Of a stretch of 64,000 bases of DNA, positions 1 to 64,000 are shown in pieces. The notes beneath the pieces are model-generated. The model had not been told where the DNA came from. It did no database searches and saw nothing but the letters and a program-made list of their open reading frames with translations. Position numbers and translations under genes: made by a program. Origin of the DNA: a virus (lineage: Duplodnaviria; Heunggongvirae; Uroviricota; Caudoviricetes); IMG/VR virus record IMGVR_UViG_3300049919_000418, positions 22,928-86,927 of that record, one strand, 5' to 3'. Position 1 is the stretch's first letter. Each line of letters begins with the position of its first letter.

Positions 1-15
1 CCACACAGCCAAGGT

Positions 16-3000
16 ATGTTTGGCTTCGCTGGCGGATTTGTGCCTAATTTTGCGCGAGGAAGAAAGAAAAAGAGGGGGGAAAAGAATAGCGGGGGCGCTT
101 TTAACGATGGTTCCGTTTCCCCCGAATGGGCGGCGCGATACGGCAAGTGGAACGATATTAACGACCCAACTACTTCTAAAAGAAAACAGGATCAAGATGC
201 GCTTGCCAAAAAGCAATTAAAAGAGGAAAGAAACGCTCAAATCAGGGCGAATTATGCCGAAAAACAGGAATCCAAAAGGCTTGAAGCGGAAAAAAATGAG
301 CCGGAACCAAGGCCAACCTCTTTTTACTTTCCTGCCTCCCCTAAACTGCCCGGATATAGTAATTTTAGTCGTTACTACCCTGAAAGAGGCAATGGTAATC
401 CTTTCCCGGAAAAATCTAATAAAAAACAAATAGAAATAAACGCCGCTTCAGTTAGGTCTAGCGGCGCACAGTATATTGACTCTATAGATAACCCTGTCCC
501 TTCCCCATCAGAGGCCATTAGGTCAAGGATGCAAAGTCAATTTGACGTTGGCGGAAACCTTCGTGTTCGTCCAAATATTTCCACTGATTATGTTTCAAGA
601 GATAAATTCCCAAACCTATCGGTTTCCCCTTACCTTGCAACTGGCGGAATCCCGGCGATCAATGCTTCCGAACAAAGAAAAAGGGAAGCTAGGCTTAGAG
701 GCAGGGAGGCTAATCACGCTGGATGGCAGCGCAATGAAAAAGCGGCTGAACTTTGGGAATTAAGGAAAAACAAAAGATCTTTACGCGGCCTTAAGGGGGG
801 GCGAGGAAACTCTTCCCAACCGGGCGCTATGTCTAACGAGATTTTCGATGAAAACGGTGCCTCCGTTTCGCAAATGACCCAAGAGCAAAAAAACGCAGAC
901 AGTCATAATATTTTTGCCGAATTAATAGCTAAAAACCCATCTGCCAGTAAAAAAGAGGTGGAGGCTTTCGCGGGCGAAGCTATGTCAAAGGGCGGCGGTG
1001 TTATTGATAAAAAAAGAACTAGGGAGATGGTTCGCGAGACTCGCGGAAATAGAAATCAGAAAACCTTAATGAGAACTGCTATAACAGGCGGTGCCCTATC
1101 TTTTGCAGGATCTGTTGTTGGCGACTCTATGGGCGAGGGCGGACAAAAAGCAGGTAACGCTATTTCGACGGTAACAAGCGCGGCAACTTTTGGGTCAACT
1201 TTTGGCCCTTGGGGAACAGCTATTGGAGTTGCGGTTGGAGCCACCGCAGCTTACTCGACTTATCTCAAGGAGGCTCTAATCCCATTAGGCGACATGAGCA
1301 AACACCTTTCGGAGCTTGATATTGAAGCAGAAAAGGCAAAAGGTAATTTAAGCGAATATCTTGGCGCAAAGGAGCGCGGGGACGCGCTTTCCAAAGACCC
1401 GAACGCTTCCAAAGAAGAAATAAAAGCTTCCAACAGAAAGCAAGCTGTCGCTATTGCAGATATGCCAGAAGAACTTCGCAGCAAAATTCTTTCCGCGAAC
1501 GCAATTGGCGGAGACAAGGGGAAGTCCGATATGTCTGATGCGATCAGCCAGTTTGAACAAAAAACTCAAGGCAAATTAAATTCTGAAACCGCTCTTGCTA
1601 GCGTTACGAGTAATGCAGATAAAAATAATACCGCCCTCGGTTCTTTTTGGAGGGACTTGACTCGTCGTAAGGGCGACGATGGCGGCAAAATACAACTTGA
1701 CGATGAAGAACTCAACAAATCACTCGTTAGCTTTACGCAAAATTATGACTTTAAAGCCCTCAAAGAAAAGGCAGATGGGGGCGGGCCGGGAAACTCTCTG
1801 GCAAAAGCCGCGCTTGGGTTTTCAAAACAAGGGGACTTTAACGGATTTTTAAAAGCCAATAAGGGTCTTGGTATTGTAAGTGATAAAATAATTGACGATG
1901 CGCTTGTCACAACAACGAACGTATCACTCTCTCAATTAACGAACGCTTTCAAAAGAGCGACACAGAACGAAGAAAAGGTTGCAAAAATTCAAGAAGAAAT
2001 CGCTAATCGAGCCGAAAAAACCAAGGCGGCTTTTGAAGATTTTAAAAAATACGAAAAATCTTTTGGCAGAAAAAACGCTCTTGAAGGAACGGTTTCTTCT
2101 AATTCGAACTCATTAATGAATGCCCGCTTGGGTATAGTTGCGAATCAGCCCGGGACTTCAGATAGCGTCAAAAACGCTTTGGCCTATTCTCAAGAAATGG
2201 GCGATCTTGGCCAACAAGAAGAAAAATCCAAACGTGACCTATCTGCCTCCCTACTCAAAATTGTAGGGGAAACATATACCGATAAGGGTCGCGGCGCTTT
2301 AAATAAAGCGGGAGGCGAGAATTTTGTTAGTAATTTCTTAAAAAGCGGGCTTGATTCGGGCAATGCGGATCAAATGCTTGCGAGCCTTCTAAAAGTTGCT
2401 GAAAACTCAGAAGATATTAGCGGCGAGTCAAAAATAGAACTTGAAACTTTAAATAATGAGTATAAGGCCCAGTCTCTCGAAATTATGACCAACCGTCAAA
2501 TTGCGCTTGAGCAACTCAAAGCTGTTCAAGAAATTAGTCGCAAGCAAAAATTTGACCAACTTATTGAATCTCTTCAATCCAAAGATCCAATGCAGGCGGC
2601 GTTTGATAGTCTTGATTTCGCCGATTTGAAAAATAGCGTTTTAAAGCCGGATTCAAAAACCGTTAAAAAGGAGCAAGATATTCGCACCGAAGCGATTCGT
2701 AATAGAAATAGCGACCCATTAGTTAACTTAATTGGAGATAGAGTTACTAAGGCTCAGAATTTAATTAAGCTTGATGAGGAGAAGAAGAAAAACGGCGAAC
2801 AAGGATTGAATGTTACCGATGTCGCAAAAACCAAAAGAGATATTATCAATGGTAATTTTGTAATGCAAAACGATTTTGAGTCAAAAGGAAATATTGCGGC
2901 AAGCAAATCTCTTGAAGCTAAGAGGGCCTTAAAGGAAAGTAATTTTGAAATTGCCTCTGGTGGAGGAATTCAAGCCAGTATGCAGAAGGGAATTAACGTT

Positions 3001-4593
3001 TTGCTTGCAGCGGCAAGTAATCTCGACAGCCCAAGATTTAAAGAGGACAGGGCTCGTTTGATTGATCAAGCAGATAGCATTCGCGGCAGAATGCAGCCCC
3101 TTACTGGCCAAAGCGGAAAATATAGCGAAGCTCAGTTGAAAATTGACTCTGAAATAAATAAAACACGAGATAGCACTTCAATTACCGGCGCGGCGAAAGA
3201 AGACGCGATTAAGCGTTTATTGGAAACCAAAAGACTTTTGAGTTTTGGCGACGAAAAGGGTGCTCTTGCTGTGGCCAGCCCGACGAACGGTCGAGCATAC
3301 TCGGATACACAAAAAATTATTGAAGAAAGGTTAGCTAATCGCCCCAAGCAGAAGCATGCTGCCGCCTTCCAAACTCCGGAATACGCAAAGCAAGTTAGCG
3401 AAGAAAATAAGCGAAATTCTCAAGACGAAGAAATTTATCAAAAAGCTTTGGTTAAATTAAAAGCGGGCGATGGCGCGGGCGCGGCGATTGATTTGGCGTC
3501 ACTGAATAAAAGAGATAGCGAAGTTAATACCCAGTTAGGGTTAGACCAAGAAGGCTCCCGCTCCCAAGCCGAACCCTTTAAGGAGTTCCTTCAAGGAATG
3601 AAGGAAATTCGTGATTTAATTACCGGGGGAAAATCGCCTGACGCGGCAATAAATGACGGGTTAACAAAGAGCTCTCAAGATGCGGCGGGGATAACAGATA
3701 CAAAACCATTAAATCCTACAGAGGGTTTAGTGGCGCAGTCGAATAAACTTTTAACTACTGCCACTTCGAACCTTGGCGTTGATATAAGGAACCTTAGTGC
3801 AATGATGCAAAAAGAGGCGGCGGTGGCCGGGTTTAGCTCAAAAGCCGATACTTACGCTGGAATAGAATCATCTTTGAATTCTGAGCTTGGGGCTTTGAAA
3901 GCAAAATACGGAGATGGGCAGCCGACCACAGAACAATTAAGTTCGGCTAGAACAAATTCCAGCAATGTTGGATTCAAACAAAGCTTAGATGTTTTAGGGA
4001 ATGGTCAAACGACAGCGGTTGCCACCCCTGCGGGTTCAGTTAGTTATTATTCAGGTGGGGACACAAGACTTAGGAGTTTTGGTGATAGAGCGAAAGCTAT
4101 TGTTGAAACGGGCCAAATAGACCCGTATAAAAGAACTAACACAAAAGAAGATTATGATTATATTAAGGGCGAACTCGAATACGCTAAAACAAAAGCGCCC
4201 GAAGGATCGGCTCAGAGAAAAGTTCTTGATAAATTCGAGAAGGAAAACTTAAATGTTTACGGAAGGGGCGCGGGACTTGAAAAACAAGCCCCTTCAGTTG
4301 AAGATGGAAACAGAATGCAGGAAATTGTTGATTCTTTAAAGGTTCTTGCCGACGCTATTTCTGAAAACGCCAGCGCGAGCAAAACCGAGCGGGAAAAAGC
4401 GGTGAAGCTAGAAAGTAAACCAACAGAAGTAAATGTTAATGGAAACCATGTTGTTGAAGTGGTTACGAAAAATTCTGGGTTAACAAACGCAGACGGCGTT
4501 TTAATTGCAAATCTCGTTAAGTCCATACTTGAAGCAAAGGAAAAAAATCCAAACGCCGTGGCGGCTGGATTTACCCCCAACCTTAAAGGATGA
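16..4593 (+). CDS. Tail tape-measure-like protein (probably N-terminally truncated by the window edge)
   Basis: 1525-aa helical, Ala/Lys/Glu-rich ORF with a Gly/Ala hydrophobic segment (GGALSFAG...GTAIGVAVGATAA). The frame is open back to base 1, and it heads a run of structural genes. Confidence 0.6.
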   Translation: MFGFAGGFVPNFARGRKKKRGEKNSGGAFNDGSVSPEWAARYGKWNDINDPTTSKRKQDQDALAKKQLKEERNAQIRANYAEKQESKRLEAEKNEPEPRPTSFYFPASPKLPGYSNFSRYYPERGNGNPFPEKSNKKQIEINAASVRSSGAQYIDSIDNPVPSPSEAIRSRMQSQFDVGGNLRVRPNISTDYVSRDKFPNLSVSPYLATGGIPAINASEQRKREARLRGREANHAGWQRNEKAAELWELRKNKRSLRGLKGGRGNSSQPGAMSNEIFDENGASVSQMTQEQKNADSHNIFAELIAKNPSASKKEVEAFAGEAMSKGGGVIDKKRTREMVRETRGNRNQKTLMRTAITGGALSFAGSVVGDSMGEGGQKAGNAISTVTSAATFGSTFGPWGTAIGVAVGATAAYSTYLKEALIPLGDMSKHLSELDIEAEKAKGNLSEYLGAKERGDALSKDPNASKEEIKASNRKQAVAIADMPEELRSKILSANAIGGDKGKSDMSDAISQFEQKTQGKLNSETALASVTSNADKNNTALGSFWRDLTRRKGDDGGKIQLDDEELNKSLVSFTQNYDFKALKEKADGGGPGNSLAKAALGFSKQGDFNGFLKANKGLGIVSDKIIDDALVTTTNVSLSQLTNAFKRATQNEEKVAKIQEEIANRAEKTKAAFEDFKKYEKSFGRKNALEGTVSSNSNSLMNARLGIVANQPGTSDSVKNALAYSQEMGDLGQQEEKSKRDLSASLLKIVGETYTDKGRGALNKAGGENFVSNFLKSGLDSGNADQMLASLLKVAENSEDISGESKIELETLNNEYKAQSLEIMTNRQIALEQLKAVQEISRKQKFDQLIESLQSKDPMQAAFDSLDFADLKNSVLKPDSKTVKKEQDIRTEAIRNRNSDPLVNLIGDRVTKAQNLIKLDEEKKKNGEQGLNVTDVAKTKRDIINGNFVMQNDFESKGNIAASKSLEAKRALKESNFEIASGGGIQASMQKGINVLLAAASNLDSPRFKEDRARLIDQADSIRGRMQPLTGQSGKYSEAQLKIDSEINKTRDSTSITGAAKEDAIKRLLETKRLLSFGDEKGALAVASPTNGRAYSDTQKIIEERLANRPKQKHAAAFQTPEYAKQVSEENKRNSQDEEIYQKALVKLKAGDGAGAAIDLASLNKRDSEVNTQLGLDQEGSRSQAEPFKEFLQGMKEIRDLITGGKSPDAAINDGLTKSSQDAAGITDTKPLNPTEGLVAQSNKLLTTATSNLGVDIRNLSAMMQKEAAVAGFSSKADTYAGIESSLNSELGALKAKYGDGQPTTEQLSSARTNSSNVGFKQSLDVLGNGQTTAVATPAGSVSYYSGGDTRLRSFGDRAKAIVETGQIDPYKRTNTKEDYDYIKGELEYAKTKAPEGSAQRKVLDKFEKENLNVYGRGAGLEKQAPSVEDGNRMQEIVDSLKVLADAISENASASKTEREKAVKLESKPTEVNVNGNHVVEVVTKNSGLTNADGVLIANLVKSILEAKEKNPNAVAAGFTPNLKG

Positions 4594-6500
4594 TAATTTT
4601 CAATGAAGCGCAAACCCTTGGATATTCCACCAAATTTAACTATCTTGGGAATGCATTTAATTATAATAATAGTTCAACTATTAGCATTAAAGGGCGGCTA
4701 CAAAGCGACCGGGTTTTTGACGGCTCCCCCAACACTTTTTTTGGGCTCGCATATGTAAGTGAAGGTGGGGAAATTTACTACAATGGCTCCCCTCTTCTTT
4801 ACAATGGAACAGGTTTAACCTATAACGGGCTCGAAAACCAATGGACCCCACTTTACGGATCGCCAACCATATCAAGCGGGCTATCTCCAGAAATGTCGGG
4901 CAATCTTTATTTCGAAGGTGGCTACACTTATATAAATATTCAGGATACTGGAAATATTTTATCCGGTCTCTCTTCGGGATCAAATATCTATTCTCCGCTT
5001 TATGACATTTGGGACGAAATGTATGCAATTAAAGAGCGTTTCGCAGATTTCCAAGAAATATTTATGAATGGTGCCTCTATTGGCTCGGGCCGCGTCACTA
5101 AAATAACGTTTCCAGAATCAAAAGATCCGAGAGTTTCTAAATATGAAGCTGAGATTGAACTATATAGAACGGGAAATCTTTATAATTTAGTTGGGCCAAA
5201 CTACTCAAACGTGGTTATAGATAACGATTTTTGTAAATATACCTCGAACTTCAATGGAAGTTTTGACCTTAAAACGGATCGCGACGGGGTAATTTCATAT
5301 GACCGCTCCTTTGGTTTTAATTGTATTGACCCTAATTTATCCAGCGGGCTTTACCTACAAAAGGTCAAAAACTTCGCATCGGGAATTATTTATAATGACC
5401 CCGCTTTTGAAGTTGCTTTCAAACCATACCCAAGCTTTTACCAAAATGAAGGATCAAGACTTTTTTCCGAGAGTTACGATACCCTTCAAGGATCATATAA
5501 CTTCTCTGAGAAATTCCAAGGCCCAACTTCGGGGTGGAATTACAGATGGAATAACAACATGTCCGTTAATTTCGAAAACGAGGGGTTCTCCACCGTTTCC
5601 GAAAGGGGAACCATTATAGGCGTTAGAAAAAACACTTTGGACTCCGCATATGCGGGCATGGAATTCGCAGAAGAAACAGCGATTCAAAGAGCATCCAGTT
5701 TTTTCGCCGCTTACTCCTCTTCATCTGGGGATTGCCTTAGCGGATTGTTTCTTAAAACAAGGAACAAAATCATTAATGAAGCTGAGGGAACGATTGAATA
5801 TTCTTTTGACTATTCCAGTGATCCCCTCTCAAACGGCGCTTTTACCGTCCAACGTGATCTTCAATTCTCAAGATCTGATGACGGGAGCTCAACAATTTCG
5901 GAGCGGGGGTCTGTTCGTAATTCAAACGGCGCTACAAGCCCTTTGAAGTTAACGGCAGCGGTTAATTATTTTAATTCTAATATTTCTGGAGGAATTAACG
6001 GTAGAATTTTTGATACTTACTACTCTCAAGCTTCTGGTTGCGGATGTTCGGGCGCGGCTGCAAGCGGCGACCTAAGAAGAGCAGGAATAGAACATTCATA
6101 CTCCGATTATAACGGACTGTTTGGATACTCCTATGTCTTTCGCGATCAATGCACAAGTTTGACAAACGGAGCCTTCTTCGTTTCAAACGAAAAAAACACA
6201 ACAAAATCCGTTCACAATTTCTTTCTTGGTATAACGCCATATGACGGTGAAATAGCCCAAAGACAAAATACAAGCAGTTTAACAAGCGAAAAACAAACAA
6301 TTTCCGTCCTTTGCAACACAACGGGCAAAATAATTGATGACTATCTTGCGGCGGCAAAAACAAAAATCTCAGTTCCGGATTCAAATACATACTTTATGGA
6401 GTCGGCGGAGTATTCTTTTGAACCCGATAACTCTAAATTTGTTTTGAGCTTGGGCTACAACTACACTGGAAACAAAGTTTACAGCGATTACAATGTTTAA
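4590..6500 (+). CDS. Putative tail/baseplate structural protein
   Basis: 636 aa, S/G/Y/N-rich beta-type composition; ATGA overlap with the tape-measure-like gene. Confidence 0.5.
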   Translation: MIIFNEAQTLGYSTKFNYLGNAFNYNNSSTISIKGRLQSDRVFDGSPNTFFGLAYVSEGGEIYYNGSPLLYNGTGLTYNGLENQWTPLYGSPTISSGLSPEMSGNLYFEGGYTYINIQDTGNILSGLSSGSNIYSPLYDIWDEMYAIKERFADFQEIFMNGASIGSGRVTKITFPESKDPRVSKYEAEIELYRTGNLYNLVGPNYSNVVIDNDFCKYTSNFNGSFDLKTDRDGVISYDRSFGFNCIDPNLSSGLYLQKVKNFASGIIYNDPAFEVAFKPYPSFYQNEGSRLFSESYDTLQGSYNFSEKFQGPTSGWNYRWNNNMSVNFENEGFSTVSERGTIIGVRKNTLDSAYAGMEFAEETAIQRASSFFAAYSSSSGDCLSGLFLKTRNKIINEAEGTIEYSFDYSSDPLSNGAFTVQRDLQFSRSDDGSSTISERGSVRNSNGATSPLKLTAAVNYFNSNISGGINGRIFDTYYSQASGCGCSGAAASGDLRRAGIEHSYSDYNGLFGYSYVFRDQCTSLTNGAFFVSNEKNTTKSVHNFFLGITPYDGEIAQRQNTSSLTSEKQTISVLCNTTGKIIDDYLAAAKTKISVPDSNTYFMESAEYSFEPDNSKFVLSLGYNYTGNKVYSDYNV

Positions 6501-8121
6501 GATTCTTTATGATAATCAGAACCCGTTTGAGGGTATAGCTCCGACTCCGTTGGTGTCAAGAACAATTACGCCTCTATATTATTCCAAAAGACACGGCGAC
6601 GTTGACTCGTTTACCCTTCGCGGAACAATCACTGGGGCTCATTGCCCCGATGGTAACGAATTTTCTGGGTTTTGGGCTAAAAGCAACCAATTGATTGATC
6701 GTTTCTCCAAGCCGTTTAGAAGTTTCAAAATCATTGAAGAGGCGGTTTCGAACTCCAGAACTCTTTATTCTAACGGATTTGCAATTATAAGAAGCATTGA
6801 TTTTGAAGATAGCGTATATGCGGGAATACTTCCGTTCACGGTTTCCCTTGACGTTTTTAGAGAGGGGTCTTTCGCAAGCTATGGGGTGGTTGATCCATCG
6901 CAAAAAATTTCCTTCGATCAGGGGCAAAATGGTGATGTTACTATTTCAAAATCAACAAGCGCGAATGGATTCAATACTAATTTTAGCGCTTTGGAAAACG
7001 CAAAAGCGTTCGTTCAAAATATAACGGGAATCGGTTCCGTTATCGCCCCCTCATTCGTTTCATCCGTGGGGATGAATAGCGCGATTTTAGTAGGGCTCCA
7101 AGAGAAAATAAATAGATTTACCGGCTCCTATCAGGTTGACGAAAGCTGGGTTTACAACAACTACGGCAACAACCTTAGTCATAGTATTTACGAGAAAGCG
7201 GTTACCATTGACTCTGGAGAGGACGGCTTTAGGGTCGCCATTAATGGCAAGCTACAGGGAGCGATAAACTCGTCATTTAACGATTTGCGGGCGAACTTTG
7301 ATTTAATAGATCTTTACGGAGAAGCGGACGAGGTTTACTCTAAGTATTCGCCGGGCGAACTTTTTGTAAAACCAGTCAGTCGTCAAATTACTGAAAACAC
7401 TCAAGATAAGTCAATTACGTTTTCGGTGGCTTACCTTGATAAATTTCAAGAAGACCCGTATTTAATCGATTCTATTTCTGTTAATTGGGAATCAGAGACA
7501 AATAAAACGTGCGCCCAAGCTTCCGTTGAAATAAGATCAACTGATCCATGCCCTCAATCTCGTTGGACGAAAGTTAAAAATTACTCAGACTCTTTTTCAA
7601 TTTCCGCTTGGATGAAAACTCGTTTGGCAAATTTAGGATATACTTTAATTTTTCCGAATAGGGCAACAACATTTTCTTCGTCATTTAACGAACAGGATGG
7701 CTCAATTTCACATTCTGCAACTCTTTGCGACAAAAAAATTACTATTCCGGCCCATTTTGATGATTTCAGTTATACGGCTTCAATAACGCCCGCGATGCCC
7801 ACCTTTGTGCCCTTCCAAGGTCTTGACTCCGGGGGAGATTTTACCGTTCAAATGCTTGGCGGATTGAAGAGAAAAACCCTTACAATTAGCGGAACAGGCA
7901 CAATTTCGTCGTGTTCAACCCTTGATCAGGCGAAAGCGAGCCTGCGCGAACATATAAATAATTTAAAATCTTTGTATTTAACTGGATACGATACGTTTCT
8001 ATCTCAAGATAACGTTCAAACGGGAGACGGGAGCTCAAGAAACAGGCTGTCGTTTTCATTTTCATGGAATCAGATTTCAACAACTGTTTTTAGCGATGCA
8101 GAATTGCGTTCCTCACTGTAA
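6493..8121 (+). CDS. Putative tail/baseplate structural protein
   Basis: 542 aa, coupled to the upstream gene, with a similar repeated S-x-S-(D/E)-x-G beta pattern. Confidence 0.5.
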   Translation: MFKILYDNQNPFEGIAPTPLVSRTITPLYYSKRHGDVDSFTLRGTITGAHCPDGNEFSGFWAKSNQLIDRFSKPFRSFKIIEEAVSNSRTLYSNGFAIIRSIDFEDSVYAGILPFTVSLDVFREGSFASYGVVDPSQKISFDQGQNGDVTISKSTSANGFNTNFSALENAKAFVQNITGIGSVIAPSFVSSVGMNSAILVGLQEKINRFTGSYQVDESWVYNNYGNNLSHSIYEKAVTIDSGEDGFRVAINGKLQGAINSSFNDLRANFDLIDLYGEADEVYSKYSPGELFVKPVSRQITENTQDKSITFSVAYLDKFQEDPYLIDSISVNWESETNKTCAQASVEIRSTDPCPQSRWTKVKNYSDSFSISAWMKTRLANLGYTLIFPNRATTFSSSFNEQDGSISHSATLCDKKITIPAHFDDFSYTASITPAMPTFVPFQGLDSGGDFTVQMLGGLKRKTLTISGTGTISSCSTLDQAKASLREHINNLKSLYLTGYDTFLSQDNVQTGDGSSRNRLSFSFSWNQISTTVFSDAELRSSL

Positions 8122-8164
8122 AGCCTTTTAAGTGTAATTCCCGAAAGGAAGGGTAAGGATCTGA

Positions 8165-9289
8165 ATGAGTTTTCTCACGAAATACATGGAATACGGTTTG
8201 TCTAGCGCGGATTTAAGCGCTTGGCATATATTCAATGACGCTCAAGATTCCGGCCCGAATAATCACGATATCTCTTATGTCTCGGGCTCATCTCTTTTTG
8301 CTTCCGGGCGCGGCGCGTTTAACGGGCATTACATTGCCTTGGCGGGGGTTAACGCCGATTCTATTTCTGTTATTTTTGATTTTCAGAAGATCAACCAAAC
8401 AAGCCCGTGTCTGATTCTTTCAAACAACAACAACTCGGGTTTCGGGTTTTTTCTTGGTTGCACTCAGAATGGAGACTTTTTCCTTTACGTGAACTCCTCA
8501 CAGGGCAAGATTATCAGATTTTTTGAATCAGTTAGAACGGCAAATCGCGCCATTCTTATTTTTTCCCGCTCGGGTAATTATTTTTCCCTATCCTCTTACT
8601 CACCTTTAACAAACTCGTTCGAAAGCCAAACAATAACAATTCAAGAGGCTGTTACTCTTCCCTCCTCGGATATTAAATTCGGAAACAACACCGCATATTC
8701 CCCTCCTGAGTTTCCTAACGCTGCGTTTAACATCTATGAAATGGCGGTTGTTAGCAATGGATTTCCAAGTTTTATTTTGCTCGACCTTTGTAAGGAAATT
8801 TACACCTCGGCATCTTCCCCAAGAAACGATTTTTTGTTTAAATTTGTCTCCGTTAAAGAAAAGTCAGATTCTCTCGGGCTAAATGTTATCACCAATAATA
8901 CAGGCGCAGATACATCTATTCTCCTCCCTTACGTCGAAGCTGTAAGTGGGTTCTCGTATTTCCCTGAAACGGGGTTGCAGGCAGCCCGATTCTATCGAAA
9001 CGGAATAAGAGAGGTTCCAACCATTTTCGATTCTTACGTTAGGTTTCCAGCCCAATCAAGCCTTGACATGGTTACTTTCGACAATTTTGACTTATCTGTT
9101 AGTGTCTCCGGGGTTGGTTCGACATTTTCGGGCCACACAAACGGACTTTTCCCTCGCGACAAGGCTGTTTTATTAATAAGCCCTTCAAGCAGAAGGTATT
9201 CGGGAAATTTTGTAACCCTTGACTCTGGAAATCTCTGTTATTCCAAAAATATCGTTTTTCCAAAAAAATCTAATCTCATAACTATTTAA
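8165..9289 (+). CDS. Putative virion protein (beta-sandwich/LamG-like)
   Basis: 374-aa beta-rich ORF in the tail module, preceded by a GTGTAA box at 8132. Confidence 0.4.
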   Translation: MSFLTKYMEYGLSSADLSAWHIFNDAQDSGPNNHDISYVSGSSLFASGRGAFNGHYIALAGVNADSISVIFDFQKINQTSPCLILSNNNNSGFGFFLGCTQNGDFFLYVNSSQGKIIRFFESVRTANRAILIFSRSGNYFSLSSYSPLTNSFESQTITIQEAVTLPSSDIKFGNNTAYSPPEFPNAAFNIYEMAVVSNGFPSFILLDLCKEIYTSASSPRNDFLFKFVSVKEKSDSLGLNVITNNTGADTSILLPYVEAVSGFSYFPETGLQAARFYRNGIREVPTIFDSYVRFPAQSSLDMVTFDNFDLSVSVSGVGSTFSGHTNGLFPRDKAVLLISPSSRRYSGNFVTLDSGNLCYSKNIVFPKKSNLITI

Positions 9290-11796
9290 TGTCTGTCAAA
9301 TCCATTGATACCGTTGTAATCCCCGGATTTCAAAATTACTCGCTTTACTCTTTTCAATACGCTCCCGGCCTTTCTGGCGGATATGGAAGTGTTGACGCGG
9401 AGTTTTTGAGTCGTGACGGACTTTATAATACCGCTTCACTTGATTCGTCTTTAAATCAACATTCATTTTTTAACATAAAAATAACAACGGGCAACGGCGC
9501 GTCCAATTCGCTTGGCTTCTTTACCATTGCGGAGTATGAGACTTCAAAAACCGGACAATTCAAGGTTTTGAAGGTTAAATTCGTGGATAAGTCTGTTGAG
9601 CTTGATCGATACTTGGTGTGTCTTCGTGGAAAAGTGGGATACGACAATACCGCTCTTTTAAAACTAAGCTCTGACGAACGCGCAACCATTTCCGGGGCGG
9701 TGCAATCTTCTGGTCGTCTTATTTGGATTGGTGAAAGTGATGAAAACTGCAAAGAGGCTATTTTGAATTCTTCCAAACAAGATCCTTGCGATCCTTGCGA
9801 TAGTAGTTCACCAAAAAACGCCATTAATTGCGCTGAATTCTATTTAAAAACAAAAAGAACTTATAGCTACACACTCACGGATTTGTTGCAGAAACTCAGC
9901 TCTAGTTCCATGGGTATTTCCTTCACAACGTCGTTGAAATACAACGATCTTAAATTTGATTACTTTGGAACGGTTCGCGAGGTTTTAAACAACATATGCT
10001 CTGAAATCGGACTCTCATTCTACTATGATGCCGCAACAGGCGTTGTTAAAATTGTCGACGTTAGATACGGCATCAACATTAATGTTAAAAACATATACGA
10101 CACAAACGTTAAACACAAGATTCTTGAAGAAAGTATTAAGAAGTCACGACAAGGCTCTAAGGATTATTTTGGCGTATCATCTTTTCAACGAGAGGGCGAA
10201 GAAAGAAGCTATGCTTGTGAGCTTAAGATTTGTAAAAAACTGAAGTTAATGCCATTGGTTATTGACGATCTAATGACTACTGCGGCGCACTTTGCAACCG
10301 ATCCAATTATTTCCTCGAATCTTTTTGATAGGCTCGAATTCTATAGCACCTTAACTGGCCGTGTTAGTCGTGAGTTTCGCGATATGTTTTTATGGTATCA
10401 AGAGTATAAATTTAATAAACCTTCCGACGTTGAAGCGAAAAAGAATGAAAAACTTACAGCACTCAACGGTATGAAAATTAAAAAAGTTTTCCACGATGAA
10501 GCGGCTGACACTGAAGATAGACATATTTATAGAATTCTATCCCGTATAGAAACATCTAAGAATTTCGATTCCGTCGAAGAGAATGTTATAAAAGAAAAAC
10601 CATATTATTTCTTGGCGGAAATTGACGAGATTGAAGATGAGAAAATTCATAATTTAGAGGAATCACTTTGCAATTCTTTCTTTGGTCAATATTGGATTCG
10701 CAAGTATAAACAACATTGGACCAGTCTTAGTTATAACACGATGTCTCCCGATGGAAACATTCAATATTACGATTTCAAAAACCCAATAAACCTTCCTTTC
10801 GCGGATATTATAACTGAAGCGGGCGGAAATCTAGCAAACAGCGCAATTTTCAATAGGGTTGATAACGATTCGTTTTACTTCATGTCTCGTCCCGCGATGT
10901 ATTCTCCCGCCTCGCTAAGTGACGGAATTAAAGCTAATATCAAAAAAAGTATCGACAAATACTCTTACTCGGAAATATCCATCCCAAATGATCTTAAAAA
11001 TAAATTTGCCGAAGCGAGTTTCGGCCTGCCAGAATACGATCCGAAAAGATACAAAGTATATTGTGTCGGATCGGAAATGGGAGCCGGAACAGGGGTATCC
11101 TTATCTATCAGTTCTGCGAAACATCCAGAAGAATTACCGAATGTAATAATTCCAATTAACGCATGTGAAAAATACACGAGCTACGGATTGGAAAGCGCTA
11201 ATTCAAAAAAGTTCAACGTTCAATTTAAAGACGCCGCGTTTTCGATAACTATGCCTGTTCAATCTGATTCTGGCAGCAATCACGCCGGATATATCGCGTT
11301 AATTCAAAGATCTGGCGATGACAAGGAGGTCGCTATTCCAAAATATGAAGCCTATTCCTCTGGAGCTGTGCCGTCCGTTAATTCGGCAAGCCTTGGAATT
11401 CAATTGAATTCATATGATGCTTCCGCGAACGATCTTGACCTTTTGGTAGGAAGTAGTAGTCCTACGGTTTGCCAATTAAGCCCATCTAAAATAGCCGCGC
11501 TTATCAATAAATTCACCGCGTTGTTAAATTATTCTGTTAGAAACTCCGAAGAGAGAACCTACAAACTTGAAGGCGTTCCTTACAATATGTATAACCCCCT
11601 TGACGGATTAACATCATTTTCTATGATTATAGGCTCTTCCGGTCTTACCACCTCGCTTAATTTCAGCAACACATTCGCATTTAAACTAACCCCCGATCTT
11701 TTGCTTAAAAAACTGAAGTATCTAAGGCTTCAACAATTCGGCATACCGAAAGGTAAACTGATTGACGATTCGGGCGGAAACGTCCCTTCAATCTAA
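9289..11796 (+). CDS. Putative tail hub/baseplate protein
   Basis: 835 aa, TAATG coupling, position in the tail module. Confidence 0.4.
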   Translation: MSVKSIDTVVIPGFQNYSLYSFQYAPGLSGGYGSVDAEFLSRDGLYNTASLDSSLNQHSFFNIKITTGNGASNSLGFFTIAEYETSKTGQFKVLKVKFVDKSVELDRYLVCLRGKVGYDNTALLKLSSDERATISGAVQSSGRLIWIGESDENCKEAILNSSKQDPCDPCDSSSPKNAINCAEFYLKTKRTYSYTLTDLLQKLSSSSMGISFTTSLKYNDLKFDYFGTVREVLNNICSEIGLSFYYDAATGVVKIVDVRYGININVKNIYDTNVKHKILEESIKKSRQGSKDYFGVSSFQREGEERSYACELKICKKLKLMPLVIDDLMTTAAHFATDPIISSNLFDRLEFYSTLTGRVSREFRDMFLWYQEYKFNKPSDVEAKKNEKLTALNGMKIKKVFHDEAADTEDRHIYRILSRIETSKNFDSVEENVIKEKPYYFLAEIDEIEDEKIHNLEESLCNSFFGQYWIRKYKQHWTSLSYNTMSPDGNIQYYDFKNPINLPFADIITEAGGNLANSAIFNRVDNDSFYFMSRPAMYSPASLSDGIKANIKKSIDKYSYSEISIPNDLKNKFAEASFGLPEYDPKRYKVYCVGSEMGAGTGVSLSISSAKHPEELPNVIIPINACEKYTSYGLESANSKKFNVQFKDAAFSITMPVQSDSGSNHAGYIALIQRSGDDKEVAIPKYEAYSSGAVPSVNSASLGIQLNSYDASANDLDLLVGSSSPTVCQLSPSKIAALINKFTALLNYSVRNSEERTYKLEGVPYNMYNPLDGLTSFSMIIGSSGLTTSLNFSNTFAFKLTPDLLLKKLKYLRLQQFGIPKGKLIDDSGGNVPSI

Positions 11797-13127
11797 TGAG
11801 CTATTTAAGAACATTTTACAATCAAAACGGCGACTTCGAAGCTAATTTAAGCTTCGTTGGCGATACCGCTTATACCAGAAGTTCATTCGGACTTTCTGGA
11901 ACGGGCGGCGCTGTTCTTTTTGATGTTTCTGGCGGATTTGTTAGAGTCAATGGAACTCTTTGCGCTAGCCTCAACGAAGATCGTTCCGCGTTCTTTTCCG
12001 TGTGCGGAAACGGCGGAAACGTGACTGTGTGGCAAAATGAGAGGCCGCTGATTCACCTTTTTCCCTCTGGATTTACTTTTAATAGTATTTTTTGTAATTC
12101 GCCAACCGGAAGCTTGTTTGCTGAGTCGCTTGCGGGTCGTCAGCCTTCAATTGGCCACTCCTTCTCTGGCTGGAACAACACTTTAAAAAGCGGCAACATT
12201 TTCATCAAAAACAATGGAGCCTACTCTTTGGGAATAAGCGGCCTTTCCTTGGCGGACATCCCACTTGATTTGTATTTTACTCCAACCTCTATCGCTCCAA
12301 ACGCGTCTGGATACTTCCCAATTGCATACAGAAGCAATTCACCGTTTTCCGGGACCGGCATATTCAACGTAACAACCAATGCGGGGTCATATCAATTTAC
12401 AGAGTATTTTGATTGCCAACCAATCAATACATACGGATCTATTTCCGTATCATTCGCAAACGACTTTATTCGTCCAACTGGTCAATCTCAATTTTCGATT
12501 CGAAACGAGGGGATTCAAGACGCGATGGTGAATTTATTTTTGGACTATTCAAGCGGAACGCTTAAGGATATCTCTACTGGCTATGCTCGATACCCAACTG
12601 GAGTAGGAACGGGCACAGGATACTTCAATTACGCCTCTGGCGGCTTCTTTAGGCCAATTCCGGGTTCTGGTCGCTTCTCGTATTTTAGCGCGGTTACAGG
12701 GGGGGCTACGGGCCTTACATACGGTTATACGGGCAACTTCACTGGCATTGGCGGGAGACTTGGAGCAACTGGCGTTCAAGTTAAAAGCGGAAGTTACTTC
12801 GTATCGTTAACGGGCGTCGTTTCGGGCAATAATTATTTCAACATTCCAATGGATGTTGATGTATATGAAGGGCAGGGCTCTATTTTTGATCTTTGGAATA
12901 TTATTTATTACGATACAGAACGTGGGGCTGAAAACTTTACAACTTTATCGCGCAAAAATTCAAGCGGCTTTGGTGTAACTGGAGTTACTTACAGAGTTCC
13001 CGTTGGCGGAACCACAAGCGGCGTGGTTTATTTTGCCAACAACTACGCAAAAGACATTTTCCAAAATCTGATTTTCCGCGTAACCGACAACTCAAGTATT
13101 AACACGAACCTGTATATTAATTCATGA
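11796..13127 (+). CDS. Putative tail structural protein (Gly/Ser/Thr-rich)
   Basis: 443 aa, TAATG coupling, G/T/S/Y-rich. Confidence 0.45.
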   Translation: MSYLRTFYNQNGDFEANLSFVGDTAYTRSSFGLSGTGGAVLFDVSGGFVRVNGTLCASLNEDRSAFFSVCGNGGNVTVWQNERPLIHLFPSGFTFNSIFCNSPTGSLFAESLAGRQPSIGHSFSGWNNTLKSGNIFIKNNGAYSLGISGLSLADIPLDLYFTPTSIAPNASGYFPIAYRSNSPFSGTGIFNVTTNAGSYQFTEYFDCQPINTYGSISVSFANDFIRPTGQSQFSIRNEGIQDAMVNLFLDYSSGTLKDISTGYARYPTGVGTGTGYFNYASGGFFRPIPGSGRFSYFSAVTGGATGLTYGYTGNFTGIGGRLGATGVQVKSGSYFVSLTGVVSGNNYFNIPMDVDVYEGQGSIFDLWNIIYYDTERGAENFTTLSRKNSSGFGVTGVTYRVPVGGTTSGVVYFANNYAKDIFQNLIFRVTDNSSINTNLYINS

Positions 13128-13996
13128 GCAATTTAAAAGCGACTCCAAAAAACTACGGACCTTCATCAAGAAATTTCGATAACGATTTTTCTTTTCCCCC
13201 TTTTGAAGTTATTGATTTGGGAAACAAAAAGGTGGGAATTAACTTTGGAACCATGGTTGGTTATACTTTTACAGGGGATGTTTTGCCCCAAAAACTTTTG
13301 GGAAAAAAAATTGAAGAATCGAAACTTCTAACTGTTAAAGCAGGCGATTTTGTTTGCATCGTAAAGTCAGGTTCAAACGCAATGATTGAGGTGAAAACAG
13401 GGAACGAAGCGGAGGGGGAATTTGTTTTTAAACTTGCTGAAATAAAATCCGTGAAAGGGGAGGGGCAAACCGCTTATTTAGAAATAGATCAAATTTGGAC
13501 GGGAAACATCGACGGCGGGGGGGGGGTTACGTCGTCCCACCCCTTTAAACTAACAACCTCTATGGTTAGTGATACCGCTCACTATACGATTGGAAAAGGG
13601 ACAATTATAGACGGAACGAACGGAGCGGCACTTGACCTAGACGGAGTTATCGAAACGGCGTTTCCAGCAACAACAGAGGGCTACGTTGTTATAGAGGCTA
13701 CCGTTACTCCTGCCACTTTAGCTATAGGATCATGGGCGTCAAGAATCGCAGACGCCGAAGAGGCGTCGAAAGAGGTAGTTTTAACTGGCGACCCTCCCCA
13801 ACAAACGCAAATTCGTTTTTGCATCGGAAAAATTACTTTAAGTGGCGATCCAGAAGAAGTTGCGCCCGAAGACCCTCCTTTAACTGCAACAGCTTGGCAG
13901 GGGTGGATGTCCTCCGTGCGCGTGGTCCACGGCATCCTTAATGGGGTGGAAGTGCTGGTCCTCGAAGCAGCTCCGACCCATCCGTCCGTCATCTAA
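13124..13996 (+). CDS. Putative tail-tip/fibre-associated protein
   Basis: 290 aa, Gly run followed by SHPFK motif; the 3' end becomes GC-rich. Confidence 0.4.
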   Translation: MSNLKATPKNYGPSSRNFDNDFSFPPFEVIDLGNKKVGINFGTMVGYTFTGDVLPQKLLGKKIEESKLLTVKAGDFVCIVKSGSNAMIEVKTGNEAEGEFVFKLAEIKSVKGEGQTAYLEIDQIWTGNIDGGGGVTSSHPFKLTTSMVSDTAHYTIGKGTIIDGTNGAALDLDGVIETAFPATTEGYVVIEATVTPATLAIGSWASRIADAEEASKEVVLTGDPPQQTQIRFCIGKITLSGDPEEVAPEDPPLTATAWQGWMSSVRVVHGILNGVEVLVLEAAPTHPSVI

Positions 13997-14000
13997 TATC

Positions 14001-14780
14001 ATGGGCAAGCGTATCTCCTCACATTCCCGGCTGAGATTCGATTTCCCGGTTGGACGCGGAAAAACGAACGACGCCTCCGCGATGGACAAAACCGGCTGGG
14101 CAGGACCATTTACCCGCGCCCAGCTCGTCGAATTATTCTGGCGGGCGGAGGAGATCAAAATCACAGCAAGCGGCGACTACGAATACGTGTTTTCCGAGGT
14201 GGAAGGGGCGGAGCCTTTAACCGGCACGCTGTCACTCGACGTGACTCTGGTGCGCGTGCATAGCGTCTCTGGCGTCACCTCTCCCGGCGACGAGCTCGAC
14301 GTTTTCCGGAGCCTCATGACATCCAACTACGGACAATATGAGGCCGAGTGGGTCGGCTCCGGTGCTAGTGGGGTCGGCTCGATGTATGTCCGCCTCGGCT
14401 CAGACGGACTGCTCAAAGACGCAGCAGGCTATTGGCTGGCACCAGTCGGTGGCTACGCGCAGGCCTCGTGCGGGGCCATCATCTCCGAGACGCTGGAGTG
14501 GGAGGCAGGTGGAGACGAGGAAACAGGGACGTGGGATGCCGGGTCGGCCATCGTGGATCTGAGGGTAATCCTATCCACCACCGAGGCGGGCACCATCGCG
14601 GCGACGATCAACCTCGGTGGCGGTGCGGTCGCTTTCCCCTTGCAAACGAGCTGCGACGGTGGATCTGTCAGCGCTGCCACCATCGCGGTCACCAAATGGT
14701 TCGAGTATGCCACCAGCACCGGGGCCGCTGCGTGGAATGCCTCCACCGGCGCGCCTGTGAACGGCGGGCCGGGAGCGTAA
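14001..14780 (+). CDS. Putative tail-fibre-associated protein (GC-rich cassette)
   Basis: ATG at 14001 follows the upstream stop; last gene of the tail unit; ends AWNASTGAPVNGGPGA. Confidence 0.45.
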   Translation: MGKRISSHSRLRFDFPVGRGKTNDASAMDKTGWAGPFTRAQLVELFWRAEEIKITASGDYEYVFSEVEGAEPLTGTLSLDVTLVRVHSVSGVTSPGDELDVFRSLMTSNYGQYEAEWVGSGASGVGSMYVRLGSDGLLKDAAGYWLAPVGGYAQASCGAIISETLEWEAGGDEETGTWDAGSAIVDLRVILSTTEAGTIAATINLGGGAVAFPLQTSCDGGSVSAATIAVTKWFEYATSTGAAAWNASTGAPVNGGPGA

Positions 14781-14818
14781 AAAAGGCGGCACCAATAAAT
14801 GATGCCGCCCTTATTTTT
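14781..14818. terminator. Bidirectional intrinsic terminator between convergent units
   Basis: AAAA-GGCGGCA-11 nt-TGCCGCC-CTTATTTTT. Confidence 0.75.
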
Positions 14819-14838
14819 ATTCCTCCCCTTTCCTGAGA

Positions 14839-15672
14839 CTATTCAGCTTTTTTGGTGATAATACTATCTATAATCAAAAAGCATTGCTCCGCAGGAACGT
14901 CGTTAAAGTCGTTCCAATCGGAATCAAACCCTTCCCACTTTTTCTTGCGAAGGTTCTCCTTTAAATCAGAGAAGGTTTTTGACCTGCCCGACACAAGAGC
15001 GCGTAGGCTTTCTTGAGGGGTTGTTGTCCCCTCTTCACTCAAAATAGAAACAGTTTGAGCGGGCGGCGCTTGAACCTCCTCCGCACCAAGCACATTGATA
15101 TTGAATGCCGCTTTAACAGCTCGGATAAACGAACGGTTTTCCGCCATGCTTTCAAGATACATGTTGAACGGATAGCTTGTGTTTTCGGATGTGGCGTTCG
15201 CGATTCCAGAAGCCTGAATTTCGGGAAAAAAGATTTCCTCGCCGCTTTCGGTCTTGAAAATTACCTCGTCAAGATTCAGATAGCAAATCGAAGTAACATG
15301 CTTTGCCTTATCGGCCCCGGTCATGTCATATTTGATTGACTTGATTCCCCTAAGAGCGGCCAAATGCTTGAACCCACCAAGTTTAATGATAAGGTTTTCC
15401 TCTCCGCATTTTTCCTTCAACTCCTCTTTGTTAGAATCGGTTACTCCGTTAGGGTCGATACCGTTGGTTGTCAACCAGTTGCTAGAGATATCAACAAACT
15501 TTGCGGGAATAAGCTCTTTCCAGTCAAAGATTTCGGTGGCTTTTGTAATAACCTTTGTAATCGTCCGAGCGGAGGGCTTCAATTCGGCGGCAGTTTCACA
15601 AATAAGCTTTGCAGCTTTTGCGCGAATCTTTTTTTCTTTTACCGCAGGCGCGGCCAATTCTTGTGTTTCCAT
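14839..15672 (-). CDS. Conserved phage protein, possibly an ssDNA-annealing protein
   Basis: 277 aa; GIANATSENT...AENRSFIRAVKAAFNI resembles Rad52/Sak-like annealase motifs (weak). Confidence 0.3.
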   Translation of the reverse strand: METQELAAPAVKEKKIRAKAAKLICETAAELKPSARTITKVITKATEIFDWKELIPAKFVDISSNWLTTNGIDPNGVTDSNKEELKEKCGEENLIIKLGGFKHLAALRGIKSIKYDMTGADKAKHVTSICYLNLDEVIFKTESGEEIFFPEIQASGIANATSENTSYPFNMYLESMAENRSFIRAVKAAFNINVLGAEEVQAPPAQTVSILSEEGTTTPQESLRALVSGRSKTFSDLKENLRKKKWEGFDSDWNDFNDVPAEQCFLIIDSIITKKAE

Positions 15673-15676
15673 ATTT

Positions 15677-16771
15677 TTAATTAAAGTAATAAAGCATATC
15701 TGCTTCGATTAGAAATTCATCGTCCTCCGCGCCATCCAAAATAAAGTTTCCTTTGTCGGCGGTTGAAGGCAAATTTCTTCTCCAGTGATACGTGCTTAAA
15801 AACAATCCGTCTCGACTGAATAAAATTCTTTTAGATCTGATTCGTGTGTCATAATTCAAATTTAGTAATTTGTCAACATTATTTTTCGACCAATTTTTAA
15901 CAACCTTGACTTCATAATCAAATAAATTGTATTTAATTTTTTCATTATTAGCTTCGCGAGTGAGAAGCTTGACTTTGATTCCCAACGATTCGGTCCTAAC
16001 GATATCTTCCGGTTTGGTTTCCTCCGTAACAAACAGATTGATTCCTGAAACACCAACCAAAAATGAAGCTATTGGCAGCGGCGGTAAAGTGTTCGAAATC
16101 ACAATCGGTTGAAGTCCAAGCGAAACAGCGGCCAAAACGAACTCCCAATTCTCAACAAGGTCGCATCGAATGCCAATCAAGGTGTCTGGAGACACGTTTG
16201 GCGGCGATTCCAACGGAAAGTCTGGAATCATTTCCAACAACTTGACCCCGTAAGACGGGCCGATTAACTTTGTTTCTGTTTCTATCTGTTGGTCTATTCC
16301 CAATCTTTCGAAAATTTCAACCGCCATTAATTCGGGTCTGTCAAGATTCTCAATGGAGCCTGAGTATTCCTTTGCAAATAAATCCTCTTTCTTTCCGGTT
16401 TCCAAAAATGAGTAATTCAGCCATTCATTATTTTGGCAGAGAGTCAATGACCAATCTTGCCCTGAAAAATGAAACAAGCTTTTCTTAATTAAATATGCCG
16501 CCGAACGGATATTTAACCCATTGATATTTTGGCAGTTCTCATACCTTGATTTATCCGCGCACGAAAAGCACACCACGCCGATGTTTTGCCCATATAGAAT
16601 AGGACAAATAAGCTCTATTACGTCCGCCCAGTATCGATAGGAGTTATCAACGCAAATGGTGATATATCTATCGAAATTCAAAGGAAGGTAGTTCCAATGA
16701 ATCGGATCAAACTTGGCGTCCGGATTTCCGTAAATCGAATACCTTAACGTATCGTTTTTATTTATTTTCAA
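15677..16771 (-). CDS. Hypothetical protein, possible degenerate GT9-like domain
   Basis: 364 aa coupled to the upstream glycosyltransferase; Y-x-Y-W-x-D-V...AYLIKKS pattern. Confidence 0.3.
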   Translation of the reverse strand: MKINKNDTLRYSIYGNPDAKFDPIHWNYLPLNFDRYITICVDNSYRYWADVIELICPILYGQNIGVVCFSCADKSRYENCQNINGLNIRSAAYLIKKSLFHFSGQDWSLTLCQNNEWLNYSFLETGKKEDLFAKEYSGSIENLDRPELMAVEIFERLGIDQQIETETKLIGPSYGVKLLEMIPDFPLESPPNVSPDTLIGIRCDLVENWEFVLAAVSLGLQPIVISNTLPPLPIASFLVGVSGINLFVTEETKPEDIVRTESLGIKVKLLTREANNEKIKYNLFDYEVKVVKNWSKNNVDKLLNLNYDTRIRSKRILFSRDGLFLSTYHWRRNLPSTADKGNFILDGAEDDEFLIEADMLYYFN

Positions 16772-18620
16772 TTTCTTCGATCTGGTTTCCGTTTTTGAAG
16801 TAGATTTTCTTAAACCTTGGTTTGCCCGACTCAGTTTTCACATTTTTCAGCCAGTCAATATTTGCCGTGTTGTTGTTTTTTGGAATCAGGGTGAACTTCC
16901 CATATTGGGAAAAGATGTTTCCGTCCGATTCTGTTCCGGCCAAAAATACATTAGCCTCTTCCCGGGAAAGCTTTGAGAAGAATTTTGAAACGATTAGTTT
17001 TTCCTCTAGCTCTGCGGGGCAAATCAAACAAACGTTATCTGTTTCCTCCTCGACCTTAAAGAAGTTACTGGCCGCGTTTGCTTTCTTCGAATCATTGTGA
17101 ATTTTAGCTTTGGAAAGAGCGTCGTTATGAATCTCTATCCGAGGGTGGCCCCTCTGAATGTGGGTCACTATTTTTTGAACAGTTTCATTTTTGCTAGACT
17201 CTTTATATCCAAAAATGTTTTTAATTAAATCAATCGCCCACTCTTCAGGGTCTTCAACGGTATCATTAAACGGATAGTTCTCGTTTTGCTCGTTTTTGCC
17301 CAAAATATAATCGTGGGTTGCTGGCGGGGAGGTATCAAGCCATCTTTCGATCCGCTTACAAATCAAATTAAGGTCAAATTCTTTAAGCGCCCAATCGCGG
17401 CCTTCTTGTGATACTTCGGATAGGGTTTTTGGGCTTATCCAGTCTTTGAATCCCCGCATAACATCCGCTACCCCCTGAGCATAGGGTTGCGATTTAATGA
17501 ACTGACTTCCCATTTCTCGGTATGTCGAAAACGGAAGCCTTGTAACAAATGGTTGTTCGCAGAATTCCTCCCCACAAGAATAGTTGACCGTGGCGATTGG
17601 TGTTCCAGCAAGCAAGCTTTCAACCAAGGGCATTTCCAATCCGCCCGAAGTAATCGGGTGAATATAAAAATCCATTAAATTGTAAACCTCGTTCATTTCC
17701 TTTTCGGAAAGTCCGAACGCGCCATGAGGAGTAATGCAGGAATGCGGTGCGTGACAAAAACGACAAGCCGTTTGTTCGCCTTCAAATGGGCGCACATCGT
17801 ATTTTTTGCAATTTGTGCAAATGTGGCTCGTTAGAATATCATCATTATTGAGATCGAATTCCTTGATAAATTTTGGAATATCCCAGCCCTCACTCCAACA
17901 AGTGTGAAGCAGTAGTTTTGAAGTATCGTTTGGACTGTTTTCTTTGAAAATTTTGAATCCCTCTAATAGTGTTCCAATTAATTTGCGCCCTTGATTTCGG
18001 AAAACAAACCCAAAGATAAGATTATCATTAATTTTGAATTTTTTCTTCAATTCCATTTTGTTATCCAAGGGGTAGAAGTCAGATACGTCAAATGCGCCAT
18101 GAAGGGTTTCAACATGATCGAAGCCGATACGCTTCATTTCATTCTCTGCGAACTTGCTCCAAACCCAAAAATCTTTAACCTTGTGTCCGTGCTCAATCGC
18201 CATTTCAAAAATAGGAAGACTATCAAGCGTGATCCACAGCGCACAATTGATTTTGTTCCACCATGGCTTGTCATAAACATCCACAAAGGCCCAAATATCA
18301 TTGACCCCCAAAAAGAAATCCGGTTTCTCTCGCCTAATAACCTCGTCAAGGTAAAAACTACCGTATCGTGAGGTTGCTTCAAACATTGGGTTTGCCTCCA
18401 ATTCCTTCCGAATAAAAGGGTCTTCTGGAATCGCGCCGTATGCCTTCCAAGGCACAGATTTCAGCCTTTTGTCCTCGAAGTGATAGGGCGCACAAGCGAA
18501 CTCAACGATTTCATACTTGCCCGTGTTATACAGGTAGCGCAAAACGGCTTTAGCATTTCTGCCAAAGCCCGTCTTCGTGCGGCTGAAATCGCTGTTGAAA
18601 AGTAATTTTTTCTTAGGCAA
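16758..18620 (-). CDS. GT-B (GT4-like) glycosyltransferase with an inserted CxxC-CxxC knuckle
   Basis: TGFGRNAK, FRNQGRK, EMNEVYNLMD...SGGLEMPLVESLLAGTP; likely TTG start at 18620 overlapping the upstream stop. Confidence 0.75.
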   Translation of the reverse strand: MPKKKLLFNSDFSRTKTGFGRNAKAVLRYLYNTGKYEIVEFACAPYHFEDKRLKSVPWKAYGAIPEDPFIRKELEANPMFEATSRYGSFYLDEVIRREKPDFFLGVNDIWAFVDVYDKPWWNKINCALWITLDSLPIFEMAIEHGHKVKDFWVWSKFAENEMKRIGFDHVETLHGAFDVSDFYPLDNKMELKKKFKINDNLIFGFVFRNQGRKLIGTLLEGFKIFKENSPNDTSKLLLHTCWSEGWDIPKFIKEFDLNNDDILTSHICTNCKKYDVRPFEGEQTACRFCHAPHSCITPHGAFGLSEKEMNEVYNLMDFYIHPITSGGLEMPLVESLLAGTPIATVNYSCGEEFCEQPFVTRLPFSTYREMGSQFIKSQPYAQGVADVMRGFKDWISPKTLSEVSQEGRDWALKEFDLNLICKRIERWLDTSPPATHDYILGKNEQNENYPFNDTVEDPEEWAIDLIKNIFGYKESSKNETVQKIVTHIQRGHPRIEIHNDALSKAKIHNDSKKANAASNFFKVEEETDNVCLICPAELEEKLIVSKFFSKLSREEANVFLAGTESDGNIFSQYGKFTLIPKNNNTANIDWLKNVKTESGKPRFKKIYFKNGNQIEEIENK

Positions 18621-19101
18621 TTTTTGTTTCAGGTAGGTTTTGAAGAAGCTTCTTTTCCTCCGTGTGTTCCGCAGTGAAAATGCGGTGAAGCGCAAATCTA
18701 ATCCATTCACCCAAAAGATGCGCCTCAGCAAAAGTCAAGGGAACCGACGCTTTTTTCTCGCCCTTTGTTGCAGACAGGGAAATCCCCGCAACAATGTCAG
18801 TATCTTTTTTATTGTAAGTTCCAAAGCTGATTTGACTCGTAATCGTTCCCGTGTTATGGAAAAACTTAGCCGAACCACGTTTGCTTTGACAAACGATTAG
18901 CATTTCCGCAACTTCTGTTGGCGTAAACTTAAGATTGAGCTTCTTTTCTTTTGTGGAATCGAAACTGCCTGTTTTGCTGGCTTCATCCCAACCTTTTTGC
19001 TTGATGATTTCGACATAAATCCCCTTGCTTTTACCGGAAGAGGTTACAGAAAACGAGCATGCACTTCCTGTGCCGCGTGGATTTGGTTTGTAGAGCTTCA
19101 T
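18613..19101 (-). CDS. Conserved phage hypothetical protein
   Basis: 162-aa ORF (YKPN..GSACSF..IKQKGW) with a TTGACT promoter-like sequence upstream. Confidence 0.55.
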   Translation of the reverse strand: MKLYKPNPRGTGSACSFSVTSSGKSKGIYVEIIKQKGWDEASKTGSFDSTKEKKLNLKFTPTEVAEMLIVCQSKRGSAKFFHNTGTITSQISFGTYNKKDTDIVAGISLSATKGEKKASVPLTFAEAHLLGEWIRFALHRIFTAEHTEEKKLLQNLPETKIA

Positions 19102-19148
19102 AATTTGTTGGTTTATTTAATCTATTTTTGAGCGAAAGTCAAGAAAAA

Positions 19149-20309
19149 TTATTTAATATCTGCCAATTTGAGATAGATTTTTTGAGTTTGGATAGACACG
19201 CTATTTAACCAAATAATTTCCTCCGTTTTCTCGCCCATGATGAAAACAACGTCGCCCACATCGGGGTCAGGAAACTTCGCTGCAAAATTATCGTATTTCT
19301 CACCAACAATCATCGCGTCGAAATGTCCCGTTTCATCTTGAACAACAAGCTTCAAATACTTGTTTCCGCGCCCGCTAACGCCTTTCTTGACTTCAGCAAC
19401 CTCAAATACGCCCTCAATCTTTTGCTTCCCGTAGAGATTTTTGATTTGTTGGATATTTTTGATCGATGGGCGTTCGCTGACGAAAACACTTTTCAGGTTT
19501 GACGAATAGGAGAATCCGAGAATTTTCTTTTCGTAGTAATATGAAGCAAGTCGGGCGTTCTTTTTATTTTGGAAATAGATTTCTTTGTATTTCTCACAAT
19601 GCTTGCGAATTGTCTCAAGCCTTGTTTTCGCCGCGATCTTTTTGCCCGCATCATTTACCCATGAATGAATGTTCTTCACCATAAGTAAAAGGTTATATTC
19701 ATAATCCTGTCCGCGTTCAAGACAGAAAACTTTTTCCTTGTCGGTTAATTTACCCCATACTTGAGCTTCAAAAACAAGGGTTTCCCGGTCTGGAGAAACG
19801 TTGCTTAACATTCCCGATTGGATCATGGCGCAAACAACACCAACGTTCAACTTGCAGTTTTCGGCAGCGCTGAAAACCTCAAACTTGTTCGTCTTTGGAG
19901 AAACCAAAAAGGATTTCATCGCAGAAAGTGATTTTTCACTCACACCCTTGATACTTGAGAACCCATAGCGAATGTTGTCGCCTTCGATTGTAAAGTTTTC
20001 CTTACTATTGATTAGATCGGGCGGCAGCAACTTGATGTTGAAGAACGCTAGCTCTTGTTGGATACGAGCAACGTGGTCTTGACTGTCCGCCTTATTTTCA
20101 GCCATTCTAAGGCACTCAGTATAAAAGTGTTGTGGATACTTATATTTCAAATAAAGGGTTAGGGCCGAAAGGTGAGAATAGGCTGCGGCGTGAGAGTTAG
20201 AAACAACGATTCCGTTGGCATAAAAGTTATGATCCTTACTGTCTATTTCCAAGTCGTAGCTTTCCTTGTCCTCAATTTCTTTAAATGTAATAATTTTTAT
20301 CTTTTTCAT
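19149..20309 (-). CDS. dnaE: DNA polymerase III alpha C-terminal fragment with N-terminal split intein C-half
   Basis: ATG at 20309 (TGATG overlap); 38-aa IntC ending HNFYANGIVVSN, then extein SHAAAYS; HhH (IRYGFSSIKGV) and OB fold follow. Confidence 0.9.
   Translation of the reverse strand: MKKIKIITFKEIEDKESYDLEIDSKDHNFYANGIVVSNSHAAAYSHLSALTLYLKYKYPQHFYTECLRMAENKADSQDHVARIQQELAFFNIKLLPPDLINSKENFTIEGDNIRYGFSSIKGVSEKSLSAMKSFLVSPKTNKFEVFSAAENCKLNVGVVCAMIQSGMLSNVSPDRETLVFEAQVWGKLTDKEKVFCLERGQDYEYNLLLMVKNIHSWVNDAGKKIAAKTRLETIRKHCEKYKEIYFQNKKNARLASYYYEKKILGFSYSSNLKSVFVSERPSIKNIQQIKNLYGKQKIEGVFEVAEVKKGVSGRGNKYLKLVVQDETGHFDAMIVGEKYDNFAAKFPDPDVGDVVFIMGEKTEEIIWLNSVSIQTQKIYLKLADIK
20196..20309 (-). 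mobile_element. Split intein C-half (38 aa)
   Basis: MKKIKII...SYDLEI..DHNFYANGIVVSN followed by +1 Ser. Confidence 0.85.
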
Positions 20310-22630
20310 CAAATATGTTTCCAAGATTTGCGCTTACAAATAGACCAAGCATTATCATAGGTTATTCCGTGGCTAAGTGATATGTTTTTGATTCGTTCGC
20401 CAGATAAAAATTTTCTTCTAATTTCTATTACGTCCGAGTCCGCTAGCTTTGCCATGTTGTGTTTTGCGCCCCTTAAAACGGGTAGAGCGTTATTGTATTT
20501 ATTTAAACCCGTGGAAAATGCATGTCGATTATTGTCCCTCACGCTAATCCATTCTAAATTTTCTACACAGTTGTTAGTTTTGTTTCCGTCTTTATGATTT
20601 ACTGATGACAATTTTTTAACATTAGGCAGAAATGCTTCTGCAACAAGCCTATGGACAAAAAATCTTTTTCTTCCGTGTGTCGTGGTCTGCAACATGACTT
20701 TGTGATATCCGTCCTTTTCCAATTCAGGCTTCATTATTGACCCCCCATAGATTCTCAGTCCAACCCTCCCCCGTCTGGGGAGACTCTTGATGGTTCCCTT
20801 ATTTGATATTTCATAATAATTTTTATACCCCATAACAGGCTTGAAAACCTCAAGGTTTTCGCAAATTACTTCTAAATCCTTTTCAACAATAAGCTTTATT
20901 GGTAGCATACCCTCGTCTGTTAGAAATTTATGCTCCATAGAACACTTTATTGTTCTTCCGTCCTCAAAAGTGAATTCAAAAAGCTTGGATTCACTTCTCA
21001 TTACATCAATCGCCTCTACCCAAACATGGCGCGAGTCTTCGACACTAAACCCTTTTACCCTCTCACCTATTGAAACGTCCCTAATTGGCTTATTTCCATT
21101 CGGGGTCTCGACTTCAGTTTCCGGCGAAAGGCATTTATTAAAGGAGTAGTTAGCCGACTCGTTTAGCAAGTCCCAAAAAAACTTCGCTAGCTCTTTTGGC
21201 ATTTGTCTTTTCTCTGCCGCCGAAAAAATCTTAGCTTCCCACTCTTTTACTTTTTCAACCTGTTTTTTACCAATGATTTTTCTTAAAACTTCCGCCTCAT
21301 CAAGAGAGAAGCCAAAGACTTCTGAGCATATTTTCATCGTAGTCTCCTGATATATAGGAACTCCGTGGGTTTTTCCCAGTAGTTCGCGCATTTTTGCGTT
21401 GCCCCAATAGTCATTATATTCGTTTTTAATGTAATCATCCACGTATGCTAGGCTTCCGGGCCTTGCTAAAGAAACCACTGCACTAAGCTCCTCCCAATTC
21501 TGAGGCTTTACTTTTTTAAATACCCTGTAGTTAGCATCCGCACCAATTTGGAACAATCCGTATGGCAAGTCGCCCTCTTCTGAAAGTTGATAGATTTCAG
21601 GGTTGTTGGGGTCAAAATTATCAAAACTAATTCCAAGACTTTTCTCAATTCTTGAAACAAGTGTTACGCCGTGAAGCCCAAGCAAGTCCAGCTTGATGGT
21701 TTCCTTCTGCGCGTAACTCATATCAAACGAGCAAACAACTTCGCCGTTTAGATCGAGTTCGCACGGAAGATATTGGTCAAAATCATAATATCCGATAAGA
21801 TACGCAGAAGCGTGACTGCCCTTTTGGCGCATCATGTCTTCAACAACCTTGGCGCACTCTATGATTTCAGGGTTCTCTTCCGCGAACTGCGCGAAAACCT
21901 CGCTCGCCTCGATACTATCAACAATGGAAAGCGGCTGGCCGTATTTGACCGGAATTGTTTTTGTTAAAACGTTCAGTTCGTCTTCTGTAAAGCCACCATG
22001 AATTTTACAAACGTCCTTAATGGCCGCTCGTGTTGCCAACGTAGAAATGGTTGGAAGCTTGCAGAATTTGCCGCTGTATTTATTTTTTAAGTAATTAATT
22101 ACTTCTTCGCGTCGATCTGTGCAAATGTCAAGGTCAACGTCTGGAGCCATGTCGCCGTCAATGTATCTAACACCATCAATGATTTGACTTTTCGCCCGCG
22201 TGCGAGATACAAACCGCTCAAAGATAAGGTCATTCTGAATTGGATCAATTCCTGTCACCCCAATGAGATACAAGATTAATGAACCCGCCGCGCTTCCACG
22301 GCCTTTTCCGACTGGAATATCATTTTCGTGGCAAAAGTTAATAACGTCCCAAATTAGAATAAAATAATCTGAAAAGCCAATCTCACTAACGATTTCATAC
22401 TCGTATTTTAAACGAGTCATATACTCTTTTTTCCCAGTTAAGCCTTTTGACTTAATTCCGTTACGGCACAGAATTTTAAGGAACTCTTCGTTGTCGGTGG
22501 ACTCATCAATACCTAATTTCGCGTAATAGTGATGCGGAATGATAATTTTTGGCAACCTAACGCCTTTAACGTCGAAAGTTACGTCTTGAAAATCATCGAA
22601 AAATGAATCCTTAATTAAGGTCGAGGGCAT
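20309..22630 (-). CDS. dnaE: DNA polymerase III alpha catalytic fragment + intein N-half + in-frame NUMOD4-HNH endonuclease
   Basis: GRGSAAGSL, PDVDLD, HAS, KLDLLGL, YSFNK/CLSPETEV; C-terminal YEISNKG...VHRLVAEAF...VNHKDGNKTNNCVENLEW. Confidence 0.9.
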   Translation of the reverse strand: MPSTLIKDSFFDDFQDVTFDVKGVRLPKIIIPHHYYAKLGIDESTDNEEFLKILCRNGIKSKGLTGKKEYMTRLKYEYEIVSEIGFSDYFILIWDVINFCHENDIPVGKGRGSAAGSLILYLIGVTGIDPIQNDLIFERFVSRTRAKSQIIDGVRYIDGDMAPDVDLDICTDRREEVINYLKNKYSGKFCKLPTISTLATRAAIKDVCKIHGGFTEDELNVLTKTIPVKYGQPLSIVDSIEASEVFAQFAEENPEIIECAKVVEDMMRQKGSHASAYLIGYYDFDQYLPCELDLNGEVVCSFDMSYAQKETIKLDLLGLHGVTLVSRIEKSLGISFDNFDPNNPEIYQLSEEGDLPYGLFQIGADANYRVFKKVKPQNWEELSAVVSLARPGSLAYVDDYIKNEYNDYWGNAKMRELLGKTHGVPIYQETTMKICSEVFGFSLDEAEVLRKIIGKKQVEKVKEWEAKIFSAAEKRQMPKELAKFFWDLLNESANYSFNKCLSPETEVETPNGNKPIRDVSIGERVKGFSVEDSRHVWVEAIDVMRSESKLFEFTFEDGRTIKCSMEHKFLTDEGMLPIKLIVEKDLEVICENLEVFKPVMGYKNYYEISNKGTIKSLPRRGRVGLRIYGGSIMKPELEKDGYHKVMLQTTTHGRKRFFVHRLVAEAFLPNVKKLSSVNHKDGNKTNNCVENLEWISVRDNNRHAFSTGLNKYNNALPVLRGAKHNMAKLADSDVIEIRRKFLSGERIKNISLSHGITYDNAWSICKRKSWKHI
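20855..21133 (-). mobile_element. Split intein N-half (93 aa)
   Basis: CLSPETEV...IKCSMEHKFLT...LPIKLIVEKDLEV closely mirrors the cyanobacterial DnaE IntN layout. Confidence 0.85.
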
Positions 22631-23222
22631 ATTTTAATTTATTAAAAAGTTTTAAATTTAATTCAATGTCATAAAGCGCGTTATGCGTTTTTGTCTCGTC
22701 AACCTCAATATCGTTTCTTTTACAACAGGCCGCAAGGCTTCCCTTAAATGATTTATCGAATTTTGCGAGGTGTTTATACTGCCAAGCTAGCCACTCGTAT
22801 TTATCTTTTGGCGGTGGCGACTCATAATGTTGAGCGCGGGCAATGCAAAGCGTATCGTAAAATCGGTAAACAATTTTCTTAAAATCTAACTTACGGCCCG
22901 CATACTTATATAATGTGGCAAGCATAAAAATGTCAAATCCAAGAATATTATGGCCAATTAAACGATTATTTTCATTCATCAAATAAGGCTCAATATCGTC
23001 AATAACATCATTCGCGGGAATTTTAATTTGATTATATTTGTCTATATTAAATCCGGTAATTCGGGCCGCGTCCTTGCCAACATTCAAATCATGGATATCG
23101 ATGTGGTGATTGACGCTTTTTTTAATTTTGCCGTTTTCCTCAAAAATAAAGGCTAACTGCCAAGGTCTTGATAGGCCAAGCGAAAGCGACTCTGTTTCAG
23201 TGTCTAGGACTAAGTTATTCAT
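22611..23222 (-). CDS. DEDDh 3'-5' exonuclease (DnaQ/epsilon-like)
   Basis: VLDTETE, IGHNILGFD, YDTL, THNALYD. Confidence 0.9.
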   Translation of the reverse strand: MNNLVLDTETESLSLGLSRPWQLAFIFEENGKIKKSVNHHIDIHDLNVGKDAARITGFNIDKYNQIKIPANDVIDDIEPYLMNENNRLIGHNILGFDIFMLATLYKYAGRKLDFKKIVYRFYDTLCIARAQHYESPPPKDKYEWLAWQYKHLAKFDKSFKGSLAACCKRNDIEVDETKTHNALYDIELNLKLFNKLKYALDLN

Positions 23223-23224
23223 AG

Positions 23225-23824
23225 TTATAAAAGCTTGAATTTTTGATCTAGGAAAATCTCAAAAGACGGAGATTTAACTTTATCGATTAAGCCAACCTTT
23301 ACCGCGTTAGACGGAGAATAGTATAAGTCGGCGTTGCCATTTTGTTTCAATTCTTCTTTAAAAAACCCTTTTGAATTTCCAGAAAGCTTGTCAAGGATCG
23401 AGAATAATTTTTCGTTTAACTCAACAATATTGTCCATATCGTTAAGCATTTCACTGCTTTTGCCAAAGGTTCCTGCTGACATTTCATGAACTAAAACCGA
23501 ACTGTTTTTTGAGGCAAATCGAAATCCCGGTGTTCCAGCGGCAAGAAGAACTGAACCGCATGAAAATGCTTTTGTGTTGGTGAAGGTGCAAATATTTTTA
23601 TTTGACCTTTGGATAACGTCAAGCATGCCGAGAAGCGAGTAAACACAGCCTCCCGGAGAATCGATTTGTATCGGAATTATTTCTTGGCCAGAAGATTCGG
23701 CGTATATAAAATCTTTAGTGAATTCTTCAAGACTAATTTCGCTAAACTTTCTAACCAAAATTATTTTCGGATGCTTTTCAAGCGGGTCTGACTTTATATT
23801 AAAGTGTTTATTTAGAGTTAACAT
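23225..23824 (-). CDS. clpP: ClpP-like serine protease
   Basis: IDSPGG, AFSCGSVLLAAG, VLVHEM, DLYYS. Confidence 0.85.
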   Translation of the reverse strand: MLTLNKHFNIKSDPLEKHPKIILVRKFSEISLEEFTKDFIYAESSGQEIIPIQIDSPGGCVYSLLGMLDVIQRSNKNICTFTNTKAFSCGSVLLAAGTPGFRFASKNSSVLVHEMSAGTFGKSSEMLNDMDNIVELNEKLFSILDKLSGNSKGFFKEELKQNGNADLYYSPSNAVKVGLIDKVKSPSFEIFLDQKFKLL

Positions 23825-24542
23825 GATTTAAGTAGCTTTCGAAGCTAAATTCCTTACTGTGACAATGATCAAACATTGGATTTTCTAAACTTCTGTTTTT
23901 CCCTTTGTTCGAAAAATTCAAACAGCATCGGTAGGTTAACCAAGTTTTAAAGTCGGCGTTTTTTTCGTAAAAAATACTTTTAACCAATGTTTTGTTATCT
24001 GGAATCTTCGAGGCAACAAGATCGTCAAATGGAAGTCCGTTGTCTTCGTGGAAAAATGTATGCTCAACGTTTCCAAATTCAGGCAGGCAAAAGGTTTCAT
24101 ACATTGTGTTGCGAAACAGGTAGCTATCGTAAAACGGGATTGCCAGTTTTAAGTTTTCTGTCCAATGCTTTTCCATAACCTCCGCTGTAATAAAACCGCC
24201 GAAATCAATGTTTGATACATTGTGGATCTTAATTAAATCTTTGTAGCCTTGTGTATTTTTTACAAAGACAACAACCCTGTGCCAATTGTTTGCATTGTCA
24301 GGATTATTCTCGTGAACGAATCGATAGTTAAGCCCGAAACGCGGCGAAAGGCCAAGGGGAACCAAATTTTGAAACAGTTCCGCAACTCCCGTCATTTTGG
24401 TATCAACCACAACCGGGCTTTGGATTTCGTTGTCGAGACAAATCGTAGCGATACTTTGCTTGTGATTTTTCAGAGCCTTTTCGGGCTTTTCAAATGTTAA
24501 CAAACTTTTTCCACTGTATTGTGAATAGAAAATCGGGGTCAT
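23808..24542 (-). CDS. Stand-alone PHP domain of DnaE
   Basis: YS..SLL, VVVDT.M.GV, P.FGL, RVVVFVKNTQGYKDLIKI match the DnaE N-terminal PHP layout. Confidence 0.7.
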   Translation of the reverse strand: MTPIFYSQYSGKSLLTFEKPEKALKNHKQSIATICLDNEIQSPVVVDTKMTGVAELFQNLVPLGLSPRFGLNYRFVHENNPDNANNWHRVVVFVKNTQGYKDLIKIHNVSNIDFGGFITAEVMEKHWTENLKLAIPFYDSYLFRNTMYETFCLPEFGNVEHTFFHEDNGLPFDDLVASKIPDNKTLVKSIFYEKNADFKTWLTYRCCLNFSNKGKNRSLENPMFDHCHSKEFSFESYLNHVNSK

Positions 24543-24545
24543 TAT

Positions 24546-24743
24546 TTATTGTTTTTCTTTTTTTCCAAAACACCCTTTTTGGCCGTAACTGCCCGTGTGT
24601 TTTCCTGATTTGCGGCGCGGCTCAGGTTCCTTTATGTGTTCATCCGGCCAATTCACTTCAAGCATGGTGTCAGTGCCGCAGGTTCCCACATCGTTATAAG
24701 TAACTGTTGTTAAAGTTGATGGGGTGTGTGATGTAGCAAACAT
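24546..24743 (-). CDS. Small hypothetical protein
   Basis: 65 aa, TAATG-coupled within the operon. Confidence 0.4.
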   Translation of the reverse strand: MFATSHTPSTLTTVTYNDVGTCGTDTMLEVNWPDEHIKEPEPRRKSGKHTGSYGQKGCFGKKEKQ

Positions 24744-25711
24744 TATTTAAATTTATTCCAAGCGGGACACCCAGCGAAGTATTTCTGCACGATAGTATCG
24801 CCTTCGCTCATTTTGTCAAGCGAATCCTTTTCTTTTTTGGATGTATATTTAATTTTTCCTTCCGATGATTTAACCTCCCAATAAAGAAACGGTCGCTTGA
24901 AGCTACAGACCCAAGCGGGGCTTCCATCTTTTTTTAAATCGCCGGGCTCTTTTCCGCATAAAAAATAATTTTCATTGTTTTTCGCAAAATTGGAACAAGC
25001 TTTTTTATTGTTAAAATTTGTTAAATATTTGTAAATCTCTGCAAGATAATATTCAAACCCCCTTAATGTTTTTTCGCTATATTGAAAACTTTGAATTGGG
25101 CCTTTTGGGCTTCTTTTAGTGATTGGGAATTTCAAAAAGATAAAATTAACAAAGAAATTCTTATAGCCCCCTTCTTTCCACATGGCGAGGGCATACATAA
25201 GACCCTGAATATTCATTTCAAGGTCTTTCCCTGAGAACTTCATTTTGGAGGTTTTATAATCGTCAATACGGACGTTCTGTCCGCAATGAGAGAGCGCATT
25301 TTTATCAATAAATCCGAGCACCCGGTATTCGGGGCTTGCATTCTCAATACAAAATTTCATTTCCGGCTCACGAAGCTTCCAACCCTCACAAAGAAAATCG
25401 CTCGCAAGCCCAACCTTAATGAAATTTTCCATCAAGGACATGTCTTCCTCATTTTCGATCCCAACAGTTTTAGCGTTTTTCAAAACCAGTCGGTGAATGT
25501 TTGGACAGCCCGCAAATCCTGTTTTTTGAAATTTTTCTATTAAATAATGTCGCCTTGGGTTTTGTATGCACTCCAAAACTAAGTGAACTATGGTTCCCCG
25601 CTTGCTGCCGGAATTTCCTTCGTCCATAGACCTAAAGCCTAAATTGTAGGTGCAATGATAACTCCAACTACAGGTTTTAAACGTTTTTATTCTGCTCGCG
25701 CTTAGGAACAT
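24743..25711 (-). CDS. PD-(D/E)XK nuclease (RecB/AddB/Cas4-like)
   Basis: LSASRIKTFKTC, GTIVH, GFIDK...IDDYKTSK, QGLMY, C-terminal Cys residues. Confidence 0.85.
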   Translation of the reverse strand: MFLSASRIKTFKTCSWSYHCTYNLGFRSMDEGNSGSKRGTIVHLVLECIQNPRRHYLIEKFQKTGFAGCPNIHRLVLKNAKTVGIENEEDMSLMENFIKVGLASDFLCEGWKLREPEMKFCIENASPEYRVLGFIDKNALSHCGQNVRIDDYKTSKMKFSGKDLEMNIQGLMYALAMWKEGGYKNFFVNFIFLKFPITKRSPKGPIQSFQYSEKTLRGFEYYLAEIYKYLTNFNNKKACSNFAKNNENYFLCGKEPGDLKKDGSPAWVCSFKRPFLYWEVKSSEGKIKYTSKKEKDSLDKMSEGDTIVQKYFAGCPAWNKFK

Positions 25712-25712
25712 A

Positions 25713-26006
25713 TCAACAACTTGGAGTTCCGGTATTTTCGTTGCTAAAAAATGCTCCCTCGGTTTTAAACGAATACATATCTAATTTATCCAAACCTTCA
25801 TTGTAGGGGGCGGGATTTACCTGTGAACAATATCTTCTGGGCTCTAGCTTTGTAATTGTTGGCAATGGCTCACGAGTTGGAGTAACTTTGTTAAAAACCA
25901 AATCAAGGTGATCCTTAATTACTTTAACTTGAGTTTCATTTAAAACTGTAGCTCCAGAAATTTCAAAATATCCATTAATCCAATATGCGAACTGTTCTGA
26001 ATTCAT
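25713..26006 (-). CDS. Conserved phage hypothetical protein
   Basis: MNSEQFAYWINGYFE...QVKVIKDHLDLVF motif, common in phages. Confidence 0.6.
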   Translation of the reverse strand: MNSEQFAYWINGYFEISGATVLNETQVKVIKDHLDLVFNKVTPTREPLPTITKLEPRRYCSQVNPAPYNEGLDKLDMYSFKTEGAFFSNENTGTPSC

Positions 26007-27259
26007 AGTGAGTCAATATAATAATGGTTAACGGATTTGAGTCCGGTCTTATCGATAATAAGACAATTTTGACGGGCACGGGAATGTAAATTAAGGTTAT
26101 CGGAATATTGGTCGCCCATTGGTAATGCGCCCATCATAATGAATTCAAAATCATTAAATTCGTGATGCTCCCAATGGTGCTTGTCGTTTTGGATAAAAAT
26201 TGCGCTATTGCACTCACTATATATACTGCTTTTCGCCAAGATTAAACTTTGAACATAGCTTTCTCTGGGTTTTCCGCCGCTTGGAACATCCGCTTTGAAT
26301 TGGGCACTCGCTCCGTGATCCAAAATAACCATTGTATTGGAAATTTTGAAAACAGCAGTTCTGTTGCTATAGACATTAATTTCTATGGTTTTTACCGCCC
26401 TAAAATAGCCCTTAAGGGCCATAACAACCGGATAATCGTAACTCCCCCCATGATTTCCCTGAACTGAATGCACGACTATTTTTCCAAAAACCTCGTTAAG
26501 CTTACCGACAAAGCTATAGAGAATTTCCAATATTGCATCGCATTGGGTGGCCCTATAACAATCAACCTCAAGCTGAGTCCCCTTCTCTGTCGCCCCTCTA
26601 AGACCATGAAATAAGTCACCTCCAAGAATACACACGCACCCCTCAAATCCTACTTTGTCATTTTTAACATCTTCGACAATTTTACTTAAAAGTTTACCTA
26701 GAGCTTCTTTCGCTTTTTCTGTGCTCCATCCGACTTGCCTATATAAGTCTCTTTCGTCGGCAACCAAACCAATCTGAAGATCATTTAAAGACACAACAAA
26801 ATATCGCCCATTTTTATTAATTTGGTTTGCCGCAATTTTTAACGATTCCCTTGGTTTAAAATTATTTAAACTTTTTTCGAATGGGTTCAATACTCCACTT
26901 TGGAAGTTTTGCCAACTTTCTGCATCTTTTTTAATTTTTTCAATATAAAAGTCTTGTGCTTTTTCAAGTGCTGCCGCTTTGCGCTCAACGATAACACGCG
27001 CAAGATCATCTTCACTCAATTCCAAAACTTCCTCGTCGGACACTGGAACGGAATCCCTTGTAAACCCAAGTGCCCTGCGGTAAGACTCAAAGCCTGATTT
27101 GCTGAATCCGTATTTTAAACAGATATTTTCGACGCTTGTTTTATTGGCACAATAATCAACAATTAAATTCTTATGTAAATCGCGGCCAAGAGAAAGTTTG
27201 CTTCCATTTTTCAGCGTTATTGTGTATCCGTTTTCAGTTAGTTCGTATTTTTTTGACAT
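26003..27259 (-). CDS. Calcineurin-like metallophosphoesterase with N-terminal HTH-like region
   Basis: LNDLQIG, GGDLFHG, VQGNHG, DHG, DKHH; likely start MSKKY at 27259. Confidence 0.75.
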   Translation of the reverse strand: MSKKYELTENGYTITLKNGSKLSLGRDLHKNLIVDYCANKTSVENICLKYGFSKSGFESYRRALGFTRDSVPVSDEEVLELSEDDLARVIVERKAAALEKAQDFYIEKIKKDAESWQNFQSGVLNPFEKSLNNFKPRESLKIAANQINKNGRYFVVSLNDLQIGLVADERDLYRQVGWSTEKAKEALGKLLSKIVEDVKNDKVGFEGCVCILGGDLFHGLRGATEKGTQLEVDCYRATQCDAILEILYSFVGKLNEVFGKIVVHSVQGNHGGSYDYPVVMALKGYFRAVKTIEINVYSNRTAVFKISNTMVILDHGASAQFKADVPSGGKPRESYVQSLILAKSSIYSECNSAIFIQNDKHHWEHHEFNDFEFIMMGALPMGDQYSDNLNLHSRARQNCLIIDKTGLKSVNHYYIDSL

Positions 27260-28136
27260 ATTGTTTTCTTTGCGATTCCTCCATATCCCCCCAATCGCCA
27301 TTGGGCGGCAGACAGATTTTAATTATATTTTCGTCAATTACCTTAGAAAGTTTCATTTTGATTCCCTCTGCCGCAAGAGCGCCCCAATTTTTTTCTTTTT
27401 CTTTGTCGTTATTTGTGGATACGAATATCCGTTTTAAATTTAATGTTGATAGAATATTTAAAACCTTTGGGGAAAGATCAATTCCAAACAGCACTATAAC
27501 ATTCTTTACACTAATTTCGTAAAGGGCGAGCGCGTCTCCGACACTTTCCACCAGAAAAACCTCCTGCTCTTCCTGAGCGTTGTCAAGCGAAGCAAGCGGA
27601 AAAATCCACTTTCGCGAATCTCCTAACTTTTTCCATTTAACTCTGCCGCCGATAAGGTCGCGCCCAACAACTCCAATTACATCGCCCTCTTCATTGCGAA
27701 TTACAAAGACAAATCTATTGCTTTGTTTTCCAGAAAAACAGACTCCGCATTCAAAATTATTTAATGTTTCCGGCGAGATTCCGCGCTTCTCGTAAAACGA
27801 GAAATGTGGCATCAGGCCCGTAACATACTTCATATCAATCTTCTTGTCAAGCTTTATTTTCGGTTTTTTCTCAATTGTGCTAGGCGAATACCCTTCGTTT
27901 TTCACCCAATCCTTCGCCTCTTTAATGGAGGTTAAACCGAGGGAGAGTTGAACGAGTTCAAAAAGGTTCCCTTTAATATTTGCCGCAAAATCGACAAACG
28001 AACCGTATTCCTTGGAGATACGAAGCGACGAAGCGTTGGAGCTTTCCCGGTAAACCGGGATCGCTCTCCAGAAACTCGCGCTTTCGTTTCTCAGGTCGAA
28101 ACCTAATTTTGTTAAAAGATCTTCAATATCTGTCAT
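27234..28136 (-). CDS. dnaG: DNA primase (TOPRIM)
   Basis: RFVFVIRN..G.VIGVVGR, FLVESVGDAL, TNND; adjacent to DnaB. Confidence 0.85.
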   Translation of the reverse strand: MTDIEDLLTKLGFDLRNESASFWRAIPVYRESSNASSLRISKEYGSFVDFAANIKGNLFELVQLSLGLTSIKEAKDWVKNEGYSPSTIEKKPKIKLDKKIDMKYVTGLMPHFSFYEKRGISPETLNNFECGVCFSGKQSNRFVFVIRNEEGDVIGVVGRDLIGGRVKWKKLGDSRKWIFPLASLDNAQEEQEVFLVESVGDALALYEISVKNVIVLFGIDLSPKVLNILSTLNLKRIFVSTNNDKEKEKNWGALAAEGIKMKLSKVIDENIIKICLPPNGDWGDMEESQRKQYVKKIRTN

Positions 28137-29647
28137 AACGGGTCTTCAATTACCAACGGTTTTTTTCTATCTTTCCAAGGCTTCCCCTCGTTATCTCCGC
28201 CGCTATCGGGTCCACTTTCCGTAATATCAATTTGTTCCTGTCCTTTCGCAACAACGTCCGCATATGTTCCACACTCAGTAATATTGAAATTTTTAACTTT
28301 TAAATTCAATTTATTAATCGTGTAGGTAATTCCGGCTTTGCCGTTTTCCTTCACATACATTTCATCGTCCCAATCCTCGCCTTGGTTTCTCAGCACACAA
28401 GGGTAAAGAACGTGAGTTCCAAACTCCTCGCCATCGCGGGCCAATTCTTCTGGAGATTTCTTTTGGAAAAACAGAATGTTGGAAGCGAACCACTTGATTC
28501 GTTGGGAAGATGCTACATCATGAGCGGCGTTTGTTTGAACTGCCGCCAATCCAGATGCTTGAACGCCCTTTTCAGACATTAGATGCTTGAGCGTGTCGCA
28601 TTTTTGACCTAACACCTGCCACTCTTGATTGAATCCAGTGATATTTTCTCCCGTGATTTTCATGTAGTCATAAATCACAAGACGAAGATCGTCCGGTTCC
28701 GTTTCAGTCGCTGCCCAACGACGAACAATTTTACAAACCTTTTCAATCGGCGTGTTAGCAACATAAACGTGCTTGATATTGCCGGAACGCTTTTTCATAA
28801 CAGGGAACTTTTGAGTTACCTTGTCCACCATATCGGAATCGTTCTGCCACTTTCCGTTTTTGATGAAAATTTCGTTAACGTCCGTTAGCGCTGCAATCTT
28901 CCGAGTCTTGACGCGTTCTGTTTCAAGCTCAGTATCAAGAATGAGAACTTTGATGGTTTTGCCTTGATTGTATCGACAAAACGGAACGTCTGCTAGATAA
29001 TTCAATATCGTGGACTTACCTGTTTTTGGTGGAGAAGCAATAATGTTGAAGTCTCCGGGAGTTAACGGACCCCACCAACGATTCCAAGTTTTAAAAGGGG
29101 TCATGATTCCGTCTGCACCTTGTTTTTGGCCAAGGTTTTCCGCGAACTCGTCAAGGTTTTCGTAAAGGTCGATTAACTCATATCCATCTTCAACTGAAGT
29201 TGTCATGGCTGTTGCTAGACCCTTTTCCGTTGCAGTTATAATATCCCCTACATCACCATTGATTGCCTTGTTGATCGAGGCGATTGTATTCTGGCAAGCT
29301 TGGATAGAGCTACGTGCGATTTTATATTTATAGCATTCTTTAAAATACGTTTCGGCCATTTCCTTCGTGACAGCACTTCTGGCGGAAATCGTTCTAATAT
29401 AATCGGGAAGGTCAACGCCATCCTGCTCTTTCAGGCCAATATTAGAAATGTGGTCAGAAAGAATAATTACGTCAACGGTTTTCTTGCTTTTGAACTGGAA
29501 TCTAATCGCACCACAAATTACCCTATGAACGTCGGAATAAAAAAGATCATCCGAAAGATGATCGATATAATCTGAAATTATTTCAGGGTTCTTAATTAAT
29601 GTTGCGAGGAATGTTCTTTCTTTGTCTAGCGAATGCGGTAATTTCAA
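28133..29647 (-). CDS. dnaB: Replicative DNA helicase
   Basis: ERTFLATLI N-domain, ASPPKTGKS, LDTEL, IYDYMK, AAVQTN. Confidence 0.9.
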   Translation of the reverse strand: MKLPHSLDKERTFLATLIKNPEIISDYIDHLSDDLFYSDVHRVICGAIRFQFKSKKTVDVIILSDHISNIGLKEQDGVDLPDYIRTISARSAVTKEMAETYFKECYKYKIARSSIQACQNTIASINKAINGDVGDIITATEKGLATAMTTSVEDGYELIDLYENLDEFAENLGQKQGADGIMTPFKTWNRWWGPLTPGDFNIIASPPKTGKSTILNYLADVPFCRYNQGKTIKVLILDTELETERVKTRKIAALTDVNEIFIKNGKWQNDSDMVDKVTQKFPVMKKRSGNIKHVYVANTPIEKVCKIVRRWAATETEPDDLRLVIYDYMKITGENITGFNQEWQVLGQKCDTLKHLMSEKGVQASGLAAVQTNAAHDVASSQRIKWFASNILFFQKKSPEELARDGEEFGTHVLYPCVLRNQGEDWDDEMYVKENGKAGITYTINKLNLKVKNFNITECGTYADVVAKGQEQIDITESGPDSGGDNEGKPWKDRKKPLVIEDPL

Positions 29648-29964
29648 GGTAATTTCAGTCTGTCTTTTAATGGAATGGAACTCAAACTCTGTTCGGTTGT
29701 TCGAACATATTTGATATCGTTTTTTATCTCAACTTTTTCAGGTTTCTGGAGCTGGAGAAATATTTTTTTTGTTTTTGCAATCTCTTGTTTCCCGTCCTTG
29801 GAATTGAACCAAGCAAGGGATGCTAGGTTGAAACCTAACACTAGAAATTTCCAAAACTCAAGAGGCTCTTGCTTTAGAAGCGATTTAATCAACTTCATTT
29901 CGCGGGGCCAATTAATTGATTCTTTTTTGCAAAACTTCTCAATAAGAAGCTGCATTTCCCTCAT
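29644..29964 (-). CDS. Hypothetical protein
   Basis: Likely start MREMQ at 29964, just after the stop of the upstream gene. Confidence 0.55.
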   Translation of the reverse strand: MREMQLLIEKFCKKESINWPREMKLIKSLLKQEPLEFWKFLVLGFNLASLAWFNSKDGKQEIAKTKKIFLQLQKPEKVEIKNDIKYVRTTEQSLSSIPLKDRLKLP

Positions 29965-29974
29965 TGGCGAAAGG

Positions 29975-30304
29975 TCAGGATTCTTCGAACTCTTCTTCTC
30001 CATCGTCGTCTTCATCGTCATCGTCTTCGATATCACTAAGGTCAAAATCTCCGAAATCGGAGGGAGTTGATAACGATCTAACTGCCAATGCGTTATCAAT
30101 AGTATTTAAAGCTAAAAGAATACTAAGAGCTTTTTTTGCAAGCGCCAGATAGTGAATCTCTGAATCGAAGCATAAATCCTCAATAACGTTACCATTCGGT
30201 CCAATTCTAAATAATATAAATCCTCCCGCCGAATGCTCTTCTAACTGAGCTTTTACGTTTGGGGGGAGTTCTCCTGTGTATTCTTGCGGATCTTGTTGCG
30301 GCAT
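29975..30304 (-). CDS. Hypothetical protein with acidic tail
   Basis: 109 aa, in operon. Confidence 0.6.
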   Translation of the reverse strand: MPQQDPQEYTGELPPNVKAQLEEHSAGGFILFRIGPNGNVIEDLCFDSEIHYLALAKKALSILLALNTIDNALAVRSLSTPSDFGDFDLSDIEDDDDEDDDGEEEFEES

Positions 30305-30712
30305 TTAAATTAGGTCGTGTTTTTCTAAGAATTCTTTCGTTAATGGTAGATCAGAAGGGTAGATTTCGACTAGTCTCAATCCATTCAATTCGCACCACCT
30401 CCTTTTTTCAACATCCCTCTGCAATTGAGCGTAATAATTGCCCTTATTCCCATTGTGAAAAAATTCATTAAATTCGGAGTGCTGCGCCCCTTGAATCTCC
30501 AACGCTATCTTACGCGTTAAATTCACAATGTCAAGCGTCATTTTCGTGCCAACCACAGGAAATTCCTCATAAATAACGTGAGTGCGCCAAAAAGGTTGCA
30601 AAAAAAACTTTACGCCCTCTTGAAATTTGCTTCGGGATTTCTTTTCCCACTTCATTCGATACTTGGAAACGTCTTTATTCGCCTCGTTTCCGGTTAATTT
30701 AATAAATTTCAT
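30305..30712 (-). CDS. Vsr/DUF559-like PD-(D/E)XK endonuclease
   Basis: EEFPV...LDIV..KIALEIQGAQH...DVEKRRWCELNGLRLVEI. Confidence 0.7.
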   Translation of the reverse strand: MKFIKLTGNEANKDVSKYRMKWEKKSRSKFQEGVKFFLQPFWRTHVIYEEFPVVGTKMTLDIVNLTRKIALEIQGAQHSEFNEFFHNGNKGNYYAQLQRDVEKRRWCELNGLRLVEIYPSDLPLTKEFLEKHDLI

Positions 30713-31482
30713 TTAATCGGCGGTAAATATTTTTTAATTTCTTCGGCGGACATTAATTTAATCTTTTCAAATTCAATGTTATTTTGAAAAAAATGGGGAT
30801 TTCCGCCCCCACTATCGCCCCCCCTTGAATGTTCAAAGTGGTAAACGGTTCCATCTTCAAGCCTTCCAACCCTCAACTCAAGCTTTTCGAATCGGAAAAG
30901 CCTTTCTCGGTCTTCGGGGCCGTAAGACACAAACCCCTCGTTTTCCCCTCCGCTCTCCCGATAAACCTTTGTTGACGCGAAAAAGACATGTCCACAATAG
31001 GCATCAGATACATTTTTATGGCCACTACTTTTAATTAATTTTTCTTCAAATTCCTCGTTGAATTCAGTTCGATCAAAACTCTCCCAAATCTGAACCTGAG
31101 ACATTCCCACGGGGTAAGGATAAACTATATCCGCAAACCCAAACGCAATCATTTTCGAACATAGCCCGTAAGAATCAACAGGCAAAATAACGTCGATGTC
31201 ATAATTGGAAACGATTGGTGTTGAGACTTTTGACAGAAGCGTGTTTAAAAATTTTGTTCTGTGGAAATACTTCGATTCCGAATCTTTAATTATGCTTACG
31301 TTCAAGTTTTTTAAATCCCCCAAAAAGTCAAGCTTGGTTTCTCCATCGCACATTTCGTAAATAAATACATTTGTTTTGAAATGTTTATTAAGATACCCAA
31401 GCACTGACTTAGCGTTTAAATATCGATCTTTGGACTCGATTTTAATGGCAGTAATAAATGTTACATTTGCTAGATCTTTCAT
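30709..31482 (-). CDS. GT-A glycosyltransferase (GT7/galactosyltransferase C-term-like)
   Basis: YDIDV (DxD), GGENEGFVSYGPED, YHFEH. Confidence 0.75.
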   Translation of the reverse strand: MKDLANVTFITAIKIESKDRYLNAKSVLGYLNKHFKTNVFIYEMCDGETKLDFLGDLKNLNVSIIKDSESKYFHRTKFLNTLLSKVSTPIVSNYDIDVILPVDSYGLCSKMIAFGFADIVYPYPVGMSQVQIWESFDRTEFNEEFEEKLIKSSGHKNVSDAYCGHVFFASTKVYRESGGENEGFVSYGPEDRERLFRFEKLELRVGRLEDGTVYHFEHSRGGDSGGGNPHFFQNNIEFEKIKLMSAEEIKKYLPPIK

Positions 31483-32303
31483 GTATTGTAAATTGCTCCA
31501 TGTTGGTAGTGAATACCGGAAACTGGCGAGACTTCACCTATTTCAAAAAATAGGTTTACCTGAAGATACCTTAAAACGTGGTCGCCCCATCTTTTTGAGA
31601 AGATTCTTCCAGTTTTATTTATGAGGGTGTAAAATGAGCGGCTTTCCTCGCTTCTCATTGAGGAAACTCGGCACATTTCAAAATTCGTGTAGTAAAGTGT
31701 TCCATTCTCAATTTCCTTAATGTTGATTTTTGTTTTTATTGACTTACGATCTATCCATTCTGAAACGGTATCGTTTAAACCCTCGCAAACAGCTTGGTTA
31801 TCAACCTGAATCGCTGGCGCAATATACGCGTAACTAAGGTTGTTAGAGTTGAACCATTCGAAAATATCGTAACCAATCGGGCTAAGGATAAAAGAGTCTG
31901 TGTCTAACCTCATGTATGATTCGTAGTCCGAAAGATATTCAAAAATTCCAGAAAAGAAAAAATTACACATATGTCTATAACCCATGGTGAACCCTTTATG
32001 CCAATAAGCTATTGGGCCATTTTGATGAGTAGGGTGCGGATAAAATTCTGGAATTTCATCCAATATATCTTGCTGGTATGGAGGAAGAACAAATGATACT
32101 TTTTTGTAAATTATTCTTTCGCGCTTAAGTATTTTATCTTTGAACGGCTCCAAGTCCTCCTCATGAAAAAGGAGGATATCAAATTCCGAGCAAAAAGGCG
32201 AGACATTTTTTTCCAAAAGATCAAGCGATTTATTTAGGCTTTCTACATCCTCCTGAGTCGCCCTTACCAAATAAGCTACACAGCTTTTATTTATAACACC
32301 CAT
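31479..32303 (-). CDS. GT15 (Kre2/Mnt1-like) alpha-1,2-mannosyltransferase homologue
   Basis: GYRHMCNFF, YMRLDTDS, YYTNFE, RWGD are the KRE2-family signatures. Confidence 0.8.
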   Translation of the reverse strand: MGVINKSCVAYLVRATQEDVESLNKSLDLLEKNVSPFCSEFDILLFHEEDLEPFKDKILKRERIIYKKVSFVLPPYQQDILDEIPEFYPHPTHQNGPIAYWHKGFTMGYRHMCNFFFSGIFEYLSDYESYMRLDTDSFILSPIGYDIFEWFNSNNLSYAYIAPAIQVDNQAVCEGLNDTVSEWIDRKSIKTKINIKEIENGTLYYTNFEMCRVSSMRSEESRSFYTLINKTGRIFSKRWGDHVLRYLQVNLFFEIGEVSPVSGIHYQHGAIYNT

Positions 32304-32956
32304 CCTATTTGATAATCTTCGAATATTTTTTTTGCACTCATTTTTTCGATAGCTTCCCTTACAAGATTTCCCTTTCCTATTGGAGGATCTGTAAAAAACG
32401 CATTGTGGTCGTCAACAACAATGATAGATCCCTTTCCAAGAAAGGGTCGCGCTGCATTAAATTCTTTTAAATGGTGCTCTTGGGACGGACCCGGATTTTC
32501 TTTTGTAATATCAAACGAATCCAAATATAACAAATCAATTATTACCCCTCTTGATTCATCGTTTTGACCATACCTATAATAATCCGTTTTAATAAATTCA
32601 ACAGAATCGGAACAAAAAGCTTTCGCCGAGCCTCCCTTAGTAAAAAAGCTATTGGCGTAATCAACATTTTTCTGATTAATATCAACAGATATTAGTTGCC
32701 CATTATTATATTTTAAAAACTCATTAAACAGAAACGAGCTACACCCATCGTCTCCGAAACACATGCTTCCGTGGTCTTGCCTCATACACCCAGTCTCCAG
32801 AATACAATAATGAGCCTCTTCTTTCTCTTCAAGAAGTTGAAATACTTTGAGAAAGCTGTCCGCCCTGTTTCTAATTGGATTGGCCGGGTGGCCGGGACGC
32901 AACATTAAATCATAATAATCTCTTTTAAATATTTCTGAGAATTTCATTTTATCCAC
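32291..32956 (-). CDS. Class I SAM-dependent methyltransferase
   Basis: ILETGCMR, ISVDIN, IDLLYLDSFD, IVVDD. Confidence 0.75.
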   Translation of the reverse strand: MDKMKFSEIFKRDYYDLMLRPGHPANPIRNRADSFLKVFQLLEEKEEAHYCILETGCMRQDHGSMCFGDDGCSSFLFNEFLKYNNGQLISVDINQKNVDYANSFFTKGGSAKAFCSDSVEFIKTDYYRYGQNDESRGVIIDLLYLDSFDITKENPGPSQEHHLKEFNAARPFLGKGSIIVVDDHNAFFTDPPIGKGNLVREAIEKMSAKKIFEDYQIGWVL

Positions 32957-33528
32957 ACTCCATAACTACAATTAGCGCCGTGAAAATTTTTCTTAACTGT
33001 TCCCCCTACATATCTCTTCACGCAACCCTCCCCGAATTGGGATTCAAGATAATCAAAGGTGATGCAATGGGGGTGCGCTGCGTCCTTGCCCCCGTGTCCA
33101 TCGGGCTCAAAAAATCTAATTATCTTACAGTTCTTTTTACATAGATTTATAATTTCAGTAGGATCGATAACATGTTCCAACACGTTAAATAACCAAGCTT
33201 CGTCCACAGAGGGGAAATTACACGTTTCGGCGGGTTCGTGGATGAATGTTATTTTTTTGTTATAAAGTGGCAAAGCGTCCTCATAGATAGTCGGTTCTAT
33301 AATATATGACTCACCATAATTCTCACAGAAATAAAGTCCTGCTACCTTTGCAGGACCAATCTCCACAACAGATGAACCTTTTAAGTCTCTGTTTACTCCG
33401 GTGTATCGAAAGTAATTTTCATAAGCCTTTTCGTAGTGCTTCGCTGATTCTTCAAATTTTTGCTGATGGAATGTTCTTTCGCTAATTTGCGCTTCCGCCC
33501 ATCTATCTTGAGATATTCTATTTATCAT
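32944..33528 (-). CDS. Putative SAM-dependent methyltransferase
   Basis: VVEIGP, FNVLEHVIDP. Confidence 0.6.
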   Translation of the reverse strand: MINRISQDRWAEAQISERTFHQQKFEESAKHYEKAYENYFRYTGVNRDLKGSSVVEIGPAKVAGLYFCENYGESYIIEPTIYEDALPLYNKKITFIHEPAETCNFPSVDEAWLFNVLEHVIDPTEIINLCKKNCKIIRFFEPDGHGGKDAAHPHCITFDYLESQFGEGCVKRYVGGTVKKNFHGANCSYGVWIK

Positions 33529-34339
33529 CGATTAGTATTCTATTTTCGTTTTTTGGCGATTGCGAGATCATATCTCTGTGTCTATTGTAAAGTGTTCTGG
33601 TATTTTTTTGATTGGCTTGTAGCATCCAAGGCTTAGTTTGTCCGCCCTCTCTTGTTCCGCCCCAAGAATCATCACAAATAAATTCGATAGGGTAACAACC
33701 ACATCTAAAACCCGTGGAAGCGCGAACCCTATAACATAAATCGTGATCGTCGCTGTCTTGCGGGCAGAAAGCTTCGTCAAATCCCCCTGCCTGCTCAAAC
33801 ACATCGCGCCTTATAGCCAACGGCCCACGGTTAACACAATCCCTTACTCCGAAGATATCCCTACTCAAGTTGGCGCTGTTTGCGTGATCCGTATGAAATA
33901 AAATGTCACTCCAACAATCGCTTCTTCCGTTAGGTTCAAATAAGTGGCTTGAGTTGGGATTTGCAATCCAATTATGCGCTGTTCTCGCAGTTACAGCGAA
34001 TATATCATCAAAAGCTTGAAACGGCTTAAGAAGTCTTTTGTCCCACCCTAATTCGTTTACAATCATATCATCTTGAACAATAACTATATATTCGCCCGTG
34101 CTTTCCGAAGCGGCAAGATTATTCGACTTTGTTTCAAACACGTTTGGCGCGGAAAGTTTCTTGATTTTGATGTCTTTGTTTTGACTTATAAACGTGTCAA
34201 GAATTATTTCGGAATTATCGTTACACCCATCCAAAACGCAAATTAATTCATAGTCTTGAACGGTTAGGCGTTTAATGGCGTCAAGCACCCTTTCCAAAAG
34301 GAAACCTTTGTTGTGGATTGTAAGATTAATACTAATCAT
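33518..34339 (-). CDS. GT2 family glycosyltransferase
   Basis: LTIHNK, VLDGCND, IVQDD, GGFDEAF...DDHDLC. Confidence 0.85.
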   Translation of the reverse strand: MISINLTIHNKGFLLERVLDAIKRLTVQDYELICVLDGCNDNSEIILDTFISQNKDIKIKKLSAPNVFETKSNNLAASESTGEYIVIVQDDMIVNELGWDKRLLKPFQAFDDIFAVTARTAHNWIANPNSSHLFEPNGRSDCWSDILFHTDHANSANLSRDIFGVRDCVNRGPLAIRRDVFEQAGGFDEAFCPQDSDDHDLCYRVRASTGFRCGCYPIEFICDDSWGGTREGGQTKPWMLQANQKNTRTLYNRHRDMISQSPKNENRILIDDK

Positions 34340-34994
34340 TTACGTTGCAAACTACGGATTTTCTTATTTCTTGGGATATTTTTAGATTTAAACTTATAGC
34401 AAGATTGCTTAATATACTTTGATCGTGACGGTGATCAATAAAATCTGGAAAGTTCGGCTTCCCACAAATATTTGGAATGTCGGTTAAGATATTTTCATCG
34501 CAGCAATACGAAAGCCACTCTTTAAATATTCTCTTTGAGTTTTGGTTCGCCCTAAATGCGATTACCCCCGCTTCAATCTGTATTGAATCCCAATACTTTC
34601 TTTCATCACACTCCATCATTTCGAAACAGTCTCTTTTCGTATATTTAGAGGATTTGAATGACCCGGCAGTTAAACATATATCACTATCTCTAAGGCACTG
34701 GCTCAAAGTTTTTTTGATATCAAAGTTAAAGTCGTCGCCGCAATCCAAATATAGAATTTCATCCCCATCGGTTGATCTTGTAATTGAGTCAAGAAGAATA
34801 TAGGGCTTCCAAATCCAATAGCCCGCGCCCCTTTCTTCCTGTGCAATATAAGAATACCTATTATAAAACGAAGTTTGCTTAAAATACTCCTCTTTATATT
34901 CTATTACCTCGCCAAAATACAATCGACCTTTGCTTGCCAACCTCTTCGCTTTTTCTTCAAACTTTTCGTTATAGTATAAAACTAACTTATGCAT
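34332..34994 (-). CDS. Putative glycosyltransferase-like protein
   Basis: GAGYWIWKP, LYLDCG, HRHDQSILS motifs; located in the GT cluster. Confidence 0.5.
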   Translation of the reverse strand: MHKLVLYYNEKFEEKAKRLASKGRLYFGEVIEYKEEYFKQTSFYNRYSYIAQEERGAGYWIWKPYILLDSITRSTDGDEILYLDCGDDFNFDIKKTLSQCLRDSDICLTAGSFKSSKYTKRDCFEMMECDERKYWDSIQIEAGVIAFRANQNSKRIFKEWLSYCCDENILTDIPNICGKPNFPDFIDHRHDQSILSNLAISLNLKISQEIRKSVVCNVND

Positions 34995-35803
34995 CAGATT
35001 AACTTTGTTGCGATTGACAAAACCTCCCTAGGGTTATTTTGTGAATAATCATCCCCGAACCAACGGCGCGGCGCAATAATTTCCTTTCTTTTATTTTTAT
35101 TTAAATAAGCGCCCCACCAACTGAAGGTGCTGTTGGCGATGATATTGTGATCGCAAAGTCTCATGCGCTGCAAATCTTCGGATTCGCTGAAACCCTCAGA
35201 AAATAAAAACTGCGGTCCAACAAAATTTTCCTTACACCATCCGATATCGTCCGAGAAAAACATAAAGTTGCATCCGTCGAAATAATTAATCGCGGTATCG
35301 TAATATTCGTGAGAGCAAACAGGGTGATTGTTCTGAAGGGCTAGATAGTCGCCACGTCTAACATGAATAGAAACTAGCGGTTTGCCCCTCTTGAAGTTTA
35401 TAAGTTCATGATTGAACTCCAAAATGTCTAACAAATCTTCCCGATATGCATCAAAATACATTGGACTTTGAAAGTAGCCGTGAAGATTGATATTTCCATG
35501 CGCCACGCACTCCGTCATTAGATACGAATCATAAGTAAACGATTGTTCTGATAGTGTTCGAAAATGGCCGCGAATAATATTGAGATCAACAAATTCGCCA
35601 ACCCCTTCGAATATGTCGGGCAGGTTGAACTTGACGGGCCTTTCCAGCCCGTCAGCGCCCGTTTCAAGCCTCTCAAGCATGTTAGAGAAGGGCAGTGCCA
35701 CTTCAAGCCCGCAACGCCGTGCAATGCCATACAGGGAGGCAAATTGGAAAAGCTGATTTCCCAATCGTCCGTTATATCCGATGCCTGCGTTTGTAATTAT
35801 CAT
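34994..35803 (-). CDS. GT11 alpha-1,2-fucosyltransferase
   Basis: GRLGNQLFQ, HVRRGDY, FFSDD, NSTFSWWGAYL. Confidence 0.9.
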   Translation of the reverse strand: MIITNAGIGYNGRLGNQLFQFASLYGIARRCGLEVALPFSNMLERLETGADGLERPVKFNLPDIFEGVGEFVDLNIIRGHFRTLSEQSFTYDSYLMTECVAHGNINLHGYFQSPMYFDAYREDLLDILEFNHELINFKRGKPLVSIHVRRGDYLALQNNHPVCSHEYYDTAINYFDGCNFMFFSDDIGWCKENFVGPQFLFSEGFSESEDLQRMRLCDHNIIANSTFSWWGAYLNKNKRKEIIAPRRWFGDDYSQNNPREVLSIATKLI

Positions 35804-36942
35804 ACAAGATCTTTTGCGGAAATATAATTACTGAGGGTCGATTTCCAGAAATTCAAAATTTCTGGTTGAGATATATATTTGTCAAATTTTGCCGCACCAT
35901 TAACCTTGTCCCGAACATCCTCTATTTTGGCCTCCCGCATTTTTGCAAGTGCATTTTCGGAAAAATAAATCCACGCGCCACCCGTTGTTATAAAGCCAAG
36001 CATCAACAGCATTTTTTTAATTTCAAGCTCTGTCGCAATGCGTCCATCTTCTCCGTCCGCAGAGTAAAGGACTGGATACTTTACCAGTAATCTGCTTTTT
36101 TCGTTTTCCGTCTTTTCCAATAAAACTCCTACCCAATGCCCGATGACATTTGTTTCGCTAAAATCTAAAATGGCTTTATCTCCGCTTTTAAGAATAAGTC
36201 CCTCTTTATATCTTGGTTTGAATGTCAGAATATAATTGGCGAAATGAATTGCCGCATTTCCGCCGCCGCCGCTAATTGCCATCTGCTCCTTAATCGCGTA
36301 TTTGTCTTCGATTTTTGCAATAACCTGAACAATGACAATCATCATATGTCCAAGCTCAGACATAGGAAGGGAAACCTTTTTAAATAATAATTTTGTTAAA
36401 ACGTTAGGTCCGCAAACTTGAACGGCGTCCGTAAAATCCTTGTTTAAATCGGATCTCTTCATCATTCCATCGAGACTATCGATAATAAACGCATACCGAT
36501 AATTATCTGGATTAATTTTAATTAAATCGTAAATAAATTGAGCGACAGGTTCGTAAACATTGCATTTTAAAATAAAGCATGTCCCCGGAACCCACTCTTT
36601 CGGTTCGGTTACGAATTTAATGCCACTCCTTTTTTGCATCTTTTTCGACATTCTACCCTCGGCCTTAACGTAAAGGGCTTTTGAATTCGGAACTGATTGA
36701 AGAAAGTTTTTTACGACTTCAAGGCTTTGGCTCGTTTTTCCAGATTCACTCGCTCCACCGAATCGATGGATTCCCGGCGTGAAACCTCCGTCCATGGCGA
36801 GGTCAAGTTCTATGCTACCGCTAGATACCTTAAACGATACTTCTGGGCAAAAATTATAATGATCGTCCTTGTATTCGCTAAGGAATAACTCTAGCGGATT
36901 TTTTTTCTCTTTGGGGAACTCTTCTGTTTTTTCTTTTGCCAT
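35800..36942 (-). CDS. recA: RecA/UvsX-like recombinase
   Basis: GSIELDLAMDGG, GASESGKTS, IIDSL, GGNAAIHFA. Confidence 0.85.
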   Translation of the reverse strand: MAKEKTEEFPKEKKNPLELFLSEYKDDHYNFCPEVSFKVSSGSIELDLAMDGGFTPGIHRFGGASESGKTSQSLEVVKNFLQSVPNSKALYVKAEGRMSKKMQKRSGIKFVTEPKEWVPGTCFILKCNVYEPVAQFIYDLIKINPDNYRYAFIIDSLDGMMKRSDLNKDFTDAVQVCGPNVLTKLLFKKVSLPMSELGHMMIVIVQVIAKIEDKYAIKEQMAISGGGGNAAIHFANYILTFKPRYKEGLILKSGDKAILDFSETNVIGHWVGVLLEKTENEKSRLLVKYPVLYSADGEDGRIATELEIKKMLLMLGFITTGGAWIYFSENALAKMREAKIEDVRDKVNGAAKFDKYISQPEILNFWKSTLSNYISAKDLV

Positions 36943-36946
36943 AATT

Positions 36947-37153
36947 TTAAATATTTCTTTTTTGTTTGTATAAGTTGCATTCCAAACAGTGTAGCGGTTG
37001 AAGGTCTTCTATGTTTCGTCGGAAACAAATGTATCCAAGGTGAAGGGTATTATTTCCGCAGCATCCGAAATCCCCGATTTCCTCCTGATTCGTGCTTCTA
37101 AATTTGCAGGCATCGAACTTTTCTTGCCCGGGAATTAACTCTTCGTCTGGCAT
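36947..37153 (-). CDS. Small Cys-rich hypothetical protein
   Basis: 68 aa filling the gap between gmd and recA. Confidence 0.4.
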   Translation of the reverse strand: MPDEELIPGQEKFDACKFRSTNQEEIGDFGCCGNNTLHLGYICFRRNIEDLQPLHCLECNLYKQKRNI

Positions 37154-38178
37154 ATCGCGTGGTCAATCAATTCTTCAATAATCAAATCAAAATTATACTT
37201 TGGATTCCAACCTAACTCAGTGCGAGCCAAGGAACTATTGCCGCAAAGGCTAAACTCTTCTCTCCCTCTAAAAAATAGAGGATCGATTGTAACCAATGTT
37301 CCGTATAAACTTTCTAACGTTTCGCTGCCCTCTCCGAACCATCTTTGCCAAGCGCAATCAATTCCAGCGGTCCTAAAAGATTTTTCAATGAACTCTCTAA
37401 CGGAATGGGTTTTGCCAGAGCTGAGAATATAGGATTTTGGTTCTGGCGCGTTGAGGATTTTCCAAATTCCGTCGGCGAAATCAGATGCGTGACTCCAATC
37501 CCTCACACTTTCCAGATTACCAACAGCAATCGGGCGGAATTTCTTTTTTAAATCAATTGCATTTTTAATTTCTGCAACTCCTGATGCGATTTTTCCGCTC
37601 AAAAAAGCGGTTGATCTTCGCGGGCTTTCAGCATTATAAAGGATGGCTTCGGATGCGAACAACTCGTATTTTTCCCGATAACATCTAATTAATGTTTGCG
37701 CCGCGCCCTTTGCAACTCCGTAAGGGTTTCTTGGGTTTGCTGGCGTTGATTCATCTTGAAGATCGCAATGAACTTTTCCAAAAATCTCAGAGCTTCCCAT
37801 TGAAATATAACGACAATAAGGGTGGAGTTGCAAACTTTCTAACTGATGTAAAACCCCATTGAGATTCGCGTCGATACTGGAATATGGGGAAACCCAACTA
37901 TCCTCAACGGAGCCATTTCCGGCAAAATTAATAAAATAATTCGGACTTTCGTTATTGATTAACGAATTCACCGCTGACTTATCGGTGATATCAAGGCCAA
38001 CAACCTTAATTCTATCGCCATAATTAGTAATACATTGTTTTAAATTTTTATTGTAATTGGCAAGCCCCGCTCTTCTAACAGCGGCGACAACTTGAAAATC
38101 AGTGTTTTCAAGGATGAATTCGGCCATGTAGCTGCCTAGCTGTCCGCTAGCTCCGGTGATAATTACGTTTTTTGGCAT
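37135..38178 (-). CDS. gmd: GDP-mannose 4,6-dehydratase
   Basis: ITGASGQLG, SSEIFG, PRNPYGVAK, AESPRR, RDWSHASD. Confidence 0.85.
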   Translation of the reverse strand: MPKNVIITGASGQLGSYMAEFILENTDFQVVAAVRRAGLANYNKNLKQCITNYGDRIKVVGLDITDKSAVNSLINNESPNYFINFAGNGSVEDSWVSPYSSIDANLNGVLHQLESLQLHPYCRYISMGSSEIFGKVHCDLQDESTPANPRNPYGVAKGAAQTLIRCYREKYELFASEAILYNAESPRRSTAFLSGKIASGVAEIKNAIDLKKKFRPIAVGNLESVRDWSHASDFADGIWKILNAPEPKSYILSSGKTHSVREFIEKSFRTAGIDCAWQRWFGEGSETLESLYGTLVTIDPLFFRGREEFSLCGNSSLARTELGWNPKYNFDLIIEELIDHAICQTKS

Positions 38179-38369
38179 TAGATTCCGCTGAAAGTCAGAA
38201 TGATTTTGGCATTATCCAATATCTCATCTTCGAGCTTTTCATTTAATCTTAATGTGATTGCGGCCTTTAATTCATCGCATTCTTCCGGCGAAATGAATCG
38301 ATTCCGAGTGTAATCCAAAATTGCTTCATCAAAAACTTCCGAAAAGAAGTCCCTCGTTATAGTCCTCAT
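38178..38369 (-). CDS. Small hypothetical protein
   Basis: 63 aa, coupled on both sides. Confidence 0.5.
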   Translation of the reverse strand: MRTITRDFFSEVFDEAILDYTRNRFISPEECDELKAAITLRLNEKLEDEILDNAKIILTFSGI

Positions 38370-38710
38370 TGTTGTTTTTTTGGTTTGTAAAAATTCTCTT
38401 TTGCTTTCTCTGTCTGCGGATCTGGCGCTCCAAGCTTGCTTTCCCTTTGTTGGCTCATTTCTTTGCTAAGGTCGAAAAGCTCTCCATAGGTTTTGGCATT
38501 TTGAGTTTTTCTAACAAAATCCTTTCCTGAGAAAGGGTTTACCTTCACATCGATTGCCATTTGTGGCGCTGAGTAAACGCGCTTCCACTCGGATTTTCCA
38601 AGCTCCGCAATCTCTTCCTCGGAACCAAAATACTCCTTAAGGTCATTCATTTGGAAAAACACATCACGATATTCCTGAGTTTCGTGGTTTACAAAAACGT
38701 AGTACGGCAT
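38366..38710 (-). CDS. FmdB-like small protein lacking Zn-ligand Cys
   Basis: MPYYVF...RVYSAP layout. Confidence 0.4.
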   Translation of the reverse strand: MPYYVFVNHETQEYRDVFFQMNDLKEYFGSEEEIAELGKSEWKRVYSAPQMAIDVKVNPFSGKDFVRKTQNAKTYGELFDLSKEMSQQRESKLGAPDPQTEKAKENFYKPKKQQ

Positions 38711-39789
38711 TAAATAATATTTTCTAAAATTGTATTGGCGGTTTTTTCAAACGTCCACTCTTTAAGTTTTTCGCCTTCGAAATTGTTGACTTTTGCCCTT
38801 TCAACAGAAAGCAGCATGGCACTAATAAGATCTTTTTCATCGAAATCGAACCATTGACCCTGATTTGTCGTTTGCCCCTTCGCGAAAAACATTCCGTCCT
38901 CCGCGTCAATCATTCCGCTTGGGTTAATTAAAATAGAGTTGCTTTCATTGCAAAAGTCTTTGTGAACGTGGGCATTTAATACAATTACTTGTTTTCCAAG
39001 GCACATTGATTGAAAAAGGGGAAGGTTGAAACCCTCGCAACCGCTCATGCCTGTAAGATCGATATCGGCTTGATTTAAAGTCTTGTTGTAAAGATCGTTC
39101 GTTGGGAGAAACGGCAAAATATTAATATTCCAAGGCATCGTCCGGTCTGGCATCGCGTCAAGAATGGCGTTATTTTGGGATTCATCCATATGCATATTAT
39201 GCACCGAACAATCCAATCTAAATCGTGGGTCGCCGCCGAATGTTTTTGCCCATGCCGCAATAACCTTTAATGTGTGTTTACGTTTTTCGATTTTGCCACG
39301 AATGCCAAAGGTGATAACCTCTTCCTTCGGGTCTTTGTCAATTTTGTGAAATGAATTCGAATCGAAAGCCAATGGACAGTAAATTACTTCTGTTGAACCC
39401 TTCAGATGTGCGTCAAACACATTTTTTGTGTATCGACTCGTTACAAACACCTTATCTAGCTGAGACAATCTTGAAGCCTCATAAGTGGTAAGCGTGTCTG
39501 TTTCGTGGAACGTAAGCAGATTTTGCTTTGAACCAATGGCTTTTTCGGAGCCTCGAATGTGCCAGATTGCAAGTGACGGCGATTCACGATTGTAATTCTC
39601 TTCAGAGAATTTAGAGTTTTTACTAATTCTATTTTTTTCCTCCTCGGAAACGGAAAAACATCCCAAATCGATTCGATCTTGAACCGGGAAAAGGCAAATA
39701 TCGTTGTTTTTACTTAATTCCCGATAGATGTTAAAGCTCGTTTGCCCGATGGATGTCGGATTGAACGGCGCGTCAAAATTAATTATCAT
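38710..39789 (-). CDS. GT-B (GT4-like) glycosyltransferase
   Basis: TSIGQ, GKIEKRK, EGFNLPLFQSMCLGK. Confidence 0.75.
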   Translation of the reverse strand: MIINFDAPFNPTSIGQTSFNIYRELSKNNDICLFPVQDRIDLGCFSVSEEEKNRISKNSKFSEENYNRESPSLAIWHIRGSEKAIGSKQNLLTFHETDTLTTYEASRLSQLDKVFVTSRYTKNVFDAHLKGSTEVIYCPLAFDSNSFHKIDKDPKEEVITFGIRGKIEKRKHTLKVIAAWAKTFGGDPRFRLDCSVHNMHMDESQNNAILDAMPDRTMPWNINILPFLPTNDLYNKTLNQADIDLTGMSGCEGFNLPLFQSMCLGKQVIVLNAHVHKDFCNESNSILINPSGMIDAEDGMFFAKGQTTNQGQWFDFDEKDLISAMLLSVERAKVNNFEGEKLKEWTFEKTANTILENII

Positions 39790-39835
39790 TTTATGTTCCC
39801 CGTTTGTATTTTACAACAAGCGGGGAAGGGTTAAA

Positions 39836-40222
39836 TTACCAATCTTCAACCTCGTCAACCGGAGCGGTGCGCTTGCCGTCTGCTCGCGGTGAGGGCTTAG
39901 CCGCCGCCTCGCCAGAGGATGCTGAGCGCGGAGGGAGCTCAACTCGTTCCGCCACAATCACAACCTTTGAACGCTTTTCGCCCTCCTTTTCCCAAGTTTC
40001 TTGGGTCAATCGACCAGAGATAATCGCAAGATCACCTTTTTTACAATATTGCAGGGCAATTTCTGCGGGCTTGCCCCAAACTGCAACGTCGAAGAAGTGA
40101 GCTTCATCCTTTTTAAAGGTGTCAACCGCAATGCGGCCTTCTGCTTTAACACTATCTCCAACTTTTTTTTCGGTTAGGTCAGAAACCCAACGTCCCGTCA
40201 TATTCACACTATTTAGACTCAT
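39836..40222 (-). CDS. ssb: Single-stranded DNA-binding protein
   Basis: LNSVNMTGR, FFDVAVWGKPAE, KGDLAIISGRL, acidic tail. Confidence 0.9.
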   Translation of the reverse strand: MSLNSVNMTGRWVSDLTEKKVGDSVKAEGRIAVDTFKKDEAHFFDVAVWGKPAEIALQYCKKGDLAIISGRLTQETWEKEGEKRSKVVIVAERVELPPRSASSGEAAAKPSPRADGKRTAPVDEVEDW

Positions 40223-40225
40223 ACT

Positions 40226-40525
40226 TTACTTTGTTTTATTTGGTTTTACCAGCCCGTAGTTTAATCTTTCTATCGAAAATGTCAAGACAAAACTTAACAT
40301 TAAATCAAAAAGATTTCCAAAAAACAGGCTTGGCCCCATATTACACCAAAAGACGAAGCATGCGGCACAAATTGTTGTTGGATACCTAAAATAATACAAA
40401 AAACTGTATTTATTTTCTAATAAAATTAATTTATTAATTAGTCTAACTCGTTGACGCGCAAAAAGCGGCGTCTGGTTGAAAATAATCCAGAAAAAATACG
40501 CCGCGAAATAATATTTTAATTCCAT
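40226..40525 (-). CDS. Small membrane protein
   Basis: Hydrophobic segments and a CxxC-FW motif. Confidence 0.45.
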   Translation of the reverse strand: MELKYYFAAYFFWIIFNQTPLFARQRVRLINKLILLENKYSFLYYFRYPTTICAACFVFWCNMGPSLFFGNLFDLMLSFVLTFSIERLNYGLVKPNKTK

Positions 40526-40731
40526 TTTGATTTTTTTGCGTATTCCCGGAAGTTTTTAAATATGAAGATCTGAGTTGTTTTCCAAAACCAAACCTTGAAA
40601 AGCGAATTGTGCCACCAAAAGAAAAAGTTTGACCAAAATTCGCCACGGGTAAATTCAATCACCTCGTCATCGGACCAAAGACGCTCAGACAATTGGTGGT
40701 AGCGCCGGATAAAATCTACTTTATTTAACAT
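40516..40731 (-). CDS. Small hypothetical protein
   Basis: 71 aa, overlaps neighbouring genes. Confidence 0.4.
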   Translation of the reverse strand: MLNKVDFIRRYHQLSERLWSDDEVIEFTRGEFWSNFFFWWHNSLFKVWFWKTTQIFIFKNFREYAKKSKWN

Positions 40732-41096
40732 TTTTCATTCCTTTTTCTAACAACATACCCGGCAGCTTTTTCATAATCCATTTCTGATATTCTTTCGTAA
40801 ACGGACGATTTTGAAAACAGGTCATTAAAAAGATCTAACGAAATAGTTTTTCCCAAAATTAAAGGCATTCCGGCTTCAAGGCTTTGAACCCCACATTTTA
40901 GAATTAATTTTACTTTAGCTATGTTCCAAGGAAAAAGCGCCGCCCGCAAACTTTTCGTTAAAATAATTTCGTCACTTTCTTGTGCCTTCTTTATTTTCTT
41001 TAAAAACGATAAGTCTCTCCTTAATCGACATGCTCCTGAAGCCGTTAATTCCCTCAAAAGACCCCTCTTGTTGCTACTGTAGCTGTCTATATTCAT
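40725..41096 (-). CDS. Hypothetical protein
   Basis: 123 aa near the start of the leftward unit. Confidence 0.45.
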   Translation of the reverse strand: MNIDSYSSNKRGLLRELTASGACRLRRDLSFLKKIKKAQESDEIILTKSLRAALFPWNIAKVKLILKCGVQSLEAGMPLILGKTISLDLFNDLFSKSSVYERISEMDYEKAAGYVVRKRNEKC

Positions 41097-41386
41097 TACT
41101 ATATATTATATTAATTCCAAGGGCTCAGGCTCCGCACCTGCTTTCAAAAAGAAAGACACAGCGAAGCCATAAGCCCTATCACGAATAAAATCGTATTTTT
41201 CCAATGGGACGAGTATTTCACCAACCTTTCGATTGATGCTCCACAAGAAAACTTAAAAGCGGCCAAACGTTTGGGAATAATAATTCTGAAAGCCTCGTTT
41301 TCTTGTCCTGTCGGGTTTTCCTTGGTCCCGAACTCCCTTCTTAAACCTATCACAGAGCATACTGCGAAGAGAACGTTATGTCGGGA

Positions 41387-41452
41387 ACAATATCGGATAT
41401 TTTCAATAAGTCAACGAAAAAGATTGACTTTTTTAATATTTTCTGTTAATTT
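41387..41452. promoter_or_regulatory. Back-to-back divergent sigma70-like promoters at the strand switch
   Basis: Inverted TTGACT -35 boxes (AAGTCAA 41408-41414 / TTGACTT 41424-41430); rightward TGn-TAATTT, leftward TATTGT. Confidence 0.55.
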
Positions 41453-41491
41453 CTTTCAAAACCAAGCAACTACAAGGAAAAATAAAAATAA

Positions 41492-41947
41492 ATGGCGGCG
41501 GAAATAGGAGAAATGGAGCTGATCGAGGCTTACAAAAAAGGCGACGAGAGGGCGGGGAACCAATTATTTGAAAACAATAAAAAATTAATTCATTTTATTT
41601 ACGAAAGGCACTTCAAATTGAGCGGATGCCCGCAAGAGGATCTTTTCCAAGAGGGCTGTTTGGGTCTTTTCGAAGCAATCCGTAAGTTTGATCCGCTACA
41701 AAAAGATCGGTTTGCCAGCTACAAAAGTCTTTTAATCAGGGCGAAAATGTATGGTTTCAGGCATAAATTTTTTAAAATCGTTGCGGAGCCCTTGGGGGAT
41801 GAGCATTTAAAAATTCCAAGCGTTCCATCCAGTTACGAAAAAATGAATTATTTAATCTTTGAGCTTGACAATTTGGTAGGGTCCGGTAAGATGTCGAAAT
41901 CTAAAGCCACTCAGGTTTTAACAAAAATAATTAAAGGAACAAGATGA
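41492..41947 (+). CDS. Truncated RNA polymerase sigma factor (regions 1.2-2)
   Basis: GDERAGNQLFENNKKLI, EDLFQEGCLGLFEAIRKFDP, RFASY; no region-4 HTH evident. Confidence 0.75.
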   Translation: MAAEIGEMELIEAYKKGDERAGNQLFENNKKLIHFIYERHFKLSGCPQEDLFQEGCLGLFEAIRKFDPLQKDRFASYKSLLIRAKMYGFRHKFFKIVAEPLGDEHLKIPSVPSSYEKMNYLIFELDNLVGSGKMSKSKATQVLTKIIKGTR

Positions 41948-42150
41948 TGAGAGATAAAATCAAAGTAATGGAAAATAGTCGCGGGCGTTTTATTGGGGTT
42001 GCTACGACTCAGGGCGCTACAATGAATGCGCGATACATTGGAAGCACGGACAATTACGTTCGACTCTTTGATCGTAATTCAAAGCAGGAAGTGAAAATGA
42101 AAAAGTCAAGTGTGGCGAGCGTCACATATGCGGGCGAAACATACGCCTAA
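41944..42150 (+). CDS. Small hypothetical protein
   Basis: 68 aa, coupled to the sigma gene. Confidence 0.55.
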   Translation: MMRDKIKVMENSRGRFIGVATTQGATMNARYIGSTDNYVRLFDRNSKQEVKMKKSSVASVTYAGETYA

Positions 42151-42195
42151 ACCTTTGAGGATGTAAGGGAAACTTTACATCTTTAACCATAAGAA

Positions 42196-42876
42196 ATGCT
42201 ACAAACTCTAAAATTTACGGGAGACGAATCTAATTTTTTCATTTCGTCGGACCTTCATATCAACCAAACGTGTTCTAGCTGGACGACCCCGCTATGGGCT
42301 TCGAGGGGATATTCTTCGAAGCAAGCTCATAAAGAAGGGGTTGTAAAGTCTTGGAACGCGGTGTGCTCGTTTAATTCGGTTTGTTTTCTATTGGGTGATA
42401 TTATTTTTGAAGATGAGTGCGGCGATCGCTTTGAAAGCTTGATGAACGAGCTTGTTTTTAAAAAGCTTTACATCTTGTGGGGGAACCACAATTCCGGTCA
42501 TGGAATAACTTACAAAAAAATCCTTAGAGAAAAGTTTCCCAATGTTTTTGGAGTCGGGGCAGAGGTTTACCCCCTTGAATGGAATATAAATTCCGAGAAA
42601 ACGGTTGTTTTTTTGCCTCAATATGCCGAGGTGTCAATTAATCGAACTTTTTACGTTTTAAGTCACTATCCAATTATCAGTCACAACAAGATGGCTAAGG
42701 AAAGTATTCATCTGAGTGGACACACACATTCGAATCTTCCCTTAACCAACAAGGATACGGGAGACGGGAAAAGGCTCGACACGGGGTGGGATAGCTTTGG
42801 AAGGCCGATTAGCTTTCATGAAGTAAAAAACCTCATGCGGCACCGCCCAATTGATGCGCGTGACCATCATCGATAA
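42196..42876 (+). CDS. Calcineurin-like phosphoesterase
   Basis: SDLH, LGD, GNHN, SHYP, GHTH. Confidence 0.85.
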   Translation: MLQTLKFTGDESNFFISSDLHINQTCSSWTTPLWASRGYSSKQAHKEGVVKSWNAVCSFNSVCFLLGDIIFEDECGDRFESLMNELVFKKLYILWGNHNSGHGITYKKILREKFPNVFGVGAEVYPLEWNINSEKTVVFLPQYAEVSINRTFYVLSHYPIISHNKMAKESIHLSGHTHSNLPLTNKDTGDGKRLDTGWDSFGRPISFHEVKNLMRHRPIDARDHHR

Positions 42877-42887
42877 TTTTAAAACAT

Positions 42888-43469
42888 ATGAAATTAATTG
42901 GAATTAGCGCCCATGCGGCCCGAAGCGGGAAAGACACCCTTGCTCAGTGTTTACAAATCATTCTCTCGGAGCGGGGAAAAACGGTTGAGATTCGAAGCCT
43001 TGCATCGCCGCTCAAGGAAAAAATGAAGGGTTTCATTATGGATGAATTCGGAATTGATGTTTTTAATTGCTCTGACGAAGAGAAGAAAATTATTAGGCCG
43101 CTTCTTGTCGCATATGGGGGCGCAAGACGTAAGCAAACGCAGGGAAAGTATTGGACTAATTTGATGGAGTCCGAAATTGCTCTGCTCGAAAAGAAGAATA
43201 TAGATTTCTGCATAATTCCCGACATTAGATACAGCGAATTTCCGGGCGACGAGTGCGAATGGATTAAAAACAAAGGCGGCGCATTATTTTTTGTTTCAAT
43301 GATTCTTGAGAATGGAAATTTGCTTCCCCCGCCAAACGAAGACGAGGAAAGGAATAGCCCCTTGTTAAAAGGGGCGGCAGATATTGAAATTTCTTGGGAG
43401 CACATGAAATTTGAAGATTGCTTGTTTTTTGTAAAAAATACCCTTCACGTTTACGATAAATTTTTATGA
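42888..43469 (+). CDS. Deoxynucleoside monophosphate kinase-like
   Basis: AARSGKDT, ASPLK, RPLLVAYG, IIPDIRY. Confidence 0.7.
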   Translation: MKLIGISAHAARSGKDTLAQCLQIILSERGKTVEIRSLASPLKEKMKGFIMDEFGIDVFNCSDEEKKIIRPLLVAYGGARRKQTQGKYWTNLMESEIALLEKKNIDFCIIPDIRYSEFPGDECEWIKNKGGALFFVSMILENGNLLPPPNEDEERNSPLLKGAADIEISWEHMKFEDCLFFVKNTLHVYDKFL

Positions 43470-44002
43470 ACGTTTTAAATAAAACAAAAACATATTTAGT
43501 TGGCCCGATTGAGTTTAAAAACGGGAGGGCTTGGCGAAAGGAAATTACAGACAAGTTGTCCCCGATGGGCATCGTTTGTTATGACCCATATTGCAAGCCA
43601 TTTGTGATTGACGTTGACGAAACCGAAAGCGCCAACGAATCTTTAAAACTTCTTCGGGCAAAAGGCGAGTATGATGAAGTTGAAAGGATCATGAAAAGGA
43701 TTCGCAGCTTCGACCTTGCACTAACAGACAAAGCGGACTTCATTGTTGCATATATAGATCCAGAAGTTTTCACATGCGGGAGCATAGAGGAGCTGAGCTG
43801 GGCAAACAGACAAAAAAAACCAATTTTTTTAATTGTTGAAGGTGGAAAGTCGAAATGTCCGCTTTGGCTGTTTGGAATGATTCCTTATAAATACATTTAC
43901 AATAACCTTGATGAGGTGGTTGAGGCTATAAAAAAGATTGATTCGGGCGAAAAGGAAACAGACTCTTCCCGATGGAGGATTCTTAGAGAAGAGTTCCGTT
44001 AA
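43466..44002 (+). CDS. Nucleoside 2-deoxyribosyltransferase-like
   Basis: YLVGPI, WR, DL...DKADFIVAY, GSIEEL. Confidence 0.7.
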   Translation: MNVLNKTKTYLVGPIEFKNGRAWRKEITDKLSPMGIVCYDPYCKPFVIDVDETESANESLKLLRAKGEYDEVERIMKRIRSFDLALTDKADFIVAYIDPEVFTCGSIEELSWANRQKKPIFLIVEGGKSKCPLWLFGMIPYKYIYNNLDEVVEAIKKIDSGEKETDSSRWRILREEFR

Positions 44003-44310
44003 TCCAAAATATCAAAAAAGTCTTTTTCCCCACGGTGGAAAGAGGCTAGGAAAGATTCTTCGTTTCCCGCAAGCTTGCCGTCTTTATAAACGGCAGGGCG
44101 AAATAAATTTAAATTAATTAATCCATTTAACATGGAAAACATTATTTTTTGTTTTTTTAGTATTTCTTTTGCGGAGGATTGTGCCTGAGAATTCCACCAA
44201 ATATCCCATTTTTCTTCTTGACCATTGATTAAAAAGTGGTAGTATGCATCGACGCCGCGAAACCTTTCGGAGGTTTGAAAGTTGATGTCGTAAACAAAAG
44301 ACGCGTCCAT
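43999..44310 (-). CDS. Hypothetical protein, lone antisense gene
   Basis: Fills the intergenic gap exactly and has its own GTGTAA box 9 nt upstream. Confidence 0.5.
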   Translation of the reverse strand: MDASFVYDINFQTSERFRGVDAYYHFLINGQEEKWDIWWNSQAQSSAKEILKKQKIMFSMLNGLINLNLFRPAVYKDGKLAGNEESFLASFHRGEKDFFDILD

Positions 44311-44331
44311 AAAAATAAATTACACTAATTA

Positions 44332-45813
44332 ATGAATACCTATACTGCAAGAGATACAATCACCGATGACCAAATGGAAAAATGGTTTACGCATGGGAAA
44401 AATCTTCTTGTTTATGGCGATCATGGTTGCGGAAAGACAACGATGGTTAAGGACTTTTGGGATAAAAGAGGACTAAAATACGCTTTTTTTAGTGGCGCGA
44501 CAATTGATCCTTGGGTTGATCTTATCGGGATTCCAAAGCTGGCGATTGAGGGGGGCGAATCCGTTATTCACTTTGCTCGACCAAAAACGGTTGACGAAAA
44601 CCTTGAAGCGATTTTCATTGACGAATACAACAGAAGCCCCGCCGCAGTCAGGAACGCGGTGTTGGAATTAATTCAATTTAAATCAATTAACAATAGATCT
44701 TTCCCGAATTTGAAGGTAGTTTGGGCGGCAGCTAATCCGCCAGACACTCAAAATAATTACGATGTAGAGGAAATTGATCCTGCCCAATTGGACAGGTTTC
44801 ATATCATCGTCAAGCTTTCTGGAAAGCCTAGTTCAAAGTATTTCACAGGTAAATACGGAATTGACATCTCTAACGGTGCGCTCAAGTGGTATGAAAACTT
44901 AGCGCCCGATATTAGAAGAATCATTTCCCCTCGTCGTCTTGATTATGCGATTGATTGGGTTGTGAACTGCGGCGGCGAAGCTCGCGACATTTTAGCCGAC
45001 GAAAGAATTAACGTTTCTCAGTTTACGCGGAATGTTCGCGGCAACGACAAAATGAAGCTTCTGTTGGACTTGAAGGGCAAGCAAGACTCTGCGGGAATTA
45101 AGAAATTCTTCAAGTCTCAGGCAAACGTTCAACCGTGCTTGAAGGAAATTCTTCGGGATTTCGAGCTGTCAAACCTGTTCATTGAGAACGGAAACACGGA
45201 AGAGGTTCTAGCTTTTGCCAACTCCGACGAAGCCTTCTCAATTCTGGTTTCGCAAGCATCCACTCAAAATGAGAATGTCAAAACGGCGCTGGAATCTTAC
45301 AGGTCAATTCACAAATCGAATCCAACGTGGTTTGATAGTGCCGATAGGGTGATTGCATCCTCTCGCGCCGCGCTGGATGATTTCCTCGAAAACAAAGATG
45401 TTTTCTCCCCTTCGGGTATGAACTTGAAGGTTTCGGATCTTTGCTCGCTTTTGCTTCACAAGGATGCGGATGAAATCGTTGACGAAATCAGGTGTTTGCC
45501 ATCGGCGTCTATGTATAATTTTGACGAAGATTCTTCCAAGAACGCGCTTGCTTTCTTTGCTAGAATTGACTTCAGGGATTTCTGCGAAACAAACAAGGAT
45601 TCGGATTGGGTTAAGAAATCTTATTCTTTGATTTATTCTGCATTTAATTTCTTTTATTTGAGGGATGGGAATCTTCAGGGTGCGTCTTTCGCTGTTAAGG
45701 GTTGCGAAAGGCTTGCCTCAGCGCCGCCGTTCGCGCTCAAAAACAAGGGGTTGGTTAATCGTGGAGGGAGAGGCGGAAGCGGTAAGCTTTCGGTGAGGGA
45801 GCAGGCATTATGA
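44332..45813 (+). CDS. MoxR-like AAA+ ATPase
   Basis: GDHGCGKT, IFIDEYNR, AANP, DPAQLDRF. Confidence 0.85.
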   Translation: MNTYTARDTITDDQMEKWFTHGKNLLVYGDHGCGKTTMVKDFWDKRGLKYAFFSGATIDPWVDLIGIPKLAIEGGESVIHFARPKTVDENLEAIFIDEYNRSPAAVRNAVLELIQFKSINNRSFPNLKVVWAAANPPDTQNNYDVEEIDPAQLDRFHIIVKLSGKPSSKYFTGKYGIDISNGALKWYENLAPDIRRIISPRRLDYAIDWVVNCGGEARDILADERINVSQFTRNVRGNDKMKLLLDLKGKQDSAGIKKFFKSQANVQPCLKEILRDFELSNLFIENGNTEEVLAFANSDEAFSILVSQASTQNENVKTALESYRSIHKSNPTWFDSADRVIASSRAALDDFLENKDVFSPSGMNLKVSDLCSLLLHKDADEIVDEIRCLPSASMYNFDEDSSKNALAFFARIDFRDFCETNKDSDWVKKSYSLIYSAFNFFYLRDGNLQGASFAVKGCERLASAPPFALKNKGLVNRGGRGGSGKLSVREQAL

Positions 45814-46988
45814 TTTCAAGGGAGGAAAGACACTCAAAAATTGTTGAAGAAATCGTTGATTTTAGCGAAATCTTCGAAACGTTAGCTCTTCACGGGAAAC
45901 CCATTTTTTCTGATTCGGTTCCAACGGCTTGTATCTGTTGGAACGTTGACGGGGATTCAATTGGGTTCGTTTGGGGCAAGGAATTCTTTGATACGTGCTC
46001 CGATTACAAGGCACGTTTCATTCTTTGTCACGAAATGCTTCATATCTTTTTGAGGCATGGTAGGCGCGGCGCGAAATTAGAGGATCACAAAAAAGCCAAC
46101 ATTGCGATGGACCTTTCAATCAACCATCTTTTGGTTGACGAGTTTGGTTTCGTTCGCGGCATGATTGAGGGATGGGACCAATATTGCTGGAGAGACACGG
46201 TTTTCAAAACTTACGTTGAGGAATTGCCGTCATTCGAGAGCTACTATGCAATCGATTCAAGCAATTACAAAGAGGGCTTCTTAACTGTTGATCAACACAA
46301 CTTCATGGAGGAAGCGGAAGACGGCGAGGTTTCTCCCGAGCTTCAAAAAGCGATTGACGATCTTAGAAAAAAAATGTCAGGCTCTTTCCCTAGTCATGGA
46401 ATGGGGAATGACTTCGCGGTTATTGAGGAAGAGGTTGAGATTGAGCCTATCAAAAAGCCAAAATTTGAAACCCTTGTTAAGAAAATCGTAGCTAAAGCTA
46501 TTGAAAAAAAGAAATTTGAGGAATCAAGCTGGACAACTCTTGATCGTCGTCTTTGCGAAGTCGCGCCCGACATTCCAACAAAAAACAAGATGCGGGAAAG
46601 AAAGTGCCGCAAAAAGTATAAGTGCGCCTTTTTCATCGACAATAGCGGAAGCTGTTCGGGATACATCAAAAGGTTCTGCAAGGTGGCGGCATCTTTGAAT
46701 CCGGAGGTGTTTGAAGTGGAGGTTTATTCCTTTGACACTCGCGCCTACAAGATTCCAAAAATTAACAATTCCTATCGAATCCTAGGCGGCGGCGGAACGG
46801 ACTTCAACTGTATTGAAAAATCAGTTGAACAGGACAACCCGGACGTTGTTTTCGTTGTAACAGACGGATTCGCTTCGTCATTCGTTCCAAAGGACAAAAA
46901 GAAATATTTCTGGTTTCTGGTTGAAGGTGGATCGGAAGCCGCGATTAGAGGAGCAGGAAAAATCCACAGACTATCCCAATTCGAATGA
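45810..46988 (+). CDS. DUF2201-type metallopeptidase + VWA protein
   Basis: HEMLH (HExxH), DNSGS MIDAS, GGGTDF, VTDG. Confidence 0.8.
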   Translation: MISREERHSKIVEEIVDFSEIFETLALHGKPIFSDSVPTACICWNVDGDSIGFVWGKEFFDTCSDYKARFILCHEMLHIFLRHGRRGAKLEDHKKANIAMDLSINHLLVDEFGFVRGMIEGWDQYCWRDTVFKTYVEELPSFESYYAIDSSNYKEGFLTVDQHNFMEEAEDGEVSPELQKAIDDLRKKMSGSFPSHGMGNDFAVIEEEVEIEPIKKPKFETLVKKIVAKAIEKKKFEESSWTTLDRRLCEVAPDIPTKNKMRERKCRKKYKCAFFIDNSGSCSGYIKRFCKVAASLNPEVFEVEVYSFDTRAYKIPKINNSYRILGGGGTDFNCIEKSVEQDNPDVVFVVTDGFASSFVPKDKKKYFWFLVEGGSEAAIRGAGKIHRLSQFE

Positions 46989-47093
46989 ACGCAACCTTTG
47001 ACAACGCCGCCGCAACAATTATTTATTTATATGTATTTAACTATAGATATAAGCAATTCAATCTTCACCAATATCTAAATCAGCCGCTTCGAT

Positions 47094-47804
47094 ATGAAAT
47101 CACACTCAGTTAACTTGGCTTACTTTTCTTGCGACAGGGACAGAGAAATGCTGAAAATCTCAATTGAGAGTTCGCGGCGAAATTATAATTTCAATAAGAT
47201 TTTTGTTTTTTCCGACCCAAATGATATAGTCAACGCAACAGAGTTTGATGATGGGGTTGAATTTATTTGCCGTGTGGCTGGAAGCCAAAAGCTTTACGGA
47301 TTGGAAAATATCCGGGATATGCATGATTGCCTTAAGCTTGCTGCGGTAGGGTGCGATTACGTGCTCAAAAAGGATAGCGATATTCTGGATTGTTCCGATT
47401 TCGCTTATAATATTTTAAATCAAAATAATTTCGATTGTTTGGGCGCTTTCCCAATGGCGCGGGAGAACCTGATTCCACCCGATCACTTTAACGGTAATGC
47501 TTATTTTATCAAATCAAACATTATAAATCAATTTCCAGAAGAATTCCCCGCAATTGTCCATAACTGGAAAATTATGAATTATCCTGAAGACATGGTTACA
47601 AGTGCGATTTGCGGCAATCTAACACAAAACATTTCCATCATGGGAACGGCGCAGAATTTCGATGATCTTTATTTGTTTGATATCTTTCTATCAAGAATTG
47701 CGGAAAAGACGCCAGAGGAGATTCAAAGATACGGATTTGCGCACTGCCGCACAAATCTGCGAGTGATGCAATATTTAAATAACAAAATTTATGAAAAAAA
47801 TTAA
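47094..47804 (+). CDS. Putative GT-A-like protein
   Basis: VLKKDSD (DxD) with GT-A-like spacing. Confidence 0.35.
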   Translation: MKSHSVNLAYFSCDRDREMLKISIESSRRNYNFNKIFVFSDPNDIVNATEFDDGVEFICRVAGSQKLYGLENIRDMHDCLKLAAVGCDYVLKKDSDILDCSDFAYNILNQNNFDCLGAFPMARENLIPPDHFNGNAYFIKSNIINQFPEEFPAIVHNWKIMNYPEDMVTSAICGNLTQNISIMGTAQNFDDLYLFDIFLSRIAEKTPEEIQRYGFAHCRTNLRVMQYLNNKIYEKN

Positions 47805-48177
47805 ACTAACGCTTGGTAAAGACGAAAAGGGCATCGTGAATAACGTTCTTTTGGAAAACTGTATGAGAATGACGGACGTTCTTCGTGGTCAAACAAGCAA
47901 AGAGGGGCACGAACAAGTTATGCAGATTTTACAGGTAACTGTTTCCATACAGCAGAACTTCTTTTCGGCGTGTTTGGAGGATGAGGTTGAAATGCCCGAG
48001 CAGATGGTTCACTTTATTAAACCCATTTTGGAGGGATCTCTTGAAAATTTAAAAGGAGTTAAGGAAAACTTAATCAAATCGGGCGACCCTAACGGATTCG
48101 CAGCGGCGAACTTTTACGAGATACTTAATAATATTGTAAACAAATTCCCAAACCCAAGCGTTATTATTGCACCATAA
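47791..48177 (+). CDS. Hypothetical protein
   Basis: 128 aa, coupled. Confidence 0.55.
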   Translation: MKKIKLTLGKDEKGIVNNVLLENCMRMTDVLRGQTSKEGHEQVMQILQVTVSIQQNFFSACLEDEVEMPEQMVHFIKPILEGSLENLKGVKENLIKSGDPNGFAAANFYEILNNIVNKFPNPSVIIAP

Positions 48178-48191
48178 GTGTAATATAATGT

Positions 48192-50186
48192 ATGAGCGAC
48201 TTAAAATTACTATTACACAAAAAAATAGGCGGCGTTTGGACCCCGGTAAACGAAACCGATTTCCCAGCGTCGTTTTCTTTTGCGTTTGGAGATCTAACAG
48301 GAAAACCCACGACACTTGCGGGGTATGGAATAAGCGACGCCGCATCGCTTTCCCACACTCACACCTTTGCAAGCCTTACTAGTAAGCCCACAACACTAGC
48401 TGGTTATGGTATTGGTGACGCCGCCAGTGCGGGACACACCCACACTTTCGCCAGCTTAACAAGTAAACCTACGACGCTTGCGGGGTATGGAATAACAGAT
48501 GCGGCTGGAATCAGTCACACCCACACTTTCGCTAGCTTAACAAGTAAACCTACGACGCTTGCGGGGTATGGAATAGTTGACGGAGAAGCGCAAACTTACT
48601 CCGGTTCAAACGCGCCGATCAATACGGGGGATGCAACAATATCCGTCTCTGGAATTACGGTTCCTTCTGGGGCGAATGGGGTATATACCATTTCCGGGGT
48701 TTCCAACGGATATTATAAGTATTCAAAAGGCGGGTATTTTATTGAATTCAATGGTTCATTTTGGGAGTTTGGGCTCACTTCGCCGTATGATCTTTATTTC
48801 TCTAGCGGCTATTTGGAGACACTACCCGAAGACGCGGTATTTTATCCCGAATCAGGAGCATCCGGTTCTCCAATTTTGTTTTCCAATTCCAATAAAAGTA
48901 AGCTTGGGTCGATTTATATTGGAGAAGCGGAGGCGGACGAATCTAGGGCGGCTTATATTAGCACAAGAGATAGCCTTATCGCGGGGTATCGTTGGTTAAA
49001 AGTTCCAACGACAATGATTGATATAGAAAATATTATTATTGGCGGGGATTTAATTGCTTTTAAAGATGACTTAGGTATATCTTCGATAACTGGAAACAAT
49101 ACTTATTATGGTGTAAATACCTTTGCTTCAACACTTGTGGTCGAAAATCAAATCGCATTTGATGCGGCGAGTTCATTTATTTATAATGGTGATTCTGCGG
49201 CAACCCATAGGGCTGCATTAAATGCAGCAAGTCTTTTGAGTAATAATACTTTTGAAGATAATTGTAGTTTTCTTGAAAATGTTAATTTTTATGAGACTGT
49301 ATCTATCAATAGTGGAATTACTTTTGCTGAGGGTGGATATTTTTCATATGGAACAGGCGCAGCGGCTTTCCACAGAGCTTCATTGGGCGCGGCAGGATTG
49401 GAAGACGACAACGTTTTTACTGCGTCGAATTTGTTTTCGGCTGGAGTTGCTTTCGACGCCGGATTTGAGCTTTATGGAACGGCGCATTTTAACTCAGGAC
49501 TTACCTTTGATTATGCTTCTGGAGTTGCGGCAACCCATCGCACAGCGTTAGGGTTGACCATAGGAACGAACGTTCAAGCATACGATGCGGCTCTTGCGGC
49601 GTTGGCGGGTGGAAGTGATTTTGTTCAATTCACAGGTCCAACAACCTCGACTAAGGTTTTTACTCTTCCTAATGCAAATGCAACGTTGGCAAGAACGGAT
49701 GCGGGGCAAACGTTTGTGGGGAACAACATTTTTTCAGGAACAGGAATCTTCAATAGTGACTTAACACTAAACGGTGATACTTTTGTAGCTGGAGTTATGG
49801 AGTTCGACGGAAACGCGCTGTTCTATCAATATGTTTCGTTCAGCAACGATGTTGCTTTTTTTGGAAAATTTCAATTAAACGCCGCGCCAATCCTTTCCGC
49901 GAACTCTATGTCAGGTGCGGGAGCAGTTAGTATTTTCTTGCCAACAACAAAATTAACAACAACAGCGCCGGGACATGCACTTACGTTGGCGAACGGGGAG
50001 GATGGGCAAATTAAGACTATCGCACACGTTGCCAGCAGCGGCAGCGGAACGGCGATTTTAACTCCAGCAACAAAAACCGGATACACGACGATTACCTTCA
50101 ACGCTTTGGGCGATACGGTAACGCTTCAATATTTCACAACGGTTGGTTGGTTGGTGATTGGGTCTAGGGGGGTAACGATTGCATAA
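48192..50186 (+). CDS. Tail fibre protein
   Basis: KPTTLAGYGI-D tail-fibre repeats; ALGLTIGTNVQAYDA motif; beta-rich C-terminus. Confidence 0.8.
   Translation: MSDLKLLLHKKIGGVWTPVNETDFPASFSFAFGDLTGKPTTLAGYGISDAASLSHTHTFASLTSKPTTLAGYGIGDAASAGHTHTFASLTSKPTTLAGYGITDAAGISHTHTFASLTSKPTTLAGYGIVDGEAQTYSGSNAPINTGDATISVSGITVPSGANGVYTISGVSNGYYKYSKGGYFIEFNGSFWEFGLTSPYDLYFSSGYLETLPEDAVFYPESGASGSPILFSNSNKSKLGSIYIGEAEADESRAAYISTRDSLIAGYRWLKVPTTMIDIENIIIGGDLIAFKDDLGISSITGNNTYYGVNTFASTLVVENQIAFDAASSFIYNGDSAATHRAALNAASLLSNNTFEDNCSFLENVNFYETVSINSGITFAEGGYFSYGTGAAAFHRASLGAAGLEDDNVFTASNLFSAGVAFDAGFELYGTAHFNSGLTFDYASGVAATHRTALGLTIGTNVQAYDAALAALAGGSDFVQFTGPTTSTKVFTLPNANATLARTDAGQTFVGNNIFSGTGIFNSDLTLNGDTFVAGVMEFDGNALFYQYVSFSNDVAFFGKFQLNAAPILSANSMSGAGAVSIFLPTTKLTTTAPGHALTLANGEDGQIKTIAHVASSGSGTAILTPATKTGYTTITFNALGDTVTLQYFTTVGWLVIGSRGVTIA
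48303..48581 (+). repeat. 3.5 x 81-nt coding tandem repeat (27 aa, KPTTLAGYGIxDAAxxxHTHTFASLTS)
   Basis: Read directly; 48435-48494 and 48516-48575 are 59/60 identical. Confidence 0.95.
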
Positions 50187-50202
50187 AAAATTAAAAAAAA
50201 GA

Positions 50203-50230
50203 TTGACGGCGCGGAATTTTCTGGTATTCT
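50203..50230 (+). promoter_or_regulatory. sigma70-like promoter, probably giving a leaderless mRNA
   Basis: TTGACG-16-TATTCT with TGn; ATG begins 7 nt after the -10 box. Confidence 0.5.
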
Positions 50231-50236
50231 TCGTCC

Positions 50237-50764
50237 ATGGAATTCAAAAATAAAGATAATACCTGCTACGACACAACTTGCGGCAAAAAAGTTTGGCATT
50301 CGCGAAATGTGGCCACATCGACCACTATTATCCGAACAAAGCCGGAAAATAAGACGAAAATTCAAATTTTGGGAGTCAAGCGCGGCCCGAAAGTTACGAA
50401 TACGGGAAAATACTGCTTTCCGTGTGGATATCTTGATTGGGATGAAAGTGTGCCTCAAGCTGCTGTTCGGGAGATTTACGAGGAAACTGGATTGACAATA
50501 AATCTTCACGAATTGGATTTTGTGGAGTTGGATAGCAGTCCGTTAAAGTTTCTGCAAAACGTAACAGTTCATTTCGTGCATTATTACGTTGGCTCCGATG
50601 AGCCTCACTTGCGCAATTCTGCGGAAGGTGAAGTCGATGAGGTTCGTTGGATTGACTTTGAGGAGGCAATGGAATTGGATTGGGCCTTCGACCATAAATT
50701 AAGGATTAAAACTTTGATTAGAAACATGGAAGAAAACACTCCCAAATTGCCTGAAACAGTGTAA
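50237..50764 (+). CDS. NUDIX hydrolase
   Basis: PCGYLDWDESVPQAAVREIYEETG Nudix box. Confidence 0.85.
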   Translation: MEFKNKDNTCYDTTCGKKVWHSRNVATSTTIIRTKPENKTKIQILGVKRGPKVTNTGKYCFPCGYLDWDESVPQAAVREIYEETGLTINLHELDFVELDSSPLKFLQNVTVHFVHYYVGSDEPHLRNSAEGEVDEVRWIDFEEAMELDWAFDHKLRIKTLIRNMEENTPKLPETV

Positions 50765-50774
50765 TACACTAATA

Positions 50775-50987
50775 GTGAGAATTCGTAACATTTGTGACAT
50801 TGTTGTAACTTCCGGCCCAGAGCGTAGGACTGGAATGGCTGGAAGAGTTTTGGCAAATGAAACACGGGGCGTGTTGGCGATTTTAGCGAATGGAGAAAAG
50901 CTGAGCCTTAAAAACGAACAGTTTGATTATATTTCAGAATTGGAAATTAATTCTTCACAAGAAGAAGAAAAGTGTGTAAAAGAATAA
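50775..50987 (+). CDS. Small hypothetical protein
   Basis: 70 aa, GTG start after a GTGTAA box. Confidence 0.45.
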   Translation: MRIRNICDIVVTSGPERRTGMAGRVLANETRGVLAILANGEKLSLKNEQFDYISELEINSSQEEEKCVKE

Positions 50988-50992
50988 AGGGT

Positions 50993-51070
50993 ATGAAAAT
51001 TAGAAGTAATAGCACAGTGTCCGCGAAATGCGGCTCAACCTTTGGGTTTAATCACCCTTTGGCGGCGTAA
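50993..51070 (+). CDS. 25-aa peptide MKIRSNSTVSAKCGSTFGFNHPLAA
   Basis: Short ORF between a GTGTAA box and a terminator, ending in LAA. Confidence 0.35.
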   Translation: MKIRSNSTVSAKCGSTFGFNHPLAA

Positions 51071-51101
51071 TTATTTTAATTTAATATTTTAATTTTTATT
51101 A

Positions 51102-51131
51102 CCCGCTCTCCAAATAGGAAGCGGGCTTTTT
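51102..51131 (+). terminator. Intrinsic terminator upstream of the tRNA cluster
   Basis: CCCGCT...AGCGGG followed by CTTTTT. Confidence 0.7.
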
Positions 51132-51273
51132 ATTGGAAGGTTTGTCAGTTGTGCCTGAAACAATGAGTGTGAGCTAGAGGCGAGCGGGGTAATGAAACAA
51201 ATACATCGAAACAACCTTTTCATTGGTAGAAATATAAATTCAAATTAGAATATATTCTCCAGTGATAAAATAT

Positions 51274-51346
51274 CCACACTAAACTAATCTAGTGAAAGTG
51301 CGATTCTGAAAAAATCGAAAGGGAGGGGCGGAACCTCCAGTGTGGA
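51274..51346 (+). tRNA. tRNA-Phe(GAA), non-canonical T-loop
   Basis: CCACACT/AGTGTGG acceptor; CGATT-CTGAAAA-AATCG; GGAGG-GGCGGAA-CCTCC. Confidence 0.75.
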
Positions 51347-51362
51347 CTTTTTAAAAAAAGTC

Positions 51363-51391
51363 TTGACAAAGAACAAAAATAAGTGTAAACA
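51363..51391 (+). promoter_or_regulatory. sigma70-like promoter for the tRNA operon
   Basis: TTGACA-17-TAAACA directly before tRNA-fMet. Confidence 0.55.
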
Positions 51392-51394
51392 GGT

Positions 51395-51466
51395 GTGGGG
51401 CAGGTGGTCTGGTTGACCATATTGGGTTCATATCCCGATGAGGCTTGTTCGATTCAGCGCCCCGAA
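51395..51466 (+). tRNA. Initiator-type tRNA-fMet(CAU)
   Basis: TTGGG-TTCATAT-CCCGA (three G-C pairs); 1:72 mismatch; T-stem has a bulge. Confidence 0.7.
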
Positions 51467-51536
51467 CCTAAAACAATGAAATCCAACTGACTATTGGAGA
51501 TTAGATGTTAAGCCTATTGGCTAGTCACCGATAGGA

Positions 51537-51607
51537 AGGACTTTGGTGTAACAGCAACATGCCCGTCGCTTATGGCGGGAGACAAGGTGCAAATCCTTAA
51601 TGTCCAA
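51537..51607 (+). tRNA. tRNA-like gene with 8-nt anticodon loop (CGCTTATG); identity undetermined
   Basis: Acceptor, D- and T-arms present; CCCGT/GCGGG stem. Confidence 0.45.
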
Positions 51608-51608
51608 C

Positions 51609-51694
51609 GGAAAGTTAACCAGTCAGGGATTGGAGCTAATTGCTAATTAGCATGTGGCCTATAAAGCCATAGATTTCGAGTATCTATCTTTCCT
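51609..51694 (+). tRNA. tRNA-Ser(GCU)
   Basis: GCTAA-TTGCTAA-TTAGC; long V-arm; TTCGAGT T-loop. Confidence 0.8.
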
Positions 51695-51705
51695 CTTTTT
51701 ATAAA

Positions 51706-51792
51706 TCTCAGGTGGCGGAATTTGGCAGACGCACTCGACTGTTAATCGAGAAAGGGGAACCTTAACTACTGGATCGTGGCCAGTTCTGAGAG
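51706..51792 (+). tRNA. tRNA-Asn(GUU) with a type II (long V-arm) body
   Basis: CTCGA-CTGTTAA-TCGAG; 17-nt V region with AAGG-GGAA-CCTT; G73. Confidence 0.8.
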
Positions 51793-51837
51793 CGAGTCTT
51801 GACTCCGAATTTTTTATACAGTAGGATCGAGCACAAC

Positions 51838-51909
51838 GCGGGTGTAGCTCAGAGGAAGAGCAAGATGCTTTTAACATCAAGGCCGGGATTTCGAAATTCT
51901 CCGCCCGCA
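51838..51909 (+). tRNA. tRNA-Lys(UUU)
   Basis: Canonical cloverleaf, loop CTTTTAA. Confidence 0.9.
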
Positions 51910-51917
51910 CATATTTA

Positions 51918-51990
51918 GCTAGTGTAGCTCAGAGGCCAGAGCACGCGTCCGATAAATGCGGGGTCGGGATTTCGAAATTCCCCACTAGCA
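51918..51990 (+). tRNA. tRNA-Ile(GAU), C33
   Basis: CGCGT-CCGATAA-ATGCG. Confidence 0.9.
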
Positions 51991-51991
51991 C

Positions 51992-52062
51992 GGGAGATTA
52001 ATTTAATAGTAAAATTACTCGTTTGCACCGAGAGTTCGAGGGAACGTAACCTTCATTTCCTA
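51992..52062 (+). tRNA. tRNA with Ala(UGC) anticodon but no G3:U70
   Basis: GGGAGAT/ATTTCCT acceptor; loop TTTGCAC; T-loop AACGTAA. Confidence 0.65.
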
Positions 52063-52067
52063 CATTT

Positions 52068-52156
52068 GGATCGTGCCGGGGTCGGCCCCCCAAATAGTCT
52101 TGAAAACTATGGTATGCGTAACCACTCGGATAACAGTTCGATGCTGTCACGGTCCT
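52068..52156 (+). tRNA. tRNA-Ser(UGA), atypical D-arm
   Basis: ATAGT-CTTGAAA-ACTAT; long V region. Confidence 0.7.
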
Positions 52157-52166
52157 CCTTTAAAAA

Positions 52167-52239
52167 AGCTCTAGGTCGGAATTGGTTTCCGAAATGATTT
52201 CATAAGTCGTTTAAGCCGGATCGTAACCGGATAGAGCTA
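52167..52239 (+). tRNA. tRNA-Met/Ile2(CAU)
   Basis: AGCTCTA/TAGAGCT; loop TTCATAA; T-loop ATCGTAA. Confidence 0.75.
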
Positions 52240-52240
52240 C

Positions 52241-52331
52241 GGAAAGTTAATCGTCAGGGTGACGGGTCTAATTGGAAATTAGAAGGTTCCAAAATAAAAT
52301 TTGGGATAGATTTCGAGTATCTAGCTTTCCG
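52241..52331 (+). tRNA. tRNA-Ser(GGA)
   Basis: TCTAA-TTGGAAA-TTAGA; long V-arm; G73. Confidence 0.85.
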
Positions 52332-52332
52332 C

Positions 52333-52403
52333 GTCGAATAAATGTTACGGCAGCATGCCTCATTGCCTGTGAGGAAGAGAGGTTTCAATTACCTCATTCG
52401 ATA
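52333..52403 (+). tRNA. tRNA-Gly(GCC), atypical
   Basis: CCTCA-TTGCCTG-TGAGG; U37, A73. Confidence 0.75.
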
Positions 52404-52427
52404 CATTTTTAATTTATTAAAAACAAT

Positions 52428-52501
52428 GACGTATTAGCCAAAAAGAAAGGCAAGGCGCTGCAACCGCCTGATTGAGATTGCAAAATTCTCATACGTCTCC
52501 A
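52428..52501 (+). tRNA. tRNA-Cys(GCA), CCA encoded
   Basis: GACGTAT/ATACGTC, U73, AGGCG-CTGCAAC-CGCCT. Confidence 0.9.
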
Positions 52502-52523
52502 AAAAAAAGATTAATAAAAGATC

Positions 52524-52551
52524 TTGACAAATTCAAAAAGTCCATTATAAT
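52524..52551 (+). promoter_or_regulatory. Near-consensus sigma70 promoter inside the tRNA cluster
   Basis: TTGACA-16-TATAAT. Confidence 0.75.
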
Positions 52552-52564
52552 GGCGGCACACAAA

Positions 52565-52633
52565 GCGCGGTTCGTCTAAGTTAGGACGCCTTCCCCTCCG
52601 GAAGGAAATGAAGTATCAAATCTTCGCCACTCA
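52565..52633 (+). tRNA. Degenerate tRNA-Glu(CUC)-like
   Basis: Glu-type D-arm TCGTCTAAGTTAGGAC; CCTTC-CCCTCCG-GAAGG; two acceptor mismatches. Confidence 0.4.
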
Positions 52634-52637
52634 CAAT

Positions 52638-52706
52638 ACCGGGATATTTTAATGGTAGAAAATCGCAATCAACGCGAAAACGAACGTTCGAATCGTTCTC
52701 CCGGCT
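52638..52706 (+). tRNA. tRNA-like gene with UCA (opal-reading) anticodon
   Basis: TCGC-AATCAAC-GCGA; perfect GAACG-TTCGAAT-CGTTC T-arm; short V. Confidence 0.5.
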
Positions 52707-52709
52707 CAG

Positions 52710-52781
52710 TTTAGAGTAGTATAATGGATATTGCGCCCCGCAAGTAAGAGGGAAATTTTGGTTCGAACCCAAACTCTTAAC
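52710..52781 (+). tRNA. Degenerate tRNA-like gene (loop CAAGTAA, AGU?)
   Basis: Good T-arm and acceptor; anticodon stem only 3 bp. Confidence 0.35.
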
Positions 52782-52786
52782 CTAAT

Positions 52787-52857
52787 GGGCCGGTGTTGTA
52801 ATGGTAGCATCGAAATTTGTGAAATTTCCGGACAGGGATCGTAACCCTGACGGCCCT
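52787..52857 (+). tRNA. tRNA-His(GUG) lacking G-1:C73
   Basis: GAAAT-TTGTGAA-ATTTC; T-loop ATCGTAA; U73. Confidence 0.8.
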
Positions 52858-52862
52858 CATAT

Positions 52863-52932
52863 CGGTTGGTAGCTTATAGAAAAGCGCTCGTGTTGTAATG
52901 AGTAGATGGAGGCTCAAACCCTTCCCTTCCGG
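52863..52932 (+). tRNA. Degenerate tRNA-Thr(UGU)-like, 8-nt loop
   Basis: D- and T-arms present; GCTCG-TGTTGTAA-TGAGT. Confidence 0.35.
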
Positions 52933-53055
52933 CTTACAGTAGTAACAAATAGGAAAGCACTCGATAAGTTCATTGACTTTTTTCAAACAGTAAAAACGAC
53001 AAGTTAGGGTCGCAAGATGCATTGCGCGGATTGAGTTTTTACACTGTATATTTTT

Positions 53056-53128
53056 GGGAGATTAGTTTAATTCTGAAAAACATCCGGCATTTGGCTGGAA
53101 GATGCTGGTTCGAACCCAGCAACTCTCA
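53056..53128 (+). tRNA. tRNA with loop CA-UUU-GG (Lys-reading? identity uncertain)
   Basis: TCCGG-CATTTGG-CTGGA; canonical T-arm; A33, G37. Confidence 0.55.
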
Positions 53129-53165
53129 CATTTGGCAAAATAAATAAATAAAAAAAATAGTATAT

Positions 53166-53243
53166 GGGGGATGGGACTGCTTAGGGTGGTCGTCGCACTT
53201 GCAATGCGAATACAGATCGGGGCAGAACCGATATTCTCCACCA
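53166..53243 (+). tRNA. tRNA-Ala(UGC), G3:U70, CCA encoded
   Basis: GGGGGAT/ATTCTCC; TCGCA-CTTGCAA-TGCGA. Confidence 0.9.
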
Positions 53244-53273
53244 TAATTAATTGATTTTCAGTGAGTTATAAAT

Positions 53274-53348
53274 TATGGTTTAATTTAAATAGTAAAGTCC
53301 CGGAGATTTATACGGGATGATGAAGGATGCAAGGGCCTTCAACCATAG
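53274..53348 (+). tRNA. tRNA-like gene with enlarged anticodon (10 nt) and T (9 nt) loops
   Basis: Perfect TATGGTT/AACCATA acceptor, G73. Confidence 0.4.
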
Positions 53349-53476
53349 CTTTGTTACGTGTAGGTAACAAACCCCTGTCCCAAAACTACAATTGTGGGAC
53401 GACATGAAAAAAGCATCTTGGAGATGCGCTTGCCGTGGAGGCTTGAGAGTTGAAGTTCGAATCTTCATTTTGTGCC

Positions 53477-53581
53477 TTCGGTTCGTGTATAAGTGATCTA
53501 TTTCCCAACTAGTTACAGGAAGTAGAAAAGGGGCAAGGTAGCCCATTATTACTACTTTGGGTTCGATTCCCAAAACCGGAG
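53477..53581 (+). tRNA. 105-nt tRNA-like gene with very long V region
   Basis: TTCGGTT/AACCGGA acceptor, TTGGG-TTCGATT-CCCAA T-arm, G73; anticodon arm irregular. Confidence 0.4.
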
Positions 53582-53682
53582 CATACCTCGCGCCTCTTCG
53601 GCAAATTGCAGCGGTTTAATTTAGGAACAATTTTAAATCAAAGAAAAACAATTGCCGCCATGCGGAATTCGGGGTATTTTAT

Positions 53683-53755
53683 GCGTCGTTCGCCTAGTGG
53701 TATGGCATTTCGCTTCCAACGAAAAATAAGGAGAATTCGATTTTCTCACGGCGCA
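53683..53755 (+). tRNA. tRNA-Gly(UCC), A73
   Basis: TTTCG-CTTCCAA-CGAAA. Confidence 0.9.
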
Positions 53756-53984
53756 CATACGAGAGCTAAAAAGCCTCACATTTATGAAGTTTATTAAAAT
53801 GTTTTTTCACTCACTTTTACTGACTATTATTTTGCCCTGTTTGCTTTGGAGTGTATGCGTCGATTGTAGCGACATTGTTAACTGGTGGCTTGATAGGTTT
53901 TTTAAAATTAAAAATTCATAAAAAGAGCCTCGGCGGCGAAAATTAGTTGTTGACTTTTTGGTGTTTATTTGTAGAGTAGCCGCA

Positions 53985-54665
53985 ATGAAACCGAAATACT
54001 ATATCGTGGGTGGATATGTTCGCGACCTTTTTTTAAATGTAAAAAGTAAGGATGTGGATTTTTGCTGTGAATGCGACTCATACGCTGAAATGAGGGCGGA
54101 CCTTATTTCCAAGGGCGTTGAAATATTTTTGGAGAATGAAAAATTCTTAACAATCAGAGCGCGGCACCCTAAATTTGGTGGAGTTGATTATGTTTGTTGT
54201 CGAGAAGAGGCAGGATACGCTGACGGAAGACGGCCAGACGAAGTAAGGATTGGAACATTGCTATCTGACTTAAGTAGGAGAGACGCGACTTGCAACGCCA
54301 TTGCAATGACCGAAGACGGAGAATTTATTGACCCATTCAATGGAATTGAAGATATTAAAAAGAATCTTTATCGTTGCGTGGGAGACACTTATGAGCGATT
54401 CGAAGAAGATTACCTCAGAATGATTAGGTCCGTGAGGTTTTCTATAACCAAGGGTTTCGCGCTTCACTATGATATTCAGGAAGCTTTTCTTGATAAAAAC
54501 TTGGTAATTAAATTAAAAAACATTAGCCGCGAACGAATTTATGAGGAGTTGAGAAAGTGTTTTGAATTTGATACTAAAAAAACTCTTGACTTCTTCCGCG
54601 AATTTAGCTACTTAGAGCAAGTGATTTTTGGCGAATGCGGAATTAAGCTGGAACCAAAAATTTGA
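53985..54665 (+). CDS. cca: Class II tRNA nucleotidyltransferase (CCA-adding-like, head/neck only)
   Basis: VGGYVRD, DVDF, DLSRRDATCNAIA, DPFNG, EDYLRM; ATG 53985 lies 7 nt after TTGACT-16-TAGAGT. Confidence 0.85.
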   Translation: MKPKYYIVGGYVRDLFLNVKSKDVDFCCECDSYAEMRADLISKGVEIFLENEKFLTIRARHPKFGGVDYVCCREEAGYADGRRPDEVRIGTLLSDLSRRDATCNAIAMTEDGEFIDPFNGIEDIKKNLYRCVGDTYERFEEDYLRMIRSVRFSITKGFALHYDIQEAFLDKNLVIKLKNISRERIYEELRKCFEFDTKKTLDFFREFSYLEQVIFGECGIKLEPKI

Positions 54666-54672
54666 AAGTAAT

Positions 54673-54746
54673 CGGGGTGTAGCTGAGTGGTTATAGCACA
54701 GGTTTTATAAACCTGAGACGCGGGTTCAATTCTTCCGCCATCCCAA
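54673..54746 (+). tRNA. tRNA-Ile(UAU) with C1:A72 mismatch
   Basis: CAGGT-TTTATAA-ACCTG; 2-nt bulge in T-stem. Confidence 0.75.
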
Positions 54747-54754
54747 CTTTTAAG

Positions 54755-54861
54755 GCGCTTGTAGCTTAGGGGTGAAAGCTGCCGTCTCTTTAGCAGAATT
54801 ACATTAACTTGAAATTTTGCAAAATAAACGGTCGATAATGGTTCAACTCCATTCTGGCGCA
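54755..54861 (+). tRNA. tRNA-Lys(CUU) with 35-nt intron in the anticodon loop
   Basis: All arms canonical; GCCGT/ACGGT stem encloses 42 nt. Confidence 0.75.
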
Positions 54862-54879
54862 CATAATAAAATTTAAATA

Positions 54880-55494
54880 ATGAGTAATACAGATAAATAC
54901 AAAGGTGAAAAAGTTTACGTGATTCCGCGTAGCTCGTTGTTGGGCATTGAAGGTGTTCAAGGTTTTCAGCTTTTGGGCGAAGACTTAATTCAGGAGGAAA
55001 TAATTGGACATCCCGATGGATTTTTAATGGATCGCGGGGCGGCGGAAATTGATCCGAATTATAAGCAAATTATTCCTTATTGTATTTTCTTTTGCGGCGA
55101 CAAGGTTTTAAACTATACTCGTGGTAAATCGGGTAACGAATCCCGCCTTCACTCTAAAATTTCTGTTGGAGTTGGTGGGCATATCAACGACGATGGGTTT
55201 GGGTTTTACGACGAAAGCGTTAATCGCGAACTTCAGGAGGAATTAGATTTGAATCAGGAGGATATTATCGGCCATCAAATGATTGGTATTTTAAACGACA
55301 ATACAGCTCTTGTTAGTCAAGTTCACCTTGGAGTCGTTCACCTTATTCAGTTGACAAGCGAAAACGTAACCGCAAAAGAGGATTGTTTGGCAAATCTTAC
55401 ATTTACGAATATTAAAGAATTAAATGGGCCGCTGTATGATCGCCTTGAAGGATGGTCACAATTTATCGTTAGGTATTTGGCGAGTGAAGAGTAA
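54880..55494 (+). CDS. Predicted NUDIX-family phosphoesterase
   Basis: RGAAEIDPNYKQIIPY, E.RLH.K.SVGVGGHIN, RELQEEL, HLGVV. Confidence 0.75.
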   Translation: MSNTDKYKGEKVYVIPRSSLLGIEGVQGFQLLGEDLIQEEIIGHPDGFLMDRGAAEIDPNYKQIIPYCIFFCGDKVLNYTRGKSGNESRLHSKISVGVGGHINDDGFGFYDESVNRELQEELDLNQEDIIGHQMIGILNDNTALVSQVHLGVVHLIQLTSENVTAKEDCLANLTFTNIKELNGPLYDRLEGWSQFIVRYLASEE

Positions 55495-55501
55495 AAACAA
55501 G

Positions 55502-55575
55502 TGGTCCATAGCTCAGTCCGGTAGAGCTTTCGACCGATATTCGAAAAGTCAGTGGTTCGAATCCACTTGGGCCAA
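55502..55575 (+). tRNA. tRNA-Ile(GAU), C33 (second copy)
   Basis: TTCGA-CCGATAT-TCGAA. Confidence 0.85.
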
Positions 55576-55632
55576 CGTAAAAATACATTCGAAAGAGTGT
55601 TATTTTAACCTTTATAATAAAAATTAAAATAT

Positions 55633-55884
55633 ATGAGAGCAAAATTACAAGTCGTGTCGGTTGAAGATGCCAATCTTCCAGATGGTTCCAAACATGCGGA
55701 GCAAGTCAAATTTATGGCTGTTTGCGGCAATGATCCGTTCAAACCCGGTGGATATAGTGAGGATAATACCTTTGCAAAGTGGACGCCAACGGCGAATCTT
55801 GACATGCGAATCAACAACGAAGCATCTTGGGGAACATTGGTTCCGGGGCAGAAGTATTATGTTGATTTTACTTTAACTGAGTAA
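55633..55884 (+). CDS. Conserved phage hypothetical protein
   Basis: MRAK...EDNTFAKWTPTA...PGQKYYVDFT motif. Confidence 0.65.
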   Translation: MRAKLQVVSVEDANLPDGSKHAEQVKFMAVCGNDPFKPGGYSEDNTFAKWTPTANLDMRINNEASWGTLVPGQKYYVDFTLTE

Positions 55885-55892
55885 GAATTTTA

Positions 55893-56224
55893 GGGGGTGA
55901 AATAGTTTCGACGTAACTTTGCACGTTTTCAATTGCAACAAAAGATCCGCTGGATTTAAACAGCAAAAATAATTGGCGAAAATCAATTAGCACTCGCAGC
56001 GTAATGCGAGAACGGCTAGCTTCTCTGTGAAAGCTTGATCCGTTAATTAGCAGATATTTGATGTTTAAGAATTAAACGTATAGGTAGCATCAAGCCGAAA
56101 AATGAAGCGTGGTATATACGATAGAAGCCTAGGGTGTAAGTTCCCAAGTCCAAACTTAAAATTGTTGTAGATGGTTGATTATAAAGAAGTTACGGACGGC
56201 GGGGGCAGTTCCCGCCCATCTCCA
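55893..56224 (+). ncRNA. ssrA: tmRNA; tag (A)GENQLALAA at 55975-56004
   Basis: 5' GGGGGTG...TTTCGAC pairs with 3' CATCTCC-A including G3:U70; tag ORF ends ALAA-TAA. Confidence 0.9.
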
Positions 56225-56225
56225 T

Positions 56226-56750
56226 ATGGTAAATAAAAACGCATCAGAGGGGGCTAGGGCTCTTTTAGTCGCCTTTGGCAAAGGATATAAAGTAACAAAA
56301 TCGGGCGAGGTGATTTCCCCAAATGACATAAACCTGTCTTTATTTAATGATTCACGGGGTTATTTAAATTTCAAAATCTGCATGAATTGCGGGAAGAAGA
56401 AAAACGTTCCCGTCCATCGTTTCCAAGCCTACATGAAATTCGGCTCAAGCATTTTTGATGCTGAAGTTGTAAGGCACTTGGACGGAAATTGCAAAAATAA
56501 TAGTTGGGACAATCTTGAGCTGGGAACCCACAAAGAAAACTCTGCGGATCGCTGTCCTAAAGAGGTTAAGGGGTTTTCAATTGCCGCGTCCAATAAAATT
56601 AGAAGATTTTCCGATTCGGAAATGTCCAATATCAAAGAGTTTTACAAAACAAATAAATCTTATAAAAAAACAATGGAGAAATTCGGAATCTCCACGAAGT
56701 CAACGATGCATCGAATTTTAAATGTTGACTATGTAACGAAAAAAGATTAA
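56226..56750 (+). CDS. HNH homing endonuclease
   Basis: VHRF...VRHLDGNCKNNSWDNLELGTHKEN; ATG 2 nt after the tmRNA end. Confidence 0.85.
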   Translation: MVNKNASEGARALLVAFGKGYKVTKSGEVISPNDINLSLFNDSRGYLNFKICMNCGKKKNVPVHRFQAYMKFGSSIFDAEVVRHLDGNCKNNSWDNLELGTHKENSADRCPKEVKGFSIAASNKIRRFSDSEMSNIKEFYKTNKSYKKTMEKFGISTKSTMHRILNVDYVTKKD

Positions 56751-56755
56751 TTAAT

Positions 56756-56839
56756 GCCGTCCTGCCTGAGAAGTCGAAAGGGCTCGTTTTGTAAGCGAGA
56801 AGGGAAACTACGTCACTGGTGCAAATCCAGTGGGCGGCT
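56756..56839 (+). tRNA. tRNA-Thr(UGU) with long (15-nt) V region
   Basis: GCCGTCC/GGGCGGC; CTCGT-TTTGTAA-GCGAG; ACTGG-TGCAAAT-CCAGT. Confidence 0.75.
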
Positions 56840-56847
56840 CACAAAAA

Positions 56848-57168
56848 ATGAATAATTTCCAAAAAGATGTAAAAAATCTATGGACAACGGATGACCGAAG
56901 CAATCGGTTCTTTTCCGATGATTTAATTAGCAAGTTAGAAACTGCGTCGCGCAATGACCTTGCGGAGAGAATTGAACTTTTAAATAAATTATACAAAGAA
57001 GTTAATCGCCGCGAAAAAATTTATTTGCTTGCGCACGAAGCTTTGCTTGACAACCGTGCATTAGCTGATAAAACAATTGCGAACGAATACCCAGCCGGGT
57101 ATTGCCCGCCAGAAAAGCGGCGCAAATTAATTGATGCATTTGAACAAATTTTAGAACTAGTTAAATGA
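56848..57168 (+). CDS. Hypothetical protein
   Basis: Likely ATG 56848 after the tRNA. Confidence 0.55.
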   Translation: MNNFQKDVKNLWTTDDRSNRFFSDDLISKLETASRNDLAERIELLNKLYKEVNRREKIYLLAHEALLDNRALADKTIANEYPAGYCPPEKRRKLIDAFEQILELVK

Positions 57169-57551
57169 TTTACGAATCTGGAAAAATTGCTCCTTCGCCA
57201 AAAGAGAGAAAAGAAAATAAACTGAAAGGGGACGAGTCTTTTAGTCGCCTTTGTTCTGAGACTTTTGGCAAAAATCTCCCAAATTTCGAAAAACGAGAAT
57301 TGGATTTCAATTCGATGATTTTATTGGCGTGTAAAAACGTAGAGCCTCATCGTGACCCGTTAGTTGTTGATAAAATAACAGGGCTCAGGAGAGCGGCACT
57401 TTTTTGGTTGACAGAAGGAAGGGTGCATCTACAATGCGGAGACGACTTTATAAGAATGAGTTCCGGGGATTATGTAATTTTTGATGATTCAATTGCTCAT
57501 TGCGTAGTGGCCGATAGAAAATGGCGGGGTGCCGCCGCACAATTTATTTAA
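57165..57551 (+). CDS. Cupin/2OG-Fe(II) oxygenase-like protein
   Basis: EPHRD...GDYVIFDDSIAH (HxD...H). Confidence 0.5.
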   Translation: MIYESGKIAPSPKERKENKLKGDESFSRLCSETFGKNLPNFEKRELDFNSMILLACKNVEPHRDPLVVDKITGLRRAALFWLTEGRVHLQCGDDFIRMSSGDYVIFDDSIAHCVVADRKWRGAAAQFI

Positions 57552-57557
57552 AACAAC

Positions 57558-57935
57558 ATGAGATTATTTAATTTTGCAATGTATAATATTTCCCCAATTC
57601 AAGCGGGAATCCAGTGCATTCATAGCTGCGTAGAGTATTCATTGAAATATCCGTTCGACGCCAATTTCAAAGAGTGGGCAAATGAACATAAAACCGTTAT
57701 TATTCTTAGTGGCGGCGGATCGAATGATATGGTAGAGCGTGAAAAAGAGCTTGAATCTTTTAATATTCAGTTCGCTTCGTTTCAAGAGCCGGATTTAAAT
57801 AATTCAATTAGCGCAATCTCATTTTTAGTCGGAGAAAAGATTTACGCTTACGATCCTGAAAAACACGGAATGCGCTCGTCGCGGGAAGTGGAATTTGAAA
57901 CGTATTTGAAATCATTTAAATTGGCCGCGAATTAA
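57558..57935 (+). CDS. Peptidyl-tRNA hydrolase PTH2-like
   Basis: QAGIQCIH, W...HKTVIILSGG, FQEPDLNNSISAISF. Confidence 0.7.
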   Translation: MRLFNFAMYNISPIQAGIQCIHSCVEYSLKYPFDANFKEWANEHKTVIILSGGGSNDMVEREKELESFNIQFASFQEPDLNNSISAISFLVGEKIYAYDPEKHGMRSSREVEFETYLKSFKLAAN

Positions 57936-58066
57936 CATGCTATCCCTTATAGTTAATATTCCTGATTGGATTTTTAACGGGCCATTTTGGCTTGGTTTCG
58001 TAGCGGGCGCGGTTGCGACAATTGGAATTATTTTGTTTTCAATTAGAAACTGGAATCCATTTTAAT

Positions 58067-58285
58067 ATGAAATACTATGAAATAATTTTAAACGATTTTG
58101 TTATTACAGTATGCGCTGAAGATCATTGTGAGCATGCATTTAGGGGAAATTCAAAATACGCTTTTGGAAGGATAACAAAGCAAAAGTTCCAAAGTTACGG
58201 AGATAAGCCTTGGGAAATTCCATTTTCAATGGTTAGATATAGCCCAAGATATATTTTTACAATGGGCTTGTCTCATTGCGAATAA
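58067..58285 (+). CDS. Small hypothetical protein
   Basis: Likely ATG 58067 (MKYYEIIL). Confidence 0.4.
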   Translation: MKYYEIILNDFVITVCAEDHCEHAFRGNSKYAFGRITKQKFQSYGDKPWEIPFSMVRYSPRYIFTMGLSHCE

Positions 58286-58287
58286 AC

Positions 58288-58360
58288 GCCTCGTTAGTGT
58301 TAAAGGCCAACACGCCGCTGTGGTATTGCGGAGGAAAGGGTTCGATTCCCTTACGAGGCT
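58288..58360 (+). tRNA. tRNA-Thr(GGU)
   Basis: GCCTCGT/ACGAGGC; loop GTGGTAT. Confidence 0.85.
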
Positions 58361-58361
58361 C

Positions 58362-58432
58362 GCCGCGATAGTTCATTGGTAGAACGCTATTTTCGTATAT
58401 TAGAGAGGCGGGTTCGATTCCTGTTCGTGGCT
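58362..58432 (+). tRNA. tRNA-Thr(CGU)
   Basis: GCCGCGA/TCGTGGC; loop TTCGTAT. Confidence 0.85.
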
Positions 58433-58433
58433 C

Positions 58434-58976
58434 ATGAATCAATGTTTTGAATGTGATAAAACAGAAAACTTACACAAACACCATGTAATTCCTAGGTCGC
58501 TGGGAGGCGAGCGAACTCTTTTGTTATGTCCTGAATGTCATGGCAAAATACATGGTCTTGATTTTTCAAATCACGGAAATTTAATTAAACTTGGCATCGC
58601 AAAAACAGAAAAAAAATTGGGCAGACCTTGTTTTGGGGAGTTTGATGGGGAAGAAGAAATTATAAAAATGATACGCGCCCTGCGCCGAAAATCAAAGGGA
58701 GGAAAACGTCTTTCGCTTGCTAGGGTTGCCGAAATATTAAATCAAGACGGCGTTCCGTCCAGAGAGGGAAAACCGTGGCGTCCAGAAGTAGTTAGAAGAA
58801 TATTGATGGCGGAAAGCCAAAGACAAAAAGCTAAAAAAGAATTATTAATTAATCATTCCGATATCGTTGAGCTTCTTAAGGAGGGCAAAGAGTCTATAAG
58901 AAACATAGCGAAAATTACAGGTAAAGGCGGATCAACAGTGCAAAGAGTAAAAAAAGAATATGAGTCCAGAATTTAA
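58434..58976 (+). CDS. HNH endonuclease fused to recombinase-type DNA-binding and HTH domains
   Basis: CxxC...HHVIPRSLGG...CPECHGKIH; SLARVAEILNQDGVPSREGKPW; SIRNIAKITGKGGSTVQRV. Confidence 0.75.
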   Translation: MNQCFECDKTENLHKHHVIPRSLGGERTLLLCPECHGKIHGLDFSNHGNLIKLGIAKTEKKLGRPCFGEFDGEEEIIKMIRALRRKSKGGKRLSLARVAEILNQDGVPSREGKPWRPEVVRRILMAESQRQKAKKELLINHSDIVELLKEGKESIRNIAKITGKGGSTVQRVKKEYESRI

Positions 58977-59115
58977 AATAAAGAAAACAATTCTTATGTC
59001 TGAGTTAGAAGCAATGGATGCTTATCCAGAAGGGTTCGAACCCGATTTGGAGTCAGAGGAGGGGATTGAAAAAACTTGGGAATTCTTGACTTTCTGCAAA
59101 AAAAATGAAGAATAA
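58960..59115 (+). CDS. Small acidic protein (51 aa)
   Basis: Read manually: MSPEFKIKK...FCKKNEE. Confidence 0.4.
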   Translation: MSPEFKIKKTILMSELEAMDAYPEGFEPDLESEEGIEKTWEFLTFCKKNEE

Positions 59116-59124
59116 GTTCACAAA

Positions 59125-59215
59125 GCACTCGTAACGGAAAGGTCTTCTAAACCTTAGTCTCAAAATATACCGTAATTGGAAACGACTTATGCTCGTTCAA
59201 ATCGAGTCGGGTGCT
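59125..59215 (+). tRNA. Scrambled tRNA-Arg(UCU): D-arm 5' strand and loop displaced behind the anticodon arm
   Basis: GCACTCG/CGGGTGC; AAGGT-CTTCTAA-ACCTT; GCTCG-TTCAAAT-CGAGT. Confidence 0.65.
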
Positions 59216-59236
59216 CACACCAAACCAAACAAAACA

Positions 59237-59656
59237 ATGAAAAGTAAGCAAATTTTGATCCTTAAGGGGGTTTCAGGAAGTGGAAAATCGTCGCTTGCAA
59301 ACTTGCTTTGCTCGCAGAGGGTCGGCTGGACAATCTGCGAGGCAGATTTATTCTTCTACGATAAGCAAGGTAATTACAATTTTGATCCAGCTAAATTGGG
59401 CTCGGCCCATAAATTTTGTCAAAATCAATTTGTCGATTATTTAAATGAACCGTCCGTTGAGACGATTATCGTTAGCAATACGAATTGCGACCCCAAGGAT
59501 ATGAAATTTTATGAAGATCAGGCGGCTAAAAGAAATATTCGTGTTACTTATTTGGTTATTGAAAGAAGGCATAATAACGTTAATTCACATGGCGTGCCTG
59601 AAGCTACCCTTGATAGGCAAGAGCAAAAACTAAGGAACAGTTTGAAGTTGCGATAA
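59237..59656 (+). CDS. P-loop kinase (AAA_33 / polynucleotide-kinase-like)
   Basis: KGVSGSGKS, ICEAD, IIVSNTN, HGVPEATL; likely ATG 59237. Confidence 0.75.
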   Translation: MKSKQILILKGVSGSGKSSLANLLCSQRVGWTICEADLFFYDKQGNYNFDPAKLGSAHKFCQNQFVDYLNEPSVETIIVSNTNCDPKDMKFYEDQAAKRNIRVTYLVIERRHNNVNSHGVPEATLDRQEQKLRNSLKLR

Positions 59657-59660
59657 AAAC

Positions 59661-59779
59661 GGGAGTTTATTTTAAAGGTAAAATATTGCCACTCGGCAAA
59701 GATTGTGGTTTGAAATTTGTAACGAAGGCTAGCGCAGTAATTACAAACGTAGGATAAGGTTCGATTCCCGCAAGTCCCC
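59661..59779 (+). tRNA. tRNA-like gene with 50-nt insertion in the T-stem; anticodon unclear
   Basis: Removing 59709-59758 restores GTGGG-TTCGATT-CCCGC. Confidence 0.45.
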
Positions 59780-59782
59780 CAT

Positions 59783-61057
59783 ATGTTAAACGAAAAACAA
59801 CAATTATTTTTCAAAGCATTCGAAAGAGGCTCGAATGTTTTCATTTCCGGCCCCGCTGGGGTTGGAAAAAGTTTTTGCATTAAAAAACTGATAGATGATT
59901 TGTCAAAAAATGGCGCGGCATTTGGCGTGACAGCTTCGACAGGAATAGCCGCGCTTTCGATTGGGGGGTCAACCCTGCATAGTTGGTGCGGGATAGGTTT
60001 GGGCGAAGAAAACGCTGAATTTTTAGTTTCCCGGATTCGCAAGATGAAAAATATCAGGGAGCGGATTCAATTGACTAAAATTTTAATTATTGATGAAATA
60101 TCAATGATTTCCGGCGAGTTGATTGATAAAATTGATTTTATCTTTAAAAAAATAAGGGGCAGCCGCAAGCCATTTGGGGGAATGCAGATTATATTTTCCG
60201 GTGACATGTTACAACTGCCAGCGGTATCCAAGGGAAAGCCTATCAAATTTCCTTTTGAGTCGGAAGGGTGGAAAAACGCGAAAGTCGAACTTGTATTGTT
60301 GACCGAGCTTGTTAGGCAGAAGGGCGACAATGAATTTGGCACGATATTAAATGAGATTAGAATCGGCAACAAAGAAGCGGCGCGTAAATTAATTGATAAT
60401 AAAGTTGTTTTTCCTGATGACGGTATTCGCCCTGTCGTGCTTTACTGCCTCAATAAATATGTTGATTCTCATAACGAGGCGGAAATGATGAAACTTCCCG
60501 GAATGGAAAAGAAATATTTTTCACAAAGCAGTGGGGACGCGAAAAGCAGGGAATCACTGGAAAAAAACTGTCCCGCGCCGCCAGTTTTAAAACTCAAGGT
60601 TGGAGCGCAGGTTATATTGTTGAAAAATCTGGATCAAGAATTGGGGCTTGTAAATGGATCGTTAGGGGTCGTTGTAAGCCTTGCTAACGAGTCTGTGGTA
60701 GTCAAGTTTGAAAGCGGAGAGCAAACCCTCTCTAAGGGGGTCTGGGAGCTTAAAAAGCAATCTATAGAGGCGGGGGGTTCGACGAAATTCAAGGTGGCGG
60801 CAACAGTAAGCCAAATCCCTCTTAAACTAGCATATAGTTTGTCAATACATCGCTCTCAGGGCCAAACATTAAGTAGGGTAGTTTTGGACGCAACGGGGGC
60901 ATTTGAGGACGGGCTTATCTACGTTGGATTGTCTCGTGTTGAAAATCAAAATAATATAATTATTAAAAATTTAAATATTAATAAAATCACCGCCAACCCA
61001 AAGGCCCTTGAATTTTATGGCTATTCTGTTCCGAGTGACGATCCATTCGATTTTTAG
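59783..61057 (+). CDS. Pif1-like SF1B helicase
   Basis: GPAGVGKS, TASTGIAA, IDEISMI, GDMLQLP, LVNGSLG, SIHRSQGQTL. Confidence 0.9.
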   Translation: MLNEKQQLFFKAFERGSNVFISGPAGVGKSFCIKKLIDDLSKNGAAFGVTASTGIAALSIGGSTLHSWCGIGLGEENAEFLVSRIRKMKNIRERIQLTKILIIDEISMISGELIDKIDFIFKKIRGSRKPFGGMQIIFSGDMLQLPAVSKGKPIKFPFESEGWKNAKVELVLLTELVRQKGDNEFGTILNEIRIGNKEAARKLIDNKVVFPDDGIRPVVLYCLNKYVDSHNEAEMMKLPGMEKKYFSQSSGDAKSRESLEKNCPAPPVLKLKVGAQVILLKNLDQELGLVNGSLGVVVSLANESVVVKFESGEQTLSKGVWELKKQSIEAGGSTKFKVAATVSQIPLKLAYSLSIHRSQGQTLSRVVLDATGAFEDGLIYVGLSRVENQNNIIIKNLNINKITANPKALEFYGYSVPSDDPFDF

Positions 61058-61173
61058 AAAAATCCGCAACTTGTTGAGGGTTAGTGGTGGGAAAAATAAA
61101 TTAGAATTGTGTTTTAAAAATCTTGCAAATCATTAATTAATGGTGTAAACTTTAAGGCAAGGCGAATTAGAAA

Positions 61174-61198
61174 GCCCGGAAATCCTCCGGGCCTTTTT
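61174..61198 (+). terminator. Intrinsic terminator-like hairpin upstream of nrdB
   Basis: GCCCGGA-AATCC-TCCGGGC-CTTTTT. Confidence 0.65.
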
Positions 61199-61222
61199 AG
61201 TCTCAAAATTTAAACAAAAAAC

Positions 61223-62227
61223 ATGGAAAAAATAGGGATCAGGGATAGTGGGAAAAGCATTTTTGACGAGCAAATTGGTTTGAAGCCGGACAGATACCCT
61301 TGGACCAATTTTTATGTGGAGTCAATCCAAAATTCCTTTTGGACTCACAGGCTGTTTACTTTCCAATCCGATGTTCAGGACTTTAAAGTTAATTTAAGCG
61401 ATAGGGAAAGAGAAACAATTGTTAGGGCTCTCTCGACAATTGGACAGATAGAAATTTCTGTCAAAAAGTTTTGGGCGAAACTTGGTGAAAACCTTCCCCA
61501 TCCGTCGATTATAGATCTTGGATTCACGATGGCTTCGAACGAGGTAGTTCATGGGAAAGCATACTCCAAACTTTTAGAGGTGTTGGGGATCAACGATTCA
61601 TTTGAATCAATTTTAGAGTTAGATATTATAAAGGGCCGGGTTAATTATCTTAAAAAATATTTGCATAAGTTTCATTCTGACAATAAAAAGCAATTTATCT
61701 ATTCTCTAATTCTTTTTACGTTATTTGTTGAAAACGTGGCCCTTTTTTCTCAGTTTTATACTATTTCGTGGTTTGGGCGTGAAAAAAATGTTTTGAAGGA
61801 CGCCAACAAGCAAATCGAATATACAACAAGAGAAGAGGAGCTTCACAAAAACATTGGAATCAAATTGATTAATGAGATTAAAAAGGAGTTTCCCGAGTTA
61901 TTTGACGACGAGCTTGAAGAAAAAATTCTTAAAGAATCAAGGCTGGCCGTTCAATATGAATGTCAAATTATCGAATGGATACTTGGCGAAATTAACGAGG
62001 ATTCATTAAATCCTGCCGTTCTTCATGAATTCATTAAAAATAGGTTAAATCTCTCCCTTGCGGAGATAGGATACCCGAATGTCTTCGATGTTGATTTAGA
62101 CAAGTTAAAGAAAACCGAGTGGTTTGACGAGCAAATCTTGGGAAACTCGCAGTCTGACTTTTTCAATGCAAGACCGTCTGAGTACGGAGTTGCGAATCAA
62201 AGCTTTTCTGAGGACGAGCTTTTTTAA
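61223..62227 (+). CDS. nrdB: Ribonucleotide reductase beta subunit (class Id-like)
   Basis: QIEISVKKFW, NEVVHGKAY, ENVALF, EEELH, C-terminal DFF..RPSEY. Confidence 0.9.
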   Translation: MEKIGIRDSGKSIFDEQIGLKPDRYPWTNFYVESIQNSFWTHRLFTFQSDVQDFKVNLSDRERETIVRALSTIGQIEISVKKFWAKLGENLPHPSIIDLGFTMASNEVVHGKAYSKLLEVLGINDSFESILELDIIKGRVNYLKKYLHKFHSDNKKQFIYSLILFTLFVENVALFSQFYTISWFGREKNVLKDANKQIEYTTREEELHKNIGIKLINEIKKEFPELFDDELEEKILKESRLAVQYECQIIEWILGEINEDSLNPAVLHEFIKNRLNLSLAEIGYPNVFDVDLDKLKKTEWFDEQILGNSQSDFFNARPSEYGVANQSFSEDELF

Positions 62228-62230
62228 TTT

Positions 62231-63880
62231 ATGAGTAAAAAATATCAATGGCTAAATAAAGAGAGCAGAGTCTTTCTGTCTCGTGGGTATCTTGAAGAGG
62301 GGGTAACTCCAGAGGCTAGAATAAGACAAATCGCAGAGAGAGCGGAGTCAATTTTAAAAATTGATGGATTTGCGGATAAATTTGAGGACTATATGGAGAG
62401 GGGCTTCTTTTCCATGTCAACCCCGGTTTGGAATAATTTTGGGAACGAAAGGGGCCTACCTGTTGCCTGTTACGGATCATATATAAGCGATTGCACAACA
62501 AAGATTTTTGAAAAGGTTGGTGAGGTCGGAATAATGTCCAAGCTCGGAGGGGGGACTTCAGCATATTTCGGTGACGTGAGGGCGCGAGGATCTAACATTT
62601 CAACCGGGGGGAAAACAGACGGACCCATTAGGTTTATGGAGTTGTTTGACAAAACAACAGATGTTATCTCCCAAGGTTCAAGTCGAAGAGGCAGCTTCGT
62701 TGCGTATCTTCCGGTCGAACATCCAGATATTGAAGAATTTCTCCATATCAAAGCGGAGGGCAATCCGATTCAGAATATGAGCTTTGCCGTAACGATATCG
62801 GACGATTGGATGAATGACCTTAAAAACGGGGACAAAGCTAAAAGAAAAATTTGGGCGAAAATAATTCAGAAAAAATTTGAAACGGGCTTCCCTTATATTA
62901 TGTTTTCCGACAATACTAATAACGCCGCGCCACAAGTCTATAAAGATAAGGGCATGAAAATTAAGGCTTCAAATTTGTGTTCCGAAATTCAGCTATTTTC
63001 CGACGAATTTAATTCCTTCGTTTGCGTTTTGTCCTCTTTTAATCTTTTAAAATGGGATGAAATAAAAGAAACGGACGCAATTGAAACCTTGATTTACTTT
63101 TTGGATGCGGTGAACGAAGAGTTCGTAAATAAAACGGAAGGGGTTAAATTCATGGAAACTGCGAACCACTTCGCTAAAACGCAAAGAGCTTTGGGTGCGG
63201 GAGTTTTGGGGTGGCACTCGTTACTTCAGTCGAAATCGATTCCATTCGAATCTATGGAAGCAAAATTTTTAAATTCAGAAATATTTAGCACAATCAGGGA
63301 TCGCGCCGATAAAGCTACGGAGGAATTGGCGAAGATTTTTGGGGAGCCCGAATTATTGAAGGGGTATGGGCGTAGGAACGTAACGACGCTTGCTGTTGCT
63401 CCAACAACCTCGTCTTCGTTTATTTTAGGGCAAGTTTCCCAAGGGGTTGAGCCGATTAATTCGAACTTTTACACGTCAAAACTCGCAAAAGGGACGTTTA
63501 CAATTAAAAACATTTATTTGAAAGAACTTTTAAAAACTAAGGGTCGCGATAGTGACGAAACTTGGAAAAGTATTCTGTCTAAAGGGGGATCGGTTCAACA
63601 TTTAGATTTTCTTTCTCAAGAGGAGAAGGATGTTTTTAAAACCTTTGGAGAGATAAGCCAAAAAGAAATCGTTATTCAGAACATTCAAAGGCAAAAATAC
63701 GTTGATCAAGCAATTTCTCTGAACTTGATGGTTCCACACGGCGCGAAAGCCAAAGAGGTTAGTGATTTAATGATTTTCGGATGGGAAAATGGAATAAAAA
63801 CCTTTTATTATCAAAGAAGTAGTTCACCAAGTCTGGACGCCGTTCGGTCAATTATGGAATGTAAGAGTTGCGAATCTTAA
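62231..63880 (+). CDS. nrdA: Ribonucleotide reductase alpha subunit (short, no ATP-cone)
   Basis: PVAC, GGTSA, SRRGS, SNLCSEI, APTTSSS, KTFYY, C-terminal CKSC. Confidence 0.92.
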   Translation: MSKKYQWLNKESRVFLSRGYLEEGVTPEARIRQIAERAESILKIDGFADKFEDYMERGFFSMSTPVWNNFGNERGLPVACYGSYISDCTTKIFEKVGEVGIMSKLGGGTSAYFGDVRARGSNISTGGKTDGPIRFMELFDKTTDVISQGSSRRGSFVAYLPVEHPDIEEFLHIKAEGNPIQNMSFAVTISDDWMNDLKNGDKAKRKIWAKIIQKKFETGFPYIMFSDNTNNAAPQVYKDKGMKIKASNLCSEIQLFSDEFNSFVCVLSSFNLLKWDEIKETDAIETLIYFLDAVNEEFVNKTEGVKFMETANHFAKTQRALGAGVLGWHSLLQSKSIPFESMEAKFLNSEIFSTIRDRADKATEELAKIFGEPELLKGYGRRNVTTLAVAPTTSSSFILGQVSQGVEPINSNFYTSKLAKGTFTIKNIYLKELLKTKGRDSDETWKSILSKGGSVQHLDFLSQEEKDVFKTFGEISQKEIVIQNIQRQKYVDQAISLNLMVPHGAKAKEVSDLMIFGWENGIKTFYYQRSSSPSLDAVRSIMECKSCES

Positions 63881-63887
63881 CTATATA

Positions 63888-64000
63888 TGAATAAAAATAG
63901 ACCCTACGCGCTTTTTATCGATGATGTTAGAATGCCAAACGTCGCTTATCTATACGGGCAGAGAAAAAATCTTATCGATGAGTCACGAATTCCGCAAGGT
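63888..64000 (+). CDS. Partial ORF, receiver-like 'cyclic-phosphate processing' domain candidate
   Basis: ALFIDDVRMP N-terminal motif; runs off the window. Confidence 0.4.

Follow-up and report, generated by a model that had tools for sequence, protein, structure and literature searches.

The locus described in this work raises the question of whether, and by which route, a phage tRNA gene with a short hairpin inserted in its anticodon might still yield a decoding tRNA. To our knowledge, bacteria and their viruses are thought to have self-splicing tRNA introns only; short inserts that are not ribozymes have been described in phage tRNAs on one or two occasions, with no explanation given.

A phage tRNA gene with a split anticodon

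The window, that is the whole stretch of 64,000 nucleotides analysed, corresponds to bases 22928-86927 of the IMG/VR virus contig IMGVR_UViG_3300049919_000418, and the coordinates of features are window positions unless stated otherwise. The source contig is 166 kb long, with a G+C content of 42% and a completeness of about 78%. On its plus strand, between 51.4 and 58.4 kb of the window, it carries a tRNA cluster with at least 17 tRNA genes and a tmRNA. The interrupted gene (hereinafter gene X) and its parts are the following:

54755-54861, plus strand: interrupted tRNA gene X, precursor of 107 nt (Rfam RF00005, ARAGORN in intron mode, six assemblies)
54755-54788, plus strand: 5' exon up to C34, with the acceptor strand, the D arm, the 5' strand of the anticodon stem (54781-54785) and the loop bases CUC (54786-54788), as drawn from the cloverleaf
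54789-54824, plus strand: hairpin insert including the closing pair U54789-A54824 (RNAfold)
54825-54861, plus strand: 3' exon, with the loop bases UAA (54825-54827), the 3' strand of the anticodon stem (54828-54832), the variable loop, the T arm, the 3' strand of the acceptor stem and the discriminator A

The Rfam tRNA model (RF00005) aligns with gene X end to end (model positions 1-71) with a score of 46.6 bits, the gathering score being 29 bits, so that the cloverleaf belongs to the tRNA family, with 39 nt inserted in the anticodon loop relative to the model. ARAGORN, when run with intron search, recognises a 73-nt tRNA plus a 35-nt insert; in its default mode it gives no tRNA call at 54755-54861. 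Both programs agree with the sequence-only reading of this DNA, which had described a phage tRNA gene with a 35-nt insert and 42 nt enclosed by the anticodon stem, and had placed it correctly. The same reading regarded all the arms as canonical, and this holds, together with the core bases, for the D arm (4 bp), the anticodon arm (5 bp, 54781-54785 with 54828-54832) and the T arm (5 bp), but the seven pairs of the acceptor stem include one U.U mismatch. The variable loop has 4 nt, the discriminator A is base 54861, and CCA is not encoded.

The 107 nt of gene X are identical, letter by letter, in L009, L139, L140, L141 and L142, which come from three JGI metagenomes and two Logan runs, and hence in six assemblies including the source contig. 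This identity implies that the insert is real, rather than an assembly artefact, and that it is fixed in a circulating phage. Sites where this phage occurs are sampled in JGI 3300046087, 3300046362 and 3300048690 and in the runs SRR35440108, SRR35512493 and SRR35627170. Within the 166-kb contig the insert is single-copy. Gene X is a genuine tRNA gene of the phage, with a 35-nt hairpin dividing its anticodon.

Some other elements of the cluster were observed as well. A tmRNA lies at 55893-56227 on the plus strand (Rfam 54.9 bits, cut-off 47) and was missed by ARAGORN in the window; in the relatives L008, L010 and L273, ARAGORN finds tmRNAs with the tag DENQYALAA in the same cluster. Three matches to the tRNA model that ARAGORN missed, all on the plus strand, are located at 51992-52062, 52638-52706 and 52863-52932 (38, 44 and 31 bits, respectively); they are A/U-rich, atypical phage tRNAs, the first of which has, by eye, a UGC (Ala-type) anticodon loop.

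Fold of the insert and the bulge-helix-bulge reading

The anticodon arm together with the insert (54781-54832) folds with -14.1 kcal/mol according to RNAfold (z = -4.78), the minimum-energy structure coincides with the centroid, and none of 200 shuffled arms folded equally well. Above the anticodon stem there is a symmetric 3x3 internal loop, formed by CUC (54786-54788) and UAA (54825-54827), followed by three U-A pairs at the base of the insert (UUU 54789-54791 with AAA 54822-54824), a 1x1 A.A mismatch (54792/54821) and a helix of 8 bp (54793-54800/54813-54820) closed by an apical region of 12 nt. The 7-bp helix previously noticed at 54793-54799/54814-54820 does exist, with one further pair that brings it to 8 bp; the two 7-nt flanks noticed beside it are not single-stranded, as UUU pairs with AAA. 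Since these flanking stretches are largely paired, gene X has no staggered 3-nt bulges.

This bears directly on the interpretation that had been advanced for the locus, namely an archaeal/eukaryal-style bulge-helix-bulge (BHB) intron at position 37/38, cut by an EndA-like endonuclease and joined by RtcB or Rnl, a reading to which we assign hardly any chance of being correct. BHB introns, processed by EndA/TSEN plus RtcB or Trl1, do share with the insert a short length, the location in the anticodon loop, the dependence on proteins, and recognition of the structure with a free sequence. Moreover, the 7 + 7 nt around the 7-bp helix superficially resemble the 4+3 spacing, and Rnl-type ligases are encoded in the contig. 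However, BHB introns are defined by staggered 3-nt bulges, a 4-bp central helix and the 37/38 position. In gene X the central helix is only 2/4 paired, which is the chance level, and the supposed bulge bases pair in the lowest-energy fold. A script that examined every frame, with at least 3/4 central pairs, 2-bp flanks and either bulge order, found no BHB-like frame excising 35 nt from gene X, or 34 nt from its counterpart in the related phage L013 described below, so the 4+3 geometry was not recovered. Furthermore, excision at 37/38 would leave U37, and L013 does not share this register. Finally, PF01974 (EndA) and PF01139 (RtcB), which matched the control genomes, had no match in the contig at E <= 1. 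None of the features of a BHB intron (two 3-nt bulges with a 4-bp helix, position 37/38, EndA plus an RtcB-type or Trl1-type ligase) was found for gene X, and we rejected a BHB/EndA intron on the grounds of the symmetric 3x3 loop with a closed hairpin, the lack of a fitting frame, and the absence of EndA and RtcB from the contig.

Self-splicing finds no more room in this structure. The insert had been judged far too short for a group I intron, and its 35 nt without any Rfam intron match confirm this judgement; Rfam ribozyme and intron families gave no match on 54740-54875 at E <= 10, nor on 50000-60000 at E <= 1. Group I tRNA introns resemble the insert of gene X in that they lie in or next to the anticodon of bacterial-type tRNAs (the cyanobacterial tRNA-Leu(UAA) intron splits U34 from A35), their presence varies, and there are hints of exon co-conversion; they differ from it in a core (P3-P8) of about 200 nt or more. 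A ribozyme, or another known Rfam family, was therefore rejected for want of a match. Two further candidates were discarded: a terminator hairpin, given that the U tract is absent and the terminator listing has no site in the insert, and a repeated palindromic element, given that the insert is single-copy in the contig.

Related phages and possible excision registers

The genes flanking gene X provide synteny anchors, and homologs of the CCA enzyme were used as a route to contigs of related phages:

53958-54665, plus strand: short CCA-adding enzyme of 235 aa, directly upstream (Pfam PolyA_pol 77 bits; phrog tRNA nucleotidyltransferase)
54673-54747, plus strand: tRNA-Ile(UAU), 7 nt upstream of gene X, synteny anchor (ARAGORN; Rfam 57.8 bits)
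54880-55494, plus strand: NUDIX-like phosphoesterase of 204 aa, directly downstream, second synteny anchor (52% identical to L003:5872-6507)

In L003-L006, whose CCA enzyme is 69% identical to the one beside gene X, the order of genes is CCA enzyme, tRNA-Ile(UAU), a second tRNA and the NUDIX-like gene, and the second tRNA is uninterrupted, with the loop CUCAUAA. L003 and the source contig share about 90% identity in tRNA-Ile, the very same spacer between it and the tRNA that follows, and 52% identity in the NUDIX-like protein. This synteny makes gene X the positional ortholog of an ordinary tRNA(CAU), and the uninterrupted state of L003 at the same place implies that the insert was gained or lost on an otherwise conserved, and presumably used, gene. 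L013, with a CCA enzyme 57% identical, is an outgroup inside the same well-supported clade, L003 being the closer sister; in L013 the tRNA directly after tRNA-Ile(UAU) bears a 34-nt insert. Thus, the insert is present in gene X and in L013 and absent from the ortholog in L003-L006. The tRNA-Ile(UAU) of L013 (L013:6945-7034) itself measures 90 nt and has a long additional arm in its variable region.

As regards structure, ARAGORN places the anticodon stem of L013 differently, and the homologous parse was used for the comparison. The two stems differ by one compensatory pair (GCCGA/UCGGU in L013 vs GCCGU/ACGGU in gene X), and the flanks of the insert, CUCU and AUAA, are identical. The L013 copy folds into a perfect cloverleaf (z = -4.68), and its arm has the same architecture, that is 5 bp, the CUC/UAA loop, 3 bp and a purine.A mismatch, followed by a helix of 10 bp. 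The helix sequence of the insert is unrelated between the two phages, and the apical part has no shared sequence; nevertheless, a covariance model of gene X recovers the L013 copy over its full length with 44.7 bits. In a structure-guided alignment, which was fitted to the structure and contains two sequences (two lineages) only, 98.4% of the cells pair, vs 32-50% when the partners are slid, and 11/11 pairs of the insert helix are kept, with 7/11 changed on both sides. The L013 copy stays below the Rfam tRNA threshold, with no match at E <= 1, and is matched by ARAGORN in intron mode and by the model built on gene X; it also carries a second insertion, a 10-nt GAAA-capped hairpin in the variable loop. 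Taken as sequence comparisons, these data give good support to the idea that the shape of the insert may be under selection.

The same data are hard to reconcile with the improbable case of a gene disabled by an insertion at the DNA level (of a short palindrome, or of what is left of a larger mobile insert) and tolerated as host tRNAs or other tRNAs of the phage cover its codon. Such a loss might be affordable, as the phage has Lys(UUU) twice, Ile(UAU) and a weak Met(CAU) call, and homing-endonuclease HNH genes do lie in the cluster, at 56175-56750 and 58434-58976; besides, the anticodon stem tracks the insert and the acceptor stem tracks the phylogeny, which suggests DNA-level transfer of the arm with the insert. 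However, decay would be expected, yet the arms pair in both phages, the flanks are identical and the pairing survives seven double changes; moreover, the insert is not repeated in the contig and is fixed in the six assemblies. A decaying pseudogene is unlikely because arms, loop bases and hairpin pairing have been kept across a deep divergence, and conserved loop bases around a conserved hairpin whose sequence varies freely would be more readily expected of a removable element than of a dead gene.

If the insert is removable, the place of the cuts is constrained. We removed 35 nt from gene X and 34 nt from L013 in all registers, among which are:

3 bases kept 5': gene X CUCAUAA (CAU); L013 CUCAUAA (CAU)
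4 bases kept 5': gene X CUCUUAA (CUU); L013 CUCUUAA (CUU)
5 bases kept 5' (ARAGORN register): gene X CUCUUAA (CUU); L013 CUCUCAA (CUC)
6 bases kept 5' (the 37/38 position of the sequence-only reading): gene X CUCUUUA, which leaves U37; L013 CUCUCUA (CUC)

The last of these shows why position 37/38 could not be upheld, CUCUUUA in gene X corresponding to an anticodon CUC in L013. Only CUC/AUAA (CAU) and CUCU/UAA (CUU) give an identical canonical loop, with U33 and A37, in both phages. In gene X they correspond to the candidate 35-nt excision of 54789-54823, in which A54824 joins the 3' exon and the anticodon is CAU, or of 54790-54824, in which U54789 joins the 5' exon and the anticodon is CUU. 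As only two registers are shared, the cuts, if the insert is excised, flank the closing U.A pair, at 34/35 or 35/36, inside the anticodon. In processing hairpins of the T7 R1.1 type, RNase III cuts both strands of a helix of about 20 bp at a fixed distance, which leaves a 2-nt 3' overhang. Modelled on gene X, a 35-nt product with a 2-nt 3' overhang and CUCU + UAA as exon ends is obtained only if A54792 is bulged, and in L013 a C-G pair fixes the register and the overhang is 1 nt; RNase III-like cutting may therefore be a poor fit to the geometry of the two copies.

The choice between the two registers coincides with the question of which tRNA is encoded, and here the evidence points both ways. 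On the side of CAU stand the positional ortholog in L003, an uninterrupted tRNA(CAU), and the fact that, among 237 distinct phage tRNAs, the tRNA bodies most similar to gene X are those of CAU tRNAs; the acceptor stem is identical to that of L003 at 11/14 positions and to that of L013 at 6/14. On the side of CUU, the anticodon stem is that of an uninterrupted phage tRNA-Lys(CUU) in L019, and the 3' part of the L013 copy resembles phage tRNA-Lys (27 nt, E = 0.09, blastn against cultured phages); the anticodon stem of gene X is identical to that of L013 at 8/10 positions and to that of L003 at 2/10. The source contig has no other Lys(CUU) gene, and several of its relatives have one. Lysine identity had previously been given as a fact; the ortholog in L003 reads CAU, yet the anticodon stem matches phage tRNA-Lys(CUU), so that gene X may possibly be a tRNA-Lys(CUU). 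The mosaic of stems might derive from DNA-level transfer of the arm with the insert, or possibly from selection on the stem by a processing factor. The spliced arm, GCCGNCTC[A/T]TAANCGGT, occurs in none of 201 genomes from the phylum that probably includes the host, and in GTDB it has chance, non-tRNA matches only.

Candidate processing, its enzymes and known systems

On the whole, we tentatively favour, with a probability of about 0.42, the reading that the insert is a protein-spliced hairpin mini-intron, neither of the BHB/EndA type nor a ribozyme. We prefer it because the sister L003 has a plain decoding tRNA at the same place, because all the bases of a canonical loop are preserved in gene X and in L013, and because only the bases on the exon side and the geometry of the hairpin base are conserved, as for a substrate recognised by its shape. 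The precursor would be a cloverleaf whose anticodon stem runs on through the 3x3 loop, the U.A pair, two further pairs and the purine.A mismatch into a helix of 8-10 bp; a protein endonuclease, of the host or of the phage, would cut both strands beside the closing U.A pair, and a phage ATP-dependent RNA ligase would then seal the halves, giving a 7-nt loop that might be either CUCAUAA (CAU; Met, or Ile after lysidine) or CUCUUAA (CUU; Lys). We know of no bacterial or phage enzyme that excises such a hairpin.

This last point also speaks for a different and rather unlikely explanation, according to which gene X is left unspliced and gives a stable, non-decoding RNA of tRNA shape with a long anticodon arm, which might serve as a decoy, a sponge or a handle for some enzyme that binds tRNAs; candidate partners would be the neighbouring CCA enzyme, modification enzymes and anticodon nucleases. 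RNAs C and D of T4 (rnaC/rnaD), which belong to the tRNA cluster and are processed like tRNAs without decoding, are a model for it, although gene X differs from these small stable RNAs in its full canonical tRNA body and in having all the anticodon-loop bases. The architecture and the loop bases that both phages conserve might just as well form a site for protein binding, the L013 copy with its extra variable-loop hairpin fails the Rfam tRNA threshold, and odd, non-decoding tRNA look-alikes are common in phage tRNA clusters (the L020 family, L018, L034 and L036). On the other hand, an ordinary decoding tRNA is kept at the exact place in the sister L003, the bases U33, A37 and A38 of a canonical 7-nt loop are kept in both phages, and the hairpin apex shares no sequence between gene X and L013, so that no common site for a sequence-specific ligand is visible.

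The mini-intron reading requires enzymes for cutting and for sealing. That splicing would have to rely on proteins had already been argued from the letters of the DNA, and this holds; the contig has candidates for both activities:

G000:C1:105308-106342 (L001:1003-2037), outside the window: fusion of an HNH nuclease and an Rnl2-type ligase, 344 aa (PF09414 98 bits; phrog_24030 442 bits, full length)
G000:C1:114561-115922 (L002:715-2076), outside the window: second RNA ligase, 453 aa, with an N-terminal PHA02142 OB fold and PF09414
G000:C1:116712-117347 (L002:2866-3501), outside the window: RlaP-like Pol-beta nucleotidyltransferase, two genes (about 790 bp) downstream of the second ligase
59189-59656, plus strand: P-loop kinase, 155 aa, with a weak polynucleotide-kinase match (phrog_2071 ATPase 121 bits; phrog_505 polynucleotide kinase 39 bits)

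Both ligases are of the ATP-dependent type. The fusion has intact CxxC...HH...N...CxxCH and KxDG motifs, and a sequence search for a solved structure found none. The second ligase and the RlaP-like gene resemble an RNA-repair module, and the kinase, whose Pfam AAA_33 score of 25.6 bits is under the cut-off, is possibly an end-healing enzyme, to judge from its sequence. In the profile search of the 166-kb contig (about 78% complete), EndA, RtcB and Rnl1 had no match at E <= 1. The assumption that EndA is lacking is confirmed for this contig (PF01974), and the search for EndA-like, RtcB or Rnl genes suggested along with the BHB idea gave a divided answer, with EndA, RtcB and Rnl1 not found, and two RNA ligases found, one of them Rnl2-type and fused to an HNH nuclease. 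The ligases, RlaP and the kinase are a common phage RNA-repair kit, and nothing ties this kit to gene X.

HNH cuts leave 3'-OH/5'-phosphate ends, as required by Rnl2-type ligases, and the fusion might therefore perform both cutting and sealing. More generally, it is possible, though doubtful, that phages possess a protein-only tRNA splicing unrelated to EndA/BHB, based on an endonuclease that recognises a hairpin stacked, across the 3x3 loop, on the anticodon stem, on cuts beside the closing U.A pair within the anticodon, and on Rnl2-type resealing; the cut register would then set decoding, either of AUG/AUA (CAU) or of AAG (CUU). We know of no functional test of HNH-Rnl2 fusions. Fusions of this kind have already been described, with a different interpretation and no link to introns (PMC7824862).

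The insert of gene X belongs with the poorly understood phage tRNA introns. "Enigmatic" introns have been reported in tRNA genes of the Lak megaphages (Devoto et al. 2019, PMC6784885), and intronic sequences in tRNAs of recoded jumbo phages (PMC13037316; for phages of these groups see also PMC8346664). The Lak introns, as described, are likewise short, non-ribozyme inserts in the anticodon loop of phage tRNAs, conserved in some relatives and absent from others, visible to tRNA finders in intron mode only and given no splicing route; gene X shows the same pattern, with a short anticodon-loop insert that is present in L013 and absent in L003-L006. The Lak phages are very large phages of the gut that use alternative genetic codes, and the one Lak intron depicted, in tRNA-Thr(TGT), is itself tRNA-shaped, whereas the phage carrying gene X is a 166-kb freshwater T4-like phage with the standard code, and a simple hairpin of 35 nt interrupts the anticodon itself, at 34/35 or 35/36. 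Plain hairpin inserts in tRNAs of T4-like phages, and a mechanism for splicing them, were not found in the literature searched.

A second point of comparison is the break and repair of tRNA-Lys in T4 infection, in which the host anticodon nuclease PrrC cuts, and the phage Pnkp and Rnl1 repair. This system has been reviewed (PMC3400036, PMC7824862). It shows a T4-like phage mending a break in the anticodon loop by means of a kinase and a ligase that it encodes, and ligases, RlaP and a PNK-like kinase are present here; however, the T4 case concerns a single nick in a mature tRNA from which nothing is removed, and Rnl1 is absent from the present contig.

With respect to these systems, gene X adds a simple and well-defined substrate, in which a single hairpin sits on a 3x3 loop, comparative support for selection on this shape, and a limit on the cut sites, that is two registers, both inside the anticodon. 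If the insert is spliced, phage-infected bacteria would harbour an undescribed pathway of RNA cutting and rejoining, which could gate tRNA identity or protect the tRNA against anticodon nucleases of the host; otherwise, phages would maintain tRNA-framed hairpin RNAs for another purpose.

The insert is known in two lineages only, that of gene X and L013. Exact and degenerate DNA patterns searched in IMG/VR, JGI metagenomes and GTDB gave nothing or chance matches; searches for related loci run with each of the two neighbouring proteins singly found none; and ARAGORN in intron mode revealed no further carrier in 80 IMG/VR loci with related CCA enzymes. The covariance model of gene X, applied to 70 of these 80 loci and to nine earlier loci, retrieved the L013 copy and ordinary tRNAs only. 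The NUDIX-like loci (47 from IMG/VR and 80 from metagenomes) proved to be from distant phages or bacterial chromosomes, with no such tRNA, and blastn of gene X and of the L013 copy against cultured phages gave short tRNA-arm matches only. A scan for the pattern from D arm to T arm detected over-long phage tRNAs in the L020 family, L018, L034, L036 and L037, with folds unlike that of gene X.

These searches also brought to light other unusual tRNA genes. The L020 family (for instance L020:845-927) consists of widespread, 101-nt tRNA-shaped genes of phages of about 150 kb, in which the stretch closed by the anticodon stem AUCCA/UGGAU is about 41 nt long and contains small hairpins, a fold unlike that of gene X; its members include L017, L020-L024 and L027-L033 among others, on many IMG/VR contigs, most of which are from 3300045988. 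An ARAGORN call in intron mode of a "tRNA-Thr(UGU)" with a 25-nt insert at an odd position (G000:C1:95702-95818), directly after a tRNA-Leu(AAG), is probably spurious. L019 (IMGVR_UViG_3300033070_000522) carries, on the complementary strand at 3988-4145, 5245-5411 and 5756-5911, the genes for Lys(UUU), Asn(GUU) and Lys(CUU) with inserts of 58-90 nt (ARAGORN -i), which may be tRNA-shaped introns as in the Lak phages. Lastly, the NUDIX-like gene at 54880-55494 has homologs 50-56% identical (L190-L270) on chromosomes binned as Verrucomicrobia (Luteolibacter), often beside a tRNA-Ala(GGC), and these sequence similarities hint at a host-derived origin of the gene and at the host group of the phage.
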